Part shown: piece by piece, positions 1 through 38,367 of the stretch
Numbering within the stretch: the stretch's first letter is position 1
How the letters are laid out: every line of letters begins with the position of its first letter
Origin: Candidatus Chisholmbacteria bacterium RIFCSPHIGHO2_01_FULL_52_32
GTDB lineage: Bacteria; Patescibacteriota; Microgenomatia; UBA1400; Chisholmbacteraceae
Direction of reading: 5' to 3'
Length of the DNA: 38,367 bases
Assembly: GCA_001816585.1 (NCBI GenBank)
Contig: MHCJ01000002.1
Coordinates: forward strand, 1 to 38,367
Made by a program: the position numbers and the translations under genes
Notes under the pieces: model-generated
The model's input: the letters and a program-made list of their open reading frames with translations, nothing else
Told to the model about the DNA's origin: nothing
The model's database searches: none

Positions 1-1422
1 GGGCGTCAGTCCACCCTGGTTGACAAGGTTCGACCTTGTCAGTCCTCCCTCCTTCGCCTCGCCGGAGTCCTGGACGAAGGCGGGTCCCCTCTGCTCTTCG
101 CTCTCTGCCATCCGCCCTCCACCCTCAACCCTCGACCCTAAACCCTCTCCTCTCATCATCCCTATCCCGAACACCCTCCCCAACCAGCCAATTGGGAACT
201 GTGGACTTTTGACTTTTGACTTTTGACTTTGGACTACTCCTTCTCCCGCCTCACGGGAGAAGGAGAGGACCACTGCCAACGTGAAGTAGTATTTCAAACT
301 ATATAAAAAGAATACGCTCCCCATCATAAGCGCAATTGAAGCAAACACCCATCCCATAGCTTGATAGAGGCTCGCGGCTGATCCAATCAGCCTCCCCCAC
401 TCAAAGCTGCCAAACAGAATGAGAAATACAAGAAGGAGGAACGGAGAGGAGCGGAACAAAGAAGAAAGAGCCGGAACTAACCCCGGTGCCGCCGGCCCAG
501 AGGGCCTCAGGCCCGGAGGGGGTCCCGCCGGAGCCCGCGTCGGCACGAACTGCTCAAACACCTGCTTCAGACGGCCAAGCCAGGATAGTTCCGGCCGTAC
601 ATCCAGTATCTCTTCGGCCTGCCGCCGTAAAAACCTTGCATACGCTTCCCGCAAGGACACAGAGGCAAGGTTATGGCTGCGCAGCACTTTCCATACGGTA
701 AAGCTTGAGGCGGGCACAAAGCTTGCGAGCCTGTGGACGGAAAGCCGAGGCTGGCTCGCAACAAGTGATAGAAGTTTCTCCTCTATCAACGGGTAAATCG
801 CCCGCGGATGTGCAGCCGCGCGAGCATATCGCTCCCGAAATGCCTCCGAACTAATCAACCCGATTTCTGATGCCCTCTTATACTTTTCAATCCACTTATA
901 GATAGTTTTTCTGGCAACCCCATGTCGTTTCGAAAGCTCGGAAATCGGTACATTCTCATCAATTGCCTCCCTGACGATGGAAAGCTTGATTTCCGGAGTC
1001 AACCGCCCCGGCCCCGACCACTGCTTGGCAAAAACCCTTCGAAGTGCCGGCGTTGAAACCCCGAGTGAACGTAGCAGCTTAAAAACACCAAAGTACCCGA
1101 CGGAGATGCCCCGCTTCTTTAACTCATAGCTGAACTTCCTGCATCCCCATTCGGGGTGCGCTACGGCCAAACGAACAAGCACTAGACGCGCCGCTTCAGC
1201 CGCTATCCTTGGGTGGCGATCTCCTGAAACATACCGAGGTTCAAGTGAAGCAGCCTTAAGCCGGGCCGGGCTACTTTGATATCGCTTAATCCATTTATAG
1301 ATAGTCTTGCGGGCGACGCCGAACTCTCGACTGACAGCAGAAACGGGTTTTCGCGCCTGAAGAACCGCCTCAACGGCCTGGCGCTTAAGTGAAGAAGAAA
1401 TGCGGAGCCTCTGGGCAGACAT
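1..1422 (-). CDS. Partial CDS whose 3' end runs off the window start: N-terminal 474 aa of a paralogue of the HTH-HTH-TM-GT2 fusion at 2843..7765
   Basis: Absent from the ORF track because no stop lies in the window. Hand check: ATG is the complement of 1420-1422, and no tta/cta/tca triplet occurs in frame down to position 1. An upstream in-frame stop lies at 1486-1488. The translation has two HTH modules (MSAQRLRISSSLKRQAVEAVLQARKPVSAVSREFGVARKTIYKWIKRY... and ...ISELSKRHGVARKTIYKWIEKY...). TM helices follow (...WVFASIALMMGSVFFLYSLKYYFTLAVVLSFSREA...), colinear with the first ~470 aa of the 1640-aa ORF. Nucleotide blocks 164-189 and 268-354 match 6441-6466 and 6575-6661. Confidence 0.8.
   Translation of the reverse strand, partial: MSAQRLRISSSLKRQAVEAVLQARKPVSAVSREFGVARKTIYKWIKRYQSSPARLKAASLEPRYVSGDRHPRIAAEAARLVLVRLAVAHPEWGCRKFSYELKKRGISVGYFGVFKLLRSLGVSTPALRRVFAKQWSGPGRLTPEIKLSIVREAIDENVPISELSKRHGVARKTIYKWIEKYKRASEIGLISSEAFRERYARAAAHPRAIYPLIEEKLLSLVASQPRLSVHRLASFVPASSFTVWKVLRSHNLASVSLREAYARFLRRQAEEILDVRPELSWLGRLKQVFEQFVPTRAPAGPPPGLRPSGPAAPGLVPALSSLFRSSPFLLLVFLILFGSFEWGRLIGSAASLYQAMGWVFASIALMMGSVFFLYSLKYYFTLAVVLSFSREAGEGVVQSQKSKVKSPQFPIGWLGRVFGIGMMRGEGLGSRVEGGGRMAESEEQRGPAFVQDSGEAKEGGLTRSNLVNQGGLTP
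115..149. repeat. 7-nt periodic tract CCCTNNA x5, in frame inside CDS 1..1422
   Basis: Units are ccctcca ccctcaa ccctcga ccctaaa ccctctc. The sense (minus) strand reads GGG-N4 x5 and encodes ..GEGLGSRVEGGG.. Confidence 0.8.
204..238. repeat. Heptamer tract GACTTTT x3 plus two degenerate units, in frame inside CDS 1..1422
   Basis: Units are gactttt gactttt gactttt gactttg gactact. The sense strand (AAAGTCA)n encodes QSQKSKVKS. The tract lies in the variable cassette between conserved flanks. Confidence 0.85.
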
Positions 1423-1469
1423 ACGTCTTAATGACTGGCTATGAAAGAACCTATAAAATCAGCTTCAAA

Positions 1470-1503
1470 CCCTCTCTCTATACCCTAAACCCTATACCCT
1501 AAC
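1470..1503. repeat. CCCTA[AT]A-type 7-nt periodic tract in the 5' leader of CDS 1..1422
   Basis: ccctctc tctata ccctaaa ccctata ccctaac, which reads TTAGGG/TATAGGG-like on the minus strand. Confidence 0.75.
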
Positions 1504-1514
1504 CACTATTATAA

Positions 1515-1544
1515 AGTGTTACCTACCATGCTAACACCTGTCAA
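1515..1544 (-). promoter_or_regulatory. Putative promoter block for CDS 1..1422, conserved with 7780..7808
   Basis: The minus strand reads cTTGACAggtgttagcatggtaggTAACACt. The other paralogue has cTTGACAcaatacccatgaaaggTAACAAT upstream of its start. Shared elements are cTTGACA, catg and aggtaaca. Confidence 0.35.
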
Positions 1545-1716
1545 GCCCCAAAGATTACTCTGGAAAAACTCCATGTGCTCCTGTGAAAACACGTCGCGAA
1601 GGCAACCAATCAAACAAATTCGAAGCAAAAGACGGAACGGGCCCCCACCACGGACAAGCGCCGTCTGCAAGCCTAACAGCACTTGTTGATTCCGAGTGCA
1701 ATAAAGAAACCACGCT

Positions 1717-1982
1717 CTTATTCCCCTTTGGAGATCGTGCAGTATGAAGCGAGTCGAGCTCGTGCGGGAAACGGAAACTGAACCTGATCCGCCAGCTTGC
1801 GGAGAAGGTAAATTTCCGAGGGCTCCCGCCGAGCGAAACGAAGTGACACCAGCAGAGCTTCACGAGGCACCCTTTCTTGCCTGCCCGCCGTAGTTTCCGA
1901 ATGCGAAGCACGACTAGGTATCGAGCGATCAAGTCGCGAAACGAATGGCGGGGTTACTTCTTTGGGTGCGCAAAGAAGTAAC
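1717..1982. ncRNA. Candidate structured noncoding element, copy X (partner copy at 34005..34194); strand unresolved
   Basis: No convincing ORF in the 800-nt gap. A perfect 12-bp hairpin spans 1953-1982 (gttacttctttg / ggtgcg / caaagaagtaac). The loop-edge gggtgc (1964-1969) is complementary to gcaccc (1867-1872). Blocks are shared with copy Y: ttcccctttgRa, gaRaacgaagtga and gYRccctttctt. Confidence 0.4.
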
Positions 1983-2220
1983 TAGCCTTCTATACGCTCA
2001 ACAGCCGCTGATTCTTTCTCCTCAAAAACAAAAGCATAACTAAACCCCTGCCCGCCAAAGCAACCCGAACGGAGCCTCGACAAATGATCGAGGCGCAGTA
2101 TCGAGAGCGCCGGAGGGCCCGCCCCGCATACGACGTGCCTGAGAGTGTAGGCGGTACGCCACAGATCAGGCAGGATTTGTGCGGGGACCAGAAGACTCAA
2201 CCGTCAGGTTGAGAAAAAAG

Positions 2221-2853
2221 CTATGTTGACCGCACGCTACCCATCAGAGATCCTTTTTCCTCTAATACGTACGCGTAGGAAAACCACCAGAAGAAAAATA
2301 ACCAAGCCAGGACCGCGAGCGTCGAACCGTAGTCATGAAAGACAATCGCAACCGACTGGCCGAAGGCATACGCGATCAGGACAACGGCCGCAATCCGGAA
2401 CAGATTCACCAAAAACGTTCCCAAGAACCCGATCATCCACGCCTTAACCTTTGACAAATCCGTATATCGGTCCCCCTGCAAACCAACCCATGAGGTAATC
2501 ACGAAGAACAACAAAGATTGCCATCCGATGCAGTTCCAGGCAATCTCAACTAATAGTTGAGATTGTCCTGAGCGACTGAAAGGAGTCGAAGGACCCCCTC
2601 CGATCGCCAAATACTCCCCAACAACGCCCGGCTTAAGCCCAAGCGGCCAAAGGATCACCCCCACCATCCTAACCTCCCAGGGAACAACGTAATCTTGGAT
2701 CACCTTATATCCATCTAAACTCATCACAATACGTGTTAATACATCATTGAAAGTCGTTACAAAAGGCATAAAAACCAGTACTACAACCAAGATTATGAAT
2801 ATCCAGATAAAAGTTTCTTTTTCCAATAATATGGTTTTTTGTTTAATGAGCAT
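2221..2853 (-). CDS. Exosortase/archaeosortase-family-like polytopic membrane protein (210 aa)
   Basis: Start chosen at the internal ATG 2853 (MLIKQKTILLEK...). The longer ORF to 2973 would lie inside the upstream gene. Motifs resembling the exosortase Cys/Arg/His set: ..VEIAWNC(108)IGWQSLLFF.., ..FLVNLFR(153)IAAV.., ..AIVFH(173)DYGS... The protein is hydrophobic throughout. It overlaps the stop of the 1640-aa gene by 11 nt. Confidence 0.6.
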   Translation of the reverse strand: MLIKQKTILLEKETFIWIFIILVVVLVFMPFVTTFNDVLTRIVMSLDGYKVIQDYVVPWEVRMVGVILWPLGLKPGVVGEYLAIGGGPSTPFSRSGQSQLLVEIAWNCIGWQSLLFFVITSWVGLQGDRYTDLSKVKAWMIGFLGTFLVNLFRIAAVVLIAYAFGQSVAIVFHDYGSTLAVLAWLFFFWWFSYAYVLEEKGSLMGSVRST

Positions 2854-5800
2854 TTTTCTCCTTGCGCCAACCCTTGAGCGCTTTTGGCAAAAACGGGGCC
2901 AGTACCAATAAAATGAGGGATTTTTCGGGAACTGTCGCGAATTCAAAATTGCCGGTGCCTTGCCGCAAGACAACTCCAGCCTCTGAAATATTGGTAACTA
3001 CTCTCATCGAGGCAACATGGCCCAAGTCTCCCGGACTAAAACCGTATGGGCAACCTCCTACCGATTGGCAAACATCGCTTTCAACCGAATTAGTAGCTTC
3101 GTCCCACCTTAAGAAATAGGCTTGTTCCGATGTATCCTTAATTACGGAAAGAATTAGGTCGTTTTCGCTTGAAGCGTATGTTGCCGTTGCATAAATCAGG
3201 TTGGTTGCGCCGGTAAAAACACTGGAAGACGACCAGCTCCTTCCCGCATCGGTGCAAGGAGTTGCACAGCGATACAGGGTTGATGTATTAGCTCCATTAA
3301 CCGCATGAACATAAAAATCACCATCACTAGTCTTAACCAGACCAAAGCTTGTGGAAGTGTTGGCCGTGTCTATTGCAACTTCGGTTCCCCATGTATTGCC
3401 TGATACATCGCGGTAGTTATGCCTTAAGCCCGTGGCACCGGCCTCCTGCCAAACAAAGTGAATGTTGTTTCCGTCGACTGTTGCTGTCAACTGGTCTGCT
3501 GCGGTAATCCCTGAACCGGTGGTAATATCCGTAAAGGTAACTGATCCGTCACAATTTGCCGTTACTCCCGTTACCTCCAAGACATCCGGATCGTCAGAAT
3601 AACTGACAACGAAGTCCCCGTTGGTCCCTTTATTAATGCTCACATAATCACTAAGGTTTACGTTGCCTAAATCGGCACTGGAACAAACTGCAGTTCCTGG
3701 AGTATCCGAACTGGCGGTATCAATAGATTGAAAGTTGATATCATCCCCCGTGGTGTTTGTGTCGTCAAACCAGGCGACCCAAATGGTAGTTCCATCAAGG
3801 GTAACAACCGGTCCTTCATTGTCTGTATCACCGCCATCGCTCATTAAAACATCGCTTCCGCTACTCCAGCTGGCTCCTCCATTATTGCAATTACTGGAGC
3901 ATTTCCGGTAGGCAATCCTGCCTCCGTCGTTGTGGAAGGCATAATAAGCATTTGAAACATAAACAAGCTTTTGCTCCTGGCCTCCAAAATCAACATCGGC
4001 ATCAACGATATTTCCTGAAACAATCACCGAAGGGTCAAGCACTACTGGATATATTCTATTCGGAGCGCTCGTCCACTCTAAAGCACCTCTTTCCAATTTT
4101 TTGATAAATGTATACGAGGTTAAATCCTTTTCAACCTCGAATTTTATGTCCCTGTTTCTTTCGGACGTATTATTCTTTTCGTAAACTACACCTTCTCCCA
4201 ATTTGAATACTTCATTGTTTTCCTCATCGAATACGCCATACGTTCCATTTGTACCAATAAGTCGGACCTCATGGAGAGCCATCTTCTGCATAATGCCTTT
4301 AATGGGAAGTCTCTCTCTGATGATAAATTGCTCAATAAACCCGCTTGGTTTGATTTTATAAACAAGGTCAACGCCCTCTACTATTTCCTCATAACGAACC
4401 TCTTGGTCATCAATAATGAGGCTTTTCTTTGGACTTACCGCCCCGATACCGGTAATTTCCAGAGTGGTAATTTCCATTTCTCTTTCGCCAATTTTTATTC
4501 TCACTCTTGGTTCTTTGTGAAATATCATCTCCAATTCTCTTCCGTCTTCCTGTGTAACTCTTATCTGTCTCGGTGTGCCTATAACTTCAACCTTAGTCTC
4601 TGGTGTCTTGCCTTCAACAGCGTCCTGAACCGAAACGAATTTCTCTCCCGAGTTTGCCTGGGCAGTGGCTGTAATGGGTATAAAAGGAGCCATGATTACA
4701 AGAAGGCTGGTTATTAATACCACAAGGGAGAATGCCGCATCCCCAGCCCAACGCATATGACGCGGCCTTATTCTGAAGTTTTGGAATCGGTTATTGGCCG
4801 TAGCAAGGACAAGGTAGGGTTGAATCGTACCAATCAATGAGCCCTTGGAAATCCGGCTCTGGAGAGGTGCAGGCCACCTGCTTGGCAGGATTCCGGACAT
4901 AAACCGATAGAACCGTCCCCTCCGAAATATATCCGTGATTCTGCCCGTCTTCGGTGTCCGGAACCAGGGCCCCTCTGAGCGCTCTAAAAATCCCTTCACC
5001 GATGCGTACGCTTGAAACGGGACAAGCAGGTACGAAAGGGTTACAAAAGAGAATATTCCTAAATAATCCCGCTCCTCCGCCTCCTCAAGAAACAACCCGA
5101 CGGTATTGAGAAGTGGCAGAGATAGCAAGTTGGTTACCACCAAAGACCAACCCCACACCTGGGTCCAAAATGGGAGACGGGTACGGAAAACCATCTCAGA
5201 AATAAGCCAGCTGACTGTGCCAATCAGAAAGAAGGCGGCTTGGAGGTAGTAGGGGGAAAGGTAGAGGAACTCCAGTTTCTCTGAAAAAGAGAGGGGGGAA
5301 GGTAACCACACCATTCCCTGTTTCTGGGAGGGATAATTGTTATATTGTTCTATTGTTCTATTGTTTTCCTGTCTGAAACTTTGAACTTTAAACTGTAACT
5401 TTTCACTTTGAACTTTAAACTTTGAACTTTCAACATCCGCCCACCGGCCAAACAGGAGCCTCAGGAATGTCTTGCGGATGTTGAAGGAGTGTCCCTCCGC
5501 CCAGCGCATCCGCTGCCTGACGAGTCGCTGGAGGGTGGACACGCATTCCGCGGGAGCCTGGATATATGGGGTGTATAAGACTTTATATCCCGCTTCGTAA
5601 AGCCTTAAGGTAAGCTCAAAGTCTTCGGTAAGAGTTGTTCCCCACCCAAAACGGTCGAGCAAGTCCCTGCGTATCATATAGACAGACCCGGCAATCAATT
5701 TCATACCACCGTAGAGTTCATTCCCACTCCGCTCAACGACATACGACCCGGCGTATTCGGATCGGATGCCCCTGGTAATCCAGTTCTCCGATTTGTTCAG

Positions 5801-7765
5801 GACATGCCACTGGTAGCCCTGGATAGCGGCGATCGGAGAACTGAAAACTGAAGACTGAAGACTGAAGTTTTGTCTTGAGTCTTTAGTATTTATTTTTAAG
5901 TCAAGACTTCCCGCGCTTGCCTGGAAGTACTTCAGGAACAATTCCAGCGTATCCGGGTACGGGACAAAGTCCGCATCAAACACCACCACAAACTCTGTTC
6001 GGGGGTCACTGACCCGGAGCGCCTCGCGGAGGGCCCCTCCCTTGAAGCCTTCCCGATCTGCACGGTGGATCAGGGTGAATGAAGGAGTATCAGGGGTGGA
6101 AGGGGTAACGTGAAGAATTTCCTCCCCCTGATCTCCCTTGATCTCCCTTGCTTCCCCTTGATATCCCTTCAGGAATCGTTCCACGATTCCTGTTGTCTCA
6201 TCCGTGCTGTCATCGGCGACCACAACCTCGTAGTTTGGATAGTCAAAGGACGTACAGGCTTTAAGGAGTCTCTCTACCACCTTGGATTCGTTGAAAAGAG
6301 GCAGATGGACGGAGATGAAGGGATACCGCTCAAGCTTGACCTGGGATACATCAGGCGTAAGCCCAGTTTGACTGGGTTCCAGTCCCCCTCCCGAAGAGCT
6401 CGATCCCGGATCGGGCATTGACGATCCGGGATCGTTATGGATCCCGAACACCCTCCCCAACCAGCCGATCTTTGAACTGAAAACTGACGACTGACGACTG
6501 AAGTCTTGTTTTGAGTCTTGTGTGCTAAGTCTTGAGCCTTGAGTTAAGTCTTGAGCTTCCCTGGAGAAGCTCAAGACTACTGCCAACGTGATGTAGTACT
6601 TCAAACTATATAAAAAGAATACACTCCCCATCGAAAGCGCGATCGAGGCAAACACCCATCCGAGAAGTTGGACAGGACTGGTTGCGGATCCAAGAAACCT
6701 ACCCCATGCAAAGCTCCCTGACAGAACAAGAGCGGAAAGTACAAAGAAAGGAAGAGATCGCCGCAGCAAGGAAAAAAGAGATCGTACCCCTCCGACTAGC
6801 CCGCCGAAGCCTTGCCGTGCGTCGCCAAAGGCTCTGCCGGCGGCGCGGCGAAGGCGGGAGCCAAAATCAAAGGGGGGCGGCCCGATCGGCGCGCCGGTGA
6901 CAAGAAATTCTACGATCGCAAGCCTCAGGTAATTCAACCATGCGGTCAATGGGTAAACAGGCAAACGGGCCGCGCGAATCTGCCTGGAGTACGCCAGTCG
7001 CCTTTCAATAGTAGATAACCCGCTTCGCTCAAGAACCCGCTGCACTCCATGGTTTCCTACGAATCCCAGTCGCTTCGCAATCTTCCCCGCGGAATACTCG
7101 GGGTAAGCCGCCACAAAGTCAAGCACCACCCGCTCTTTCTCCTTGCGCAAACCCCGGGGATGCTGTGATGCAGAAGGGTTACGGTCCTCCAAAGCAACAA
7201 GCAGTCTCTCATTCCGAGTGATTGCGTCCAGATACCGCCGCTTCCATTTCACCAATGTCTTTCGGGAAACGTGGAATTCCCGGGCCACCTCCCCGCTCTT
7301 CCGCTTCGAAAGAACCACTTCCTCAACCATCCGTTTTCTCGCCGAAGCGTGTAAGCGCAACCACGCGGGAAGCCCGGGCTGAACTTTCGCAGGGATTCGA
7401 TACGAAGATGCAAATGCCTCCCGTTCGATCCGCAACTGAAGCCCCTGATGCTTCAGGAACAACCACACACTCCGAGGGCTCATTTGAATTCGTTGTTCAC
7501 CAAGAGCCCATGAGATCTTATCCGGCCCAAACTCAGGATGGGAAATGATGATGGGAAGGAGCCTGTTGCTTGCGGGCTCACTCCGGCTGACGCGTTTGGC
7601 AGCCGATTCCTCCGGAGTACGCCTGATTTCCGGCCCGTACCGATGAAGCCAAGCGTAGATGGTCTTTCTTGAAACTCCCAGGCGTCTTGAAGCCTCGGCT
7701 TTGGTTACTCGTCCTCGAAGAACGTGTTTGAGGAGGAATCGTACTCTATACGAGAGATTTAGCAT
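2843..7765 (-). CDS. 1640-aa multidomain fusion: 2x transposase-type HTH, TM helices, processive family-2 glycosyltransferase, TM helices, extracellular Asp-box/BNR-like domain and a PEP-CTERM-like tail
   Basis: Single 4.9-kb ORF. HTH modules: ..EASRRLGVSRKTIYAWLHRY.. and ..EVAREFHVSRKTLVKWKRRY... GT2 motifs: ISVHLPLFNESKVVERLL..YEVVVADDSTDET, VVFDADFVP and QRMRWAEGH (QxxRW). Several hydrophobic helices flank the GT2 domain. The C-terminal ~600 aa contain ..NGGASWSS.. and ..DAGRSWSS.. (Asp-box-like). The tail is FEFATVPEKSLILLVLAPFLPKALKGWRKEKNAH. Confidence 0.85.
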   Translation of the reverse strand: MLNLSYRVRFLLKHVLRGRVTKAEASRRLGVSRKTIYAWLHRYGPEIRRTPEESAAKRVSRSEPASNRLLPIIISHPEFGPDKISWALGEQRIQMSPRSVWLFLKHQGLQLRIEREAFASSYRIPAKVQPGLPAWLRLHASARKRMVEEVVLSKRKSGEVAREFHVSRKTLVKWKRRYLDAITRNERLLVALEDRNPSASQHPRGLRKEKERVVLDFVAAYPEYSAGKIAKRLGFVGNHGVQRVLERSGLSTIERRLAYSRQIRAARLPVYPLTAWLNYLRLAIVEFLVTGAPIGPPPFDFGSRLRRAAGRAFGDARQGFGGLVGGVRSLFSLLRRSLPFFVLSALVLSGSFAWGRFLGSATSPVQLLGWVFASIALSMGSVFFLYSLKYYITLAVVLSFSREAQDLTQGSRLSTQDSKQDFSRQSSVFSSKIGWLGRVFGIHNDPGSSMPDPGSSSSGGGLEPSQTGLTPDVSQVKLERYPFISVHLPLFNESKVVERLLKACTSFDYPNYEVVVADDSTDETTGIVERFLKGYQGEAREIKGDQGEEILHVTPSTPDTPSFTLIHRADREGFKGGALREALRVSDPRTEFVVVFDADFVPYPDTLELFLKYFQASAGSLDLKINTKDSRQNFSLQSSVFSSPIAAIQGYQWHVLNKSENWITRGIRSEYAGSYVVERSGNELYGGMKLIAGSVYMIRRDLLDRFGWGTTLTEDFELTLRLYEAGYKVLYTPYIQAPAECVSTLQRLVRQRMRWAEGHSFNIRKTFLRLLFGRWADVESSKFKVQSEKLQFKVQSFRQENNRTIEQYNNYPSQKQGMVWLPSPLSFSEKLEFLYLSPYYLQAAFFLIGTVSWLISEMVFRTRLPFWTQVWGWSLVVTNLLSLPLLNTVGLFLEEAEERDYLGIFSFVTLSYLLVPFQAYASVKGFLERSEGPWFRTPKTGRITDIFRRGRFYRFMSGILPSRWPAPLQSRISKGSLIGTIQPYLVLATANNRFQNFRIRPRHMRWAGDAAFSLVVLITSLLVIMAPFIPITATAQANSGEKFVSVQDAVEGKTPETKVEVIGTPRQIRVTQEDGRELEMIFHKEPRVRIKIGEREMEITTLEITGIGAVSPKKSLIIDDQEVRYEEIVEGVDLVYKIKPSGFIEQFIIRERLPIKGIMQKMALHEVRLIGTNGTYGVFDEENNEVFKLGEGVVYEKNNTSERNRDIKFEVEKDLTSYTFIKKLERGALEWTSAPNRIYPVVLDPSVIVSGNIVDADVDFGGQEQKLVYVSNAYYAFHNDGGRIAYRKCSSNCNNGGASWSSGSDVLMSDGGDTDNEGPVVTLDGTTIWVAWFDDTNTTGDDINFQSIDTASSDTPGTAVCSSADLGNVNLSDYVSINKGTNGDFVVSYSDDPDVLEVTGVTANCDGSVTFTDITTGSGITAADQLTATVDGNNIHFVWQEAGATGLRHNYRDVSGNTWGTEVAIDTANTSTSFGLVKTSDGDFYVHAVNGANTSTLYRCATPCTDAGRSWSSSSVFTGATNLIYATATYASSENDLILSVIKDTSEQAYFLRWDEATNSVESDVCQSVGGCPYGFSPGDLGHVASMRVVTNISEAGVVLRQGTGNFEFATVPEKSLILLVLAPFLPKALKGWRKEKNAH
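2846..2947 (-). other. C-terminal tripartite sorting-signal candidate (VPEK motif, hydrophobic helix with APFLP, basic cluster)
   Basis: FEFATVPEKSLILLVLAPFLPKALKGWRKEKNAH aligns with the tail of the Kelch protein, IVIPERVWLLFGAAPFLPLLLKRRRKE. Confidence 0.55.
5334..5365. repeat. 8-nt periodic tract (NNATTGTT x4) in frame within the GT2 fusion
   Basis: taattgtt atattgtt ctattgtt ctattgtt. The sense strand (AACAATNN)n encodes ENNRTIEQYNNY. The same unit type occurs intergenically at 26902..26949. Confidence 0.8.
5376..5434. repeat. 7-nt periodic tract (AACTTTN, about 8 units) in frame, just downstream of the QxxRW motif in the protein
   Basis: aaactttgaactttaaactgtaacttttcactttgaactttaaactttgaactttcaac encodes ESSKFKVQSEKLQFKVQSF. 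Confidence 0.8.
5841..5908. repeat. Low-complexity module, copy 1: CTGAAGA-type heptamer x4, then gtcttgagtctt-type arm
   Basis: ctgaaaa ctgaaga ctgaaga ctgaagt tttgtcttgagtcttt... encodes DSRQNFSLQSSVFSS. It parallels the module at 6477..6556. Confidence 0.8.
6130..6170. repeat. 10-nt periodic tract (GATCTCCCTT-like x4) in frame
   Basis: g atctcccttg atctcccttg cttccccttg atatcccttc. The sense strand has four GGG(G) runs with 6-7 nt loops and encodes KGYQGEAREIKGDQGE. Confidence 0.75.
6477..6556. repeat. Low-complexity module, copy 2: CTGACGA-type heptamer x4, then repeated (a)agtcttgag units
   Basis: ctgaaaa ctgacga ctgacga ctgaagt cttgttttgagtcttgtgtgctaagtcttgagccttgagttaagtcttgagc encodes ..QDLTQGSRLSTQDSKQDFSRQSSVFSS.. 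Confidence 0.8.
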
Positions 7766-7779
7766 GGGCAGCTAAATCC

Positions 7780-7808
7780 ATTGTTACCTTTCATGGGTAT
7801 TGTGTCAA
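7780..7808 (-). promoter_or_regulatory. Putative promoter of the 1640-aa gene (TTGACA-17-AACAAT), leaving a very short leader
   Basis: The minus strand reads cTTGACA caatacccatgaaaggt AACAAT ggatttagctgccc ATG. The block is conserved upstream of the paralogue (1515..1544). Confidence 0.4.
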
Positions 7809-8391
7809 GTAGAAAAACGTTTGTTGCGATAGATCAGTCTATAATCGTTCAAAAAAATAATAGCTAAGCAAAAAGTATGTAGTTCTGTCAATTTTCAGGA
7901 TTGAAAGTGTAACCGGAAGACAGAAACTCACGCAGGTACGGACAAGAGTTAAGGATTATTGCTTTCCAGAGGTAAAAAGGAATTATAAGATAAGAGCCGG
8001 AAGAACAGCACCAAATGCCTCTTAAACGGTACCCGAAGTCGTTTCTGACAACTTTATAGCTACCCAAGGCAGAGATTAGCCTTAAAAAAGGATACAGAAG
8101 GCCGACCTTGAGGTAAAAAGAACTATAATTTCAAACAGGAATAAGCGACCGGCATTCCATCGGCCACCCTTCCTTCACTCCTTATGGGATTTAAAGAACG
8201 GATATAACATAAACTGATTGATATAGTAACATTATAACAGCTTAAAAAAGATCATGTAATGCTATAGTAAAAAAGAGATTAGAAGAGAATATAAATATGT
8301 AGTAAAGTGGATAATGATATGTGATATAAGGTGTTATAGAAGAGGTAGGAATAAAACGTAATAATTGTTAATAAAAAACGCAAATATCCTA

Positions 8392-8420
8392 TTGACACCA
8401 ATCATATCAACTTTTATACT
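8392..8420 (+). promoter_or_regulatory. Sigma70-type promoter for the MerR-family gene
   Basis: TTGACA (8392-8397), a 17-nt spacer, then TATACT (8415-8420), 22 nt upstream of the ATG at 8443. Confidence 0.6.
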
Positions 8421-8442
8421 GAAAGCATACAGGGTTTGCTCT

Positions 8443-8748
8443 ATGAACACGCAAAATCCCATCATTTCAATCAGTGTCGCAGCCAAACTACTAAAATTGC
8501 ACCCAAGAACGCTTATGCTTTATGAAAAAACAGGGCTTCTTGCCCCCTACCGAACTCAAACCAGCCGACGCCTCTATTCAAAAGATGATCTGGCAATTCT
8601 TCACTTCATCAAATTCCTCACCCAGGAGAAACGAATAAGCCTGCAAGGGGTCCTCTACCTTCTCAAAGCCATACACCTCGCGGAGGGACGTAACCTCGAA
8701 CTGCAAAGACTTCTTTTCCCGGAGTACAAAAAAAAGACTCTCGTTTGA
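8443..8748 (+). CDS. MerR-family transcriptional regulator, HspR-like
   Basis: Start taken at the internal ATG 8443, downstream of the promoter. ..ISISVAAKLLKLHPRTLMLYEKTGLLAPYRTQTSRRLYSKDDLAILHFIKFL.. matches the MerR N-terminal HTH pattern. Confidence 0.75.
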   Translation: MNTQNPIISISVAAKLLKLHPRTLMLYEKTGLLAPYRTQTSRRLYSKDDLAILHFIKFLTQEKRISLQGVLYLLKAIHLAEGRNLELQRLLFPEYKKKTLV

Positions 8749-9156
8749 GCAATCCTCTTCGCTTCAAATATCTCATCTTCACATGCAACTCTCTGATGTA
8801 AATCTTCAAGGAATGCTCAAACTAAACACGACTTCTTATTGTCGAAATATTATCACTCACTGCTGTAATCTGCGAAGATTTATCGGAGACCCAGAGTAAT
8901 ATCTACGAATCTAGTCTAGTAGTCACCATAAGTTTAGATATAAGGACATCAGTATTTTCATGCTATCAGTTTTCATTCAACAAGTAATGCTAACAATAGA
9001 CATCAATCTATCTAAATAAACATAGCCCTAATTGAGATAAACGGGAATCGTTGCACTACGAATATTACGGAAGACAGTGAAAAAAGAACCTGAGAAAATG
9101 CAAATAAAGGAGAAAATAAGAACCTATAAAAGATAATTGATATTTCCTAAGCACTC

Positions 9157-11259
9157 CTAAAAAGCGCTGCGGTCGAGCTCACTTTCACGCCCACCCAGCC
9201 GTTCAATGAAAAGCGAAACACGCTGCGAAAATTGCGGTCGGAAAAGAACGAATAACAGCGCCACTACACTCACCACAATTCCCGAAATCACATCCAACCA
9301 CGGTTCATAGCGAAGTTTGATCGTCAGTATCCCCGATCGTACGGGCCGAAGCACAATCATCCCCATTGGATCCCGCACAAGCGAAACGGGCATAGAGGTC
9401 TCACCAACGCGCCAGAACGGCGAGGAAGCAACCGCCAATCGAACGCCCTGACCCTCGTTGACTTGCGCCGCAATATCCACTTCCCGCTCCCCCGTAAATC
9501 GGACCACAGCCGGCTCTCCGAGTTTCTCAACATACCCCAAAAGACCCGACGCATCATCGCCCTTTTCAGGAGGTAAAACGGACAAAATCCCCAAATCAGC
9601 CACCTCCGCCAGCCCCCGTTTTTGTCTCCGGTAAATCATATCTCCCGCACGCTCCCAAACCTTCTCCCACCCCTCCATGCCGTCAAACTTCGAAGGATAC
9701 CGGAAATCGTGGTAAACCTCCAAAGATTCCTCCCCATGTACCACCAGATACGAAACGCCCAAGACTTTAAGCCACAGATCGGCAAGTTCCGCATCTCTCC
9801 CCTCTCGGATTTGATACGATCCATGCGGCCACCACGGATTAAGCGATCCCTGTTCTCCTCCTCCCCGAACCTGCGCCACATCAAACCAGCTGTTAAGCCA
9901 GAACGCCGAACTTCCCGAAACATACGCCCGAAGAGAGCAATTGCCGACTTCCCTGCAGTCATCATCCATGAACCGGGACAACGCTTCTCCCACCCGGTAT
10001 TCCGCAGTCTCAGGAAAAGCCACCCCCTCAGAAATCATGATTCCCCTCTTGAAAAAAAACGGCAATCCGAGGACAAGCATCCCCGCAAACACCCAAAGTC
10101 GCAGTGTACGCCCCATATTTCTGTCCCAAATGAGCCCGGTGAGGGACATCCCCACCGCAAGGTCCAAAGACCGTCCGAACCGGCTGTAGTCCTGCCAAAA
10201 ATCCGGATCGGCAGTAAAAGCTGCCACGGTCAAACTGCCGTATACGAGAAGCCCCATTATCCCGATCACAGTGAGAGGCGAAGCCGTTCGGAACCACTTC
10301 CGCGCCGCAACCACCCCGAGGATCGCAGGAATAACCACGAAAAACTGTCTGAAAAGCCCAGCCACAACCACCGCAAACGGTCGACCGCCCAGGGACGGCG
10401 CACGGAGAACCGTGAAGAAGAAGCCCGGGGTAAACCAAAGACTCGTCATCAAAACCCCAAGCAGAGTAACCACCAGAAGTCGCGCGAATAACTTCACAAG
10501 ACCCCCCGAAGCGATTGTCGGCCGAACCACAGCCGCCAGCAGAAGCACCAGAATCCAAAGGAAAAAGGAAATCAGGCTCAACGAATCCACCAGAATCATC
10601 GCTCCAACCGCCAAAGCCAGCCACCTCGCCTTCCCGACCTCCCATTTCTTGGCCAGCATGAGGCAGAGAAGCAATGCCATCATGACGAACACAAAACCGA
10701 TCACACCCTGCCCCTCGCCAAGGTAAAATGCCGAGAACATCAGAAAGGACGGAAATCCGAGAGGACGAAGCACACCAAATATCTGGGGAAATAAAACCAA
10801 TACAGAAGGTATCAATATGGTAAAAAATGTAACAAAAATGGCGGGTATTGTCGCGTCAACGGATGACGCATTCAAGCGAGCCTTCTTCTGATCGCCGGAC
10901 ATAAAGGAAAGCTCTCTCACCAAGAACAGGCTGACCGCGTAAACAGCCCCCACCACCCCCACCACTCCAGACGCCACCATCCCTCGCCACACGCGAAATA
11001 ACGATCCGGGATCGTTATAAGGAAAAAGAGACAAAATCCAAGGCAAAACAGGCGACCCGATGTGCTGCCCGGGGATTCCCAAAAACCAATACCGGTTCCA
11101 ACTCCAACCACCCAAACCCTGCCCCAAAAACCGCGCTTTCGCAAGCACAAACCCATCCGCCGCCCCCATCCACGCCGGACTACGCACACCCAATGCCGGG
11201 AAAACCCATAGGAAAGAAACGAAAAGAATCAGAAAGAGCCCAAACCAAGTCCACTTCAC
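9157..11259 (-). CDS. Large polytopic membrane protein, putative GT-C-type glycosyltransferase (YfhO-related organisation)
   Basis: 700 aa with a GTG start. More than 10 hydrophobic helices, then a soluble C-terminal domain and a terminal TM (..LTIKLRYEPWLDVISGIVVSVVALLFVLF..). The N-terminal ..WNRYWFLGIPGQHIGSPVLPW.. resembles the loop-1 region of YfhO-like proteins. Family assignment is tentative. Confidence 0.5.
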   Translation of the reverse strand: MKWTWFGLFLILFVSFLWVFPALGVRSPAWMGAADGFVLAKARFLGQGLGGWSWNRYWFLGIPGQHIGSPVLPWILSLFPYNDPGSLFRVWRGMVASGVVGVVGAVYAVSLFLVRELSFMSGDQKKARLNASSVDATIPAIFVTFFTILIPSVLVLFPQIFGVLRPLGFPSFLMFSAFYLGEGQGVIGFVFVMMALLLCLMLAKKWEVGKARWLALAVGAMILVDSLSLISFFLWILVLLLAAVVRPTIASGGLVKLFARLLVVTLLGVLMTSLWFTPGFFFTVLRAPSLGGRPFAVVVAGLFRQFFVVIPAILGVVAARKWFRTASPLTVIGIMGLLVYGSLTVAAFTADPDFWQDYSRFGRSLDLAVGMSLTGLIWDRNMGRTLRLWVFAGMLVLGLPFFFKRGIMISEGVAFPETAEYRVGEALSRFMDDDCREVGNCSLRAYVSGSSAFWLNSWFDVAQVRGGGEQGSLNPWWPHGSYQIREGRDAELADLWLKVLGVSYLVVHGEESLEVYHDFRYPSKFDGMEGWEKVWERAGDMIYRRQKRGLAEVADLGILSVLPPEKGDDASGLLGYVEKLGEPAVVRFTGEREVDIAAQVNEGQGVRLAVASSPFWRVGETSMPVSLVRDPMGMIVLRPVRSGILTIKLRYEPWLDVISGIVVSVVALLFVLFRPQFSQRVSLFIERLGGRESELDRSAF

Positions 11260-11270
11260 ACCGCTATCTT

Positions 11271-11299
11271 AACATCAAACATCAAACTGCCAAACTGCC
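11271..11299. repeat. Short 7-nt periodic intergenic tract
   Basis: aacatca aacatca aactgcc aaactgcc, in the divergent intergenic region 11260..11401. Confidence 0.6.
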
Positions 11300-11401
11300 C
11301 CTCTAACTCAACACCCCTACTGGAACTCCTCCATTCGCTTGATTACAATAAGATAGCCTTAGACCCGCAAACAACAACCTTTACCTCAACCACGACCGTC
11401 A

Positions 11402-13681
11402 ATGAAAATCATCAAAGAACTTTTCAAACGCCTCATTCCTCCGCTAGTCCTGGTTCTCCTACCCATCCTCCTTTTCAATAAAATTGTGCTTGGCAATGTC
11501 ATGCTGGTGACTGGAGATTTTTCCGGAAGCGACCTGTTGGACCTCAACCTTCCCTTCAAAGAAACCCTCCACACCACTATTCCCAAAGGCAACCTGCCTA
11601 TCTGGGAACCCAATTTGTCGCTCGGATTTCCCATCCTCGCGGAAGGACAAATCGGAGTCTTCTACCCCCCAAACGCGATCCTTTCCTTCCTCCCCTCCCA
11701 TCTTGCCCTCATGGGAAGCATCATCCTTGCCTACATCCTCGCCGGTCTGTTTACCTATGGGTATGCCAAAAGCCTCAAGTTTAACCGGTTTTCTGCCTTC
11801 ATTACGGCAATCACCTTTGCCTTCTCCGCCTTCTTCATCACCCGCGTGAAGCACGTCAACATGATCACCGTCTCTGCCTGGCTCCCCTTCCTTTTTTGGG
11901 CGACAAAAAAACTCTTTCAAAGAAAAAACCCGCTCTACGCCTTGGCAATCGGGATCGGTATTGCCCTCCAAGTTCTTGCCGGCCACCCGGAAATGACGTT
12001 CTTTATCCTCTTCGTCTTTCTCATCTACGCTGTCTATGAATTCCTCTTTGCGGTAAAGATAAGCGGGCTCTCCCCAACCCTGCCTCTGGCCGCTATCAGT
12101 CTCTTGATAATAATAACCACATCACTCGGACTTTCTGCCGTTCAAATTCTACCTTCACTGGAGTTCACCGGCCTTTCGGAGCGCACCGAATTTACCGAAC
12201 AGACCGCCACTGCCTATCCCTACAATCCGAAAAACCTCGTCACCCTCATCTCTCCGTACTACTTCGGAAACCCAGCCTCAGGTTCTTATTCACAAGACAT
12301 TCGGATCATGGGAATTTTTTGGGAAAACGCCTCGTACGCCGGTCTCCTCCCGATCATCCTTGCGTTTTGGGTAATCGTAACCACGGTGAAGAGAAAATCC
12401 CGCAATTCCGCCCTCCTCTTCTTTATCGGGCTGGCCGCCGTTTCCCTGCTACTGATGATGGGAAGAAATACCCCGCTCTTCGGAACCCTCTGGAACCTTG
12501 TCCCCGGCTTCCAGCTCTTCCGCTTTCCCAACCGTTTCAACCTCTTTCTCATCTTTTCAATCGCCGTTCTTGCCGGTTCCGGTGCCAACGACCTCATAAA
12601 AAGACTCAAATCCATCCGGGTTAAGCCCCAAGGGAAAACTACCGAAAGTTTCCGCTTTTCCTGGCCCTTGAAAACTCTTCCTACAGAGCTTCTGATCGCG
12701 GGCTTGATTGTACTTGACCAATTCGTGTTCGCCTCATCATATTTCGGCTATCTTCCCCTGGACAAACTCAATAATCAGCCGGAGATCGCCGCGCGTTTAC
12801 GCAAGGACGATGGGATTTTCAGAATGTACAGCCTCACCCAATACGGCCAAAGCCCGTACGCACTAGGCTGGAAGAATAACGAGAACACCATCGTGCCGAT
12901 CCGCGAAGCACTCCCTCCTAATACCAACCTTATCTATAACCTCGCATCGTTCTCTGACCGGTCTTGGTTTGAAGGGGGCTTGGGTACCAAAAGACGAAAC
13001 CGCCTTGAAAACTTCCTGCTTCGGGAAAATCAGAATGCGGCCTTAATCGGAAAGCTGTTGGGAATGTTCAATGTCAAGTACATCATCAGCTTCGCCGACT
13101 GGATGGGAATCGAAATCCAACCGATTGAGGAGTATGGCTTGGGGGATCAGTACGCCACAACGCTCAAACTCTTCGAAAACCTGCAAGTGATGTCGCGGGT
13201 CTTTTACGTTCCTTCAGCCGAGGTGATCAAAGGCGAAGAAAAGGTATTTACGAAGCTCAAAGACCTCGAGTTCAATCCGACGACGAGCGTCATCCTTGAG
13301 GAAGACCCGCGTGAACTTCCCCCCGCCTTCTTCGGCGCGCTCGACGAATTCCAGGCTCGGAATCCCGTCGTCATAAAAAGCATGTCAGACACCGAGGTCG
13401 TCATCGAGTCAGCCATCACCAGCCACGGTTTCCTCGTCCTTTCAGATCTTTACTATCCCGGTTGGAAAGCCACGGTGGACGGCAAAGAAGTGAAAATCTT
13501 CAGGGCAAACTACCTCGTCCGCGCCCTCGAGCTTGACCCCGGCACCCACATCATCCGCTTCTTCTACGACCCCCTCTCCTTCAAGCTAGGAGCAACAATC
13601 TCCGCCGCCACGTTGGTAATAATCCTGATCACCGTTTTGCTTGCAGGCCTCCTTTTTCTCATAAGGAAAAAAAGGCGCTAG
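11402..13681 (+). CDS. YfhO-family membrane protein (GT-C-type glycosyltransferase)
   Basis: 759 aa. Polytopic N-terminal part (..DLLDLNLPFKETLHTTIPKGNLPIWEPNLSLGFPILAEGQIGVFYP..). The C-terminal signature is ..LSDLYYPGWKATVDGKEVKIFRANYLVRALELDPGTHIIRFFYDP.., followed by a terminal TM and basic tail. Confidence 0.8.
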   Translation: MKIIKELFKRLIPPLVLVLLPILLFNKIVLGNVMLVTGDFSGSDLLDLNLPFKETLHTTIPKGNLPIWEPNLSLGFPILAEGQIGVFYPPNAILSFLPSHLALMGSIILAYILAGLFTYGYAKSLKFNRFSAFITAITFAFSAFFITRVKHVNMITVSAWLPFLFWATKKLFQRKNPLYALAIGIGIALQVLAGHPEMTFFILFVFLIYAVYEFLFAVKISGLSPTLPLAAISLLIIITTSLGLSAVQILPSLEFTGLSERTEFTEQTATAYPYNPKNLVTLISPYYFGNPASGSYSQDIRIMGIFWENASYAGLLPIILAFWVIVTTVKRKSRNSALLFFIGLAAVSLLLMMGRNTPLFGTLWNLVPGFQLFRFPNRFNLFLIFSIAVLAGSGANDLIKRLKSIRVKPQGKTTESFRFSWPLKTLPTELLIAGLIVLDQFVFASSYFGYLPLDKLNNQPEIAARLRKDDGIFRMYSLTQYGQSPYALGWKNNENTIVPIREALPPNTNLIYNLASFSDRSWFEGGLGTKRRNRLENFLLRENQNAALIGKLLGMFNVKYIISFADWMGIEIQPIEEYGLGDQYATTLKLFENLQVMSRVFYVPSAEVIKGEEKVFTKLKDLEFNPTTSVILEEDPRELPPAFFGALDEFQARNPVVIKSMSDTEVVIESAITSHGFLVLSDLYYPGWKATVDGKEVKIFRANYLVRALELDPGTHIIRFFYDPLSFKLGATISAATLVIILITVLLAGLLFLIRKKRR

Positions 13682-15933
13682 TCTCCTCCCTCTACCTTGC
13701 CTAAGCTCCCCCCCTTCCGCTTCCCCCTTGTCCCAGCCATCACCAACACCACTGTTCCAATCGCCATAGCGACCGCTGTGCCAACGGTTACCCACAGTCC
13801 CCACCGGAAGCTTGTGGGCTCGTACCGAAAAACCACGTCATGTTCTCCCTCCGAAAGTCTGACAGCCCGAAACAGATAGTCAGCCCGAAAAATCCTCTCC
13901 TCCCTTCCATCTACGTACGCCCTCCAACCGGGGTAGTAGGTATCCGTCAGCACCAGCATTGCCGGCCTCCCGATTCGGACCGTCATCGCAATCTCCCTGC
14001 CTGCTTTCCTCCGTTCGATCTCCCCGATGGCATCCCCTTCTTCCATCCCACGATCAGCATCCGACTCAAGCGGAATTGCTTCCCCTTCAAGCAAAACCGT
14101 TTCAATGGGATCGAAATCTTGAGACAGAAGCTCCGAAAGAACCTGCGCACCATCGGCAAATGCTCGCGACCGGTAAACCAGAAAGGCATTCGGCAACACC
14201 TCGCGGTTTGCATAGACCCGAAACACCGGTGATATTTCCTTTGCCGTCGTCCCAACCAGGTCCAAAGCCTCCTCATCGATCGCAAACGGAGACACAAGAT
14301 ACTTCACTCCCAACAGGTTAAGGAGCCGTACCCTAGTTGCATCAAACTTCTTTGGCTCCCCCTCTCCGTACAGGATACTGGCGAGAAGATCATCAAGTTC
14401 ACTCGTCCGCTGTAGCCGAAACGCCATCACCCCGCTTGCCTGATTAAGGCCGTAATAAAGATTTGTCTTAGGCATCACCCAGTTTAATAGATGCCGGTAT
14501 GAACCTAAATCACCCGACCATCCCCGCTCTTTTTTCCGGGCCTGAAAGTACACGTTCTCCTCATTCTCCTGCATGAGCCCCACATTGAGTATCCTGAAAA
14601 ATGAAGCGTCTTGTTTGAGGATCTTGACCGTCTCGGGTTCTTTGAGCCACTCCCGTGCCGCATACGTGCGGTTAAAGGAAAATCCGTAGTGAAACAGGTC
14701 CGCCACCGTCACGGACAGGAATATCGCGGTAATGATTCTCCGCTTTCCCGAAAATTTCTCAAGAAGGTTATCCAACCCAAAACCGGAAAGAACCGCAAAA
14801 GAGAACGTCGTAAAATACAGGAAGCGCGCCGGAATCCGGAAAAAATGAAACGGAGGCAACAAAAGAAAACCCTTGAGCGGTCCCACTCCTCCGGCTGCCA
14901 AAATCAGAGACATGATAAGTAAGAAATAGAAGAACACCTGATGGCTGTTCCTTACCTTACTAAGCGAGACGAAAGCCAGGAAAAGCGCGGCAATCCCCAC
15001 ATAGACGATATTTTCCCAATAGATTCCCTTGGCCTCAAACGGCGGGTTATGCGTGAATGTAACGGAAGTCCCGTAGTAATTCGGCCACACAAAAGTGACG
15101 AGCTCTTGTAAATGAAACGGGTGCTCGTTGATCGCCTCAGGTCTCAATCCCGCTGCACGCTCTGACTGCGAAACGTACTCAAGGGTAGGCAAAATCTGAA
15201 CAGCCGAAAGTCCCATTGCTAATATCAGCGCCAGTGGAAATGCCGCAATCGGAAACACCGACGGCTTCTGCTTCATTCCAGAAAACCAGGTTCGAAAGAC
15301 GACATAGACGAGGCAAACGAAAACGCTGTACAGGAAAAACTGCGCCTGCCCGGCCAGCAACTGGAAGCTAAACACCACTCCCAGAGCAATAACGTACTTC
15401 GGATCGGCTTTGCGTACCAATTTCTCGATGAGAATTAGCTCAAGAGGGAACCAAACCATGCTGTCAATCGAGATAATCTGCGCAATATGGGTAACGAGAT
15501 ACCCCGAAAAGGTGAAGGCCAGGGCCGACAGCATCGAGCCGCTTCGGGATAATCCCACCATCCTGCAGTAAAAATAGGTGGCAAGTCCCGCCAGAAGAAA
15601 GCCGAAGGCAAGGTCAACGTGGAACGCCAAAATCGGAGGCAGGAGCCAGTAGAGGAGAAGGTTCACCGGATAAAGCGCCGCAATGGTCGTCTCCGCAAGT
15701 AGTGGATAGCCGCCATAGAGCGAATCGGTCCAGAGCGGAAGATGTCCCGCTTTGAGTTGCTCGGAGAGGTACCACCGCAGCGGCAACCCCCCAGTCGTAA
15801 TCTCCCCGACTCCCAGATTCGGCGTCACATACAACTCTCCCAGAAAAAGCGTTCGTGCAAAGAACACGCCGACTAATAAAAGGAGGATAACAATCGGCCA
15901 AAAGTCTTTGAGGATACCTAGAAGCTTCTTCAT
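13678..15933 (-). CDS. YfhO-family membrane protein (GT-C-type glycosyltransferase)
   Basis: Start taken at ATG 15933 (MKKLLGILKDFWP..), just after the upstream gene's stop at 15938-15940. C-terminal signature: TDTYYPGWRAYVDGREERIFRADYLFRAVRLSEGEHDVVFRYEP. Confidence 0.8.
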   Translation of the reverse strand: MKKLLGILKDFWPIVILLLLVGVFFARTLFLGELYVTPNLGVGEITTGGLPLRWYLSEQLKAGHLPLWTDSLYGGYPLLAETTIAALYPVNLLLYWLLPPILAFHVDLAFGFLLAGLATYFYCRMVGLSRSGSMLSALAFTFSGYLVTHIAQIISIDSMVWFPLELILIEKLVRKADPKYVIALGVVFSFQLLAGQAQFFLYSVFVCLVYVVFRTWFSGMKQKPSVFPIAAFPLALILAMGLSAVQILPTLEYVSQSERAAGLRPEAINEHPFHLQELVTFVWPNYYGTSVTFTHNPPFEAKGIYWENIVYVGIAALFLAFVSLSKVRNSHQVFFYFLLIMSLILAAGGVGPLKGFLLLPPFHFFRIPARFLYFTTFSFAVLSGFGLDNLLEKFSGKRRIITAIFLSVTVADLFHYGFSFNRTYAAREWLKEPETVKILKQDASFFRILNVGLMQENEENVYFQARKKERGWSGDLGSYRHLLNWVMPKTNLYYGLNQASGVMAFRLQRTSELDDLLASILYGEGEPKKFDATRVRLLNLLGVKYLVSPFAIDEEALDLVGTTAKEISPVFRVYANREVLPNAFLVYRSRAFADGAQVLSELLSQDFDPIETVLLEGEAIPLESDADRGMEEGDAIGEIERRKAGREIAMTVRIGRPAMLVLTDTYYPGWRAYVDGREERIFRADYLFRAVRLSEGEHDVVFRYEPTSFRWGLWVTVGTAVAMAIGTVVLVMAGTRGKRKGGSLGKVEGGD

Positions 15934-15937
15934 CGTA

Positions 15938-16768
15938 TTATCGTGCAAAGAGCCGAATAAACGCCAGTTTCCCGAGAAAATAACCAACTGATTTCGCCTG
16001 AACAAACAGGCTTTCAAATCTATTCATCGGGTGCCGTTCGGCGTACTCAGCCTGGAGCAATTGGTGCTCGGAGATCGATCGCTTGAGAAGTTTCGTCGTC
16101 CCGGCTGACTTGTGAATGCGGAAAGAAAAAAGAGTTTTGTCAATGGAATACCCGTCACCATGCTCAAGAAGCTGGATCCAAAAATCCAAATCCGCCATAT
16201 GCCGAAACTTCTCCACCCTGAAGTGTAAACGTCCGGCCTCTACAACGCTCATTCGAAACATCGTCCCGCTCGGCTCTCCGATGGGATTGCGGGCACTCGA
16301 AAGAATAGTCCTCACTAGCCTTCTTCCCTGAATTCTCTGACTTCGATTAGAAAATCTTCTCGTAACAAGCCTCCTCCCCACAGAGTCAACCACCTCGCTT
16401 GAACCAAATACCAGGGAAACCCCCGGAAACCGCTCCAAAACCGCCACTTGCTCCTCAAGGCATTTCGGCGCCAACACATCATCCGCACAAAGTATCTTTA
16501 TATAAGGTGTATTTGAAAGGGCAAGACAACGGTTCAAGTTCTGATACAATCCCAGGTTCTCCCGATTCCGATGGATGGCTACCCGAGGATCAGCATAGCG
16601 CTTCAGGGCCTTAAGCGTCCCATCGGTCGAGCCGTCATCAACCACCAGAATTACGAAATCCCGATAGTCCTGCCGAAACACGCTCTCAATCGCCTCCCCG
16701 ATATAGCGCTCTTCATTAAAACAGGGGATACAGACGGTAAGCTTCGCGGTATGTCCCATCGCCGCCAT
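15938..16768 (-). CDS. Family-2 glycosyltransferase (soluble)
   Basis: ..CIPCFNEERYIGEAIESVFRQDYRDFVILVVDDGSTDGT.. and ..ILCADDVL.. (DxD-type). Confidence 0.85.
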   Translation of the reverse strand: MAAMGHTAKLTVCIPCFNEERYIGEAIESVFRQDYRDFVILVVDDGSTDGTLKALKRYADPRVAIHRNRENLGLYQNLNRCLALSNTPYIKILCADDVLAPKCLEEQVAVLERFPGVSLVFGSSEVVDSVGRRLVTRRFSNRSQRIQGRRLVRTILSSARNPIGEPSGTMFRMSVVEAGRLHFRVEKFRHMADLDFWIQLLEHGDGYSIDKTLFSFRIHKSAGTTKLLKRSISEHQLLQAEYAERHPMNRFESLFVQAKSVGYFLGKLAFIRLFAR

Positions 16769-16845
16769 CGTATCACATAGCGTTCAAGTTATGTCTCCAT
16801 CCCTATCAACTGCTGTTCGATTATGCTATACAACGCACAGAGGGT

Positions 16846-17436
16846 ATGCTTGATCTCGTTCTCTATGTACTCGAGAAGTTCTTCCGAAACCTCGCAGACT
16901 TCCTTCACGGAATCCGTCTGTTACAGAGGAAACCGCCGGAGAAGTTTTCGAAGCCGTTGCGCCTGGATCTGGGTATCGGCCTGTCAAAACCACCGGGATT
17001 CGTCGGCATCGACATCGCACTGTTACCGAGGGTCGACCTCATTCACGATCTTGAGACAGGCCTTCCTTTCCCCGATAGTTCGGTCAGGGAAATCCGCGCC
17101 TCCCATACGCTCGAGCACTTACCCCACAGGACGATTCCCACCCTACTGAGGGAGTGTTTCCGGGTATTGGAGCCCGGTGGGAAGATAACGATCAAGGTCC
17201 CCGATCTTGAAAAGGTGATGAGAAGCTTTCTCAAGCTCAATGAGGAGAAGCGTTGGAAAGAAGCCTGGGAATGGATCTTCGGAAGTCAATCACGCAAAGG
17301 TCAATTCCACAAAACCGGCTTTACCAAACCAAGGCTCCGCAGACTCCTCAACGAATCAGGCTTTGCCGATATTACAATCGCAAACTACCGAACCGGAGTC
17401 AGATCGTCGCTTTCTGCCACCGCAACCAAACACTAA
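16846..17436 (+). CDS. Class I SAM-dependent methyltransferase
   Basis: ..LDLGIGLSKPPGFVGID.. (motif I-like), ..PFPDSSVREIRASHTLEHL.. and ..RVLEPGGKITIKVPD.. (Methyltransf_11-like). Confidence 0.7.
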   Translation: MLDLVLYVLEKFFRNLADFLHGIRLLQRKPPEKFSKPLRLDLGIGLSKPPGFVGIDIALLPRVDLIHDLETGLPFPDSSVREIRASHTLEHLPHRTIPTLLRECFRVLEPGGKITIKVPDLEKVMRSFLKLNEEKRWKEAWEWIFGSQSRKGQFHKTGFTKPRLRRLLNESGFADITIANYRTGVRSSLSATATKH

Positions 17437-17565
17437 ACGCTATGCCCTAAGCTCTAAACGCTATTTGCCATTTGCTATGAACATTCTCGTCACCCAGCAC
17501 CAGACTCCTGTTTCTTCGATGACGGCAGGGATGTTATTCAACCTACTTAATCCAGAACAGATCAT

Positions 17566-18546
17566 ATGAGAATCTTAGTAACCGGTGGTGCTGGGTTCAT
17601 CGGTACCAACCTCTGCCTTGCCGCCAGGAAAAAAGGCATCAAAGTCCTCGGCATCGACAATCTCTCCAAACGCTCAAGCACAAAGAATCTCCCTCTCCTC
17701 ACCAAAGCCGGTGTCCGCTTCATCCGCGCTGATCTCAGAAAACCCCTTCAATCGCTTGGAAACGTTGACACCATCATTCACCTCGCCGCCCACTGCTCAA
17801 CTCCGCGAAGTTTCCGAAAACCCGTGTCCGATTTTCTCGACAATGCCCTAGGAACACTAAATGTGCTCGAATATGCCAGAAAGCGTGGAAAAATTCCGGT
17901 GATCTATGCCTCAACAATCAAGGTCTATTCGGACACCGTAAACCGCCTCCCGATAAAAGCTACCCGCACCAGATACACCCTGCTGAAAGAAAAAACCATC
18001 GACGAACGGTTCCCGATCGAACCCGGCAGCCATTCTCCGTATGGCTGTTCAAAGTACGCCGGCGATCTCTATTGCCAAGAGTACTGGCAAAGCTTTGGCG
18101 TGCCGACGGTCGTGAATCGACTCTCAACGGTCTTCGGCCCGCACCAACACGGCAGCGAAGAAGCCGGTTGGATCTTCCATTTCGTCAATTCCAAAAAGCA
18201 AAGTCAGCCGGTCACCGTCTTCGGCACCGGCAAACAGGTCCGCGATGCCCTCTGGGTTGACGATCTCACTGGACTACTCCTCAAACAAATAGACAAGATT
18301 GAAAAAGTCAAAGGCAACGTCTACAATGTCGGCGGCGGGAACAAAAATTCCCTCTCGCTTCTTGAGCTCATCGACAGACTCAACAGGAAAGGCGGCAAAC
18401 CGCTGGCGGTGAAATTTGACAAGACAAGACGTTCGGATCTGAAAGTGTTTATCTGCAACCTGTCAAAAATCAAACGGGATCTCCGGTGGCAACCAACCAC
18501 CGATGTCTGGACAGGCATTGACACGCTCTATCAAGAGCTACCATGA
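17566..18546 (+). CDS. NAD-dependent epimerase/dehydratase (extended SDR)
   Basis: MRILVTGGAGFIGTNL (GxxGxxG) and YGCSKYAGD (YxxxK). Confidence 0.85.
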   Translation: MRILVTGGAGFIGTNLCLAARKKGIKVLGIDNLSKRSSTKNLPLLTKAGVRFIRADLRKPLQSLGNVDTIIHLAAHCSTPRSFRKPVSDFLDNALGTLNVLEYARKRGKIPVIYASTIKVYSDTVNRLPIKATRTRYTLLKEKTIDERFPIEPGSHSPYGCSKYAGDLYCQEYWQSFGVPTVVNRLSTVFGPHQHGSEEAGWIFHFVNSKKQSQPVTVFGTGKQVRDALWVDDLTGLLLKQIDKIEKVKGNVYNVGGGNKNSLSLLELIDRLNRKGGKPLAVKFDKTRRSDLKVFICNLSKIKRDLRWQPTTDVWTGIDTLYQELP

Positions 18547-18708
18547 ATAATACAGATATTCACGGTGAGGACAGCCAATTTTCGCAAGCTGCGATGGCCA
18601 GGCTATAAGCCTGGTTAAACAGGCACGTCTACAGAGAACTTGCACCGAAACCTTCAGCAGCCAAGAAAATTGTTGCTGCCCGAACCGCGGGGACTAAAAT
18701 TGAACCTT

Positions 18709-19668
18709 ATGAAAATTCTCGTCACCGGCGGCAACGGCTTCATCGGTTCCCATGTCGTCGATAACCTCCTTCTTAAAAACCATGAGGTAACGGTTTTCGA
18801 CCGCTTTAAGAAAGTTCCCCCGCGTTGGAAAAACGTGAACCAGTACACCGCCGATATCAAAGACGCCGAAAGCCTTTTCGACGCCGTCGCGAAGCACGAT
18901 TGCGTCATCCACCTTGCCGGCCTCCTCGGAACCGCAGAGTCCGTTTCGACCCCGAAGGAATCGGTCGACGTCAACATCGTCGGCGCTTTAAACGTCTATA
19001 ACGCCGTCAAACGCTACAAAAAACCGGCCGTAACCATCACCGTCGGCAACTACACCTGGAACAACACCTACGCCATCACCAAATACACCGCCGAGCGCTT
19101 CGCCCTGATGTACAACCGGGAGTTCGATACCAAAATCGCCATCGTGAGAGGCTTAAACGTCTACGGACAGCGCCAAAAACATGCTCCGGTGAAAAAAGTC
19201 ATCCCCAACTTCATCCTCAACGCGTTGAAGAACAAACCCATAGCCATCTACGGCGACGGCGAACAACTCTTGGACCTCATCTACGTCAAAGACACGGCTG
19301 AAATCATCGTCCGGGCCCTCCTGGTCAATCACAACCTCTACAATACGGTCGTTGAAGCCGGAAGCGGTGAAACGGTCTCGGTCAACGAACTCGCCGGACT
19401 TATCATTAAGCTCGCAAACAGTAAAAGCCAGGTACAGCACCTTCCCATGCGCTCCGGAGAACCTCTGCGCAGCATCACCCTCGGCGATCCCTCAACCCTC
19501 CAGCCCCTCGCCTTCCGCACCCAGGATTTCACCCCCTTGGAAAAAGGGCTGAAGCGTACGATCGCTTGGTACAAGAAGGAATACCTCCCCCGCCTTGATT
19601 CCGAAACCCCAAGCATCCAAACAAGACGACCGAAAACCAAGCGAAGCTCAGCAAGAAAACGAAGTTAA
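18709..19668 (+). CDS. NAD-dependent epimerase/dehydratase (extended SDR)
   Basis: Start taken at ATG 18709 (MKILVTGGNGFIGSHV). YAITKYTAE provides YxxxK. Confidence 0.85.
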   Translation: MKILVTGGNGFIGSHVVDNLLLKNHEVTVFDRFKKVPPRWKNVNQYTADIKDAESLFDAVAKHDCVIHLAGLLGTAESVSTPKESVDVNIVGALNVYNAVKRYKKPAVTITVGNYTWNNTYAITKYTAERFALMYNREFDTKIAIVRGLNVYGQRQKHAPVKKVIPNFILNALKNKPIAIYGDGEQLLDLIYVKDTAEIIVRALLVNHNLYNTVVEAGSGETVSVNELAGLIIKLANSKSQVQHLPMRSGEPLRSITLGDPSTLQPLAFRTQDFTPLEKGLKRTIAWYKKEYLPRLDSETPSIQTRRPKTKRSSARKRS

Positions 19669-19688
19669 GCCTGCAGCCCACACTCTCC

Positions 19689-21845
19689 TCACGATCTCTT
19701 CCGTTTTTCCTGAGCTTTCTTCCGAAGACGGCCTGAAGCGGCCCGCCAAAGCCCGAACAACATAACGGCAGCAAAGACAACCAAGGATCCGGCGCTGACC
19801 GCAACGCCCCGAAAGAAATCCCTCGGCACATAGCGAAATTCGATGGTATTTTCCCCAGGGGGAACGACCACCGCCCGCTGATCGACATTCGCGGGCAGAA
19901 TCTCCGTCTCAACACCGTTAATTGTCGCCTCCCACGCCGGATAAAAACTATCAGCCACCACCAGCAAGGCTTTCTTGTCCGTGTTCGTCCGAAGCACCAG
20001 TCGTTGATCCAAATCTTCAAGAACTTTTATTTCTGCTCGAGACAATTCCTCAAACGACTCTCCGGGATCTGACTCAAGAATCACCGATGTTGCTAACGGA
20101 TAACCAGCTTCAATCGCCGCAACCGCCCCGTCAATACCATCAACCACCGTATAGTCGGAAACAAACCGAAACCGCTCCAAGCGCCCCGCATTTCGATAGA
20201 CAGACAGAGTCGGTAAATCATCATTCGGCGGACGGATGGTACGGGTAAGCTCCAAGTTCTCAAAATTTTCACCCACATTAGACGGAGTAATCACCCATTC
20301 CGTAGAAGTTGCCGAGATAAGCTCCTGTCTCAACTCGCCCGCAGCTTCCTGCCGCCGGGTCGCCAAACCCGCCAGCGGCCGGGTGTTGAAGCGATCAAAC
20401 ACCATGCTCAGATTCCCGTCCAAGGCATTTTTAAAATAAAGAAACGGGACCGCATCCTGCCAACCGTTTGTGAGGTACGCTTTCTTCCAGAATGTAAGAT
20501 AGGAAAGATCCGTAAAGATCCGTTGTCCCGCCGGTACCTCATAGGCCGATTCCGGTTGTTTCAGGGCTTCAGTAACCGGAACCAGGGAGTGATACGGGAA
20601 GACAAACCGCCCTACATCAACGACGGTAAGGCCCATCACCATCCACGGAAAAACTCCCACGGACACACTCTGCTTGTTGCGAAGCCTGTCCGTGATCCGG
20701 TCCAATCCCGCTCCTGCCAAAGCCGTCACCGCAAAGGTGGTAAGCAGGAGATACCGGGCGCTTCCCCGAAAGTTATTAAATACCGGTAGTGTATGCACGA
20801 AATAGAGCGGAGAACTTTCCCCCAATGCCAGAAGCAGCGAAACGACCCCCAGGACAATCATCCCCCACTCCCAGGGTTTTCTGTTCCGTTTTACCAAGGC
20901 AACGACGAGGAAAATAAGCGGCAGGATGCCGATATAGGCGGTATTTTCCCAGAATAGCCCCAATGTTGGGTCTGCCGAGTACGTCGCGTTCCTCGGAGTT
21001 CCGTAGTGCTCTGGGAAAACAAACGTCACGAGATTCCGTACGGAAAAGGGGAAAACAAATATATCTTCTGAGGTCAACCCCGCATTCCTCGTGCTTAACT
21101 TCCGAAACTCCCAAGTTTCCAGGATCTGCGGCGCCGCCAGGGCAAACCCCAAAACCAATGCCGCCACCACCCAGAAGATCCGTAGCCGACTCCCCTCCTT
21201 ACGCCTTTCGAAAAGGTGAATCCAAAAAAACAGGACAAAACCCACGAGCGTCACAACCACCCACTGGAGGTGCCCGGCAGCAATTTGTTGCCAGAGTACA
21301 AATGAAAACACGATGAACCGCCATCGTGTCGGTTTCTCCCACAAATACTCTCCGGCTAAAAACACCCAGGGCAGAAGCAAGGCTGTCTGCAAAGGTGCCA
21401 TATGGATGATCCGCGCCACGAAATATCCCCCAAAACTGAAAGAAAATCCCGAAAACAAACTCGCAACTGTGGAAAGACCCACTTTTCTGAAGAAGAGATA
21501 ACTTCCCAAAAACCCAAGGAAAAACGCCAACACGAAAGTGAGATTCCACGCCAGCCAGGCCGGAAGCAGTGAGTAGAGGGCGAGGTTCGGAAGGAAAAAC
21601 GTCCCTACCTGTCCATTGGCTTGGACCGGAAACCCGGTCCCCATTCCTTTTGCCCAGAAGGGAATCTCGCCGCGTTTGAGTGACTCACCGAGAAAATGCC
21701 TGATGGGGTAATAGACGTTCCAGATATCCGATCCGATGATCTCAACCGTGTAGATCACCTTGGGTTCTGGAAAAAACAGCCGCCAAAAAAATGCGGCCAC
21801 AATCACCAAAATCACAACTACCGGAACAAGCTTTCTCTTCACCAT
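19689..21845 (-). CDS. YfhO-family membrane protein (GT-C-type glycosyltransferase)
   Basis: 718 aa and polytopic. The C-terminal signature ADSFYPAWEATINGVETEILPANVDQRAVVVPPGENTIEFRYVP is followed by a terminal TM and basic tail. Confidence 0.75.
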   Translation of the reverse strand: MVKRKLVPVVVILVIVAAFFWRLFFPEPKVIYTVEIIGSDIWNVYYPIRHFLGESLKRGEIPFWAKGMGTGFPVQANGQVGTFFLPNLALYSLLPAWLAWNLTFVLAFFLGFLGSYLFFRKVGLSTVASLFSGFSFSFGGYFVARIIHMAPLQTALLLPWVFLAGEYLWEKPTRWRFIVFSFVLWQQIAAGHLQWVVVTLVGFVLFFWIHLFERRKEGSRLRIFWVVAALVLGFALAAPQILETWEFRKLSTRNAGLTSEDIFVFPFSVRNLVTFVFPEHYGTPRNATYSADPTLGLFWENTAYIGILPLIFLVVALVKRNRKPWEWGMIVLGVVSLLLALGESSPLYFVHTLPVFNNFRGSARYLLLTTFAVTALAGAGLDRITDRLRNKQSVSVGVFPWMVMGLTVVDVGRFVFPYHSLVPVTEALKQPESAYEVPAGQRIFTDLSYLTFWKKAYLTNGWQDAVPFLYFKNALDGNLSMVFDRFNTRPLAGLATRRQEAAGELRQELISATSTEWVITPSNVGENFENLELTRTIRPPNDDLPTLSVYRNAGRLERFRFVSDYTVVDGIDGAVAAIEAGYPLATSVILESDPGESFEELSRAEIKVLEDLDQRLVLRTNTDKKALLVVADSFYPAWEATINGVETEILPANVDQRAVVVPPGENTIEFRYVPRDFFRGVAVSAGSLVVFAAVMLFGLWRAASGRLRKKAQEKRKRS

Positions 21846-21898
21846 TTTTTTATCTCAAATTCATCGACTCTTTTATTCTCAATTCTTAAATCTTCTCC

Positions 21899-21940
21899 CC
21901 CCTAAACCCTATACCCTAAACCCTAGACCCTAGACCCTCT
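21899..21940. repeat. Telomere-like 7-nt tract CCCTANA x6, spanning the stop of CDS 21916..22824 and the spacer before the next gene
   Basis: ccctaaa ccctata ccctaaa ccctaga ccctaga ccctctc. The sense strand has six GGG runs with 4-nt loops. The last codons of the epimerase (..GEGLGSRV*) come from this tract. Confidence 0.85.
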
Positions 21941-22824
21941 CCCCCTATTCGTCCTTCTCCATACTCCTCACTCCTTACTCCCATGACGTACTCCGCAACC
22001 GCTTCCTTCGCCGTCCGCCTGGGTTTCCACCCGTAACCGCAAAGCTTGTTTATATCCGATAACATCTCTCTGGGATCAGCAGCACTCGCTTTACCCCCGG
22101 CAATCTTAATCACCGATCTCCCTCCCGTTGCCTGTTTCACCCATCCGGCAAGCGTCAAAAGGCGGACCCGCCGCTGTCCCCCGACATTGAAAATGCCTTC
22201 CGGGAGACGCTCAGCGGCCAAGACATTGGCCGCTGCGACATCGTCAACATGAACATAGTCCCGCCGCTGCATGCCGTCCCGGTTAACGCGAATTGGCTTC
22301 CCCGCGAAACCGGCCCGTACCCATTGGGCGAGCGGCCCGGACATCCCACTCTCTTCCCTGATCCCGGCTCCCAACACGGTCGAGCAGCGGAGGATCACAA
22401 CCGGAATTCCCATCCGCTTCCCCACCTCTCTCGCCGCCCGCTCTGCGAAAAACTTACTCTTCCCATAAATGGTCGTCGGGCTGGGCGTCTGGTCCTCGGA
22501 GAACGGCGGCTGTAAACCCAGGTAAACTGCCTGCGACGATCCAAGCACCACCTTGGCAGGCAGCCGACCGGTCTTCACAGCCGTGACAAACAGATTTTCC
22601 GTCCCTTGTGTATTAACCGCAAAATCCGCCTCCGTCTCGGTCCGGATCCCTGCCAAATGTACCACTACCTCTCCTCCGGAAATATTCGCTTCCCAATCGG
22701 ATCGGGAACGCACGTCACCGGCAAAGTCCCTAACTGAGTATCCGCCGGTCCGCAATGCCTCTTCAGTATGCAAGCCGATAAAGCCATGTGCGCCGGTCAG
22801 TAAAACCGAAATGTTCTTTTTCAT
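21916..22824 (-). CDS. NAD-dependent epimerase/dehydratase (extended SDR)
   Basis: Start taken at ATG 22824 (MKKNISVLLTGAHGFIGLH), 1 nt after the upstream TGA. YGKSKFFAE provides YxxxK. Confidence 0.8.
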   Translation of the reverse strand: MKKNISVLLTGAHGFIGLHTEEALRTGGYSVRDFAGDVRSRSDWEANISGGEVVVHLAGIRTETEADFAVNTQGTENLFVTAVKTGRLPAKVVLGSSQAVYLGLQPPFSEDQTPSPTTIYGKSKFFAERAAREVGKRMGIPVVILRCSTVLGAGIREESGMSGPLAQWVRAGFAGKPIRVNRDGMQRRDYVHVDDVAAANVLAAERLPEGIFNVGGQRRVRLLTLAGWVKQATGGRSVIKIAGGKASAADPREMLSDINKLCGYGWKPRRTAKEAVAEYVMGVRSEEYGEGRIGGEGLGSRV

Positions 22825-22825
22825 T

Positions 22826-23905
22826 TCAAAACCCGGATGCCGCAATAATTTTCGGCAAGATCTCTCCCGCTTTCCCGCGGAAAAAGATGTCCCCCTTTTG
22901 CAGGTAATCCATGTTCCGCGAGTGCGGCGCAACGCCGAACACGGGATTAATAGCCACGATCGAAAGCCCTTTCCTCCTTGCCTGTTTGACCACTTCCCGC
23001 CGGTCAACTGAGACCCCGATAACGAGAAGTGAACGCACCTTTGAGCCGAATGTCACCGGAAACCGGTCGGGGAAAATACTTAAGCGGGTTTGAGTATAAG
23101 GGATGCCAACCTTCATCAGGATATCATCCACGTTATCAGTCAGGATCTGAACCACCGCCCCCCGCCGATAAAGATCCGCAAGGACGCGGTGCGAATCGGA
23201 CGGACGGGCTTTAATCGCCTGCGTTGTAAAGTCACCAAACTCCCGAAACGCACTTCCGACATCCCGGACGAGCTTCCCGGGCAACGGATCGCGATCTCCA
23301 AAGATGAGTTCTCCCCGTTTCGGATCGTCAACCGAAAACACCTCATGGATTGCACCCAAGAAAGGCAGCCCGGATTCCGCGGAGAGGCCGGAACCGCAGT
23401 ACACGGCAAACGGAGTCAAACATCTCAAGTCATAGTCGTGGGATTCCGAAACGAGCTTTGGCGGATCAATCTTTAAGCGGGGTTTCCCCAGCAGCCTGCG
23501 TGCCACGGTTCGCAGGTCGTATCCGGTCGACCTCCCAATCTCAATCCGCAACCGACGATACCCCGGGTGCCGGAGGTCCCCGAAAGACCGAACCTTCATC
23601 GGATACCCTCCTAAGTTGCGACTCCCCCCGACCTGATCGTGTAAAGCTGAAATCTGGTCGCGTATAGCCCGACTCTCCAGGAAAAAGTAAGCCCGCCTGA
23701 TGAACAGTTCATCGTTTCGCAGTCCGAAATCAGCGGAAAAATACACCGTCCGTGATTCCGGATATCGCACCCTTCCCACAACTTTGTCCCGCTTCCATCC
23801 CCACAAGACCAGCGGCTTGCCTTCGCACGCAAGCTTTCGTGAGATCGCCCGAAAGAACGCTTGCTCGCCGCGGGTTAACTTCCACGTTTTCTCCAGTTGC
23901 TTCAT
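22826..23905 (-). CDS. Sirtuin-fold (SIR2-like) protein lacking the catalytic-His/zinc module, with an N-terminal domain of about 165 aa of unknown function
   Basis: ..FAVYCGSGLSAESGLPFLG.. corresponds to GAGISxxSGIPxFR. ..VVQILTDNVDDIL.. corresponds to TQNIDxL. ..SLLVIGVSV.. and ..SIVAINPV.. are also present. Only about 30 aa separate TDNVDD from LLVIGVS, and there is no HG motif. Confidence 0.6.
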   Translation of the reverse strand: MKQLEKTWKLTRGEQAFFRAISRKLACEGKPLVLWGWKRDKVVGRVRYPESRTVYFSADFGLRNDELFIRRAYFFLESRAIRDQISALHDQVGGSRNLGGYPMKVRSFGDLRHPGYRRLRIEIGRSTGYDLRTVARRLLGKPRLKIDPPKLVSESHDYDLRCLTPFAVYCGSGLSAESGLPFLGAIHEVFSVDDPKRGELIFGDRDPLPGKLVRDVGSAFREFGDFTTQAIKARPSDSHRVLADLYRRGAVVQILTDNVDDILMKVGIPYTQTRLSIFPDRFPVTFGSKVRSLLVIGVSVDRREVVKQARRKGLSIVAINPVFGVAPHSRNMDYLQKGDIFFRGKAGEILPKIIAASGF

Positions 23906-23947
23906 GATCCCACCTCGACCTATTTAAGAGTTTGATGCCGAAAAATA

Positions 23948-24661
23948 CTACGTGATCCTCCAGTGATAAGTAATCCGACAAAGCTCCCAAAATACCTCAA
24001 TAGAGGAGAGAAACGAGTACGGGATTCTGGTCTGGGGATTATGCTCCCAGATAACCGGAACTTCCAAAGTCCGAGCCCCCAATCGCTTGGCTGCCAACAA
24101 GAACTCGATATCAAAAAGCGCTCCATCGGTCTGAACTTGAGCAAAGGCTCGCTGACCGATCCCCCGCGTAAATAACTTGAACCCGCATTGGGAGTCGGAA
24201 ACCCCACCGAGAACAAGCAACCGAACCAACCACCGGAAGAGCTTCCCCAGTGTCCTACGCACCACCCCCTGATCGCGCCGGATCCTCGCCCCCCTAATTC
24301 TGGAACCAATCACCACATCATATCCAACCTTTGCAGTACTCCACAACTTCTCAAACTCCTCAATAGGGACCGAAAGATCACAATCGGTAAAAAGGATCCA
24401 ATCACCCCGTGCTTCCCTGACCCCGCTTCTCACGGCCGCCCCTTTGCCAAGATTTGTATCATGGGTAACCAGGCGAAACTTGTTAATTAGCTTACCCGCC
24501 TGTTGAGCGATCTTGCCGGTATTGTCGGTTGATCCGTCATCAACCAGAATAATCTCATGCGAAGTACCGCGCTTCAAAAAATACGAATGAACCCGGGAGA
24601 TCGTCTTCCCGATTCTTCTTTCCTCATTGTAGGCAGGGATGACGACGGACAACAAAACCAT
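23948..24661 (-). CDS. Family-2 glycosyltransferase, polyprenyl-phosphate sugar synthase-like (Ppm1/DPM1/CsbB-type catalytic domain)
   Basis: MVLLSVVIPAYNEERRIGKTISRV..HEIILVDDGSTDNT..ILFTDCDLS... 237 aa with no TM segment. Its ATG directly abuts the upstream TAG (24662-24664). Confidence 0.75.
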   Translation of the reverse strand: MVLLSVVIPAYNEERRIGKTISRVHSYFLKRGTSHEIILVDDGSTDNTGKIAQQAGKLINKFRLVTHDTNLGKGAAVRSGVREARGDWILFTDCDLSVPIEEFEKLWSTAKVGYDVVIGSRIRGARIRRDQGVVRRTLGKLFRWLVRLLVLGGVSDSQCGFKLFTRGIGQRAFAQVQTDGALFDIEFLLAAKRLGARTLEVPVIWEHNPQTRIPYSFLSSIEVFWELCRITYHWRIT

Positions 24662-26884
24662 CTATTTCTTTCCGCTTCTCCCTCTGACAAGAAGGTAGCT
24701 TATCGCAACCAAGGCAACCATCAGAGTCCCAAGAGTGATCCTAAGACCCCACCGGAAACTTGCCGGCTCGTAACGAAAGGTCACACGGTGTTCTCCCGCC
24801 GGAACCTTAACCGCCCGGAACGCATAGTTTGCAAGATAGATGTTCGTTTCCTTCCCATCCACAGACGCTTTCCATCCGGGATAATACGTATCGGAGAGAT
24901 ACAGGAATCCATCCCCCGACGCCTGCGTCGCCACCACCACCTCCTGATCCGTGTATTTCTCAAACGCCGCATTTGCGGTAAATGCTCCGTTCGTCCCTCC
25001 TAAAACTTCCTCCTCAACATAGACCTTAAGGTTCGGATCAAAATCCCCCGAAAAGAGATGCTGGCGGATCTTCGCCGGTTCCGCCCGCTCCGCCCTCGGC
25101 ACCAGAAATGCCCGTGGGTACGGTTCGGCAAACTCGTAGACCAATACCGGATCCTGCCCGGTCTCAAACGGAATCTCCCTAACATGAGTAAGGAAAGTGT
25201 TCGTAACCGGTCGGGTGGTCAAAAAGTACCGCACGCCCATCAACCGATTAAGAAACACAAAGGTATCCGTAACCGTAGGAGTGTTCATATCGGCATATAC
25301 AACTCCCTTGAACTGGGTTTCCAGTTCAAGTTCGTTGTAGCGGGCAAGTTTGAGTCCCCCGGCATTGGCAACCGCCACGTTCTTCGGAATTCCATAGATA
25401 AGGTTGGTAAAGTTCGGCAACAGGTTGCGTAAGTTGATGAAGATTTGCGGATCATCCCAAAGTTCAGGCTGGTCAAGGAAGATCTTGGCTGAGGCATAGA
25501 AATACTGCTGATCAATGACCCGCTCTTCGTTTCGCAACCGTTCCCGAAGGAACGCCACCACCTCAGGTTCCGAAAACCATGAATTTGCGTCAACCTCCGG
25601 GTAGAGCTTCTTGACATGATACCGAAGATCCGTAAAGCTCACCAAAGTGGCAACGATGATAATCACCCAGAGAACATAACGTGTTGCTCCCTTCCCCATG
25701 AGCCAATTGAGGAATCGCTCAAACGAAAGCGCCGCCAGCACCGCCAGCGAGAAGTTCACCACAAAGATGATCTTAAAAGGGATTCGAAAGAAGGAAAACG
25801 GCGGTAGCCGGAGAATGTACCCCGTGGTAAATTGGCTGCCGAAGGCAAACAGCATCCCGAAAAATGCCGCCACCCAAAAGAACATCGCCCGGCCACCAAG
25901 CCTGCGCACAATCGGCAGACTCGCCAGAGCCAATGCAAGCCCCAAAAGCCCCATGTAAACGTACTGCTCATCCTTCGGCCAGCCGTTATTGATAAACGCC
26001 TCCATGGTATGGCTCGGGTCAAAGGTGGCAAACGGCCCGATAAAAGTGACGAGATCCGCAATCGGGAAATTATACCGCTCAAGGATTGCGAGGTTGAGCC
26101 CCGAAGATCTGGTGGAATTCTGGGTAAATTCGAGCATGGGGAGAAATTGCCCCGCTCCGATCCCCAATCCGACCAGCCCGTAGACAGCACCATAGGAAAG
26201 GAGCTTCCCGAAGGAGGCCCTGCGCTTCACAATCCACCAGAACAGCCAATACGGGCCCAAGAAAAGCAGGGAATAAAAGGTGATCTGCGGATGTCCGCCG
26301 AGGATCGCCAGTCCCAACAGGATTCCCAAAGTAATAACGAGGGCAATCTCGTTGCTCATCCATCGCTTCTGTCCCGAGCCCGGAGGTGCAAGGAGCCATT
26401 CCAAAACATAGAGTTGTGCTAAAAAAAGATAAAAAGAAATGAGAATATCAAGATGCATGAACTCGTTTGCCGCAAATCCGCTGAAGGAGATAAGTACTGC
26501 CCCGAACAGTGAACCCGCAACAGAAAGACCGATTTTCCGAAGGTAGAGAAAACTAAAACAATAAATAAGAACGTAGCTTACTGCGATCGAGAAGGTAACA
26601 GAGGTAGTCGTCGGCAGCCATGCGGCAAGGATGGTCAAAGGATACAAGGACCCCGCCACACTTGCCAGGAACGGATACCCGCTGCTCGTCTCGGCTGACC
26701 ACAGCGGGAATTCCCCCCGCTTGAGAGACTGGGAAAGAAAGGCCCGGTAAGGGTAATGCAAATCGGTAAGATCATTCGTTCCGACTGTCGGCGTGTAATT
26801 GACCGCGGGCGTTACGATATTGCCCCAGAAAAAGACAACGACCGAGAGAACTCCGATGAAAACGGCGATGGCTGTCTGTTTCAT
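24662..26884 (-). CDS. YfhO-family membrane protein (GT-C-type glycosyltransferase)
   Basis: 740 aa. C-terminal signature: LSDTYYPGWKASVDGKETNIYLANYAFRAVKVPAGEHRVTFRYEP. Confidence 0.8.
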   Translation of the reverse strand: MKQTAIAVFIGVLSVVVFFWGNIVTPAVNYTPTVGTNDLTDLHYPYRAFLSQSLKRGEFPLWSAETSSGYPFLASVAGSLYPLTILAAWLPTTTSVTFSIAVSYVLIYCFSFLYLRKIGLSVAGSLFGAVLISFSGFAANEFMHLDILISFYLFLAQLYVLEWLLAPPGSGQKRWMSNEIALVITLGILLGLAILGGHPQITFYSLLFLGPYWLFWWIVKRRASFGKLLSYGAVYGLVGLGIGAGQFLPMLEFTQNSTRSSGLNLAILERYNFPIADLVTFIGPFATFDPSHTMEAFINNGWPKDEQYVYMGLLGLALALASLPIVRRLGGRAMFFWVAAFFGMLFAFGSQFTTGYILRLPPFSFFRIPFKIIFVVNFSLAVLAALSFERFLNWLMGKGATRYVLWVIIIVATLVSFTDLRYHVKKLYPEVDANSWFSEPEVVAFLRERLRNEERVIDQQYFYASAKIFLDQPELWDDPQIFINLRNLLPNFTNLIYGIPKNVAVANAGGLKLARYNELELETQFKGVVYADMNTPTVTDTFVFLNRLMGVRYFLTTRPVTNTFLTHVREIPFETGQDPVLVYEFAEPYPRAFLVPRAERAEPAKIRQHLFSGDFDPNLKVYVEEEVLGGTNGAFTANAAFEKYTDQEVVVATQASGDGFLYLSDTYYPGWKASVDGKETNIYLANYAFRAVKVPAGEHRVTFRYEPASFRWGLRITLGTLMVALVAISYLLVRGRSGKK

Positions 26885-26901
26885 GTCTCTCTATGTGCTC
26901 T

Positions 26902-26949
26902 TTATTGTTATATTGCTAAATTGTTACATTGTTGAATTGTCAAATGGTT
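26902..26949. repeat. 8-nt periodic tract (NNATTGTT x6) immediately 5' of the yfhO-like start at 26884
   Basis: ttattgtt atattgct aaattgtt acattgtt gaattgtc aaatggtt. A duplicated tatagccat follows further on (26960-27000). Confidence 0.8.
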
Positions 26950-27004
26950 GATCTGATGAACTGCACAGCAGTATAGCCATAGAACAATATAGCCATTAAA
27001 CAAT

Positions 27005-29281
27005 CTATCGCTTGGCAAGGAGCGTATAGGTTAACCCGCATAGTGTTATGAGCAGTGTAACTGCCGAGATGATCAACCCGAGCTTCCAATACGTCGGCTC
27101 AAAACTGAAGACTACCCGATGCTCTCCCGCCGGAACCTTAATCGCCCGAAACGCATAGTTCGCCCGTAGGATTGGCATCGACGTCCCATCCACCGTTGCC
27201 GTCCATCCCGGGTAAAATGTATCTGCCAACACAAGATACCCCTCCGAAGCCGATTGTACTGCGACCTCAAGCGAGTTCTCCCGATCATCAGTGATCGACG
27301 CCGTCCCCGTTCCCGATCCCGTAGAAGGAAGTATCGCCTCCGGGACCTCCAAAACAACCTCCGTCCGCAGATCAAATGCGGGATCCATAATCGCTTCCAA
27401 CGCCTCCTCTCCACCTCTGACAGCCCTGGCGGAGTCAACAAACAACACCCGCGGATACGCCCCGCTGTATTCATAGATGTACGTGGCTCTCGCTGGAACC
27501 GTAACCGTCTGCACCCCACCATCTCCGGACAAATAGGCGTAATGATCAATGGTTTTCGAAAACGGAATCGTTTTGCGAAGCGCAAGGTCCTTATCCTCAA
27601 TCGGCAGATCCGCCAATAAAAATTTCACGCTCTGAAGTCCCAGCGACCGTTTAAACGTAGACGACAGTCGCAACACGCCCTCCTTTGGATCCAATATTGT
27701 TCGTTCTCCGTTCAGCAACTGCTGCCGCGGCAAAAGCAGGGCAAACCACTCCCGGTTTGAAGGTATCCTTGAGAGCAAACTGAAATCCACCGGCATGAGA
27801 TTCTGAAACTCCTTTTGCAGCCCAACATCCCGAACGTACTGGTAATCCAGGTTGTTGGTCCCATGGCTATAGACACGGTAACCGGAATCGCTAAGCTCAC
27901 GGCTCAAAAACTCCGCTGCCTCTGTTGAGGAAAACCACTCCTTCCCCGACGTCGAAAGATTTACTTGCCGCACGTTGTTGTAGAAGAGATCAATAAACAC
28001 AAGGCCGACAGCCAAAGCGCTAAACAATTGAAGCACCTTGCTTCCGCCTTCTGCTCTCCCAATTCTCCGCGCCAGGAAACCCCGTACGTCGTCGAACCCG
28101 AAACCTGCCAGAATCGCCAGACAAAAATCAATAAAGAAAAGGATTTTAACGGGATAACGGAAAAACTTGAGGCCGGGCAATGTCTCCCAGAGAATCCCAA
28201 ACAGCTGTGTCGTCCGGCCTAAACCATACACAATGGATCCGATAAGCAAAATGGCAAACACCACCACGAATCGTTTTTTTAAACCCTTCGCTATTGCCCC
28301 CAACCCAAACAGGAGCGGCAAAAGCCCGACATACCCATATAGTGCCTGGATGTTGACAGTCTGAGACACCAGCGGGTGATACCCGGGTTCACTCCGGAAA
28401 AGATCATAGGCCCGGGGGAAAACAAACAGCCGAAACGTATCCAGTGGCCATGCGGTCGCCGCTGCCGCCTCAAACCCCAATCCCTCCGCCCGCTGCGATA
28501 ACTGGGTCAGCTCAAATGTCGGCAGAAGCTGAACCGCACTCATTCCCATTCCCAAAGCAATTGCGACAGCAAAAAATAATCCTGTCTTCAAAGGCAATGC
28601 CTGCTTCCGGTGCTGCCCCCGCACTTCAGGGAAAAGCACACCGATACTAACGAAGAACACCGCACTGATAAGGACGGTATAGTAGAACATCTCGATATAC
28701 CCGGCGAGGATCTGGAAGACAAACACCAATGCCAGGGAAAACGAAAAGACCGCCTTCCTTGTTGTGACCAAGCGCTCAACCGCCAACAAGACCAGGGGCA
28801 AGTACGCCACCACCAAGATGATGTTGATCTGATGGATGTGAGTCAAGAAAAATCCGGAAAGGCTGTACACCAATCCAGAAATCACGGAGGCAGATTTCGA
28901 CTGAGCGAGCGATATCCGACAGAACAAATAGGTGAAAATCGCGGCGAAGACAAAATGCAAGAAGAGATTGAGATTAAACGCAAGTAAAGTCGGAAGCACT
29001 CGAAACCAGAGAAGGTGAAACGGATACAGCGCTCCTATCTGGAGTTCCGCAAAAACCGGAAAGCCGTTGCCGAGTAAGGAGGTCCAAAACGGCAGCCTTC
29101 CCGAAACCAGCATCTCCCGATACCAATCCTTAAGGGGGTAATTGAAAAGCATGAGGTCGGAGTACACCACGCCCGTGTGTAAGAAAGTCTTACCGGAAAG
29201 TACGGGGAAGAAAACGGCTGTTAGTAGCCCGACCAGAACCACAACAAAAAGCAACTCAGATAAATGTTTCACTTTCATCAT
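27005..29281 (-). CDS. YfhO-family membrane protein (GT-C-type glycosyltransferase)
   Basis: 758 aa. C-terminal signature: LADTFYPGWTATVDGTSMPILRANYAFRAIKVPAGEHRVVFSFEP. Confidence 0.8.
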   Translation of the reverse strand: MMKVKHLSELLFVVVLVGLLTAVFFPVLSGKTFLHTGVVYSDLMLFNYPLKDWYREMLVSGRLPFWTSLLGNGFPVFAELQIGALYPFHLLWFRVLPTLLAFNLNLFLHFVFAAIFTYLFCRISLAQSKSASVISGLVYSLSGFFLTHIHQINIILVVAYLPLVLLAVERLVTTRKAVFSFSLALVFVFQILAGYIEMFYYTVLISAVFFVSIGVLFPEVRGQHRKQALPLKTGLFFAVAIALGMGMSAVQLLPTFELTQLSQRAEGLGFEAAAATAWPLDTFRLFVFPRAYDLFRSEPGYHPLVSQTVNIQALYGYVGLLPLLFGLGAIAKGLKKRFVVVFAILLIGSIVYGLGRTTQLFGILWETLPGLKFFRYPVKILFFIDFCLAILAGFGFDDVRGFLARRIGRAEGGSKVLQLFSALAVGLVFIDLFYNNVRQVNLSTSGKEWFSSTEAAEFLSRELSDSGYRVYSHGTNNLDYQYVRDVGLQKEFQNLMPVDFSLLSRIPSNREWFALLLPRQQLLNGERTILDPKEGVLRLSSTFKRSLGLQSVKFLLADLPIEDKDLALRKTIPFSKTIDHYAYLSGDGGVQTVTVPARATYIYEYSGAYPRVLFVDSARAVRGGEEALEAIMDPAFDLRTEVVLEVPEAILPSTGSGTGTASITDDRENSLEVAVQSASEGYLVLADTFYPGWTATVDGTSMPILRANYAFRAIKVPAGEHRVVFSFEPTYWKLGLIISAVTLLITLCGLTYTLLAKR

Positions 29282-29324
29282 CTATGGTTCTCCATATAAT
29301 AAACTCCCGCTTACCAACAGACAA

Positions 29325-31460
29325 TTACTGCTGGCTTTTTAAAAGTACCCGGTTGTAATACTCCATCGCCTTTGCCTCGTTCCCCATCCGTGCGTACAGA
29401 TTGGAAAGAGACAGGAAAATTTCCCGATGGTAAAATGACGGATCAATCGCAAGCATTCCTTCATATGCCTCAAGAGCACAGGTAGCCAGTTTGTCCCCCT
29501 GCCAATCCTCAATCGCGCCTCCGGTCTCCCGGACGCGGATGGCTTTCCCCTCCTGTTCCGCGCCAAGGCACCACTCCGCCAAGTTCTTCTTCGCCTGAAG
29601 CTCAAACGTCCTGGCTTGGTCGGAATATCCGCCCCTCTCAAGAGCAATCGTGTCTCCCAAAACGTTCTTCCTCTTCATGGAATGTTCTGCCCGCTCGGGA
29701 CGGAGGTACCGCTTGGGATCCGAATAGGAGTAACTGAAATGGTCAAGATCAATCACGGCTTTTGGCTCCTTGACGACCTTCCACAGCGTCCCGTCAGGAA
29801 TCAGGAAAAGCTCCTCAGAAACCGGAATAACATTCCTGGTAATCAAAAAGATGTCATGTTCCCCGATGTTCTTTGCGATAAATTCATCAATTGCCCCAAC
29901 CGCCTCCTCATCCGAAAGCACACCGTTCTTCCCAATTGCGCGGGGCACAACCAACTCAGGATGCTCTGCTGCCAACCGCTCCCGCTTCCAGTTAAAGGTA
30001 AAGCTGTTATCCCACACCAGGACCACATCCTTTCTGAAACCCTCAACCTGCTGGAGATACAAGGGTATCGCCGACTCCTGATCACCGAGCGTAAACAGAA
30101 CACTGCCAGAAGGCAGCTTCCCCAGCAGATTTTCTCCGAACTCCCGCGCCAAAACGTAGTCGTGCCGGTTCAGAAGCCGCCAGTTGACCGCCATCTGCGG
30201 CAGGAGAACCGCAAGTCCCAAAAAACTAGCCAGCCACAACTGACGTTTCCTTCCCGCAACCGCTCTCTCAATTCCCAAACCGATCAAAATACTAAACCAG
30301 ACATAAAAGGGTATCAACCAATAGTTGTACTCCGTCCCCTGCTCATAAACACTCACCAGAAGGTAAAGGAAACCAGCCACTACCGCCCCAAACTCCAACA
30401 CCAACCCATACTTTTCTCCCTGCTTCCGCAATCGGTTCCAACCAACCAGGCCAATGATTATTCCGACTACGAAGAATTCCTGGAAGAACAGCCGGGGAAA
30501 ACTCGTAAGCTTCTGCGCATCAAAGAGTTTCAACGAATCTCTCCCCGCCAGGTAAACCTTTCCGCTGATATGCCCGACAAACGAGCCAAGAGAATCGATA
30601 TTAGTCCACAGGTATTCAGGCTGTGCCGCCGAACGTATGGGTAAATAGAGGTAGGGCAAAACGGCAGCCAGAACAAACACTAGGAGAAACCTCCGCCAAT
30701 CCCTCCAGCCCAATGAGGGGTATGCCCGCCGTCCCCCAACGTGTTGATACTGAAACGGCAACAGCCCGAGCCTTCCCAAAAACCAGAAAAAAGCCGGCAG
30801 GAAAACCACGGCAGACGGATGGTTGGCAAACGACAGCCCCAGTAGTAAAGACAGAAGCAGCATCCTTCGCTTCAGGCTCGCTTCGATGGTCTCAACCTCT
30901 TTCTCGGTACCATACTCGCTGATCACGCTGACTATCCCCCAAAACAGGAATGCCGTGAAGAAGCCGATCAGGCTGTACACCTCTGCGTTGATCGACTGCG
31001 CCCACAATGAATAGCTAAAGCCAAGCGTTAACCCCACCACAACCGGAACCAAGATCGCAGGCACACCATCGCCAACATTTCTCTGACTGCGATCCTGACC
31101 CTTCCCTTGGTTTTCTCTTACTCCACGAATAATCTTCTGCGCTGTCAACCCCACGAGAACCGCAGCCCCGGCCCCCCACAATCCCGAAAACGCACCCACG
31201 AGTTTTGCAAACGGTACGGATTCCCCAAGGATAGTTCCCAGAACCCTGGTCCACACCCACCCCAGTCCCACATACAGCGGAAACCCGGGCGGATAAACGA
31301 TACCCAAGGCTTTGATGCCCGCCAGGAATATCCCGGAGTCCTGCCAATAGACGGTGGCAGGCGACGTCCAAACATACACCCCGTAAACGGGCAAAAAAAT
31401 TGCCACCGCAGTCACCAACGATCTGATCTTCCCCGATTGACCGCCCTCTGTCTTATTCAT
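29325..31460 (-). CDS. DUF2723/TMEM260-like GT-C membrane protein with a C-terminal TPR region
   Basis: Start taken at ATG 31460 (MNKTEGG..); the ORF track begins at an upstream TTG at 31475. ..YVWTSPATVYWQDSGIFLAGIKALGIVYPPGFPLYVGLGW.. is the DUF2723 N-terminal pattern. The C-terminal TPR-like stretch is ..AYEGMLAIDPSFYHREIFLSLSNLYARMGNEAKAMEYYNRVL.. Confidence 0.7.
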   Translation of the reverse strand: MNKTEGGQSGKIRSLVTAVAIFLPVYGVYVWTSPATVYWQDSGIFLAGIKALGIVYPPGFPLYVGLGWVWTRVLGTILGESVPFAKLVGAFSGLWGAGAAVLVGLTAQKIIRGVRENQGKGQDRSQRNVGDGVPAILVPVVVGLTLGFSYSLWAQSINAEVYSLIGFFTAFLFWGIVSVISEYGTEKEVETIEASLKRRMLLLSLLLGLSFANHPSAVVFLPAFFWFLGRLGLLPFQYQHVGGRRAYPSLGWRDWRRFLLVFVLAAVLPYLYLPIRSAAQPEYLWTNIDSLGSFVGHISGKVYLAGRDSLKLFDAQKLTSFPRLFFQEFFVVGIIIGLVGWNRLRKQGEKYGLVLEFGAVVAGFLYLLVSVYEQGTEYNYWLIPFYVWFSILIGLGIERAVAGRKRQLWLASFLGLAVLLPQMAVNWRLLNRHDYVLAREFGENLLGKLPSGSVLFTLGDQESAIPLYLQQVEGFRKDVVLVWDNSFTFNWKRERLAAEHPELVVPRAIGKNGVLSDEEAVGAIDEFIAKNIGEHDIFLITRNVIPVSEELFLIPDGTLWKVVKEPKAVIDLDHFSYSYSDPKRYLRPERAEHSMKRKNVLGDTIALERGGYSDQARTFELQAKKNLAEWCLGAEQEGKAIRVRETGGAIEDWQGDKLATCALEAYEGMLAIDPSFYHREIFLSLSNLYARMGNEAKAMEYYNRVLLKSQQ

Positions 31461-31486
31461 AAATCGTAAATCCAAAATCCTCTCCC

Positions 31487-31514
31487 ACCCTCTACCCTAA
31501 ACCATAGACCCTCT
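31487..31514. repeat. 7-nt periodic ACCCTNN tract in a gene junction
   Basis: accctct accctaa accatag accctct, lying between the stop at 31520 and the next start at 31460. Confidence 0.7.
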
Positions 31515-31519
31515 GTCTG

Positions 31520-33772
31520 CTATTCCTCCTCGCCTGATGGTGTCGCTTCCCCGCTCGGCGTTGCCTCCCCAGCACTTGCCGTTGCTTCCCGCGCTTGAGC
31601 CTCGATCGCCTTATCCTGAATATCAAGAATCATCCCTTGGGCCGCCTGTCCCAACTCAAGCTCACCCGGTGTTAGCACCGATTGGTACTTCTGGAGATAG
31701 TCGATCGCTTGAAGGTAGTCGGGCGGTTCAAGTTTATATCCGTACACCCTTGCCAAACTCGCCAAGGCTTCCTTGAAATACGGATCGATCTCGAGCACCC
31801 GCTTGTACTCCCGTATCGCGTCATCAAAAAGCTTGACTTCTTCATACATAAATCCTGCATTGAAAAAATGCCGCGCGTAGTAGAAAACCACCGTCTCTTC
31901 AAACATCGGTGTGTTGCGCCGCACCTTCTTAACCATCTCAAGATTAATCCCGTCCCAAAGCGCATCGTTTTCCGTCCGCAAGTCTTCAAGTTTGAGATCC
32001 TCTCCCTTCTTCTTGACTAAAAACAACAGGTTTTTCGGATACAGCACATACTTTTTTTCAAGCTCGGGATCGTGAACCACCAGATCCGGCCCGACGTAAA
32101 CCGGCCGCCTGCCGTAGTTGGCATCCACAATCTGGGTGGCCGTGGTAAATTGCTTCCCTTCCAACGGAAAAGGGATAAAAAGGTCAGGGTACTTTCTCAG
32201 GAGTTGAGGCGTGAACCAGGGAAGGTGGAATTGTCCAGGGGTAAAGCTAACTCGGCTATCCTTCCCCGCCAGCTCAACCATCCGAAAGTAATCGACCGTC
32301 ATATTGGGAACGTCACCGGAAAGTAAGATCAGCGCGTCCGGCTCGGTAGGACTATACGCTTGTCTGGCATACAACTGCGTGAAGGTATTTCCCCCGCCGT
32401 TTGCCTTGGCAAAGTTCACCAAAACCAAACCGGAAAAGAGAAGAAAAAGATACGCCTTCCCCAACCACAATCCCAAAAGGTAAGCTGTTTTCCTCACCCG
32501 AATCCCTTCGATAAGCCGGTACAATTCGTAGATACCGAAACTGATGGCCAAGGCCACGAACAGGTGAGGCAGCATTTGGAAACGCCGTACGGTCGACTGG
32601 TTGAAGCTGTCGGAAAGCGGGAAATTCGCGTACGAAAGGAAGAGGATGCCGGAAAACCCCAATCCCAAGAGCAAAAACCAAAACATCCGCCGCTCCTGCC
32701 GGAACAGGCGGTATCCGCCGTAGACAGCCAACCCAAACCCCACCACCGAGAAGTCAAGAATGAGGTTTCGAAGGTAAAACACCACCTGCTCTACCGGTGT
32801 TGCTCTCACCACGGGCGATGATCCGACCAAAAACGAGCCGAAGGTGCCGAAGTCGCGCCTGACAAGCGCCGCCAGGGCACCGCCGACCCCATCGACCTCC
32901 CCCCAGTTTAAAAGCGGTTTTCTTGCAGCAATCCATAAAAGCGAGACAAAAAACGGCAGCGTGCCCAGAAGCAAAGCTCCCAGCGTAACTCCCAGCCGCC
33001 TCCAGTCGCCGACAAACGTAAGGAGAGGCCGCCAGATAAGATACAGCACGGCGGGAAACACCAAGATGATGGTTTGGTGATGCGTCAACGCCAGCCCCCC
33101 GACAAGTGCCAAAAGGATGAATCGCCAAATCCCACCCCGACCGACCCTCTTCAACACCCCTTCTTTTGTTGTAGGCAGATTTCCTTGGCTGCCGATCGCA
33201 ACCGCCAACAGAAGCAAAGAAACGGCAAAAAAGTTATTCAGGGGGAACACCTCAAACTTCGTTGCGTATTGCCAGAAGATCAGCGAAAACGCGAGAAACA
33301 TGCTGGCGGAGAACGCTACCAGTCTTTTCCCGCGTTCTCCCACTTGCCCCGCGGTTCCCGCTTTGCGGGGACTTTGCGTGGCTCCCACCTTATCATTCCC
33401 GTGTGCTTCTGAATTTGCATACCCAAACAACGCCAGGACCAGAAAATAGAACGTAAAAACCGTCAGAGCTTGCAGGAATGCCGAAACCGCATTCACCCGT
33501 TCAACCGGATTCATCGTCTGCGCTGTCAGCCTGCCTGCCTCAAGGATCGGCTTTCTCATCCACTCTTGTCGTGACGACAGATACCCGAGAAGCGTATTCA
33601 CCGGATAGCTCGGTTGGTGCGGAACGCCCAATACAATCGCCGCCGTCACCATCTCGGTTGAGTCTCCCGGCGCAATCGACGGATAAAGGGTAAATAAATA
33701 CACCGAAAACGGCAACCCAAACGCCAGAATCGGCAAAAAGATACTAACGAGTCTTTCTATCACTTTCTTCAT
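31520..33772 (-). CDS. DUF2723/TMEM260-like GT-C membrane protein with a C-terminal TPR region
   Basis: ..YLFTLYPSIAPGDSTEMVTAAIVLGVPHQPSYPVNTLLGYL.. is the N-terminal pattern. The TPR-like stretch is ..FMYEEVKLFDDAIREYKRVLEIDPYFKEALASLARVYG... The tail contains the repeat GEATPSGEATPSGEEE. Confidence 0.7.
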   Translation of the reverse strand: MKKVIERLVSIFLPILAFGLPFSVYLFTLYPSIAPGDSTEMVTAAIVLGVPHQPSYPVNTLLGYLSSRQEWMRKPILEAGRLTAQTMNPVERVNAVSAFLQALTVFTFYFLVLALFGYANSEAHGNDKVGATQSPRKAGTAGQVGERGKRLVAFSASMFLAFSLIFWQYATKFEVFPLNNFFAVSLLLLAVAIGSQGNLPTTKEGVLKRVGRGGIWRFILLALVGGLALTHHQTIILVFPAVLYLIWRPLLTFVGDWRRLGVTLGALLLGTLPFFVSLLWIAARKPLLNWGEVDGVGGALAALVRRDFGTFGSFLVGSSPVVRATPVEQVVFYLRNLILDFSVVGFGLAVYGGYRLFRQERRMFWFLLLGLGFSGILFLSYANFPLSDSFNQSTVRRFQMLPHLFVALAISFGIYELYRLIEGIRVRKTAYLLGLWLGKAYLFLLFSGLVLVNFAKANGGGNTFTQLYARQAYSPTEPDALILLSGDVPNMTVDYFRMVELAGKDSRVSFTPGQFHLPWFTPQLLRKYPDLFIPFPLEGKQFTTATQIVDANYGRRPVYVGPDLVVHDPELEKKYVLYPKNLLFLVKKKGEDLKLEDLRTENDALWDGINLEMVKKVRRNTPMFEETVVFYYARHFFNAGFMYEEVKLFDDAIREYKRVLEIDPYFKEALASLARVYGYKLEPPDYLQAIDYLQKYQSVLTPGELELGQAAQGMILDIQDKAIEAQAREATASAGEATPSGEATPSGEEE

Positions 33773-33910
33773 CTCTCATCATCTCCCCTCTATGAATTCA
33801 TCCGCATTTAACCACGTACGCTTCCACTCATCAATCCACTGATAGTATCCGTACCAATCCTGCGCGCTTCGCTTGGCTCTCCTTGGCTCCCCTTGAACGC
33901 AACCGAATAT

Positions 33911-33945
33911 ATGAATCATGAATTATGAGTAATGAATAATGAATT
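33911..33945. repeat. Heptamer tract ATGAATN x5 (intergenic)
   Basis: atgaatc atgaatt atgagta atgaata atgaatt. Nearby are three copies of cc(c)tttgaacRc, at about 33888, 33958 and 34011. Confidence 0.8.
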
Positions 33946-34004
33946 ACAAATAAGGAAACCCTTTGAACACAACCATCAGGATTAGCTTGTAGCTTTTTTA
34001 GTTT

Positions 34005-34194
34005 CTGATTCCCCTTTGAACGCATGCTACTCGAGAACGAAGTGAGCGAATACCACTGAAATGTCATCGACTGTCCGACGAAGGGTTGATCCCGAGGAGT
34101 TTGATGACAAAGGATGAGCGAACGAGTTCCCGAGAGACCGTTCACTGGGGTGCCCTTTCTTCCGCCGCTTTCTTTGGGCACGCAAAGAAAGCGG
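34005..34194. ncRNA. Candidate structured noncoding element, copy Y (partner of 1717..1982); strand unresolved
   Basis: A perfect 12-bp hairpin spans 34165-34194 (ccgctttctttg / ggcacg / caaagaaagcgg). The loop-edge gggcac (34176-34181) is complementary to gtgccc (34150-34155). Blocks are shared with copy X. It sits in a 514-nt gap with no convincing ORF. Confidence 0.4.
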
Positions 34195-34286
34195 CAATCC
34201 ATTTTGGATGAGTAAAGAAATGATCTCCAGTATTGGTGAGCAAAGAGATGACAAACCATGCTTAGCTTCAGCACAGACAACACGAC

Positions 34287-37200
34287 TTAGGGTGCATGGG
34301 CCCGGATGACCGCCTCCTTCCTCCTCCTCTTCAGCAGTAATGGCAAGAATGGTGCCGCCCCGAACAGCAGCCAGACACGTTCCGGGATGACGATATACGC
34401 CCAGTCCACATGGAAGGGAGAGGTTCCTCCGACCGTCCACATGCCGAAGATGTGGGAAGCACCGGAGTAGTTGGAGGAGGTGGAGGAGAAATCATCATTT
34501 TGGGCCCCATTGACGGTCTGTTCTCCCGCCCACTCGGATGGATCATCACACCCGGTTGAAACGGTACAGCTGCTGTACCGGACAAGGTCCGTCCCGGCCC
34601 CGGCTTCTTCCGTCCATATGGAATACAGGACACTCGCATCAGTATCTAAAGAGAGGGAAGGATAGCTGTCATCATTATCTTCAAGATCGGCAGCCAGGAT
34701 GGCCGATCCCCAGGTCGTTCCCGTCCTCCGTTTGTAGGAGACTTGGTCTGTTCCGGCGTCATCGATGAAAATGAGATGGACCAGGGAGCCGTCGGAAACC
34801 GCCGACAGGGTATCGGCAAGGTTGGCATTGACGCTATCGATAGAATCCTGGCTTCCGGGCGCCCCGACCTCGAGCCTGCTCTCCACCCCGGTATTATCAT
34901 AGGAGATCGTCACTGATCCCACACTCCAGGTGAATCGCACCCGGTGCCGCCGCATGGTCAGGTTCCCCACCGTATCTGAAGGAGGGGCATTAGCTCCTCC
35001 GGTGGTGAAGGTCACGGTTTGCAATACCGTACAGTCTCCGCCGTCACAGGTCGGACCCCAGGTTTGGGAAGCGGAAGCCTTGGCAACCTGGGTGCCGTCC
35101 CATTCCGTGATATCGGTGTTGACGGTCAGGGTGGCCGCTTGGTTGGCTTTGAACTTGACGACCCAGCTGGTCGTTTGGGGGACATTCACTTCATTGATAT
35201 TCAGGCTCTGCCCGCACACCCGGACCAGAGAAGTGGTGTTACTTACCCCGCATTCTCCTGCTGCAGCTCCGGTATCATTCCTATTGTCCTCAAAGCCGAT
35301 GACCATCCGCTTCGTCTGGTCTCCCAAGGTCCCAGTAATCCCTCCAAGAGATGGTCTTCCCGAATAGTGGCTTCCCGTCCCCCCGCCGAAAGTATCCGCC
35401 CGGATGTCCATGACAGCGTAGGGGGAGGTATACCCCACCCCTGTTGAAGCAGCCGGCCATTGGGGAGCCCCCGTCGTCCCATCAAACTTCTGCATGAAGA
35501 CATTCTTGTCAGAGGTAACGGTATTCCCGACAAAGCTCCGGTCATCCTCCCAGACCACGTACGGATTTCCCGAGTCAACCGCAATCCGAGGATATCGTTG
35601 GTTTCCCGAAAGAGCAAAGTCATGGGAGAGCATCAGCTCACCGGCAGGGTTGTAGAGCTCGGCACTTGTCAGGATCCCGTTGTTATCCCCACCGGTGGTC
35701 AGGACTTTCCCGGTCGAAAGTAAGACGGAAATATGCCTGCGAGTGCCGAGGTTCAACCCGCCTGTCGTATAGGTAAATGTCCCCGCGGAGGGATCGAACA
35801 GCTCCGCAGTGGTGAGAGAAGAACCACTTAACCCACCGATGAGAACAGTTTTCCCGTTCGGTAGGAGGATGGCACTCTGCTCCGTCCGCGCGGTCTTCAT
35901 ACCACCAGGTGTGGTCGTAAACGTCTCGGTTGCGGGATCGAACAGCTCCGCGACGGTCGAATTCCCGGTAACCAGGACTTTCCCGGTATCCAGAAGCAAT
36001 GCCTGGTGTTCATAGCGTGTGTTGGCAAGTCTTCCGGTGGTAAAGGTAAAGGTGTTCCCTTGGGGATCATAGATCTCGGCGGTGGACAGATCCCCCGCAA
36101 AATTCCCCCCCACTACGAGCACCCTGCCATTGGAAAGCAGGGTCGCGGTATGTCCGCTGCGGGCGGTGTTTAAACCCCCGGTCGTCAGGGTGAAGGTTCC
36201 GGTCGAAGGATTGAACAGTTCAGCGCTGCTCCGATTCCCCGAGGGGCCCCCGCCTCCGACCACAAGAACCTGACCGCTGGGGAGAAGGACCGTTTGCCCC
36301 TCGGTACGGTTCTCGATGAGGTTCCCCGTTGCAGTGAAGGTGCCGCTTGCCGGGTCATAGAGCTCGGCCGATGAATGTTTTGTGCTGCATTCGCTTGCCC
36401 CGGCACAGCCCCCTGCCACCAGGACCTTGCCGGTATTGAGCACGGCCATGGAAAACCGGTGCCGCTCGACCGCCATATTGCCGGTTGAAGCAAAAGTAGA
36501 CGCGGCAGGATCGTACAATTCCGCCGTCGATGCTATCGTGGTACAGCCAAAATTGGTACACCCCCCCGCAACCAGGACCTTCCCATTGGGAAGCAGGACA
36601 GCGCTGAATCGCTGCCGCTGGGTCACCATCCCTCCGGTCGTCGTGGTAAACCGGTCGGTCGTCCCACTCGGCCATTGGTTCGTCAATCCACCGGATGTGG
36701 GGTCGTTGGTTCGTTGTCCGTAGATCTTCCAACTCCCGCCGCCGTGATTGGCTCTCGAGACGTTCACCCCGCTCGATGAGCCGCCGCCCCCTCTCCCCGC
36801 CCAGGCAAAGAAGATCGAGGAGCCGGACACCACCGCATCCGGGCTTTCCTGGTCTGCCAGATCCACCCCGCTGTTGACCATCTGGTCGATCGAATACACC
36901 TCAGCAGTGGAGAGGGAAGCCGCCACACTAACTCTCCCTCCCGCGATGAGGATGTTACCGTTCGGGAGGAGCGCGACTGTTTGGTCATAGCGCCTCCCGA
37001 TCAGGTTACCGGTGGAAGAAAAAGTCCCGGTTGCCGGATCGTAGACCTCGGCTGTAAAGAGAGAACCACCGGAACTTCCCCCCACAACCAGCACATGGCT
37101 ATTGTTAAGAAGGGCTGCGGTATGTTGGGAACGGTTCCCGATGAGGTTACCGGTAGAAGCAAAGGTTCCGGTTGCCGGGTCGTAGAGCTCGGCTGTGGAG

Positions 37201-38367
37201 ATGTAGGCCCCATCGTATCCCCCCGCCACCAGCACCTTGCCGTTTCCAAGCAAGGTGGCGGTGAAGTCCTCGCGTAGTCCGATCAGGTTACCGGTAGAAG
37301 AAAAAGTCCCGGTTGCCGGGTCGTAGAGCTCGGCTGTGGAGAGGGAATTAGAGCCTACAACGATCCCCCCCGCCACCAGGATACGGCCATCCGGAAGGAG
37401 AGTGGTGGTGTGTCTCTCTCTCCTTCCGATCAGGTTACCGGTGGAGGAGAAAGTGCCGGTCACCGGGTTGTACAGTTCAGCCGTCGAGATGGTGACAATA
37501 TCGTCTCCTCCACTGACTAACACCCTTCCATCAGCAAGCAAGGTGGAAGAGAAATCATAGCGCCTGCCGATGAGATTGCCGGTAGAAGAAAAAGTGCCGG
37601 TTGAGGGGTTGTAGATCTCTGCTGTGGAAACCGAAACAACAGAAACGCCATACCCCCCCGCCACCAGAACCGCGCCATTGGGGAGCAAGGTCGAGGAGAA
37701 GTTCCGCCGCCTCCCGATCAGGTTACCGGTGGAGGAGAATGTGCCGGTCGAAGGGTCGTAGAGCTCGGCTGTGGAGACGGCAGCACCGTCATATCCCCCC
37801 GCCACGAGGACTTTTCCATTCGGAAGGATGGTAGCAATAAACTCTTGCCGCCTCCCGATAAGGTTCCCCGTCGATGACCATGTCTGTCCCCAAAGTGGTG
37901 AGCCGCTCGAATTGATCTTCTGGGCATAGATGTTCCCTTCCCGTTTGAGGGTTCCCGATTCTGCCTTGCTGGCGCTGTTACTGTCCCAAGTCAGGATGGC
38001 GTTGGTCCCGTCTATGGCAAGGGAAGGATTACGGTTGCCGTCCCCGGTTGATGATAGCCCGATATCCTCCGGATTGTTCTGGTTGACACCGGCTTGGTCA
38101 TCCCCCCAATTCTTGGCTCCGTCGGAGCTTGACAGCTTCTGTCCCATGATCCGAAGTGGCGGTCCGGTGATGGCCGGGAGGGCTCCGCAGGAGTTATTCG
38201 TTCCCCCTCCTCCGTTACAGGCTCCTGCTGCGGCAAGGTTCACGTTCGTCTGCCACCATGCGTTGGAGTCGTAATTCCATGACAGTCCCCAGTTCTGGAT
38301 TGCAGCATCACGGTCATCTTCCCATGCCACAATCACGTTGTTTGAAGTATCAATCGCCAGAACCGGC
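34287..38367 (-). CDS. Giant secreted/surface protein, 5'-partial: two 7-bladed Kelch-type propellers, a C-terminal domain related to that of the GT2 fusion, and a PEP-CTERM-like tail
   Basis: The frame stays open upstream of the GTG at 38336 to the window edge (..PVLAIDTSNNVIVAWEDDRD..). There are 14 blades of 43-52 aa following the pattern TFSSTGNLIGRR..F..TLLPNGKVLVAGG....STAELYDP.TG. The tail is ..HVDWAYIVIPERVWLLFGAAPFLPLLLKRRRKEAVIRAHAP. Confidence 0.85.
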   Translation of the reverse strand, partial: PVLAIDTSNNVIVAWEDDRDAAIQNWGLSWNYDSNAWWQTNVNLAAAGACNGGGGTNNSCGALPAITGPPLRIMGQKLSSSDGAKNWGDDQAGVNQNNPEDIGLSSTGDGNRNPSLAIDGTNAILTWDSNSASKAESGTLKREGNIYAQKINSSGSPLWGQTWSSTGNLIGRRQEFIATILPNGKVLVAGGYDGAAVSTAELYDPSTGTFSSTGNLIGRRRNFSSTLLPNGAVLVAGGYGVSVVSVSTAEIYNPSTGTFSSTGNLIGRRYDFSSTLLADGRVLVSGGDDIVTISTAELYNPVTGTFSSTGNLIGRRERHTTTLLPDGRILVAGGIVVGSNSLSTAELYDPATGTFSSTGNLIGLREDFTATLLGNGKVLVAGGYDGAYISTAELYDPATGTFASTGNLIGNRSQHTAALLNNSHVLVVGGSSGGSLFTAEVYDPATGTFSSTGNLIGRRYDQTVALLPNGNILIAGGRVSVAASLSTAEVYSIDQMVNSGVDLADQESPDAVVSGSSIFFAWAGRGGGGSSSGVNVSRANHGGGSWKIYGQRTNDPTSGGLTNQWPSGTTDRFTTTTGGMVTQRQRFSAVLLPNGKVLVAGGCTNFGCTTIASTAELYDPAASTFASTGNMAVERHRFSMAVLNTGKVLVAGGCAGASECSTKHSSAELYDPASGTFTATGNLIENRTEGQTVLLPSGQVLVVGGGGPSGNRSSAELFNPSTGTFTLTTGGLNTARSGHTATLLSNGRVLVVGGNFAGDLSTAEIYDPQGNTFTFTTGRLANTRYEHQALLLDTGKVLVTGNSTVAELFDPATETFTTTPGGMKTARTEQSAILLPNGKTVLIGGLSGSSLTTAELFDPSAGTFTYTTGGLNLGTRRHISVLLSTGKVLTTGGDNNGILTSAELYNPAGELMLSHDFALSGNQRYPRIAVDSGNPYVVWEDDRSFVGNTVTSDKNVFMQKFDGTTGAPQWPAASTGVGYTSPYAVMDIRADTFGGGTGSHYSGRPSLGGITGTLGDQTKRMVIGFEDNRNDTGAAAGECGVSNTTSLVRVCGQSLNINEVNVPQTTSWVVKFKANQAATLTVNTDITEWDGTQVAKASASQTWGPTCDGGDCTVLQTVTFTTGGANAPPSDTVGNLTMRRHRVRFTWSVGSVTISYDNTGVESRLEVGAPGSQDSIDSVNANLADTLSAVSDGSLVHLIFIDDAGTDQVSYKRRTGTTWGSAILAADLEDNDDSYPSLSLDTDASVLYSIWTEEAGAGTDLVRYSSCTVSTGCDDPSEWAGEQTVNGAQNDDFSSTSSNYSGASHIFGMWTVGGTSPFHVDWAYIVIPERVWLLFGAAPFLPLLLKRRRKEAVIRAHAP
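34290..34412 (-). other. C-terminal tripartite sorting-signal candidate (IPER motif, hydrophobic helix with APFLP, KRRRKE)
   Basis: Aligns with the tail of the 1640-aa protein under the consensus [VI]PE[KR]..(L)L....APFLP..LK..RKE. Confidence 0.55.
36890..37900. repeat. Tandem DNA repeats of 141/147 nt (7 units) encoding the first Kelch propeller
   Basis: The unit core (c/t)ccgat(c/g)aggttaccggt(g/a)gaag... recurs at 36996, 37137, 37278, 37425, 37566, 37713 and 37854. Units at 36996 and 37278 differ at only a handful of positions over about 65 nt by eye. Confidence 0.85.

Follow-up and report, generated by a model that had tools for sequence, protein, structure and literature searches.

Two diverged copies of a widespread structured element with a loop pseudoknot and a predicted triple helix in a Candidatus Chisholmbacteria contig

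The window analysed here, the whole stretch of 38,367 nucleotides, comes from a small CPR genome and contains two unusually long 'empty' gaps, which are accounted for by two copies, X and Y, of one element. The genes and sites that frame the two copies are as follows.

1..1422, minus strand: HTH-GT2-Kelch gene, 4877 aa, start only, running off the window (gene call on the 54-kb source contig, L004 11432-)
about 1721-1983, plus strand: copy X overall, antisense to all flanking genes
2221..2853, minus strand: exosortase/archaeosortase-family gene, 210 aa (TIGR04178, E 2e-10; gene call P0001)
31520..33772, minus strand: TMEM260-like glycosyltransferase gene (PF11028, E 4e-20), its start divergent from the Y 5′ end
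33949-33922, minus strand: promoter-like site near the TMEM260-like glycosyltransferase gene
about 34009-34195, plus strand: copy Y overall, antisense to all flanking genes
34276-34256, minus strand: terminator-like site of the 1349-aa Kelch gene, preceding Y
34287..38336, minus strand: Kelch-repeat protein gene, 1349 aa, with a VIPER...KRRRK C-terminal sorting tail

The start of the HTH-GT2-Kelch gene is divergent from the X 5′ end, and the exosortase gene converges on X with its stop 238 nt from the X 3′ end. The 1349-aa Kelch gene likewise converges on Y (stop 92 nt from the Y 3′ end), which sits between the terminator-like site of this upstream gene and the promoter-like site of the downstream gene. 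A preliminary description of this DNA had placed both copies directly 3′ of the xrt-like gene and the Kelch gene; the position holds, but the RNA is assigned to the plus strand, opposite those genes, and the copies are therefore not 3′ UTR elements. A scan for the sigma-70 consensus gave no convincing promoter upstream of X or Y. Judged as a GC-rich hairpin followed by a U tract, no intrinsic terminator was found: X and the family consensus lack the U tract, and the weak U-type tail of Y, AAUCCAUUUU, was flagged by a simple terminator scan only and does not meet the criterion.

Each copy can be divided into a 5′ domain and a 3′ module, with the following parts, all on the plus strand.

1721..1866, plus strand: X 5′ domain, with a conserved start CCCCUUUG (1723-1730), then an irregular rod with GGGAAACGGAAACUGA...AAUUUCCGAGGGCUCCCGCCGAGCGAAACGAAG
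1867..1872, plus strand: X pseudoknot 5′ strand GCACCC, complement of GGGUGC at 1964-1969
1873..1878, plus strand: X pyrimidine linker UUUCUU, proposed Hoogsteen third strand
1879..1951, plus strand: X inserted stem-loop, lineage-specific, in which CCCGCC (1884-1889) pairs with GGCGGG (1947-1952)
1953-1964, plus strand: X hairpin 5′ arm gttacttctttg, the pyrimidine arm
1965-1970, plus strand: X hairpin loop ggtgcg (GGUGCG)
1971-1982, plus strand: X hairpin 3′ arm caaagaagtaac, with purine arm CAAAGAAGUAAC
34009..34149, plus strand: Y 5′ domain, a long irregular rod closed by the pairing of CCCC (34011-34014) and UGAACG with CGUUCA and GGGG (34146-34149)
34150..34155, plus strand: Y pseudoknot 5′ strand GUGCCC, pairing with GGGCAC at 34176-34181
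34156-34163, plus strand: Y linker UUUCUUCC, its UUUCUU parallel to AAAGAA of the purine arm
34165-34176, plus strand: Y hairpin 5′ arm ccgctttctttg
34177-34182, plus strand: Y hairpin loop ggcacg (GGCACG)
34183-34194, plus strand: Y hairpin 3′ arm caaagaaagcgg, with purine arm CAAAGAAAGCGGC

Direct reading bears out, base for base, the earlier claim of a two-copy element with a paired hairpin and a loop-to-distal pairing. The X hairpin (1953-1982) has 12 perfect pairs, and a possible 13th pair (34164-34195) would extend the Y hairpin to 13 bp (34164-34195). The inner 8 bp differ between the copies by a single pair (C-G vs T-A), the outer 4 bp are wholly different and still paired, and the covarying loop-to-distal pairing is complementary at 6/6 positions in both X (gggtgc 1964-1969 with gcaccc 1867-1872) and Y (gggcac 34176-34181 with gtgccc 34150-34155). 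The GCACCC/GGGUGC pseudoknot variant recurs in L035, L066, L119, and L197, the last being a related metagenome contig. Among the blocks said to be common to both copies, ttcccctttgRa (X 1721-1732, Y 34009-34020) and ccctttctt (X 1870-1878, Y 34153-34161) are present as described, but 'gaRaacgaagtga' is shared only as the 10-mer aacgaagtga (1837-1846 and 34036-34045) and not as the full 13-mer. The two 10-mers are probably opposite strands of an equivalent helix in X and Y, and the sequence of Y that is colinear with the X block seems to be gagcgaacgag, at about 34115-34127. The ccctttctt block is the pseudoknot strand plus a probable Hoogsteen (third) strand, a role missed in the preliminary description.

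Inserts of variable length had also been proposed, and X does carry a stem-loop of ~70 nt between linker and hairpin that forms its own helix in the minimum-energy fold and is absent from Y and from L197, the nearest relative. The X 5′ domain is ~75% identical to L197 5709-5860; the similarity starts at CCCC and stops at the hairpin foot, with unalike flanks on both sides, and includes an indel at a hairpin tip and a stem C-G replaced by U-G. The closing helix CCCC...GGGG beside the pseudoknot strand is clear in Y. Its pairing is imperfect in X (CCCC with GAGG), and the X block is conserved in L197. X folds with a z-score of -3.1, and the minimum-energy fold of Y reaches -72.4 kcal/mol (z -4.15) on the plus strand vs -66.7 kcal/mol (z -2.55) on the minus strand. 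No information came from further assemblies of the organism, which are 100% identical.

Rfam 15 holds no model of the module, as judged by searches of the window and 16 family loci at gathering thresholds and of X, Y, and L121 at E values up to 10. The view that X and Y match no known RNA class thus stands for both regions, and the hairpin and pseudoknot recur with many compensatory variants in more than 120 loci of unrelated bacteria, a very large cross-phylum family that the preliminary description had not noticed. In a scan of one genome per species whose query was no more than the 18 invariant bases of the hairpin core, more than 118 loci were found, belonging to Selenomonadaceae, Xanthomonadales, Methylophilus, Desulfobulbales, Nitrospira, and others. 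About 105 of the 122 core-scan matches share the longer consensus gGUGCCC-UUUCUUUU-GGUUAC-UUUUCUUUG-GGCACG-CAAAGAAAA-GUAAC, no part of which beyond the 18-base core had been in the query. BLAST added Burkholderia, Paraburkholderia (at least 40 places per replicon), Ralstonia, Pasteurella, Aeromonas, Pseudoalteromonas, and Ilyobacter; no family copy was found in E. coli. A covariance model trained on other genomes only, with the window left out (R1), matched Y with the full length of the model (34140-34199, 50.7 bits, E 1.2e-10) and the X hairpin over 1952-1987 (26.6 bits, E 8.6e-5), and nothing else in the window. Within 645 kb of related CPR DNA, a sample centred on the exosortase gene, one further copy was found, and 79/80 related loci were without the element. 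Most family members carry 5′ domains other than TwoAYGGAY, that of the main subtype having its own covarying helix (CCGAGYANC with GNRCGCAGG), and in Proteobacteria the conservation runs 45-95 nt beyond the module. A tRNA/tmRNA scan of 60 loci gave no association. Literature searches gave nothing relevant for the core sequence words of the module, and no such element under bacterial triple helices. We have hardly any doubt that X and Y are a conserved structured element belonging to this widespread cross-phylum family.

Plain BLASTN between X and Y gives marginal E-values only (about 1-6) and mechanical ORFs overlap both regions, which leaves chance similarity or the remnants of decayed protein genes to be considered. 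This explanation is refuted by the family evidence and keeps virtually no weight. A colinear chain of exact shared words of at least 8 bases between the X gap and the Y gap scored 56, vs 23 +/- 8.6 for shuffles, none of which reached 56 (0/1000); the R1 E-values are in the order of 1e-10 and 9e-5, and hundreds of homologues show covariation. The overlapping ORFs have no Pfam match, on which ground a decayed protein gene was rejected, and by our own reading the changes between the 49-aa ORF of X and its L197 counterpart are almost all non-synonymous.

The covariation predicted from the two copies was found in the homologues. Across the family 93% of cells are paired, compared with 42-54% in slid controls, and double changes occur at 4/5 pseudoknot pairs and 5/6 outer-stem pairs. 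No shuffle (0/500) reached the observed score for covariation of the loop-to-upstream pairing and the outer stem together. Some 17 distinct loop/partner sequences stay complementary, and a pseudoknot run of at least 5 pairs is present in 72% of loci vs 25% for mismatched partners. X and Y both meet the family criteria: a hairpin of 12-15 bp with a loop-proximal U(n)CU3G/CA3GA(n) part, a strand complementary to the loop, a parallel linker, and a CCCC/GGGG closing helix.

The run lengths of the linker and the purine arm also vary together, in parallel orientation. A3GA4 occurs with U3CU4 in 52/65 cases and antiparallel U4CU3 is never seen; A3GA5 occurs with U3-4CU5 in 18/19, A3GA2 with U3CU2 in 6/8, and A4GA3 with U4CU3 in 2/2. 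Rarer parallel classes are A3GA2GA2 with U3CU2CU2 (L028), A3GAGA2 with U3CUCU2 (L058), A4GA2 with U4CU2 (L034), and A2GA3 with U2CU3 (L197). The X linker UUUCUU is an exact parallel match to the purine tract AAAGAA at 1972-1977 (class A3GA2 with U3CU2). In Y (A3GA3) the UUUCUU matches and positions 7-8, CC, stand opposite AG, so that 6-7 of 8 positions match. A parallel match between a pyrimidine linker and a purine arm is the signature of a major-groove triple helix, and such a helix is likely in this module; its physical formation is inferred, parallel covariation being the only evidence available. A single nucleotide separates the loop pseudoknot strand from the 3′ arm. Because of this one-nucleotide spacing, a pseudoknot of 5-6 bp, an intact hairpin top, and an in-register triplex may not all form simultaneously and may represent sequential or alternative states, a line of reasoning that is untested.

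The linker and the 5′ arm together form exact mirror repeats, the classical requirement for H-DNA. The element could then be a feature of DNA only, a pyrimidine mirror repeat (T3CT4-spacer-T4CT3) that turns into H-DNA in supercoiled duplex and has a local effect on replication or transcription. We consider this very improbable, since H-DNA requires neither a purine arm on the same strand nor a covarying outer stem, a covarying loop pairing, or an excess of G-U over A-C. Equally improbable is a ligand-sensing pseudoknot of the SAM-II, SAM-V, or preQ1-II kind, in which a small molecule in the triplex would control the downstream gene. The general architecture is the same, an H-type pseudoknot whose second stem takes up the first loop in its major groove (PMC6061858; PMC7583470), and in Desulfobulbales the 3′ arm often has AUGAAC, with an ORF start there in some loci. 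The downstream genes, however, have no common function, many copies (X and Y included) are antisense to or far from genes, no Rfam riboswitch matches, and both the register and the length of the triplex sequence vary, an argument against a fixed binding pocket. A riboswitch or leader was rejected on its unrelated downstream genes; nor is the module found in the 5′ leaders of genes of one pathway: the genes around it are unrelated, and those around X and Y lie on the opposite strand.

The strand is fixed by an excess of G-U over A-C in the hairpin across the family (32 vs 4), and the replacement of C-G by U-G between X and L197 is further evidence for it; placement of the copies on the plus strand rests on this bias and on the fold energies of Y. 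That the element acts as an RNA from the plus strand is likely, although no transcription data exist for any copy on this strand. The genes next to family loci are unrelated and found in all orientations, which speaks for an element that does not depend on them.

The surroundings of X and Y could also point to a cis element of the operons for CTERM proteins, which are cell-surface proteins with a C-terminal sorting tail; it would be an antisense RNA or an insulator with transcription converging on the 3′ ends of the giant CTERM genes, or a structure that ends or blocks their transcripts. All three CPR (Microgenomates) copies, X, Y, and L197, lie on the opposite strand with the 5′ end facing the start of the next gene, and 92-245 nt separate their 3′ modules from the stop of a giant VPE[RK]-CTERM gene or of an exosortase gene after one. 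In Proteobacteria, by our own reading, the GC hairpin behind the module, combined with the U-rich arm and taken on the other strand, resembles an intrinsic terminator for incoming transcription. The association is nevertheless biased because CPR sampling was centred on the exosortase gene, and nearly all related loci lack the element. Close relatives have other genes directly after xrt, where synteny is not conserved; outside CPR the element stands among unrelated housekeeping genes that take every orientation, and for the Kelch gene a terminator-like site of its own precedes Y. We therefore regard a role tied to these operons as improbable.

The strongest case for a different nature of the element is made by its copy number and arrangement. 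Several similar copies occur within one genome or genus (Methylophilus, Dyella, Stenotrophobium). About 20% of loci are inverted head-to-head doublets, 343-625 nt apart, four loci are tandem, and most are singlets; this count led us to drop head-to-head pairs as the dominant arrangement. At least 40 copies per replicon, head-to-head pairs, and tandem arrays resemble a repeat family more closely than a classical small-RNA gene. The element could accordingly be a REP/REPIN/MITE-type repeat or a mobile element whose fold, in single-stranded DNA, serves a transposase encoded at another place in the genome, the RNA-like conservation being a by-product. The intergenic copies in any orientation, the Paraburkholderia numbers, and the patchy phyletic distribution, with its single extra copy in the related CPR DNA, are in line with this. 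Pyrimidine-motif triplexes and G-T pairs form in DNA too. We still find it unlikely. Doublet halves are 70-80% identical or not alignable, and each keeps its own pseudoknot and triplex covariation, a sign of long-lasting selection on both halves individually rather than of recent copying. In the 3 kb around 118 loci no family of transposases is seen repeatedly, and X and Y are singlets without an inverted partner in the R1 search of the window. Core conservation crosses phyla, unlike that of species-specific REPs, and TwoAYGGAY-like 5′ domains have conserved loops typical of RNA-protein contacts (PMC4333381). A search of 2.9 million viral contigs gave 0 matches, on which ground a phage origin was rejected too. 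A TnpB/IscB guide RNA or another protein-linked element was rejected separately, as ORF clustering within 3 kb of 122 sites revealed no recurring family.

Our best guess, held with about even confidence, is an independently transcribed small RNA whose 3′ end is capped by a triplex knot; own transcription, triplex formation, and capping are all inferred. What is observed is membership of the family, the strand, the hairpin, the pseudoknot, and the covariation in parallel between linker and purine arm. X and Y would be a diverged pair of genes, or gene-like copies, for a single structured RNA of ~180-260 nt that is read from the plus strand and does not depend on the minus-strand genes at its flanks. 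A variable, rod-like 5′ domain would be wrapped by a closing helix (5′ CCCC... with ...GGGG). The proposed 3′ module then consists of a strand of 5-6 nt that pairs with the loop of the downstream hairpin (pseudoknot), a U-rich linker (U3CU2-5), a hairpin of 13-15 bp with a loop-proximal half that is a pure pyrimidine/purine helix (U(n)CU3G with CA3GA(n)), and an outer stem of 5-7 bp of free sequence. For the linker, the major groove of the pyrimidine/purine helix is the most likely location, and U.A-U triples and one C+.G-C triple are predicted there. Standing at the 3′ end of the conserved unit, the knot may serve as a built-in cap: by blocking 3′-to-5′ exonucleases it would define the end of a trans-acting small RNA and make that end stable. 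The specific function would reside in the variable 5′ domain, which in the TwoAYGGAY relatives has AYGGAY loops of a protein-binding-like kind. Capping is the more tentative part of this model and remains an inference. In Burkholderia and other Proteobacteria the module is maybe not the 3′ end, because conservation extends beyond it and the transcribed Burkholderia candidate Bp1_684 starts inside the module 3′ arm and extends ~100 nt further (PMC3521395). The minimal module is only ~55 nt and thus an easy target for probing and structure determination, and the cultivable carriers Pasteurella, Burkholderia, Pseudoalteromonas, and Methylophilus provide a functional handle. If the knot does block exonucleases, it would be a compact, portable RNA-stabilising part.

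Among known systems, REP/REPIN sequences share with the module that they are multi-copy, intergenic, and independent of orientation, with inverted doublets, many singlets, and compensatory hairpin changes. The module unit is much longer (~130-270 nt per half) and has a cross-phylum core with a pseudoknot and triplex signature; no transposase recurs near its loci, and X and Y are singlets. Only two Rfam families match near the module in family loci, TwoAYGGAY on its 5′ side and Bp1_684 on its 3′ side. The latter, Bp1_Cand684_SIPHT (RF02421), is an RT-PCR-positive small-RNA candidate from Burkholderia with unrelated flanking genes (PMC3521395). Its match in B. cenocepacia (92.9 bits) has the strand of a family module and starts within that module's 3′ arm. 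RF02421 takes in nothing but sequence downstream of the module, and it matches neither X nor Y. That B. cenocepacia module has lost its pseudoknot complementarity (loop GGAAGA).

TwoAYGGAY (Rfam RF01731) is an orphan candidate small RNA (Weinberg et al. 2010, PMC2864571) for which CsrA binding has been proposed (PMC4333381). All three RF01731 matches in Pseudoalteromonas have the triplex-pseudoknot module 12-17 nt downstream, and a Selenomonadaceae locus has two hairpins with AUGGA loops just upstream of the module (21.9 bits, sub-threshold). A closing P1 that varies widely in length is common to TwoAYGGAY and the module family, and both are multi-copy, intergenic, and not cis-regulatory. X and Y differ in that neither contains A[CT]GGA[CT] anywhere, so the criterion of two AYGGAY-loop hairpins is not met, and cmscan gave no RF01731 match to either even at E 10 (gathering threshold 43 bits). 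The published motif and the Rfam model end before the 3′ module, and the original text, its supplement, and later papers make no mention of a pseudoknot or triplex. The orphan TwoAYGGAY hence gains a conserved 3′ domain and a link to a much larger family.

In architecture, the module resembles telomerase RNA and the SAM-II, SAM-V, and preQ1-II riboswitches in the order of its parts: stem-1 strand, U-rich loop, stem-2 strand, stem-1 partner, and stem-2 purine strand. In these H-type pseudoknots, U.A-U triples arise from a U-rich loop oriented parallel to the stem-2 purine strand (PMC7583470, PMC6061858). The module differs by 6-10 consecutive potential triples including C+.G-C, by a stem 2 lengthened by an outer stem of 5-7 bp, by a third loop that is a single G, and by having neither a ligand or gene association nor a template; membership of the SAM-II, SAM-V, preQ1-II, and telomerase families is excluded by the Rfam searches. 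ENE and MALAT1-type triple helices are 3′-end stability elements of viral, mammalian, and transposon RNAs (PMC4836648, PMC6379651, PMC13541005), and the module is like them in its encoded A-rich 3′ tract, two U-rich strands, interrupting C+.G-C, and proposed location at the 3′ end of a non-coding RNA. Blocking of 3′ decay is the proposed role for both, untested for the module. An ENE is a U-rich internal loop clamping a downstream A tract, whereas the module is a hairpin with a 5′ third strand, anchored by a pseudoknot; the ENE criterion is not met, as its U-rich strands are not two sides of an internal loop and the third strand comes from 5′ of the hairpin. As examples from bacteria, the two triple-helix reviews searched (to August 2026) give riboswitches and a group II intron; an ENE-like element of bacteria is not among them. 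A widespread, self-contained, genomically encoded helix of 6-10 triples would be a new structural module. With somewhat less than even confidence, we propose that the 3′ module is a new modular bacterial fold, a pseudoknot-anchored major-groove triplex of 6-10 U.A-U / C+.G-C triples, which would be the bacterial counterpart of the telomerase and ENE/MALAT1 triplexes and a portable 3′-end or stability knot of many otherwise unrelated orphan RNAs, TwoAYGGAY included, in more than 10 phyla from Proteobacteria to CPR.

The closest named homologues of the exosortase-like protein encoded in the window belong to Candidatus Woesebacteria and Daviesbacteria, and the organism is a member of the Microgenomates within the candidate phyla radiation (CPR). 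Nearly all genes lie on the minus strand. The two copies of the structured element lie on the plus strand, X (about 1721–1983) in a gap of 798 nt and Y (about 34009–34195) in a gap of 514 nt:

Start 1422, minus strand, 4877-aa gene (HTH, GT2 and Kelch) bordering the X gap; leaves the window and continues in the 54-kb source contig (L004 11432–20633)
1953–1982, plus strand, perfect hairpin of X
2221–2853, exosortase/archaeosortase-family gene, its stop bordering the X gap
Start 33772, TMEM260-like glycosyltransferase gene bordering the Y gap
34164–34195, plus strand, perfect hairpin of Y
Stop 34287, Kelch-repeat protein of 1349 aa bordering the Y gap

The preliminary description had reported that the inner stems of the two hairpins (12–13 bp) are nearly identical, that the outer stems are unrelated and still paired, and that a loop-edge hexamer complements an upstream hexamer, the copies differing by a joint swap at two positions (GCACCC/GGGTGC in X, GTGCCC/GGGCAC in Y); all of its base-level claims proved correct when checked on the sequence. 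Similarity between X and Y is only marginal by plain BLASTN, their colinear chain of shared words exceeds 1000 of 1000 shuffles, and a chance resemblance is barely conceivable. Gene callers place a 49-aa ORF within X, which we read as non-coding because nearly all differences from the corresponding frame on L197, a related metagenome contig, are non-synonymous.

X and Y are members of a very large family. A scan of one genome per bacterial species with the hairpin core alone (TTCTTTGGGNNCGCAAAGAA) returned at least 118 loci, and about 105 of 122 among the matches listed carry gGTGCCC TTTCTTTT GGTTAC TTTTCTTTG GGCACG CAAAGAAAA GTAAC, far beyond the query. Carriers include Selenomonadaceae, Rhodanobacteraceae (Dyella, Frateuria, Fulvimonas), Nevskiales, Methylophilus, Desulfobulbales, Nitrospira, Margulisiibacteriota, Latescibacter and Bacteroidota. 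A BLAST search of plasmid and chromid records brought in Burkholderia, Paraburkholderia (at least 40 places per replicon), Ralstonia, Pasteurella, Aeromonas, Pseudoalteromonas and Ilyobacter, in which loop and partner are wholly different in sequence with complementarity kept. No family copy was found in 2.9 million viral contigs or in E. coli. R1, a covariance model of the 3′ module (pseudoknot strand, pyrimidine linker, hairpin and outer stem) trained on 32 sequences, none from the window, matched Y at full length (50.7 bits, E = 1.2e-10) and X at the hairpin (26.6 bits, E = 8.6e-5); its search of the window and close relatives found no third copy.

Standard pairs fill 93% of the cells in the 32-sequence alignment, with both-side changes at four of five pseudoknot pairs and five of six outer-stem pairs; no shuffle reached the observed covariation, and pairing falls to 42–54% with slid partners as a control. 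The original query left just two loop positions free and did not contain the upstream strand, linker or outer stem, so these pairing tests are independent of locus discovery. A wider regular-expression survey collected 125 distinct modules, among which about 17 different loop/partner sequences occur; of these, 72% have a run of at least five loop/partner pairs, against 25% with mismatched partners. Across the family G-U pairs outnumber A-C pairs by 32 to 4, which identifies the folded strand as the plus strand of the window.

The linker that joins the pseudoknot strand to the hairpin is complementary to nothing and mirrors the pyrimidine arm. Read in parallel, it corresponds to the purine arm (U for A, C for G), changing when the arm changes:

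Purine arms of the module and their linkers
A3GA4: U3CU4, 52 of 65; antiparallel form, none
A3GA5: U3-4CU5, 18 of 19
A3GA3: U3CU3, 23 of 34, the commonest linker of this arm
A3GA2: U3CU2, 6 of 8, the commonest linker of this arm
A4GA3: U4CU3, Pasteurella, left copy
A4GA2: U4CU2, locus L034
A3GA2GA2: U3CU2CU2, locus L028
A3GAGA2: U3CUCU2, locus L058
A2GA3: U2CU3, L197

In Hoogsteen U·A-U and C+·G-C triples the pyrimidine strand runs parallel to the purine strand of the helix. Because the linker and purine arm match in parallel, and because no other constraint known to us would keep a mirror repeat conserved, we infer from sequence that the module probably holds a pseudoknot-anchored major-groove triple helix. 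The outer stem is always 5–7 bp, which we infer to be about the span that a strand leaving the deep groove could bridge without extra nucleotides. Only a single G separates the pseudoknot strand of the loop from the 3′ arm; the full pseudoknot, intact hairpin top and in-register triplex could either coexist or form sequentially, and this remains open. H-DNA is a very improbable alternative reading of the element.

Upstream, family members open with CCCC(N)UUG, whose pairing partner is a GGGG directly preceding the pseudoknot strand. The most frequent subtype has a further helix, CCGAGYANC with GNRCGCAGG, which shows strong covariation (double changes in 16 of 27 at one pair) and surrounds variable hairpins. 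The fold of Y is a long rod with CCCC/GGGG as its closing helix (z = −4.15 on the plus strand versus −2.55 on the minus strand). In Pseudoalteromonas the Rfam TwoAYGGAY motif (RF01731; three matches, 52–65 bits, the module after each) makes up the 5′ part, and a Selenomonadaceae copy matches it below threshold; X and Y have neither AYGGAY loops nor a TwoAYGGAY match. Three tandem occurrences of the 5′ block of Y, CCCYTTGAACRCA, lie at 33889–33907, 33958–33976 and 34008–34027 (spaced 50–70 nt), and the RNA fold begins only at the last; these blocks could be duplication remnants, alternative starts or protein-binding sites.

Outside CPR, unrelated housekeeping genes flank the element in each of the four orientation combinations, a setting in which a structured leader acting as a riboswitch has very little to commend it. 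About 20% of loci hold two copies head-to-head, 5′ ends facing and modules 343–625 nt apart, and a few loci hold tandems; such diverged head-to-head copies flank a non-symmetric centre of 100–200 nt in L034, L050, L056, L057, L058, L062, L085, L089, L091, L134, L135 and others. In Methylophilus and Stenotrophobium the entire 600–700 bp unit recurs at several loci, an arrangement that bears on the main rival, a REPIN/MITE-like repeat using the fold as single-stranded DNA. The halves are only 70–80% identical or unalignable, and each keeps its own pseudoknot and triplex register, which argues for selection on the fold of each half and not on the inverted repeat as such; we consider this rival unlikely without discarding it. 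In Proteobacteria a GC hairpin and 45–95 nt more conserved sequence follow the module, and in B. cenocepacia the RT-PCR-positive candidate Bp1_684 (PMC3521395) begins in the 3′ arm of the module. Extra partial copies (loop, purine arm and GC hairpin only) downstream of some proteobacterial modules, in the flanks of L091 and L134, and short tandem repeats of about 50 nt in Paraburkholderia hint at a more complex repeat architecture.

A search of 645 kb of Microgenomates DNA surrounding 80 exosortase homologues found one more copy (L197 5709–5909), a clear homologue of X with about 75% identity from CCCC to the hairpin foot and no similarity beyond. Its pseudoknot is GCACCC/GGGUGC, as in X, but its central hairpin is shorter and the stem-loop of about 70 nt inserted in X is missing; substitutions such as C-G to U-G are once more consistent with the plus strand. 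Each of the three CPR copies lies antisense to the adjacent genes, its 3′ module pointing towards the stop of a giant protein whose tail follows the pattern VPE[RK]-hydrophobic-basic, or towards an exosortase gene beside one. A cis role at operons for such C-terminally tailed (CTERM) proteins would account for this placement; sampling was centred on the exosortase gene, so the association is a lead only, and we regard that role as improbable.

The tail shared by three giant proteins (34287–34400, 2843–2940 and L197 6157–6260) consists of V/I-P-E-R/K, a hydrophobic stretch with PFLP and a basic cluster. It matched no named CTERM model in an NCBIfam scan and is probably the sorting signal of the adjacent archaeosortase-like enzyme. 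Eight paralogous genes in a row (9157–33772) encode TMEM260-like/YfhO-type membrane glycosyltransferases of about 700–780 aa, and this row, the exosortase-like gene and the giant tailed surface proteins suggest a large cell-surface glycosylation island. On the minus strand, a 1640-aa ORF (2843–7765) joins transposase-type HTH domains to a family-2 glycosyltransferase and, at the C-terminus, to a beta-propeller-like region ending in a VPEK sorting tail; it contains in-frame simple repeats, with an 8-nt ATTGTTNT period and GACTGAAG repeats (5328–5381, 5830–5909 and 6466–6545 being of particular note), and the ATTGTTNT repeat also occurs in the intergenic gap 26896–26957. The N-terminal part of the 4877-aa ORF is a diverged paralogue of this gene (248–445 versus 6555–6752, 74%; second resemblance, 1288–1320 versus 7646–7678). 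Telomere-like 7-nt repeats (103–146, 1478–1507, 21895–21938 and 31483–31512; CCCTAAA, CCCTATA or CCCTCAA on the plus strand, G-rich AGGGTTT on the gene strand) occupy the short intervals immediately 5′ of several minus-strand genes, where they could be promoter-proximal or form G-quadruplexes. On a related Woesebacteria contig (L014/L015), three genes around the exosortase operon (2959–3330, 12797–13198 and 18231–18620) encode four-helix-bundle “23S rRNA intervening sequence protein”/bAvd-like proteins, which often mark diversity-generating retroelements.

The evidence is better explained by an independently expressed structured RNA than by a leader, 3′ UTR element or protein-linked guide RNA. 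What stays invariant across the family is the fold, not the sequence, and in CPR and Selenomonadaceae copies the module marks where the conserved unit ends on its 3′ side, without a U-tract terminator. For these reasons we favour, tentatively and by analogy with ENE/MALAT1, a 3′-end cap that would halt exonucleolytic trimming and stabilise the RNA, the variable 5′ domain carrying the specific activity. The extensions 3′ of the module in Burkholderia and other Proteobacteria argue that such capping cannot hold everywhere. The cis role, riboswitch, H-DNA and chance are all less likely than the REPIN/MITE-like repeat.

Rfam 15 contains no model of the module, and full-text literature on the core sequence gave nothing relevant, subscription journals being outside the scope and a description under another name not excluded. 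The bacterial triple helices named in the consulted passages of two RNA triple-helix reviews (2020; August 2026) are riboswitches and a group II intron. The module has a substantial chance of being a fold class new to bacteria. TwoAYGGAY is an orphan candidate small RNA for which CsrA binding has been proposed, not shown (PMC2864571, PMC4333381), and which in 2025 was described as “relatively unexplored” (10.1101/2024.12.11.627843); none of these three sources describes a 3′ pseudoknot or triplex for it. The element is akin to known kinds, namely triplex pseudoknots and TwoAYGGAY RNA: X and Y have the module and closing helix in common with the TwoAYGGAY RNAs, whereas the 5′ domain differs.

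Follow-up and report, generated by a model that had tools for sequence, protein, structure and literature searches.

Exosortase/archaeosortase systems for the sorting of surface proteins are already known, and their cargo is normally a separate secreted protein. To our knowledge, only one member of this protease family has been studied experimentally. In the archaeosortase ArtA, Cys173, Arg214 and Arg253 are critical for catalytic activity (PMC9263693). In Methanosarcinales and ANME archaea, the cargo of archaeosortase C (ArtC) is again a set of separate, secreted proteins (PMC5244752). In the XrtG system of Firmicutes, i.e. in monoderms, a small exosortase is found with a neighbouring, C-terminally sorted cargo and adjacent GT2 genes; the original prediction for the locus described here took XrtG to be without an assigned cargo signal, which is outdated, as its signal is Firmicu-CTERM (PMC12854382).

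The locus analysed in this work lies in a stretch of DNA of 38,367 nucleotides, which as a whole is called the window. A gene for a small sortase-like protein (the sortase, for short) overlaps the end of the gene of a giant polysaccharide synthase, and the features that concern us are as follows.

2221..2853, minus strand: proposed mini exosortase/archaeosortase-family gene, 210 aa (TIGR04178 match, invariant putative catalytic residues)
2858..2863, minus strand: Shine-Dalgarno site AAGGAG, read directly from the sequence, within the end of the synthase ORF and 4 nt before the sortase ATG
2843..7765, minus strand: fusion protein of 1640 aa with two HTH domains, transmembrane helices, a processive GT2 domain, a signal-anchor helix, an ectodomain and a tail
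6998..7732, minus strand: pair of cytoplasmic HTH domains of transposase type at the N-terminus, residues 12-256 (Pfam HTH_28, HTH_23, HTH_Tnp_1, HTH_32)
4949..6316, minus strand: BcsA/PgaC-like processive GT2 catalytic region (Pfam PF13641, PF13632, PF00535)
4655..4735, minus strand: post-GT2 helix, residues 1011-1037 (hydropathy and positive-inside rule)
2936..4654, minus strand: extracytoplasmic all-beta ectodomain, residues 1038-1610, whose last ~215 aa match the C-terminus of the Kelch protein
2846..2935, minus strand: tripartite sorting tail TVPEK-SLILLVLAPFLP-KALKGWRKEKNAH (tail HMM 37.4 bits, P-E invariant)
1..1422, minus strand: start of a further HTH-GT2 paralogue, directly downstream of the sortase gene and running off the window start
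34287..38367, minus strand: second tailed protein, with Kelch repeats (Kelch_1, 229 bits) and, at its C-terminus, a domain that is a paralogue of the synthase ectodomain

Results and Discussion

The sortase-like protein

The translation of the 210-aa ORF contains AWNC (C108), NLFR (R153) and VFHDY (H173), i.e. the Cys/Arg/His arrangement that had been claimed for it, and the same positions are invariant alignment columns. The three residues are 97-99% conserved among 95 sequences and invariant in 44 relatives, where P30, W106, G110, W111, Q112, S113, G145 and W189 are invariant as well. The exosortase/archaeosortase signature HMM, TIGR04178, covers residues 102-191 with 41.3 bits (cutoff 23) and is matched by 44 of the 44 relatives. 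The predicted exosortase-family membership is thus borne out by a score above the curated cutoff and by the invariant Cys/Arg/His. PF09721, which the prediction had also named as a check, gave only 18.3 bits, below the gathering score of 25.7; many close relatives have a precomputed match to this model, and one fusion protein (P0198, see below) scores 35 bits. In its AF2 model (pLDDT 83) the protein is helical and polytopic, with C108, R153 and H173 in or at predicted helices. Foldseek found no match for this model at E <= 0.001, PDB sequence searches with the protein gave no match, and we know of no solved exosortase structure on which the active-site geometry could be checked.

We propose that the protein belongs to an unnamed 'mini' subfamily, with a median length of ~196 aa, of the exosortase/archaeosortase cysteine-protease/transpeptidase family. 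It reaches none of the named subfamily models. The best-scoring one, archaeosortase C (TIGR03762), was rejected at 28.4 bits against a cutoff of 100; weak matches to it occur in 36 of the 44 relatives, the best with E = 5.7e-10. Membership in XrtG (TIGR03110), which the original prediction had brought up, was rejected at 10.1 bits against a cutoff of 102.75, with weak matches only, in 15 of the 44 relatives.

The sortase ATG is at 2853-2851 and the TAA of the 1640-aa ORF at 2845-2843, so that the sortase gene begins inside the end of the synthase ORF with an overlap of 11 nt, as predicted. This start is supported because the Shine-Dalgarno site stands 4 nt before the ATG; the relatives start at the equivalent position. 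The overlap and the Shine-Dalgarno site suggest translational coupling of the two genes. In the relatives, the distance from the upstream ORF's end to the estimated sortase start ranges from ~-240 to ~+100 nt and is negative in about half of the loci, counting upstream ORFs with or without a tail; for tail-bearing upstream ORFs alone it is mostly ~-30 to +93 nt. A promoter/terminator scan of the window stayed at chance level, and Rfam and tRNA scans of it were empty.

The giant synthase and its ectodomain

The catalytic region of the 1640-aa protein has the GT2 fold, the motifs DAD (596-600), TED (712-717) and QRMRW (751-755), a gating-loop-like WFRTPK (934-939) and flanking membrane helices, and so meets the criteria of a processive membrane GT2 (GT2 fold, DxD, TED, QxxRW, flanking helices). 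NCBIfam gives partial matches to PgaC, CelA and NodC; the polymer made cannot be assigned because no equivalog model reaches its cutoff. The order HTH-GT2-ectodomain-tail is also found in seven orthologues. The N-terminal HTH domains are kept in the CPR orthologues, and a Dehalococcoidia locus has REC and MshEN domains instead. The truncated paralogue at the window start shares 36% identity with the N-terminus of the 1640-aa protein along a stretch of ~430 aa and has tblastx matches to the GT2 N-termini of three related loci.

The post-GT2 helix consists of a basic n-region, then AFSLVVLITSLLVIMAPFIP, then ITATAQA with N as the next residue. Judged from its sequence it is much like a signal peptide placed inside the protein, with an AxA site that would be cut between the last A and N; the cleavage is inferred. 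A small-x-Ala pattern is present in 67 of 87 relatives, compared with 48% in control windows (p = 2e-8). Because of this resemblance, the ectodomain could be released from a synthase polyprotein, and the sorted cargo may be the freed ectodomain rather than the intact synthase, with the cleavage again inferred.

The ectodomain varies from 172 to more than 2700 aa among the relatives. A Pfam search with it gave no match, and a search for homologues returned a single protein. Over its last ~215 aa the ectodomain shows homology with the C-terminal end of the Kelch protein (E = 4e-6). An AF2 model built from 3 sequences is unreliable (pLDDT 39).

The proposed sorting tail

The 1640-aa protein ends in ...NFEFATVPEKSLILLVLAPFLPKALKGWRKEKNAH, and its translation confirms the claimed succession of TVPEK, hydrophobic helix and basic cluster. 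The P-E codons are at 2924-2929, and from hydropathy and the positive-inside rule the P-E is inferred to lie at the outer membrane face. The general pattern is [VIL]-P-E-x, followed by a short hydrophobic helix with Pro in it (P-F-L-P) and then Lys/Arg; only P-E, at the helix start, is invariant, and it is so in both tail alignments. The first Lys/Arg follows P-E at a median of 16 residues. This short, proline-rich stretch is atypical for a transmembrane helix, an observation that we count against the sortase reading.

A tail HMM found 66 domains of >= 10 bits among 4527 ORFs of the window and 80 related loci (these loci had been retrieved through the sortase) and none in the reversed sequences of the same set. 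Nearly all matches are in the last 40 residues of their ORFs, on the same strand as the sortase and mostly <1 kb upstream of its gene. The tail of the synthase is a real, conserved C-terminal domain. The Kelch protein ends in ...YIVIPERVWLLFGAAPFLPLLLKRRRKEAVIRAHAP, a tail of the same subtype that is coded at 34290-34397 and scores 35.4 bits; its N-terminus is beyond the window, and nothing longer than short contigs came up when it was sought by way of neighbouring genes.

The two window tails are matched by none of the CTERM models of NCBIfam and Pfam, and those of NCBIfam do not recognise a wider set of 33 tails either. In particular, PEP-CTERM (TIGR02595) has 0 matches in them and reaches 2 of 33 tails only at E = 0.035, the NCBIfam model for Firmicu-CTERM matches none of the 33 at E <= 10, and the PEF-CTERM model does not match any of them. 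Since no existing CTERM model covers the tail, the claim of a new sorting-signal class is fair if it is taken to mean a new PEP-CTERM-like variant. A tail-profile search of a 5.8-billion-protein set yielded only 7 short fragments. No other CTERM-type cargo was found in the examined loci. Enzyme and tail co-occur as is expected in the superfamily, whose members go with a matching C-terminal signal in three parts (motif, helix and basic cluster).

Pairing of sortase and synthase across genomes

Almost every cargo that is long enough to judge has the same BcsA-like GT2 domain, and the cargo ORFs of CPR bacteria, Dehalococcoidia, Dormibacterota and Bathyarchaeia share an orthologous GT2 (E 1e-100 to 1e-210). 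When the GT2 was taken as the starting point, 34 of 44 complete GT2 ORFs had the tail, and 24 of these 34 had a sortase <= 4 kb downstream. This leaves 10 tailed GT2 genes with no sortase inside that distance, and a few sortase genes likewise lack a tailed neighbour; it should be noted that some contigs are short and some ORFs split. The tail is present in other genomes with this sortase family, from CPR bacteria to Bathyarchaeia, and its conservation at the ends of orthologous GT2 synthases supports the claim that the cargo is the synthase's own C-terminal ectodomain. The same tail is also found on proteins that were not seen to carry a GT2, namely the Kelch protein of the window and proteins of two further loci (L056 and L076).

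Sortase identity and tail identity are correlated (Mantel r = 0.49, p = 0.001). Sortase paralogues within one genome are 32-41% identical, each with its own tail subtype, and each matches sortases of other genomes (42-81% identical) that adjoin the same subtype. L056 is not a paralogue comparison, as its two tails share a single adjacent sortase. The two partners also occur in one chain: P0198 and P0221 each join GT2, ectodomain, VPEN tail and sortase, in this order, in one polypeptide, and P0171 and P0192 are sortase-ectodomain-tail fusions.

As far as sequence comparison can tell, the sortase-synthase pair is recurrent and co-diverging, and sometimes fused, in CPR bacteria, Chloroflexi and Bathyarchaeia. 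Adjacency, co-divergence and fusions support the predicted sortase-cargo pair, with cleavage inferred. The pair looks like a new variant of the known surface-protein sorting system, although no cleavage has been shown and there are no whole-genome co-occurrence data. A literature search for exosortase and Patescibacteria found no paper, and candidate phyla radiation gave an unrelated match only.

Proposed mechanism and alternative explanations

We consider it likely that the 210-aa enzyme and the [VIL]-P-E-x tail form a dedicated sorting module. The sequences show that the enzyme belongs to the family and keeps the triad, that the tail is conserved and adjoins the sortase gene, that the two have co-diverged and that they are sometimes fused, while topology, cleavage, acceptor and the signal-peptidase step are inferred. 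The substrate signal would be the tail, which closes the ectodomain of the GT2 synthase and is found at the end of at least one further surface protein of the genome. The synthase would insert with its GT2 domain in the cytoplasm, the post-GT2 signal-anchor helix would export the ectodomain, and the tail helix would re-cross the membrane with the basic cluster staying inside. The co-translated sortase would then recognise P-E at the outer membrane face, and Cys108, helped by Arg153 and His173, would cut off the tail helix and the basic cluster. By analogy with ArtA, the new C-terminus might be passed on to an acceptor, either a lipid or a glycan, or else to water. The AxA site that follows the signal-anchor helix suggests a second cut, by signal peptidase, which may separate the ectodomain and the synthase. 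The synthase gene would in this way also serve to bring a sorted surface protein to the place where the glycan is exported.

For no member of the family has cleavage been demonstrated by biochemistry or proteomics, and this is counted against the sortase reading, as are the PF09721 score below threshold, the lack of a solved structure, the tailed GT2 and sortase genes that stand without the partner, and the lack of whole-genome co-occurrence data.

The partnership could also exist without proteolysis. The tail would then be a permanent, uncleaved membrane anchor that docks the small protein as a non-proteolytic subunit of the synthase, much as the C-terminal helix of BcsB packs against BcsA. 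Adjacency, co-divergence and fusion do prove a partnership and not proteolysis; the GT2 domain is BcsA-like in its TED, QxxRW and gating-loop-like motifs, the ectodomain with its terminal helix resembles a fused BcsB-type partner, and in the fused proteins the tail is internal. The last point carries less weight in view of ArtA, which processes internal tripartite signals (PMC9263693). We nevertheless find this explanation improbable, as the Cys/Arg/His residues are invariant across the family, fused forms included, but would be needless in a scaffold, and as the invariant P-E stands at the helix start, the motif site of all known exosortase/archaeosortase signals. Moreover, proteins not seen with a GT2 bear the same tail, and the length of the ectodomain is hypervariable, unlike that of a core subunit.

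We give still less credence to a sortase that is a hydrolase only, releasing the ectodomain to the medium or the S-layer without transfer to an acceptor, with signal-peptidase cleavage at the AxA site included. The signal-peptide-like helix with its AxA site does precede the ectodomain, and the status of ArtA as a true transpeptidase is still stated to be unresolved (bioRxiv 10.1101/2023.06.07.544157), but ArtA substrates, by analogy, speak against it, since they become lipid-anchored (PMC9263693). Our data cannot separate hydrolysis from transfer, and we regard this possibility as a sub-variant of the sorting module and not as a true alternative. Finally, the idea that the sortase serves an unlinked cargo, that its place beside the GT2 reflects a habit of EPS loci (exosortases are known in such loci, and XrtG and XrtP have associated glycosyltransferases) and that the tail is an ordinary anchor is close to refuted by the 66 tail matches, which nearly all stand immediately before the sortase gene and have no counterpart (0 matches) in the reversed controls, by the co-divergence of tails and sortase paralogues by subtype, by the natural single-polypeptide fusions and by the lack of any other CTERM-type cargo in the loci.

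Returning to the dedicated sorting module, we speculate, with more doubt than conviction, that it may work as a polyprotein assembly line in which the signal-peptidase and V-P-E cuts would free the ectodomain and the sortase would join its C-terminus to the nascent polysaccharide of its own synthase or to a membrane lipid. If this were true, export and the assembly of a glycan-protein surface conjugate would take place at one site, the sortase of the fused forms would process its own polypeptide in cis, and the system would be an ancient envelope-building device common to CPR bacteria, Chloroflexi and Bathyarchaeia.

The system is conserved and multi-copy in the Microgenomates (CPR) and Bathyarchaeia, groups that depend on surface contact with hosts and whose cell-surface biology is almost unknown. 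For annotation it offers two new HMM-definable families, the sortase subfamily and a VPEx-CTERM domain. Being compact, with two genes or only one, it also lends itself to the heterologous study of exosortase chemistry, i.e. of hydrolysis versus transfer and the nature of the acceptor.

Comparison with known systems

The general features of this locus can be compared to those of several known systems. Like the XrtG system, it combines a small exosortase-family enzyme (the XrtG profile is ~190 aa) with a dedicated neighbouring cargo and a GT2 association. Here, however, cargo and GT2 are one polypeptide, the tails have no Firmicu-CTERM match, and the hosts are CPR bacteria, Chloroflexi and Bathyarchaeia as opposed to Firmicutes. 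With ArtA of Haloferax volcanii (MEROPS C106) the sortase has in common the superfamily signature, its build as a polytopic protein of the membrane and the conserved Cys and Arg, which ArtA needs for activity; its tail shares with PGF-CTERM the tripartite build of motif, helix and basic cluster, the motif abutting the helix, and the handling of non-C-terminal signals by ArtA (PMC9263693) matches the internal tails of the fused proteins. The differences are that the motif is [VIL]PE instead of PGF, that ArtA is larger and that its substrates are many, unlinked (e.g. the S-layer glycoprotein) and without a synthase; no Art model reaches its cutoff for the present family.

Pro-Glu is common to our tails and to the PEF-CTERM signal (TIGR03024) of archaeosortase C, but the score for that subfamily is far below its cutoff and the cargo is not a separate protein. 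As with XrtA (EpsH) and PEP-CTERM, the enzyme is linked to polysaccharide biosynthesis loci, and many PEP-CTERM motifs begin with V-P-E. Our tails differ in having no second Pro, a P-F-L-P helix signature and clusters rich in Lys; the enzyme is roughly half as large as XrtA, and the 8TM_EpsH model matches 1 of 44 relatives. While XrtA belongs to Gram-negative EPS producers, the hosts here are monoderm or archaeal and the cargo is fused to the synthase.

At first sight the synthase is much like BcsA-BcsB, with a processive GT2 (TED, QxxRW, gating loop), a large extracytoplasmic domain and a single C-terminal membrane helix; AcsAB of Komagataeibacter is a synthase-partner fusion that is later split. 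Unlike BcsA-BcsB, the present protein has no PilZ domain, its hypervariable ectodomain has no detectable BcsB homology, and its terminal helix has an invariant P-E and, as partner, a protein of a Cys-protease family. What goes beyond the known systems is that the putative signal sits on the polysaccharide synthase itself, and that enzyme and signal have co-diverged as matched pairs, sometimes in one chain, so that the fused forms amount to a natural enzyme-substrate fusion.

The sortase and its family

The sortase ORF starts inside the end of the gene for the synthase, the 1640-aa HTH-GT2-ectodomain protein.

2221..2853, minus strand: sortase ORF, 210 aa, with AWNC (C108), NLFR (R153) and VFHDY (H173) in its translation

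The start codon (ATG at 2853) falls 11 nt within the synthase ORF (2843..7765, minus strand; TAA stop at 2845-2843), with a Shine-Dalgarno sequence, AAGGAG, 4 nt upstream. Re-translation recovered all the features that the original prediction described, i.e. the Cys/Arg/His protein, the 11-nt overlap and the TVPEK tail. The exosortase relationship inferred there is borne out by the NCBIfam signature of the exosortase/archaeosortase family, TIGR04178, which the protein matches at 41.3 bits (cutoff 23, E = 1.4e-10); Pfam PF09721 remained sub-threshold (18.3 vs 25.7). Every named NCBIfam subfamily cutoff was missed, including that of XrtG, the subfamily mentioned in the original prediction.

Named subfamily models against the sortase (score, cutoff)
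ArtC: 28 bits, 100
XrtX: 19 bits, 170
ArtF: 19 bits, 150
XrtG: 10 bits, 103

Judged by sequence models, the protein is thus a member of the superfamily that fails all named subfamily tests. Its AF2 model is helical, polytopic and confident (pLDDT 83, pTM 0.75), and the PDB contained no homologue by sequence or by fold.

A set of 5.8 billion proteins yielded 686 homologues; the matches listed, from Woesebacteria, Daviesbacteria and their relatives, share 57-76% identity with the sortase, and some already carry the NCBI/JGI name "exosortase/archaeosortase family protein". The family is modest in size, since in all 1.84 billion cluster representatives HMMER found 472 members at E <= 1e-3, of which 63 reach E <= 1e-30. 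Its median length is 196 aa, about half that of XrtA or ArtA. All of 44 diverse relatives match TIGR04178, none reaches a named subfamily cutoff, and P30, W106, C108, G110, W111, Q112, S113, G145, R153, H173 and W189 are invariant among them. ArtA, the one characterised homologue, depends critically on its conserved Cys173, Arg214 and Arg253 for catalysis (PMC9263693).

The C-terminal tail

The synthase ends in NFEFATVPEK-SLILLVLAPFLP-KALKGWRKEKNAH, and a second protein of the window ends in IVIPER-VWLLFGAAPFLPLLL-KRRRKE...

34287..38367, minus strand: Kelch-repeat protein, at least 1359 aa, 13 Kelch repeats, N-terminus beyond the window, APFLP tail subtype as in the synthase

Over its final ~215 aa the Kelch protein is a paralogue of the synthase ectodomain (E = 4e-6). 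Between its tail and the window's sole sortase gene lie 31 kb, which implies action in trans.

In 80 genome loci collected by way of sortase homologues, the same-strand ORF immediately upstream of the sortase very often closes with a tail of this kind. A 26-tail HMM (threshold >= 10 bits) found 66 domains in 4527 ORFs and none in the reversed sequences, nearly all inside the final 40 residues; 63 of the 66 have the sortase downstream on their own strand, in most cases at less than 1 kb. The consensus of 92 distinct tails is [VIL]-P-E-[NKRY]-x-L-x-L-L-x3-P-F-L-P-x-L-V-(K/R)n, and the first basic residue follows P-E at a median distance of 16 residues. P-E is the sole invariant pair in the alignments, rare variants being VDE, VSE and LPD. 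None of the NCBIfam CTERM models (PEP-, PEF-, VPEID-, Firmicu-, PGF- and MYXO-CTERM included) matches the tail, PEP_CTERM giving E = 0.035 from only 2 of 33 tails; Pfam, run with the two window tails only, gave nothing.

The synthase and its surroundings

Synthase layout, from N to C
two HTH domains
two membrane helices
processive GT2
further membrane helices
basic stretch
strong helix, residues 1011-1029, within the post-GT2 segment 4655-4735 (residues 1011-1037, minus strand): internal-signal-peptide-like, AxA-type site, equivalents in related loci L002-L133
570-aa all-beta ectodomain
tail

The GT2 domain contains DAD, TED, QRMRW and a WFRTPK that resembles the BcsA gating loop. The positive-inside rule predicts that the ectodomain lies outside the cell, with P-E at the outer membrane face. 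In the post-GT2 helix a basic n-region is followed by an h-region and then by a c-region that contains Pro and closes in small-x-Ala (e.g. TAQA|NS, SYA|SQP, EVLA|T); the small-x-Ala pattern is enriched, in 67 of 87 relatives vs 48% of control windows (p = 2e-8). In the Woesebacteria/Daviesbacteria/Curtissbacteria clade it closes with APF[IL]P, a motif also found inside the tail helix. It looks like an internal signal peptide, although cleavage is unproven; the ectodomain may hence be freed from the synthase to become a classic "signal peptide ... CTERM" substrate, the signal-peptidase step being likewise unproven.

Of the 65 tailed ORFs, those of judgeable length nearly all have an orthologous GT2 domain (E 1e-100 to 1e-210). 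A reverse search from this domain found the tail on 34 of 44 complete GT2 ORFs, 24 of the 34 having a sortase within 4 kb; several "tail-less" ones are split ORFs or have sub-threshold tail variants. Tailed cargo not seen to carry GT2 includes the Kelch protein and the proteins of loci L056, which starts with a signal peptide at its N-terminus, and L076. HTH domains form the N-termini in CPR, L078 is a Dormibacterota form and Bathyarchaeia have 800-aa forms (L070, L073, L075, L079, L080), Trm1 on the L079 contig being consistent with archaeal origin.

In a Dehalococcoidia orthologue (L051, 5973-9338) a response-regulator receiver domain (REC) and MshEN, a known c-di-GMP-binding domain, replace the two HTH domains, which suggests lineage-specific cytoplasmic control of the same predicted synthase-tail-sortase module. 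Many TPA_asm records labelled "uncultured Gammaproteobacteria bacterium" (L002-L005, L010, L013, L014 and others) contain loci 55-70% identical to Microgenomates genes, so that the taxonomy given for these bins is probably in error. Mis-binning may also affect some "Bathyarchaeia" SMAG bins (L096, L099), in which the GT2 genes are of CPR type.

The window is a glycan island. Its YfhO-like GT-C proteins number at least five, and it also encodes a TMEM260-like protein, several enzymes (GT2 proteins, two NAD-dependent epimerases and a methyltransferase) and a regulator of the MerR type.

Features of the surroundings
1-1422, minus strand: second giant HTH-GT2 paralogue, starting ~800 nt downstream of the sortase and continuing past the window start
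8365-8748: MerR regulator
9157-33772: glycan/glycosylation island
11402-13681, 13678-16017, 19689-21845, 24662-26884, 27005-29281: YfhO-like GT-C proteins
15938-16768, 23948-24661: GT2 genes
29325-31475: TMEM260-like protein

The paralogue is 36% identical to the synthase N-terminus over ~430 aa. The ~800 nt between it and the sortase (1423-2220) have no convincing ORF (only 72- and 125-aa TTG ORFs) and no Rfam or tRNA match, and their GC content, ~52-53%, is close to that of the rest of the left end (~52-55% for 1-2500). A 700-aa polytopic membrane protein (9157-11259, minus strand) and a 359-aa protein (22826-23905, minus strand) had no Pfam match at E <= 1e-5.

Pairing of sortase and tail

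Tail similarity follows sortase similarity in 69 adjacent pairs (Mantel r = 0.49, p = 0.001). Such a correlation could arise from shared species phylogeny, a possibility addressed by comparing paralogues: genomes with 2-3 sortases (32-41% identical mutually) have, for each one, a closest relative elsewhere (42-81% identical) that adjoins the same tail subtype, i.e. FEFA.VPEK, SLQIPENLLGFLPLG, ATAPVPEY, TP.ITIPEN or VVPEFTTVPEN. L056, in which two tails share one sortase, is no case of paralogy and was left out.

Natural fusions settle the partnership.

Fusion proteins
GT2-ectodomain-tail-sortase: P0198 (946 aa; locus L150, 3331-6171), P0221 (1227 aa)
sortase-helix-ectodomain-tail: P0171, P0192 and 474-aa Bathyarchaeia proteins (L070, 3892-5316; a second sortase gene comes next in Bathyarchaeia)

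In the first type, a single chain carries a ...FPIEVPEN tail before the sortase, and P0198 was confirmed as a single ORF on its contig; in the second, the sortase has its own ectodomain and VPE tail. The internal tails are compatible with cleavage because ArtA processes tripartite signals located away from the C-terminus (PMC9263693).

Proposed mechanism and known systems

A dedicated exosortase-type system for the synthase-borne ectodomain is the best-supported reading, even though cleavage is unproven. The sortase would cut the tail helix off the ectodomain and would probably pass the new C-terminus to an acceptor, also unproven. The main rival, that the sortase-like protein is a non-proteolytic docking subunit, like the BcsB anchor, is disfavoured, as Cys/Arg/His and the P-E motif are invariant whereas the ectodomain is hypervariable.

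Our literature search found no report on exosortases in Patescibacteria. What is new here, besides the sortase subfamily, the signal variant and the natural enzyme-substrate fusions, is the cargo, since a synthase polypeptide in this role is unprecedented. ArtA/PGF-CTERM is the closest analogue for the proposed mechanism and XrtA/PEP-CTERM is also among the closest, while the sortase of ArtC/PEF-CTERM is the best named HMM match, below cutoff. XrtG/Firmicu-CTERM is similar in its adjacent GT2 genes, but there the cargo is separate from the GT2 (PMC12854382).

What the first reader, a model, noticed from the sequence alone, without database searches (positions are those of the whole stretch)
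2843..7765. One polypeptide combining duplicated transposase-type HTH modules, a processive GT2 synthase and a sorted extracellular domain
A single uninterrupted 4.9-kb ORF, read N to C, contains:
- two [HTH + winged-helix-like] modules of the kind found at the N-terminus of IS3/IS481/IS630-type transposases, with no DDE domain anywhere;
- TM helices;
- a GT2 domain with DDS/DAD/QxxRW motifs typical of processive beta-glycan synthases;
- 4-5 further TM helices;
- a roughly 600-aa Asp-box-like ectodomain.

The neighbouring paralogue (1..1422) keeps the same HTH-HTH-TM start, so the fusion is not an assembly accident or a one-off. A membrane-tethered DNA-binding domain on a polysaccharide synthase would couple envelope synthesis directly to DNA binding or regulation. 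I do not recognise this as a described architecture.
Basis: partly seen in the sequence, partly recalled or inferred. Interest (0 to 1): 0.75.

Follow-up and report, generated by a model that had tools for sequence, protein, structure and literature searches.

The report
DNA-binding, sortase-linked glycan synthase family
This is a real, recurrent gene family of ultrasmall (Patescibacteria) bacteria in which one membrane protein combines a transposase-derived DNA-binding head, a cellulose-synthase-like sugar polymerase and a surface domain with a sorting tail, and the DNA-binding head appears to recognise a signature site in the gene's own promoter.

Summary
It is not an assembly artefact. More than 70 loci in Microgenomates-type Patescibacteria carry the same fusion, including complete genomes and single-cell genomes, often as tandem paralogues.

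Three features were not in the finding:
1. The next gene (2221..2853) is an exosortase/archaeosortase homologue with invariant Cys-Arg-His. It follows the synthase in 21 of 32 complete loci. The synthase ends in a matching VPE–TM–basic tail in 27 of 32.
2. Every family gene has a signature promoter with a conserved element between and over the -35 and -10 boxes (7782..7808 and 1517..1544 here). Strict versions of the two motif types scanned against 596 Gb of genomes hit almost only promoters of this family.
3. The two motif types co-vary perfectly with the recognition-helix residues of the synthase's own HTHs (44/44). They do not co-vary with a conserved divergent MerR neighbour.

Best model: a self-regulating, membrane-embedded, sortase-processed surface-glycan synthase. 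DNA binding, the glycan product and tail cleavage are inferred, not shown. I found no published description.

The parts
7782..7808 (-). Signature promoter/operator (type 1) of the synthase gene: TTGACA-caATACCCATGaaaGGTAACA. -35 is at 7808..7803 and -10 (TAACAA) at 7786..7781. The ATG at 7765 leaves a 5'UTR of only about 9 nt.
   Evidence: A strict type-1 pattern gives 17 hits in 596 Gb of GTDB genomes. 15 are in Patescibacteria beside family genes, 14 of them directly upstream; ~1.6 hits are expected by chance.
7373..7765 (-). HTH module 1 (aa 1-131): HTH_28/HTH_23 three-helix unit plus a second helical subdomain. Recognition helix GVSRKTIYAW.
   Evidence: Pfam; NCBIfam IS630/IS3 N-terminal match; AlphaFold pLDDT >90; covariation.
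6950..7372 (-). HTH module 2 (aa 132-272): HTH_Tnp_1 + HTH_32, IS481-like N-terminus. Recognition helix HVSRKTLVKW.
   Evidence: Homologous to module 1.
6566..6949 (-). Pro-rich hinge (APIGPPP) and the two TM helices before the GT domain (aa ~338-358 and ~365-400), including the invariant family motif GSVFFLYSLKYY.
   Evidence: Hydropathy; invariant columns; long helices 325-359 and 364-412 in the model.
5456..6328 (-). GT2 catalytic domain (aa 480-770) with DDS, DAD, TED and QRMRW.
   Evidence: Pfam/NCBIfam. Best solved relative is BcsA (E 2e-7), aligned around TED/QxxRW.
4658..5278 (-). Post-GT membrane region (aa 830-1036): TM 841-859, TM 874-893, an interface-like helix ~903-922, a gating-loop-like PWFRTPKTGR, and TM 1005-1036.
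   Evidence: Hydropathy. Nearly invariant W-F-R-T-P-K-T-G columns. Compared with the BcsA core and its FxVTxK loop as described in PMC8892547.
2942..4657 (-). Ectodomain (aa 1037-1608): predicted beta-sandwich plus beta-propeller. This part varies between paralogues.
   Evidence: AlphaFold (pLDDT 62.5); Foldseek; other family members carry different C-terminal domains.
2846..2941 (-). C-terminal tripartite sorting-type signal: FATVPEK - SLILLVLAPFLP - KALKGWRKEKNAH (motif, TM, basic cluster).
   Evidence: Read. The same tail occurs in 27 of 32 3'-complete family ORFs and on the Kelch protein of this window.
2221..2853 (-). Exosortase/archaeosortase-family gene (210 aa). It overlaps the synthase stop codon by 11 nt, so it is co-operonic.
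   Evidence: TIGR04178 E 2e-10, 40.7 bits against a cutoff of 23. Weak PF09721 match. Homologues are named exosortase/archaeosortase family protein. Invariant C108, R153, H173. A homologue lies <1.5 kb downstream of the synthase in 21 of 32 loci. Called as a 210-aa gene on the parent contig.
1..1422 (-). N-terminal 474 aa of a paralogue (HTH-HTH-TM...). On the parent contig it is 4877 aa with GT2 and Kelch repeats.
1517..1544 (-). Type-1 signature promoter/operator of the paralogue: TTGACAggtGTTAGCATGgtaGGTAACA, 122 nt before its ATG.
   Evidence: 0 matches in 100 shuffles.
8443..8748 (+). Small MerR-family regulator (101 aa), divergent from the synthase, with its own promoter-like site at 8392..8420. 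It is a conserved neighbour and the rival candidate binder.
   Evidence: Pfam; gene; present divergently upstream in at least 12 loci; promoter; no covariation with operator type.
34287..38336 (-). Kelch-repeat surface protein (1349 aa) with the same IPE-TM-basic tail. It is a probable second substrate of the sortase.

Best explanation
The gene encodes one member of a Microgenomates-specific family of self-contained surface-glycan machines. The model has six steps. Each is marked as predicted or inferred; none is shown experimentally.

1. The gene is transcribed from a sigma-70-like promoter carrying a family-specific operator over its spacer and -10 box (sequence-level inference).
2. The first part translated is a tandem pair of bipartite, transposase-derived HTH modules. 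They stay in the cytoplasm, held to the membrane by a proline-rich hinge and two TM helices (predicted).
3. These modules bind the operator of their own gene and most likely repress it. An IS transposase or OrfA N-terminus does the same at a promoter embedded in the left inverted repeat. This would give each huge paralogue its own copy-number control (inferred).
4. The cellulose-synthase-like GT2 core polymerises a beta-linked glycan from a nucleotide sugar and threads it through its own TM channel (inferred by homology; the product is unknown).
5. The variable ectodomain, here a beta-sandwich plus beta-propeller, sits outside like a fused BcsB. It binds the nascent glycan or a host surface (inferred).
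6. The VPE-TM-basic tail is recognised by the co-operonic exosortase/archaeosortase homologue. That enzyme cleaves the tail and transfers the new C-terminus to a lipid or glycan acceptor (inferred by homology with ArtA and EpsH).
For: Architecture. It is confirmed and recurrent. The N-terminal 480 aa define a small clade: 386 clusters at E<1e-3 among 1.84 billion representatives, so this is not a generic transposase match.

HTH region. The N-terminal 329 aa are very basic (K+R 64 against D+E 27). The AlphaFold model has pLDDT >90 in both modules.

Operator specificity.
- A loose motif hits 45 times in 849 kb of loci, and essentially all hits lie upstream of family genes.
- The strict type-1 pattern hits 17 times in 596 Gb. 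15 hits are at family genes; ~1.6 hits are expected by chance.
- The strict type-2 pattern hits 19 times, 17-18 of them at family genes; ~0.14 are expected.
- The flanking intergenic DNA is not conserved.
- The -10 is invariantly the non-consensus TAACA.
- Type-1 sites have a partial dyad GTnnCC-N6-GGnnAC.
- Type-2 promoters carry a second TGTTWACA box 35-52 nt downstream in 16 of 23 cases; 0.39 are expected.

Covariation.
- 24 of 24 type-1 genes have SRKT-type recognition helices.
- 20 of 20 type-2 genes have SR[TV][LIV] in HTH1 and SR[PTNV] in HTH3.
- Both types coexist on single contigs (L012, L038, L081, L087).
- The MerR neighbour keeps the same recognition helix, LHPRTLMLYEK, in both types.

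Sortase. It is supported by the TIGR04178 hit, the Cys-Arg-His invariants, the conserved gene adjacency and the conserved tail. The Cys, Arg, His order matches EpsH (PMC1569441).

GT2 core. The motifs and the BcsA match support it. The layout of 2 TM + GT + 2 TM/IF + gating loop matches the minimal cellulose synthase core described in PMC8892547.
Against: - No experiment shows DNA binding.
- Foldseek hits of the HTH model to paired-domain and Tc3 DNA-binding domains are not significant (best E 0.27). No solved relative is found by sequence.
- The operator-HTH covariation involves only two ancient paralogue lineages, so it is confounded by shared ancestry. Another regulator that I could not see, because whole genomes were not searchable, could co-vary too.
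- A MerR gene is a conserved divergent neighbour, and type-2 promoters have the 19-bp spacer typical of MerR-controlled promoters.
- Repression rather than activation is a guess based on site position.
- Only one TM follows the gating loop before the ectodomain. The C-terminal TM may therefore be an integral core helix or a BcsB-like tail anchor, which is hard to reconcile with its removal by a sortase.
- The synthase lacks the N-terminal signal peptide of classical exosortase substrates.
Confidence: 0.55

Rival explanations
1. The signature promoter element is the operator of the divergently encoded MerR-family regulator, or of another trans-acting factor. The synthase's HTH modules do something else, such as tethering the nucleoid or plasmid DNA to sites of envelope synthesis, or binding DNA without sequence specificity.
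For: A MerR-like gene lies divergently upstream in at least 12-16 loci, including this window. Type-2 promoters have a 19-bp spacer, and the element lies between -35 and -10. Both are typical of MerR-type control (own knowledge).
Against: The MerR recognition helix is the same in type-1 and type-2 loci, whereas the synthase HTHs switch with the operator type. MerR is absent from the sequenced flanks of most loci that carry the motif. The MerR promoter is ~590 nt away from the synthase promoter, not overlapping it. Type-1 spacers are 16-17 bp.
Confidence: 0.2
2. The HTH modules are a domesticated fold that no longer binds DNA. They act as a cytoplasmic regulatory or oligomerisation domain of the synthase, functionally like the PilZ domain of BcsA. 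The promoter motif is then simply a lineage-specific strong promoter.
For: No direct evidence of DNA binding exists. Structural matches are not significant. The neighbour matches the IS481 leucine-zipper model, which suggests a dimerisation role.
Against: The canonical recognition-helix signature (SRKT.Y.W) is conserved in both modules. The region has a strong positive charge. Spacer bases that RNA polymerase does not need are conserved. Helix residues co-vary with the operator type.
Confidence: 0.15
3. The C-terminal VPE-TM-basic segment is a permanent membrane anchor: core TM6 or a BcsB-like tail anchor needed for catalysis. The adjacent exosortase homologue then processes other proteins, such as the Kelch protein, or has a non-proteolytic role.
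For: Only one TM follows the gating loop. The BcsB tail anchor is indispensable for BcsA activity, and BcsA-BcsB fusions exist (PMC8892547). The synthase has no signal peptide.
Against: The tail has the full tripartite form and a conserved PE motif unrelated to any BcsB tail. The same tail occurs on an unrelated Kelch protein. Synthase-sortase adjacency holds in 21 of 32 loci, often with only 70-140 nt between the genes.
Confidence: 0.25
4. The fusion is an artefact (chimeric assembly or a missed frameshift), or it is a recent IS insertion remnant with no function.
For: The window comes from a metagenome scaffold. The HTHs are transposase-like.
Against: The same architecture occurs in more than 70 independent loci. 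These include the complete genomes CP011214 and OY970314 and single-cell genomes. Proteins are only 25-49% identical, so the fusion is ancient and under selection. The identical protein is found on 4 contigs.
Confidence: 0.02

Closest known systems
BcsA-BcsB bacterial cellulose synthase, including fused BcsAB polypeptides, and other processive GT2 synthases (PgaC, NodC, hyaluronan and chitin synthases)
   Same: GT-A domain with D, DxD, TED and QxxRW. Two TM helices before the GT domain and TM/interface helices after it. A gating-loop-like F-x-T-x-K motif. An extracytoplasmic carbohydrate-type domain ending in a C-terminal TM, as in tail-anchored BcsB, which is sometimes fused to BcsA.
   Different: Only distant sequence similarity (E ~1e-7, restricted to the TED/QxxRW region). 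No PilZ or c-di-GMP module. An N-terminal DNA-binding region replaces it as the cytoplasmic accessory domain. The ectodomain is unrelated to BcsB and varies between paralogues. The tail carries a sortase-type motif. The product is unknown.
PEP-CTERM/exosortase (EpsH, XrtA) and archaeosortase (ArtA/PGF-CTERM, ArtC/PEF-CTERM) sorting systems
   Same: A polytopic membrane enzyme with invariant Cys, Arg, His in that order. A tripartite C-terminal signal (short motif containing P-E, TM helix, basic cluster). Genetic linkage to exopolysaccharide genes. Target genes preceded by long intergenic regions with a shared cis-regulatory motif (PMC1569441).
   Different: It belongs to no named subfamily: the best match, ArtC, scores 27.8 bits against a cutoff of 100. 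The motif is [VIL]PE[KN] with an internal PFLP[KG]. The main substrate is a polytopic glycan synthase without a signal peptide. Enzyme and substrate are paired gene by gene in a dedicated arrangement. The host is a Patescibacterium.
Transmembrane transcription regulators (ToxR, TcpP, CadC, ChiS, TfoS)
   Same: A cytoplasmic DNA-binding domain tethered to the membrane, with an extracytoplasmic domain on the same polypeptide. Such proteins are documented to regulate genes directly from the membrane (PMC11856585 abstract).
   Different: Those are dedicated regulators or sensors, mostly single-pass, with OmpR-type winged helices. Here the DNA-binding part is a duplicated paired-like transposase HTH on a multi-pass biosynthetic enzyme, and the inferred target is its own promoter.
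N-terminal DNA-binding domains of IS481/IS3/IS630 transposases and their HTH-only regulators (OrfA, InsA)
   Same: Homologous bipartite HTH. An inferred binding site overlaps the promoter of the gene that encodes the HTH, the arrangement by which many IS elements autoregulate (own knowledge).
   Different: No DDE catalytic domain. No terminal inverted repeats noticed. The module is duplicated and fused to a membrane enzyme, so this is not a transposase.
Trigger enzymes such as PutA (an enzyme that is also a DNA-binding autoregulator and associates with the membrane)
   Same: One polypeptide combines catalysis with transcriptional control of its own gene. This is a functional analogy only (own knowledge).
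   Different: Unrelated folds and chemistry. PutA cycles between DNA and membrane, whereas this protein is permanently membrane-embedded.

Membership tests
Processive family-2 glycosyltransferase (cellulose-synthase-like synthase) | GT-A domain with D, DxD, TED and Q(R/Q)xRW motifs | tested here: met
   Pfam PF13641/PF13632/PF00535 above cutoff. DDS, DAD, TED and QRMRW read and nearly invariant in 31 homologues. Aligned to BcsA TED/QRxRW.
Processive family-2 glycosyltransferase (cellulose-synthase-like synthase) | Minimal membrane core: 2 TM before GT, TM + interface helices, gating loop FxVTxK, 2 TM after it (PMC8892547) | tested here: inconclusive
   2 TM before the GT domain, 2 TM plus an interface-like helix after it, and WFRTPKTG are present. 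Only one TM lies between the gating loop and the ectodomain, so a sixth would have to be the C-terminal tail TM. This rests on hydropathy only; no dedicated topology predictor was available.
Processive family-2 glycosyltransferase (cellulose-synthase-like synthase) | Makes and exports a beta-linked polysaccharide | not testable with these tools
   NCBIfam scores for PgaC (66 bits) and CelA (63.5 bits) are similar and far below their cutoffs, so the product cannot be assigned.
BcsA proper | C-terminal PilZ domain sensing c-di-GMP | tested here: not met
   No PilZ hit in Pfam or NCBIfam.
Exosortase/archaeosortase superfamily (the 210-aa neighbour) | Signature model match and invariant Cys, Arg, His in that order | tested here: met
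   TIGR04178 40.7 bits against a cutoff of 23. C108, R153 and H173 are invariant in 18 sequences. The residue order follows PMC1569441. The Pfam PF09721 match of this copy is weak (18.3 bits, cutoff 25.7), but the family is recorded for many homologues.
Exosortase/archaeosortase superfamily (the 210-aa neighbour) | Membership of a named subfamily (XrtA-..., ArtA-F, XrtG) | tested here: not met
   Best scores are ArtC 27.8 bits (cutoff 100), ArtF 18.4 (cutoff 150) and XrtG 9.8 (cutoff 102.75).
PEP-CTERM-type sorting substrate (the synthase) | C-terminal tripartite signal: short conserved motif, TM helix, basic cluster | tested here: met
   VPEK / SLILLVLAPFLP / KALKGWRKEK. Present in 27 of 32 complete family ORFs and on the Kelch protein. 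No NCBIfam CTERM model matches above noise (PepA E 0.07).
PEP-CTERM-type sorting substrate (the synthase) | N-terminal signal peptide; soluble secreted passenger | tested here: not met
   The N-terminus is a 330-aa basic cytoplasmic HTH region, and the passenger is a loop of a polytopic protein.
PEP-CTERM-type sorting substrate (the synthase) | Sortase-dependent cleavage and transfer | not testable with these tools
   Needs proteomics or genetics.
IS481/IS3/IS630 transposase | N-terminal HTH DNA-binding domain | tested here: met
   NF033577 positions 2-113, 72 bits (whole-protein cutoff 224); NF033545 and NF033516 partial matches; Pfam HTH_28, HTH_23, HTH_Tnp_1 above cutoff.
IS481/IS3/IS630 transposase | DDE (rve) catalytic domain | tested here: not met
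   No rve/DDE hit. All transposase models match only their N-terminal third and score far below cutoff. The protein is therefore not filed as a transposase.
Transmembrane transcription regulator | Cytoplasmic DNA-binding domain tethered by TM segment(s), with an extracytoplasmic domain | tested here: met
   Topology from hydropathy and the positive-inside rule. The GT2 domain must be cytoplasmic, which places the HTHs inside as well.
Transmembrane transcription regulator | Sequence-specific binding to a target promoter | tested here: inconclusive
   A candidate operator was found and co-varies with the recognition helices. There is no binding assay.
MerR-controlled promoter | 19-20 bp spacer with a centred dyad bound by the adjacent MerR protein | tested here: inconclusive
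   Type 2 has a 19-bp spacer; type 1, including this window, has 16-17 bp. The dyad is off-centre and overlaps -10. MerR does not co-vary with operator type.

The most novel reading that the evidence does not exclude
Each paralogue is an autonomous sense-synthesise-regulate unit. Its N-terminal transposase-derived HTH pair binds, probably co-translationally and in cis, the operator in its own promoter. This HTH-plus-promoter module would have been inherited intact from an insertion sequence. Occupancy of the operator is modulated from outside the cell, through the state of the ectodomain or glycan channel. The dedicated exosortase covalently couples the ectodomain's C-terminus to the glycan or lipid made at the same site. 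Type-1 and type-2 HTH/operator pairs would then be naturally orthogonal regulatory parts coexisting in one tiny cell.
Probability: 0.2. Interest if true: 0.9.

Novelty: new variant of a known kind. Interest (0 to 1): 0.74.

Why it matters
Patescibacteria are abundant, mostly uncultured, host-attached bacteria. Their surfaces and gene regulation are poorly understood.

This family is large, clade-specific and multi-copy, and it has hypervariable surface domains. That makes it a strong candidate for building or decorating the interface with hosts.

If the model holds, it would have three consequences:
- It adds a polysaccharide synthase to the short list of enzymes that regulate their own genes from the membrane.
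- It shows a transposase DNA-binding domain domesticated together with its promoter-embedded site.
- It extends exosortase-type sorting to a new phylum and to a polytopic substrate.

The operator (27 bp) and the HTH region (272 aa) are now defined, and they come in two co-varying types. The central claim can therefore be tested directly in vitro or in E. coli, without culturing the organism.

Tried and rejected
- Foldseek of the 480-aa N-terminal model against PDB. The top hits were Pax6 and Tc3 bipartite DNA-binding domains, but none was significant (E >= 0.27), so they are not used as evidence.
- phmmer of aa 1-270 against PDB sequences: no hit.
- A word-indexed search with the ectodomain alone found only one relative. 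This left a shallow alignment and a mediocre model.
- Rfam and tRNA scans of the window: nothing.
- An RNA hairpin reading of the palindromic part of the motif was rejected. The right arm is invariant while the left arm varies without compensation.
- A conserved small gene or RNA in the 530-1000 nt MerR-synthase gap was sought by blastn and tblastx. Nothing is conserved there except the promoter motif.
- The 150-aa ORF 33831..34283, downstream of the Kelch gene, was tested as a second sortase. It is unrelated.
- Apparent standalone HTH-only proteins in the representative search are mostly fragments that end inside TM1.
- My first type-2 genome scan used the wrong gap lengths and found nothing. 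It was repeated correctly.
- Six literature searches found no description of this architecture. Haft et al. 2012 could not be opened.

Full report
OBSERVATION. The window holds a single uninterrupted ATG ORF of 1640 codons at 2843..7765 on the minus strand.

Domain content of the ORF:
- HTH modules. Pfam finds HTH_28/HTH_23 at aa 12-43, and HTH_Tnp_1 plus HTH_32 at aa 143-244.
- Glycosyltransferase. Three overlapping family-2 glycosyltransferase models cover aa 484-841.
- C-terminus. Nothing is found for the last 600 residues.
- Transposase similarity. NCBIfam matches only the N-terminal ~113 positions of the IS481, IS630 and IS3 transposase models, far below their cutoffs. There is no DDE domain.
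- Duplication. The two HTH modules are homologous to each other (28% identity, E 2e-7).
- Catalytic motifs. DDS, DAD, TED and QRMRW are all present in the translation.

A hydropathy scan gives the following layout:
- a very basic cytoplasmic head (aa 1-329; K+R 64 against D+E 27);
- two TM helices before the GT domain;
- two TM helices plus an interface-like helix after it;
- a nearly invariant PWFRTPKTG that resembles the FxVTxK gating loop of BcsA;
- one more TM (aa 1005-1036);
- a ~570-aa ectodomain;
- a final TM followed by a basic tail.

An AlphaFold model of the N-terminal 480 aa has pLDDT >90 in both HTH modules and shows two long TM helices. The ectodomain model is of modest confidence (pLDDT 62.5). 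It shows a beta-sandwich followed by a beta-propeller. Foldseek matches are to generic propellers: lectins, GH43 enzymes and NanB sialidase.

NOT AN ARTEFACT. A search of 5.8 billion proteins returned 34 strong homologues (39-49% identity). Almost all carry the same HTH + GT2 Pfam combination. Their sources name them Patescibacteria or Woesebacteria 'glycosyltransferase', or 'cellulose synthase-like glycosyltransferase/transposase'.

A scan of one genome per GTDB species found 76 loci:
- The named hosts are Woese-, Curtiss-, Gottesman-, Levy-, Davies- and Chisholmbacteria and unclassified Patescibacteria.
- They include the complete genomes CP011214 and OY970314 and single-cell genomes.
- There are often several paralogues per genome, some in tandem.

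The N-terminal 480 aa retrieve only 386 clusters at E<1e-3 from 1.84 billion representatives. This is a small distinct clade, not generic transposase similarity.

The identical protein occurs on four contigs. On the 54-kb parent scaffold, the neighbour truncated at the window edge (1..1422) is a 4877-aa protein with HTH, GT2 and Kelch repeats.

A DEDICATED SORTASE. The ORF immediately downstream (2221..2853, 210 aa) overlaps the synthase stop codon.
- It matches the exosortase/archaeosortase signature model TIGR04178 above its cutoff.
- Its relatives are 57-76% identical. Many carry PF09721, and NCBI and JGI name them 'exosortase/archaeosortase family protein'.
- Cys108, Arg153 and His173 are invariant. 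That is the residue order Haft et al. noted for EpsH (PMC1569441).
- It fits no named subfamily.

The synthase ends in ...FATVPEK-SLILLVLAPFLP-KALKGWRKEKNAH. This is a tripartite signal of the PEP-CTERM/PEF-CTERM kind.
- Among 32 family ORFs with an intact 3' end, 27 have a [VIL]PE-TM-basic tail.
- Of the same 32, 21 have a sortase homologue within 1.5 kb downstream, often 70-140 nt away.
- The Kelch-repeat protein at 34287..38336 has the same tail.

A caveat remains. The minimal cellulose synthase core has two TM helices after the gating loop (PMC8892547), and here only one precedes the ectodomain. The tail TM might therefore also serve as a core helix, or as a BcsB-like tail anchor. BcsB is a tail-anchored periplasmic partner that is sometimes fused to BcsA (same review). 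I cannot reconcile that role with cleavage of the tail.

A FAMILY-SPECIFIC PROMOTER ELEMENT. When the upstream regions of family genes were lined up, a conserved block appeared. The surrounding DNA is otherwise unconserved and AT-rich. The block comes in two forms:
- Type 1: cTTGACA-N2-4-GT[AT]CCCATG-N3-GGTAACA, with a 16-17 bp spacer and the start codon only ~15 nt after the -10.
- Type 2: CTTGACA-N5-TAYCCA-N5-TGTTAACAT, with a 19-bp spacer. A second TGTT[AT]ACA box lies 35-52 nt downstream, just before the ribosome-binding site, in 16 of 23 cases (0.39 expected).

The window has type-1 copies at 7782..7808, 43 nt before the ATG, and at 1517..1544, before the paralogue.

Specificity was tested without reference to the family. 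Strict patterns were scanned against all 596 Gb of GTDB representative genomes.
- Type 1 gave 17 hits. Fifteen are in Patescibacteria at family genes, 14 of them directly upstream. Two look like chance hits in other phyla. About 1.6 chance hits are expected.
- Type 2 gave 19 hits against 0.14 expected. Of these, 17-18 are at family genes.

Several features point to a protein-binding site on DNA overlapping the core promoter:
- The -10 is always the non-consensus TAACA.
- Spacer bases are conserved.
- Type 1 contains a partial dyad, GTnnCC-N6-GGnnAC.
- The arms do not co-vary as an RNA stem would.

WHO BINDS IT? There are two candidates.

(a) The synthase's own HTH modules. In 47 non-redundant genes, operator type and recognition-helix sequence agree without exception.
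- Type-1 genes have [SA]RKT.Y.W in HTH1 (24 of 24) and SR[KR]T in HTH3.
- Type-2 genes have SR[TV][LIV][FL]Y in HTH1 (20 of 20) and SR[PTNV].. in HTH3.
- Both types occur side by side on single contigs (L012, L038, L081, L087). One cell therefore holds two operator types, each attached to a matching HTH type.

(b) A small MerR-family gene. It lies divergently upstream in this window (8443..8748) and in at least 12 other loci.
- Its recognition helix (LHPRTLMLYEK) is the same in type-1 and type-2 loci.
- It has its own promoter ~590 nt away.
- It is absent from the sequenced flanks of most motif-bearing loci.

I therefore favour self-recognition. This is the logic by which many insertion sequences autoregulate: the N-terminal DNA-binding domain of the transposase, or an HTH-only OrfA/InsA, binds the terminal repeat that contains the transposase promoter (own knowledge). 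On this view the family co-opted an IS 5' end as a unit.

The weaknesses are real:
- The covariation rests on two ancient lineages and is confounded by descent.
- Structural matches of the HTH model to Pax and Tc3 DNA-binding domains are not significant.
- There is no binding experiment.
- The direction of control is a guess from site position.

MECHANISM PROPOSED. The sequence of events is as follows; each step is marked as predicted or inferred.
1. Transcription starts from the signature promoter.
2. The HTH pair emerges first and stays cytoplasmic on a proline-rich hinge (predicted).
3. The HTH pair binds its own operator and probably represses it (inferred).
4. The BcsA-like GT2 core polymerises and exports a beta-glycan of unknown composition (homology).
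5. The variable ectodomain acts outside as a glycan guide or adhesin (inferred).
6. The sortase processes the VPE tail (inferred by homology with EpsH and ArtA; PMC6098224).

The genomic setting fits an envelope-glycan island. It contains five YfhO-family and two TMEM260-like GT-C proteins, two small GT2 enzymes, three sugar epimerases/dehydratases and a methyltransferase.

COMPARISON WITH KNOWN SYSTEMS.
- It works like a BcsA-BcsB fusion but is only distantly related and lacks PilZ.
- It works like a PEP-CTERM/exosortase pair, but with a new motif, a polytopic substrate and a one-to-one gene pairing.
- It resembles transmembrane transcription regulators such as ToxR, CadC and ChiS (PMC11856585) in tethering a DNA-binding domain to the membrane. 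Unlike them, it is a multi-pass enzyme with a transposase-type HTH.
- It is not a transposase, because there is no DDE domain.

Six full-text searches found no description of the fusion, of the sortase pairing in Patescibacteria, or of the promoter motif. The library does not cover subscription journals.

VERDICT. I rate the finding a new variant of known kinds: synthase-dependent glycan export, exosortase sorting and membrane-tethered autoregulation, combined in one polypeptide.

My confidence by component:
- the architecture is real and ancient: ~0.97;
- the sortase processes the tail: ~0.65;
- the HTHs bind the signature operator: ~0.55-0.6.

Interest is 0.74. The combination is surprising, it is restricted to a poorly understood phylum, and its key claim is now directly testable with a 27-bp DNA and a 272-aa protein fragment.

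Noticed in passing
window 34287..38336 (-): A 1349-aa Kelch-repeat protein ends in the same IPE-TM(PFLP)-basic tail as the synthase. Its last ~215 aa weakly resemble the C-terminus of the synthase ectodomain (24.7% identity, E 0.003). It is a probable second substrate of the sortase.
   Followed up: partly
window 8443..8748 (+), promoter-like site 8392..8420: A 101-aa MerR-family regulator with no obvious effector domain is a conserved divergent neighbour of family genes. It is always separated from them by a 530-1000 nt AT-rich gap. Its target is unknown.
   Followed up: partly
window 5830..5909 vs 6466..6545; 5378..5431: There are low-complexity repeat inserts inside the synthase ORF: a pair of 80-nt segments 76% identical, and tandem 27-mers encoding KFKVQSEKLQFKVQSF. 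Homologues carry different low-complexity inserts at the same loop positions.
   Followed up: no
window 1482..1505 and 121..158; L006 and L020 leaders: Telomere-like GGTTAGGGT / ACCCTAAACCCT repeats occur in the 122-nt leader of the neighbouring paralogue. Similar GGTTAGGGTTAC repeats occur in the leaders of two distant family genes. They could be extra binding sites.
   Followed up: no
window 1545..2220: A 676-nt stretch between the sortase gene and the paralogue's promoter has normal GC (0.54) but no convincing ORF, no Rfam hit and no similarity to neighbouring genes.
   Followed up: partly
window 9157..33772: An unusually dense set of GT-C-type membrane glycosyltransferases sits here: five YfhO-family and two TMEM260-like proteins of 700-780 aa. 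Alongside them are two small GT2 enzymes, three epimerases/dehydratases and a methyltransferase.
   Followed up: no
window 9157..11259 (-) and 22826..23905 (-): The first is a 607-700-aa protein with no match in Pfam or NCBIfam. The second is a 359-aa protein with only weak sirtuin/CobB-like matches (E ~1e-7, far below cutoff).
   Followed up: no
L001, L003, L004, L008, L011, L012, L024 and other GTDB loci: Many records carrying this Patescibacteria-specific family and its promoter motif are titled Gammaproteobacteria, Bathyarchaeia, Heimdallarchaeota or Nevskiaceae. These are probably mislabelled or contaminated bins.
   Followed up: no
L077 16344..24923 (continuation of window 1..1422): The neighbouring paralogue is a 4877-aa giant protein (HTH + GT2 + Kelch and more). 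Family members in other loci reach over 3000 aa, so the family contributes to the very long genes of these small genomes.
   Followed up: partly
whole window: GC skew is negative almost throughout (cumulative -5.4 over 38 kb), and most genes lie on the minus strand.
   Followed up: no

Follow-up and report, generated by a model that had tools for sequence, protein, structure and literature searches.

A candidate V-P-E C-terminal sorting signal paired with a small exosortase/archaeosortase-family protein in Patescibacteria and Chloroflexota

Among the small dedicated exosortases, namely XrtG of Gram-positive bacteria, XrtX, and ArtF, some have associated family-2 glycosyltransferase (GT2) genes, and we know of no cognate tail that has been described for XrtG. 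The cognate signal of Archaeosortase C (TIGR03762) is PEF-CTERM. In the PEP-CTERM/exosortase system (EpsH, XrtA), a P-E signature abuts a hydrophobic stretch of ~14-17 residues that is followed by a basic cluster, and the system is tied to polysaccharide synthesis genes; the enzyme is a polytopic membrane protein with the catalytic motifs Cys-x-Gly, Asn-x-x-Arg, and His-x-x-x-Gly (PMC1569441). Tripartite sorting signals have been described by eight attributes: a C-terminal location (1); multiple occurrences per genome, or a "dedicated system" with consecutive enzyme and target genes (2); at least three near-invariant signature residues, a hydrophobic helix, and a basic cluster (3-5); an N-terminal signal peptide on the cargo (6); and cargos that are dissimilar save for the tail, with homologues elsewhere that lack the tail or bear another signal (7-8) (10.1101/2023.06.07.544157). 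The same source summarizes Archaeosortase A/PGF-CTERM of Haloferax volcanii, in which the surface glycoprotein loses its C-terminal helix and, in a coupled step, gains a lipid anchor (10.1101/2023.06.07.544157).

We analyzed a 38,367-nt stretch of DNA, hereafter the window, from Candidatus Chisholmbacteria bacterium RIFCSPHIGHO2_01_FULL_52_32, in which a first-pass annotation had reported the same C-terminal tail on two large proteins, here named A and B. In our judgment, these tails are likely to represent a tripartite C-terminal sorting signal, cognate to a small exosortase/archaeosortase-family membrane cysteine protease, and B would be a second substrate-type protein. We gave the signal the working name VPE-CTERM: [V/I/L]-P-E-[K/N/R] directly abuts a hydrophobic helix of ~15-17 residues, often with P-x-x-P, and a K/R cluster lies at the predicted cytoplasmic end of the helix. 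The enzyme has ~200 aa and about 6-7 helices, and the hosts are Microgenomates, other Patescibacteria, and Chloroflexota.

Two tails and a small exosortase-family gene

The features of the window are as follows.
1..1422, minus strand: N-terminal 474 aa of a second HTH-HTH-TM-(GT2) fusion that is paralogous to A and exits at the left edge.
2221..2853, minus strand: mini exosortase/archaeosortase-family protein of 210 aa (TIGR04178, motifs, homologues).
2843..7765, minus strand: protein A, 1640 aa (Pfam, NCBIfam, TM and junction analysis, orthologues), with the C-terminal end FEFATVPEKSLILLVLAPFLPKALKGWRKEKNAH.
2846..2941, minus strand: tail of protein A, FATVPEKSLILLVLAPFLPKALKGWRKEKNAH, with the V-P-E codons at 2924-2932.
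8365..8748, plus strand: MerR-family regulator (Pfam MerR_1), divergent from A.
9157..11259, minus strand: "g700", a polytopic membrane protein of 700 aa that matches neither Pfam nor NCBIfam models.
27005..33772, minus strand: block directly downstream of B with a YfhO gene (27005-29281) and two TMEM260-like genes (29325-31475 and 31520-33772), all from Pfam.
34287..38367, minus strand: C-terminal 1359 aa of protein B, whose N-terminus lies past the right window edge.
34290..34412, minus strand: tail of protein B, the last 41 codons before the stop at 34287-34289, HVDWAYIVIPERVWLLFGAAPFLPLLLKRRRKEAVIRAHAP; the translation contains ..IVIPERVWLLFGAAPFLPLLLKRRRKE.., the segment aligned to the tail of A.
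34377-34391, minus strand: signature V-I-P-E-R of the B tail (this and the next three from the translation).
34332-34376, minus strand: hydrophobic segment of the B tail, VWLLFGAAPFLPLLL.
34317-34331, minus strand: basic cluster KRRRK of the B tail.
34290-34316, minus strand: the 9 trailing residues of the B tail.

The coordinates 34290-34412 that had been assigned to the second tail are exact, and the position-by-position likeness of the two tails was reproduced: they align without a gap, with 13/28 residues identical and the V/I-P-E in the same register (BLASTP tail versus tail, E=1.7e-7), and both are matched by an independent HMM (see below). The basic segment ends 3 residues before the stop in A and 9 residues before it in B. 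The DNA identity of the two tail segments is only 43/87 (49%), which rules out a recent DNA copy; recent gene conversion between the tails was rejected on the same grounds. The ~150 aa before each tail had also been said to look related, but this likeness is weak. Indeed, when the tails were left out, the best BLASTP HSP covered 41 aa (E 0.004), and hhalign of the pre-tail profiles gave a probability of 73% (E 3e-5) at 13% identity, as opposed to 46% identity in the tails.

The ATG of the enzyme gene (2851-2853) overlaps the 3' end of gene A by 11 nt. The enzyme gene is translationally coupled to a gene whose product ends in VPE-CTERM. The encoded protein scored 41.3 bits against TIGR04178 (cut-off 23), a model also matched by 21/21 homologues. 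The window protein alone remained below the threshold of Pfam Exosortase_EpsH (18.2 versus 25.7 bits), and PF09721 is precomputed for many of its homologues. The candidate catalytic residues are Cys108 (WNCIGWQS), Asn150..Arg153, and His173; C108-I-G110, N150-x-x-R153, and H173 are invariant across 21 enzyme sequences. It should be noted that the histidine motif here reads H-x-x-G (G176), with one residue fewer than the published His-x-x-x-Gly. With this score and the CxG, NxxR, and H motifs retained, the first-pass assignment of an xrt-like gene to the exosortase/archaeosortase family held. An AF2 model (pLDDT 80.5) is all-helical, with 7-8 helices in 210 aa; the protein is polytopic but much shorter than classical exosortases such as XrtA, which have at least 8 TM helices. 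Searches by sequence and by fold found no solved structure for the family. A total of 686 homologues was found, and the dedicated exosortase-type system occurs in at least 254 of the species representatives of GTDB.

When the enzyme was compared with ArtC, ArtE, ArtF, XrtG, XrtX, XrtY, and CrtC, no subfamily cut-off was reached (ArtC, 28.4 versus 100; XrtX, 19.3 versus 170; ArtF, 18.9 versus 150; XrtG, 10.1 versus 102.75). By its sequence features, the product of 2221-2853 is a bona fide member of the exosortase/archaeosortase family without a named subfamily. ArtC is the top named subfamily for 20/21 enzymes, although only the catalytic C-terminal half aligns and scores are ~28-40 bits against the cut-off of 100. 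The ArtC signature also has P-E, but F follows P-E in only 1/50 of the tails described below, and the hosts here are bacterial. XrtG, XrtX, and ArtF are of similar size (model lengths 166-187 aa), and some likewise have a family-2 glycosyltransferase in their neighborhood, but the enzyme scores against all three (~10, ~19, and ~19 bits) lie far under their cut-offs, and the tail here is on the GT2 fusion itself.

Tail-enzyme adjacency and the probable processing of B

Adjacency was analyzed at 61 testable loci of Microgenomates, other Patescibacteria, and Chloroflexota, in which the sequence available upstream of the enzyme gene was 3 kb or longer. At 40 of these, a [VIL]PE tail on the strand of the enzyme gene ends no more than 1.7 kb before it, and tail-bearing ORFs are rare in these loci overall (61/1543 ORFs of at least 100 aa). 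In the data examined, no tail was seen away from exosortase homologues and none was part of a longer shared C-terminal domain, the combination that the first-pass annotation had named as refuting its idea. The sorting-signal reading gains from this tie to the xrt-like gene and from the varied domains that carry the tail. The expectation of many cargos per enzyme did not survive: we mainly found dedicated cargo-beside-enzyme pairs, with 2-4 paralogous pairs in many genomes (L002/L041, L011/L033, L013, L014, L027, L072). This mostly one-to-one adjacency differs from PEP-CTERM, with its median of eight instances per genome (PMC1569441).

The flavors of the tails track the enzyme clade. An HMM of the tails found beside orthologues of the window enzyme (type-1) gave 34.7 bits for A, 30.7 bits for B, and 6.8 bits for the tail of the closest relative of B (locus L083). 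Since the B tail is of the flavor found beside the orthologues of the window enzyme, B is most likely processed in trans, either by this enzyme or by a paralogue whose gene lies beyond the window. No enzyme gene adjoins B, and blastx of the downstream region against the locus ORFs found no remnant; ORF 33831-34283, considered as a second or degraded enzyme gene, had no family match. B-type fusions in L164 and L165 also have no enzyme gene within 6 kb.

It is quite conceivable, though we would not favor it, that the signal and the enzyme family hold as described while B is processed by a paralogous sortase encoded elsewhere, so that the window would not represent one enzyme with two cargos. Besides the paralogous pairs mentioned above, two enzyme paralogues directly follow the Kelch gene of L083. 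In addition, the fusion gene that starts at 1422, a paralogue of A (repeat D1) with 40% blastx identity to the L041 cargo over 386 aa (E 1e-76), leaves the window at its left edge together with its tail, and a second enzyme, its own, is therefore probably encoded just outside. Set against this are the type-1 scores, on which B resembles A and not the L083 relative, and the lack of an enzyme gene or remnant after B.

Other neighbors are conserved to varying degrees. The MerR regulator is found beside fusion genes, with blastx matches upstream of the cargo in L006, L013, L073, L066, and L055, and in L164 and L165 a MerR gene likewise lies divergent to the cargo gene. A g700 homologue recurs near the sortase at 31/79 loci. 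A glycosylation island lies beside the sortase at only 7/79 loci, and the YfhO/TMEM260 island was rejected as a general sortase partner. The two cargo genes had been described as bracketing this island, which is literally true in the window, except that the third, partial fusion leaves the left edge. Such bracketing is not general, but a B-type fusion followed by TMEM260-like and YfhO genes in the same order recurs in L165 (BLASTP 32% and 37% identity). An Rfam scan of the window gave no match.

Cargo architecture and conservation of the tail

From its N-terminus, protein A carries two HTH domains and TM helices, then a processive-type GT2 domain (~480-840) with further TM helices behind it; next come a signal-peptide-like segment (..LLVIMAPFIPITATAQA|NSGEKF, residues ~1005-1040) and an ectodomain of ~570 aa, with the tail at the end. 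It has no N-terminal signal peptide; the internal n-h-c segment with its AxA site precedes the ectodomain and is kept in orthologues. This architecture is shared by 35 ORFs. The usual cargo is a giant fusion of an HTH or receiver domain, a GT2 synthase, a signal-peptide-like segment, a variable ectodomain, and the tail. Protein B contains Kelch propeller repeats (Pfam), a "YDNTGVESRL" domain, and a domain X of ~170 aa in addition to the tail, and has colinear homologues in P0160 (HTH+GT2+Kelch+VPER tail), P0156, P0167, and P0136. Because the first three of these begin with HTH and GT2, as A does, we place A and B in one class of fusion proteins. The segment of B in the window would represent the ectodomain end of such an HTH-GT2 fusion, with its N-terminus outside, and A and B are probably paralogues that differ in their ectodomains.

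This relationship bears on how the tails are read, as their likeness could be inherited and need not indicate an independently used signal. The first-pass annotation had called A and B otherwise different proteins, which does not stand if they are paralogues; the ectodomains themselves do differ (Kelch versus domains without Pfam matches). One alternative, which we regard as improbable, is that the tail is the uncleaved anchor of one GT2-fusion paralogue family, kept by descent, and that the exosortase-like protein is a non-proteolytic partner or has another target. It would account for the 35 tail-bearing ORFs being GT2 fusions, like the full-length B homologues, and for the lack of any matching curated sorting-signal model. 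However, the enzyme family keeps its Cys/Arg/His motifs without exception, and the tails are far better conserved than the adjoining domain. Moreover, the tail follows different domains: in B homologues it sits directly after the "YDNTG.DSRL" domain or after the extra domain X, and at L075 it is found on stand-alone secreted cargos with N-terminal signal peptides and without GT2. Finally, Chloroflexi polyproteins repeat a unit of tail, RRRR, new signal peptide, and next ectodomain, an arrangement that makes sense only if it is processed.

The sorting-signal reading was also examined with a tail HMM built solely from 50 tails of other genomes, each lying upstream of a sortase homologue; the window contributed none. 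Of all six-frame ORFs of the window with a length of 60 aa or more, this HMM matched exactly two, A (37.2 bits, E 3.8e-10) and B (30.2 bits, E 6e-8); a core-only model gave 25.8 and 26.0 bits, respectively. Although a hydrophobic helix with a basic cluster is a common composition, a chance likeness between ordinary C-terminal anchors with basic ends is refuted by these scores, by a maximum of 13.8 bits over 20,000 composition-preserving shuffles per tail, by zero matches among ~5,000 ORFs of 79 unrelated Kelch loci, and by the common V/I-P-E register, and we consider it practically negligible.

In the 50 tails, V/I/L at -1 and E at +1 are invariant (50/50 each), position 0 is P in 46/50 and otherwise D, and P-E is followed by N, K, R, or other residues but never by P (0/50). 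The hydrophobic stretch spans +3 to +17, and K/R dominate at +21..+24. A hydrophobic segment this short and rich in proline is unusual in a stable TM anchor. The APFLP motif, previously called invariant, is common to the tails of A and B but is not invariant across the family, in which Pro reaches 56% at +11 and 66% at +14. An NCBIfam scan of the isolated tails at E values up to 10 matched no C-terminal signal model (PEP-CTERM, PEF-CTERM, or others), the sole trace of PEP-CTERM-related models being 12.5 bits to the C-terminal region of the PepA model. A tail-profile search of a 5.8-billion-protein database returned only 3 short Anaerolineales fragments, because its word index cannot seed such short queries.

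These tails have the hydrophobic stretch of ~14 residues and the basic C-terminal region of ~5 residues of PEP-CTERM, but not its near-invariant Pro-Glu-Pro, the third signature residue here being K/N/R. The systems also differ in that the cargo here usually forms one protein with the GT2 synthase, and in that the hosts are Patescibacteria and Chloroflexota, whereas outer-membrane lineages are typical of PEP-CTERM. In terms of the eight attributes, VPE-CTERM lies at the C-terminus (56/63 significant matches within 30 residues of the end) and has near-invariant V/I/L, P, and E, the helix, and the basic cluster (attributes 1, 3-5). It resembles a dedicated system through the adjacency described above, with two tails and the edge fusion gene in the window (attribute 2). 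With regard to attributes 7-8, the ectodomains differ, although most cargos share the N-terminal GT2 module, and among the best 149 Kelch homologues, the tail is present in only 7, and at least 8 end in MYXO-CTERM-like tails that contain Cys; in other lineages, Kelch homologues either have no such tail or bear a different, Cys-containing C-terminal signal.

Proposed processing and its implications

Under the sorting-signal reading, the cargo ectodomain would first be exported, in GT2 fusions behind the internal signal-peptide-like segment, where signal peptidase would probably cut the AxA site. The tail helix and the basic cluster would then keep the C-terminus in the membrane, and V-P-E would be recognized by the enzyme at the outer membrane face. 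The enzyme is predicted, from its conserved catalytic motifs, to cleave the tail and remove the helix, and by analogy with ArtA/PGF-CTERM it would probably join the C-terminus formed by the cut to a lipid or to another acceptor in the envelope. The Archaeosortase A model of this mechanism also concerns a cell without an outer membrane and with glycosylation genes nearby, as here, but its signature is PGF, its enzyme is larger, and it has many substrates (10.1101/2023.06.07.544157).

A more speculative and rather doubtful extension is that the giant HTH-GT2-ectodomain-tail proteins are polyprotein precursors, cut at AxA by signal peptidase and at V-P-E by the mini-exosortase. A synthase and its own surface protein would then be made 1:1, the latter being re-anchored to lipid or to the glycan of the synthase, and the HTH/receiver domains would act as a membrane-tethered regulator. 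In B, the re-anchored protein would be the Kelch propellers, and Chloroflexota string several cargo units per ORF. If true, this would be an undescribed way of building the cell surface in the ultra-small Patescibacteria.

The cells of Patescibacteria (CPR) are abundant, live attached to hosts, and are for the most part uncultured, and to our knowledge the building of their surface is largely unknown. In the literature collection searched, no paper connected exosortases or archaeosortases with CPR, Microgenomates, or Patescibacteria. The pairing of a VPE-type tag with the enzyme recurs in hundreds of uncultured bacteria and has no curated name. A dedicated exosortase-type system would allow major surface proteins of Patescibacteria to be identified from sequence alone, and its signal on giant polysaccharide-synthase fusions with Kelch or other propeller-like ectodomains would tie surface proteins directly to glycan synthesis. 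The repertoire would gain a V-P-E-K/N signature with a P-x-x-P helix and a minimal exosortase/archaeosortase enzyme of ~200 aa, both of which could serve in building annotation models and in mechanistic studies of a structurally unsolved protease family.

The C-terminal tails of proteins A and B

According to the first-pass annotation, two otherwise different proteins of the window, here A and the Kelch protein B, share a C-terminal tail. This similarity is real and far beyond chance, as judged by an independent HMM, shuffled sequences and unrelated loci.

2843-7765, minus strand: protein A, 1640 aa
34287-38367, minus strand: ORF B, crossing the right window edge; 1359 residues visible
34290-34412, minus strand: tail of B, exactly the last 41 codons of ORF B

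When translated, A ends in ..NFEFATVPEKSLILLVLAPFLPKALKGWRKEKNAH and B in ..SPFHVDWAYIVIPERVWLLFGAAPFLPLLLKRRRKEAVIRAHAP, each directly before the stop; Pfam places two Kelch-repeat blocks within the visible 1359 residues of B. Anchored on P-E, the tails align without gaps, with 13/28 residues identical (BLASTP E=1.7e-7). Their DNA matches at 43/87 positions, with different synonymous codons at conserved residues, so the similarity has been kept at the protein level; the same figures rule out recent DNA copying between the two tails.

A tail HMM was built solely from 50 tails encoded upstream of exosortase/archaeosortase-family enzyme genes in comparison loci from other genomes. Searched against every six-frame ORF in the window, it matched two, A at 37.2 bits and B at 30.2 bits; with a core-only model the scores were 25.8 and 26.0 bits, respectively, and 20,000 shuffles of each tail reached a maximum of 13.8 bits. 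Neither a tail nor an enzyme match was found in 79 unrelated Kelch loci (590 kb). Across the 50 tails, position -1 is V (35), I (10) or L (5), position 0 is P (46) or D (4), position +1 is E (50), and position +2 includes N (19), K (10) and R (5) and is never P. Proline occupies +11 in 28 tails and +14 in 33, while +21 to +24 are K/R nearly throughout.

The regions preceding the tails had also been described as related; their similarity is weak (profile-profile comparison: 73% probability, E 3e-5, 13% identity). With the tails removed, BLASTP between A and B yields at best an HSP of 41 aa (E 0.004), and a short repeated unit, '..DG..i.vvW.d..', is apparently common to both regions. The 46% identity of the tails, set against this weak similarity, argues that the tail is constrained separately and more strongly.

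The enzyme beside A and its predicted cargos

2221-2853, minus strand: enzyme gene, the ORF immediately downstream of A; 210-aa membrane protein

The ATG of this gene (2851-2853) gives an 11-nt overlap with A. The enzyme falls inside the exosortase/archaeosortase superfamily and outside every named subfamily: it scores 41.3 bits against the NCBIfam signature model TIGR04178 (cut-off 23) and stays below the cut-offs for ArtC (28 vs 100 bits), XrtX (19 vs 170), ArtF (19 vs 150) and XrtG (10 vs 103). Homologues numbered 686, with 57-76% identity among the best 120 of them, and Woesebacteria and Daviesbacteria were named sources. TIGR04178 was passed by 21/21 homologues and a subfamily cut-off by 0/21. 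Invariant in 21 aligned homologues are W-N-C-[IV]-G-W-Q-S (Cys108), N150-x-x-R153 and H173..G176. They are the counterparts of the Cys-x-Gly, Asn-x-x-Arg and His motifs that have been proposed to form a catalytic triad in EpsH/exosortase proteins (PMC1569441). The AlphaFold model is all-helical (pLDDT 80.5), and neither sequence nor fold searches found a solved structure resembling it.

When one genome per GTDB species was scanned, 254 stretches were found to encode relatives of the enzyme. The comparison covered 79 loci from Microgenomates (Woese-, Davies-, Levy-, Curtiss-, Gottesman- and Chisholmbacteria), further Patescibacteria, Chloroflexota and two MAGs that bear the label Bathyarchaeia. 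In 50/79 loci the enzyme gene is immediately preceded, on its own strand, by an ORF that terminates in the tail, with the layout [V/I/L]-[P/D]-E-x, ~16 hydrophobic residues and a K/R cluster. By a strict count, 61 enzyme genes had 3 kb or more of sequence upstream, and for 40 of these a tail ends no further than 1.7 kb before the gene; of the 1543 ORFs in the loci that reach 100 aa, just 61 bear the tail.

The usual tail bearer (cargo) is a giant fusion: 35 ORFs with the tail also match A in its GT2 part, and contig ends or frameshifts truncate most of the 'tail-only' ORFs. Pfam detects a processive-type GT2 domain in 7/7 complete cargos and no match in their ectodomains. Their N-termini differ: the Patescibacteria cargos L006, L048 and L055 have two HTH domains, L070 and L077 have a response-regulator receiver (joined in L070, but not in L077, by a c-di-GMP-type MshEN domain), and L063 and L059 show no N-terminal domain match. 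Short in-frame low-complexity DNA repeats (ACTTTGAACTTTAAAC.., GAACTGAAAACTGAAGACTGAAG..) lie inside the GT2 part of A at 5378-5431, 5830-5909 and 6466-6545, and a further one at 219-245 in the left-edge paralogue of A; these encode inserts, e.g. SKFKVQSEKLQFKVQSF and DS(K/R)Q(D/N)FS.QSSVFSS.

A signal-peptide-like segment (basic n-region, h-region, AxA-type c-region) precedes the ectodomain. In A it reads RHMRWAGDAAFSLVVLITSLLVIMAPFIPITATAQA/NSGEKF (residues ~1005-1040; window ~4660-4760); orthologous segments end in ..AYA, ..AEA, ..SYA and ..AQA, and an internal n-h-c segment with an AxA-type site before the ectodomain is found in L002, L006, L041, L050 and L055. This suggests a signal-peptidase cut at the internal site, which would part synthase and ectodomain. 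The segment of A and close orthologues also contains a tail-like APF(I/V)P motif.

The Chloroflexota cargos L067 (1-3990), L057 (643-4683) and L042 (3-6134) repeat a unit within one ORF (e.g. ..TVPEYGIVFLLLVPLIPYLISLFW-RRRR-LAWRVAAFMLAASVTLLTLAKQVEPVTA/APDTHY..): each internal copy of the tail is succeeded by RRRR, a further signal-peptide-like segment and another ectodomain. Such ORFs would string together several ectodomain units, like a polyprotein of sortase substrates. Upstream of its enzyme gene, locus L075 encodes two stand-alone proteins that bear the tail, start with an ordinary signal peptide and lack GT2. In fusions, repeated units and stand-alone proteins taken together, the tail acts as a self-contained module.

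The architecture fits most of the attributes set out for tripartite C-terminal sorting signals, a dedicated-system clause among them (10.1101/2023.06.07.544157); an N-terminal signal peptide, another of these attributes, is present on the L075 stand-alone proteins and absent from A, which has the internal segment. Its likeness to PEP-CTERM is close, as there a P-E signature abuts a ~14-residue hydrophobic stretch followed by basic residues (PMC1569441); however, the defining PEP tripeptide is absent from the VPE tails, and none of the curated C-terminal signal models matches them. A limited search found no paper linking exosortases/archaeosortases with CPR bacteria, and the wider literature may differ. 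Both cleavage of the tail and an acceptor are predictions.

The glycosylation island and the conserved neighbours

The two cargo genes had been said to bracket a glycosylation island (five YfhO-family, two TMEM260-like, two short GT2 and three epimerase/dehydratase genes). This bracketing is no property of the system, since GT-C homologues (YfhO or TMEM260-like) flank the enzyme gene in just 7/79 loci. Its conserved neighbours are not the island but two other genes:

8365-8748, plus strand: MerR-family regulator gene, divergent from A
9157-11259, minus strand: 700-aa polytopic membrane protein with a large C-terminal non-membrane domain

A divergent MerR gene also precedes the fusion genes in L006, L013, L073, L164 and L165. 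Neither Pfam nor NCBIfam yields a match for the 700-aa protein, whose homologues occur close to the sortase in 31/79 loci. The gene order in L165 (fusion, TMEM260-like, Glucodextran_B-domain gene, YfhO) is close to that downstream of B, and B-type cargo may be linked with TMEM260-like/YfhO genes, as in L165.

B and the TMEM260-like gene are separated by 514 nt (33773-34286; GC 45.7% vs 51.9% for the window) that contain no credible ORF; a perfect 13-bp hairpin without a T-run lies at 34164-34195, ~90 nt past the B stop. At 21916-23905 (minus strand), the listed ORFs for a 363-aa epimerase and a 359-aa protein with a weak SIR2-like match share ~180 nt; the true start of the epimerase is probably downstream of its listed TTG.

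The Kelch protein B and its candidate enzymes

The last 446 residues of B have just ten homologues in a 5.8-billion-protein database. Five carry the tail directly after an 'ISYDNTG[FV]DSRL.TG' domain; four others, like B, have a ~170-aa domain X between the two, and one of these four is the cargo of L068, a GT2 fusion adjoining an enzyme paralogue. Colinear homologues were collected by a HMMER search with the first 1200 residues of B. P0160 (2957 aa) consists of HTH (1-59), GT2 (320-644) and Kelch repeats, then ..EVGTIVPERSLMLVLIIPALPALALGHKRYR; P0156 and P0167 have the same layout, and P0136 ends in domain X plus IIIPEYLWLFFAIGPLLPKLIRRSRKK. These homologues make it almost certain that B is the ectodomain part of a further HTH-GT2 fusion, with its N-terminus beyond the window. 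Among the 149 best Kelch homologues, just 7 bear the VPE tail and at least 8, from other lineages, bear Cys-containing MYXO-CTERM-type tails (e.g. GGCGCAAGPGDASWLL..RRRR), the pattern expected of interchangeable sorting signals.

The window contains one enzyme gene, and no enzyme-like gene was found in it downstream of B. In L083, the closest relative of B (86% identity over the matched N-terminal segment), the tail has diverged (TGTIVPENALFLGLLIPGLPPAVGYWVRRRRRR), and the Kelch cargo is directly followed by two enzyme paralogues, each 43-45% identical to the window enzyme and arranged divergently, back to back:

L083 4673-5302, minus strand: sortase paralogue
L083 5396-6058, plus strand: sortase paralogue

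The start of another HTH-GT2 fusion lies at L083:6925, after both paralogues. No enzyme gene lies within 6 kb of the B-type fusions in L164 and L165. A second tail HMM, built from tails adjoining orthologues of the window enzyme, gave 34.7 bits for A, 30.7 for B and 6.8 for the L083 tail; these scores fit, without proving, a processing of B in trans by the window enzyme. Alternatively, another enzyme could serve B, and the left edge of the window bears on this:

1-1422, minus strand: second HTH-HTH-TM-(GT2) fusion gene, paralogue of A; ATG at 1420-1422; open at the left edge and for that reason absent from the ORF list

Given this gene and the two cargo-enzyme pairs in series on Woesebacteria contig MGFX01000001 (L002, L041), a second enzyme may be encoded just outside the left edge. 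It follows from the left-edge gene that the genome has no fewer than three fusion genes and probably encodes a second sortase beyond the window.
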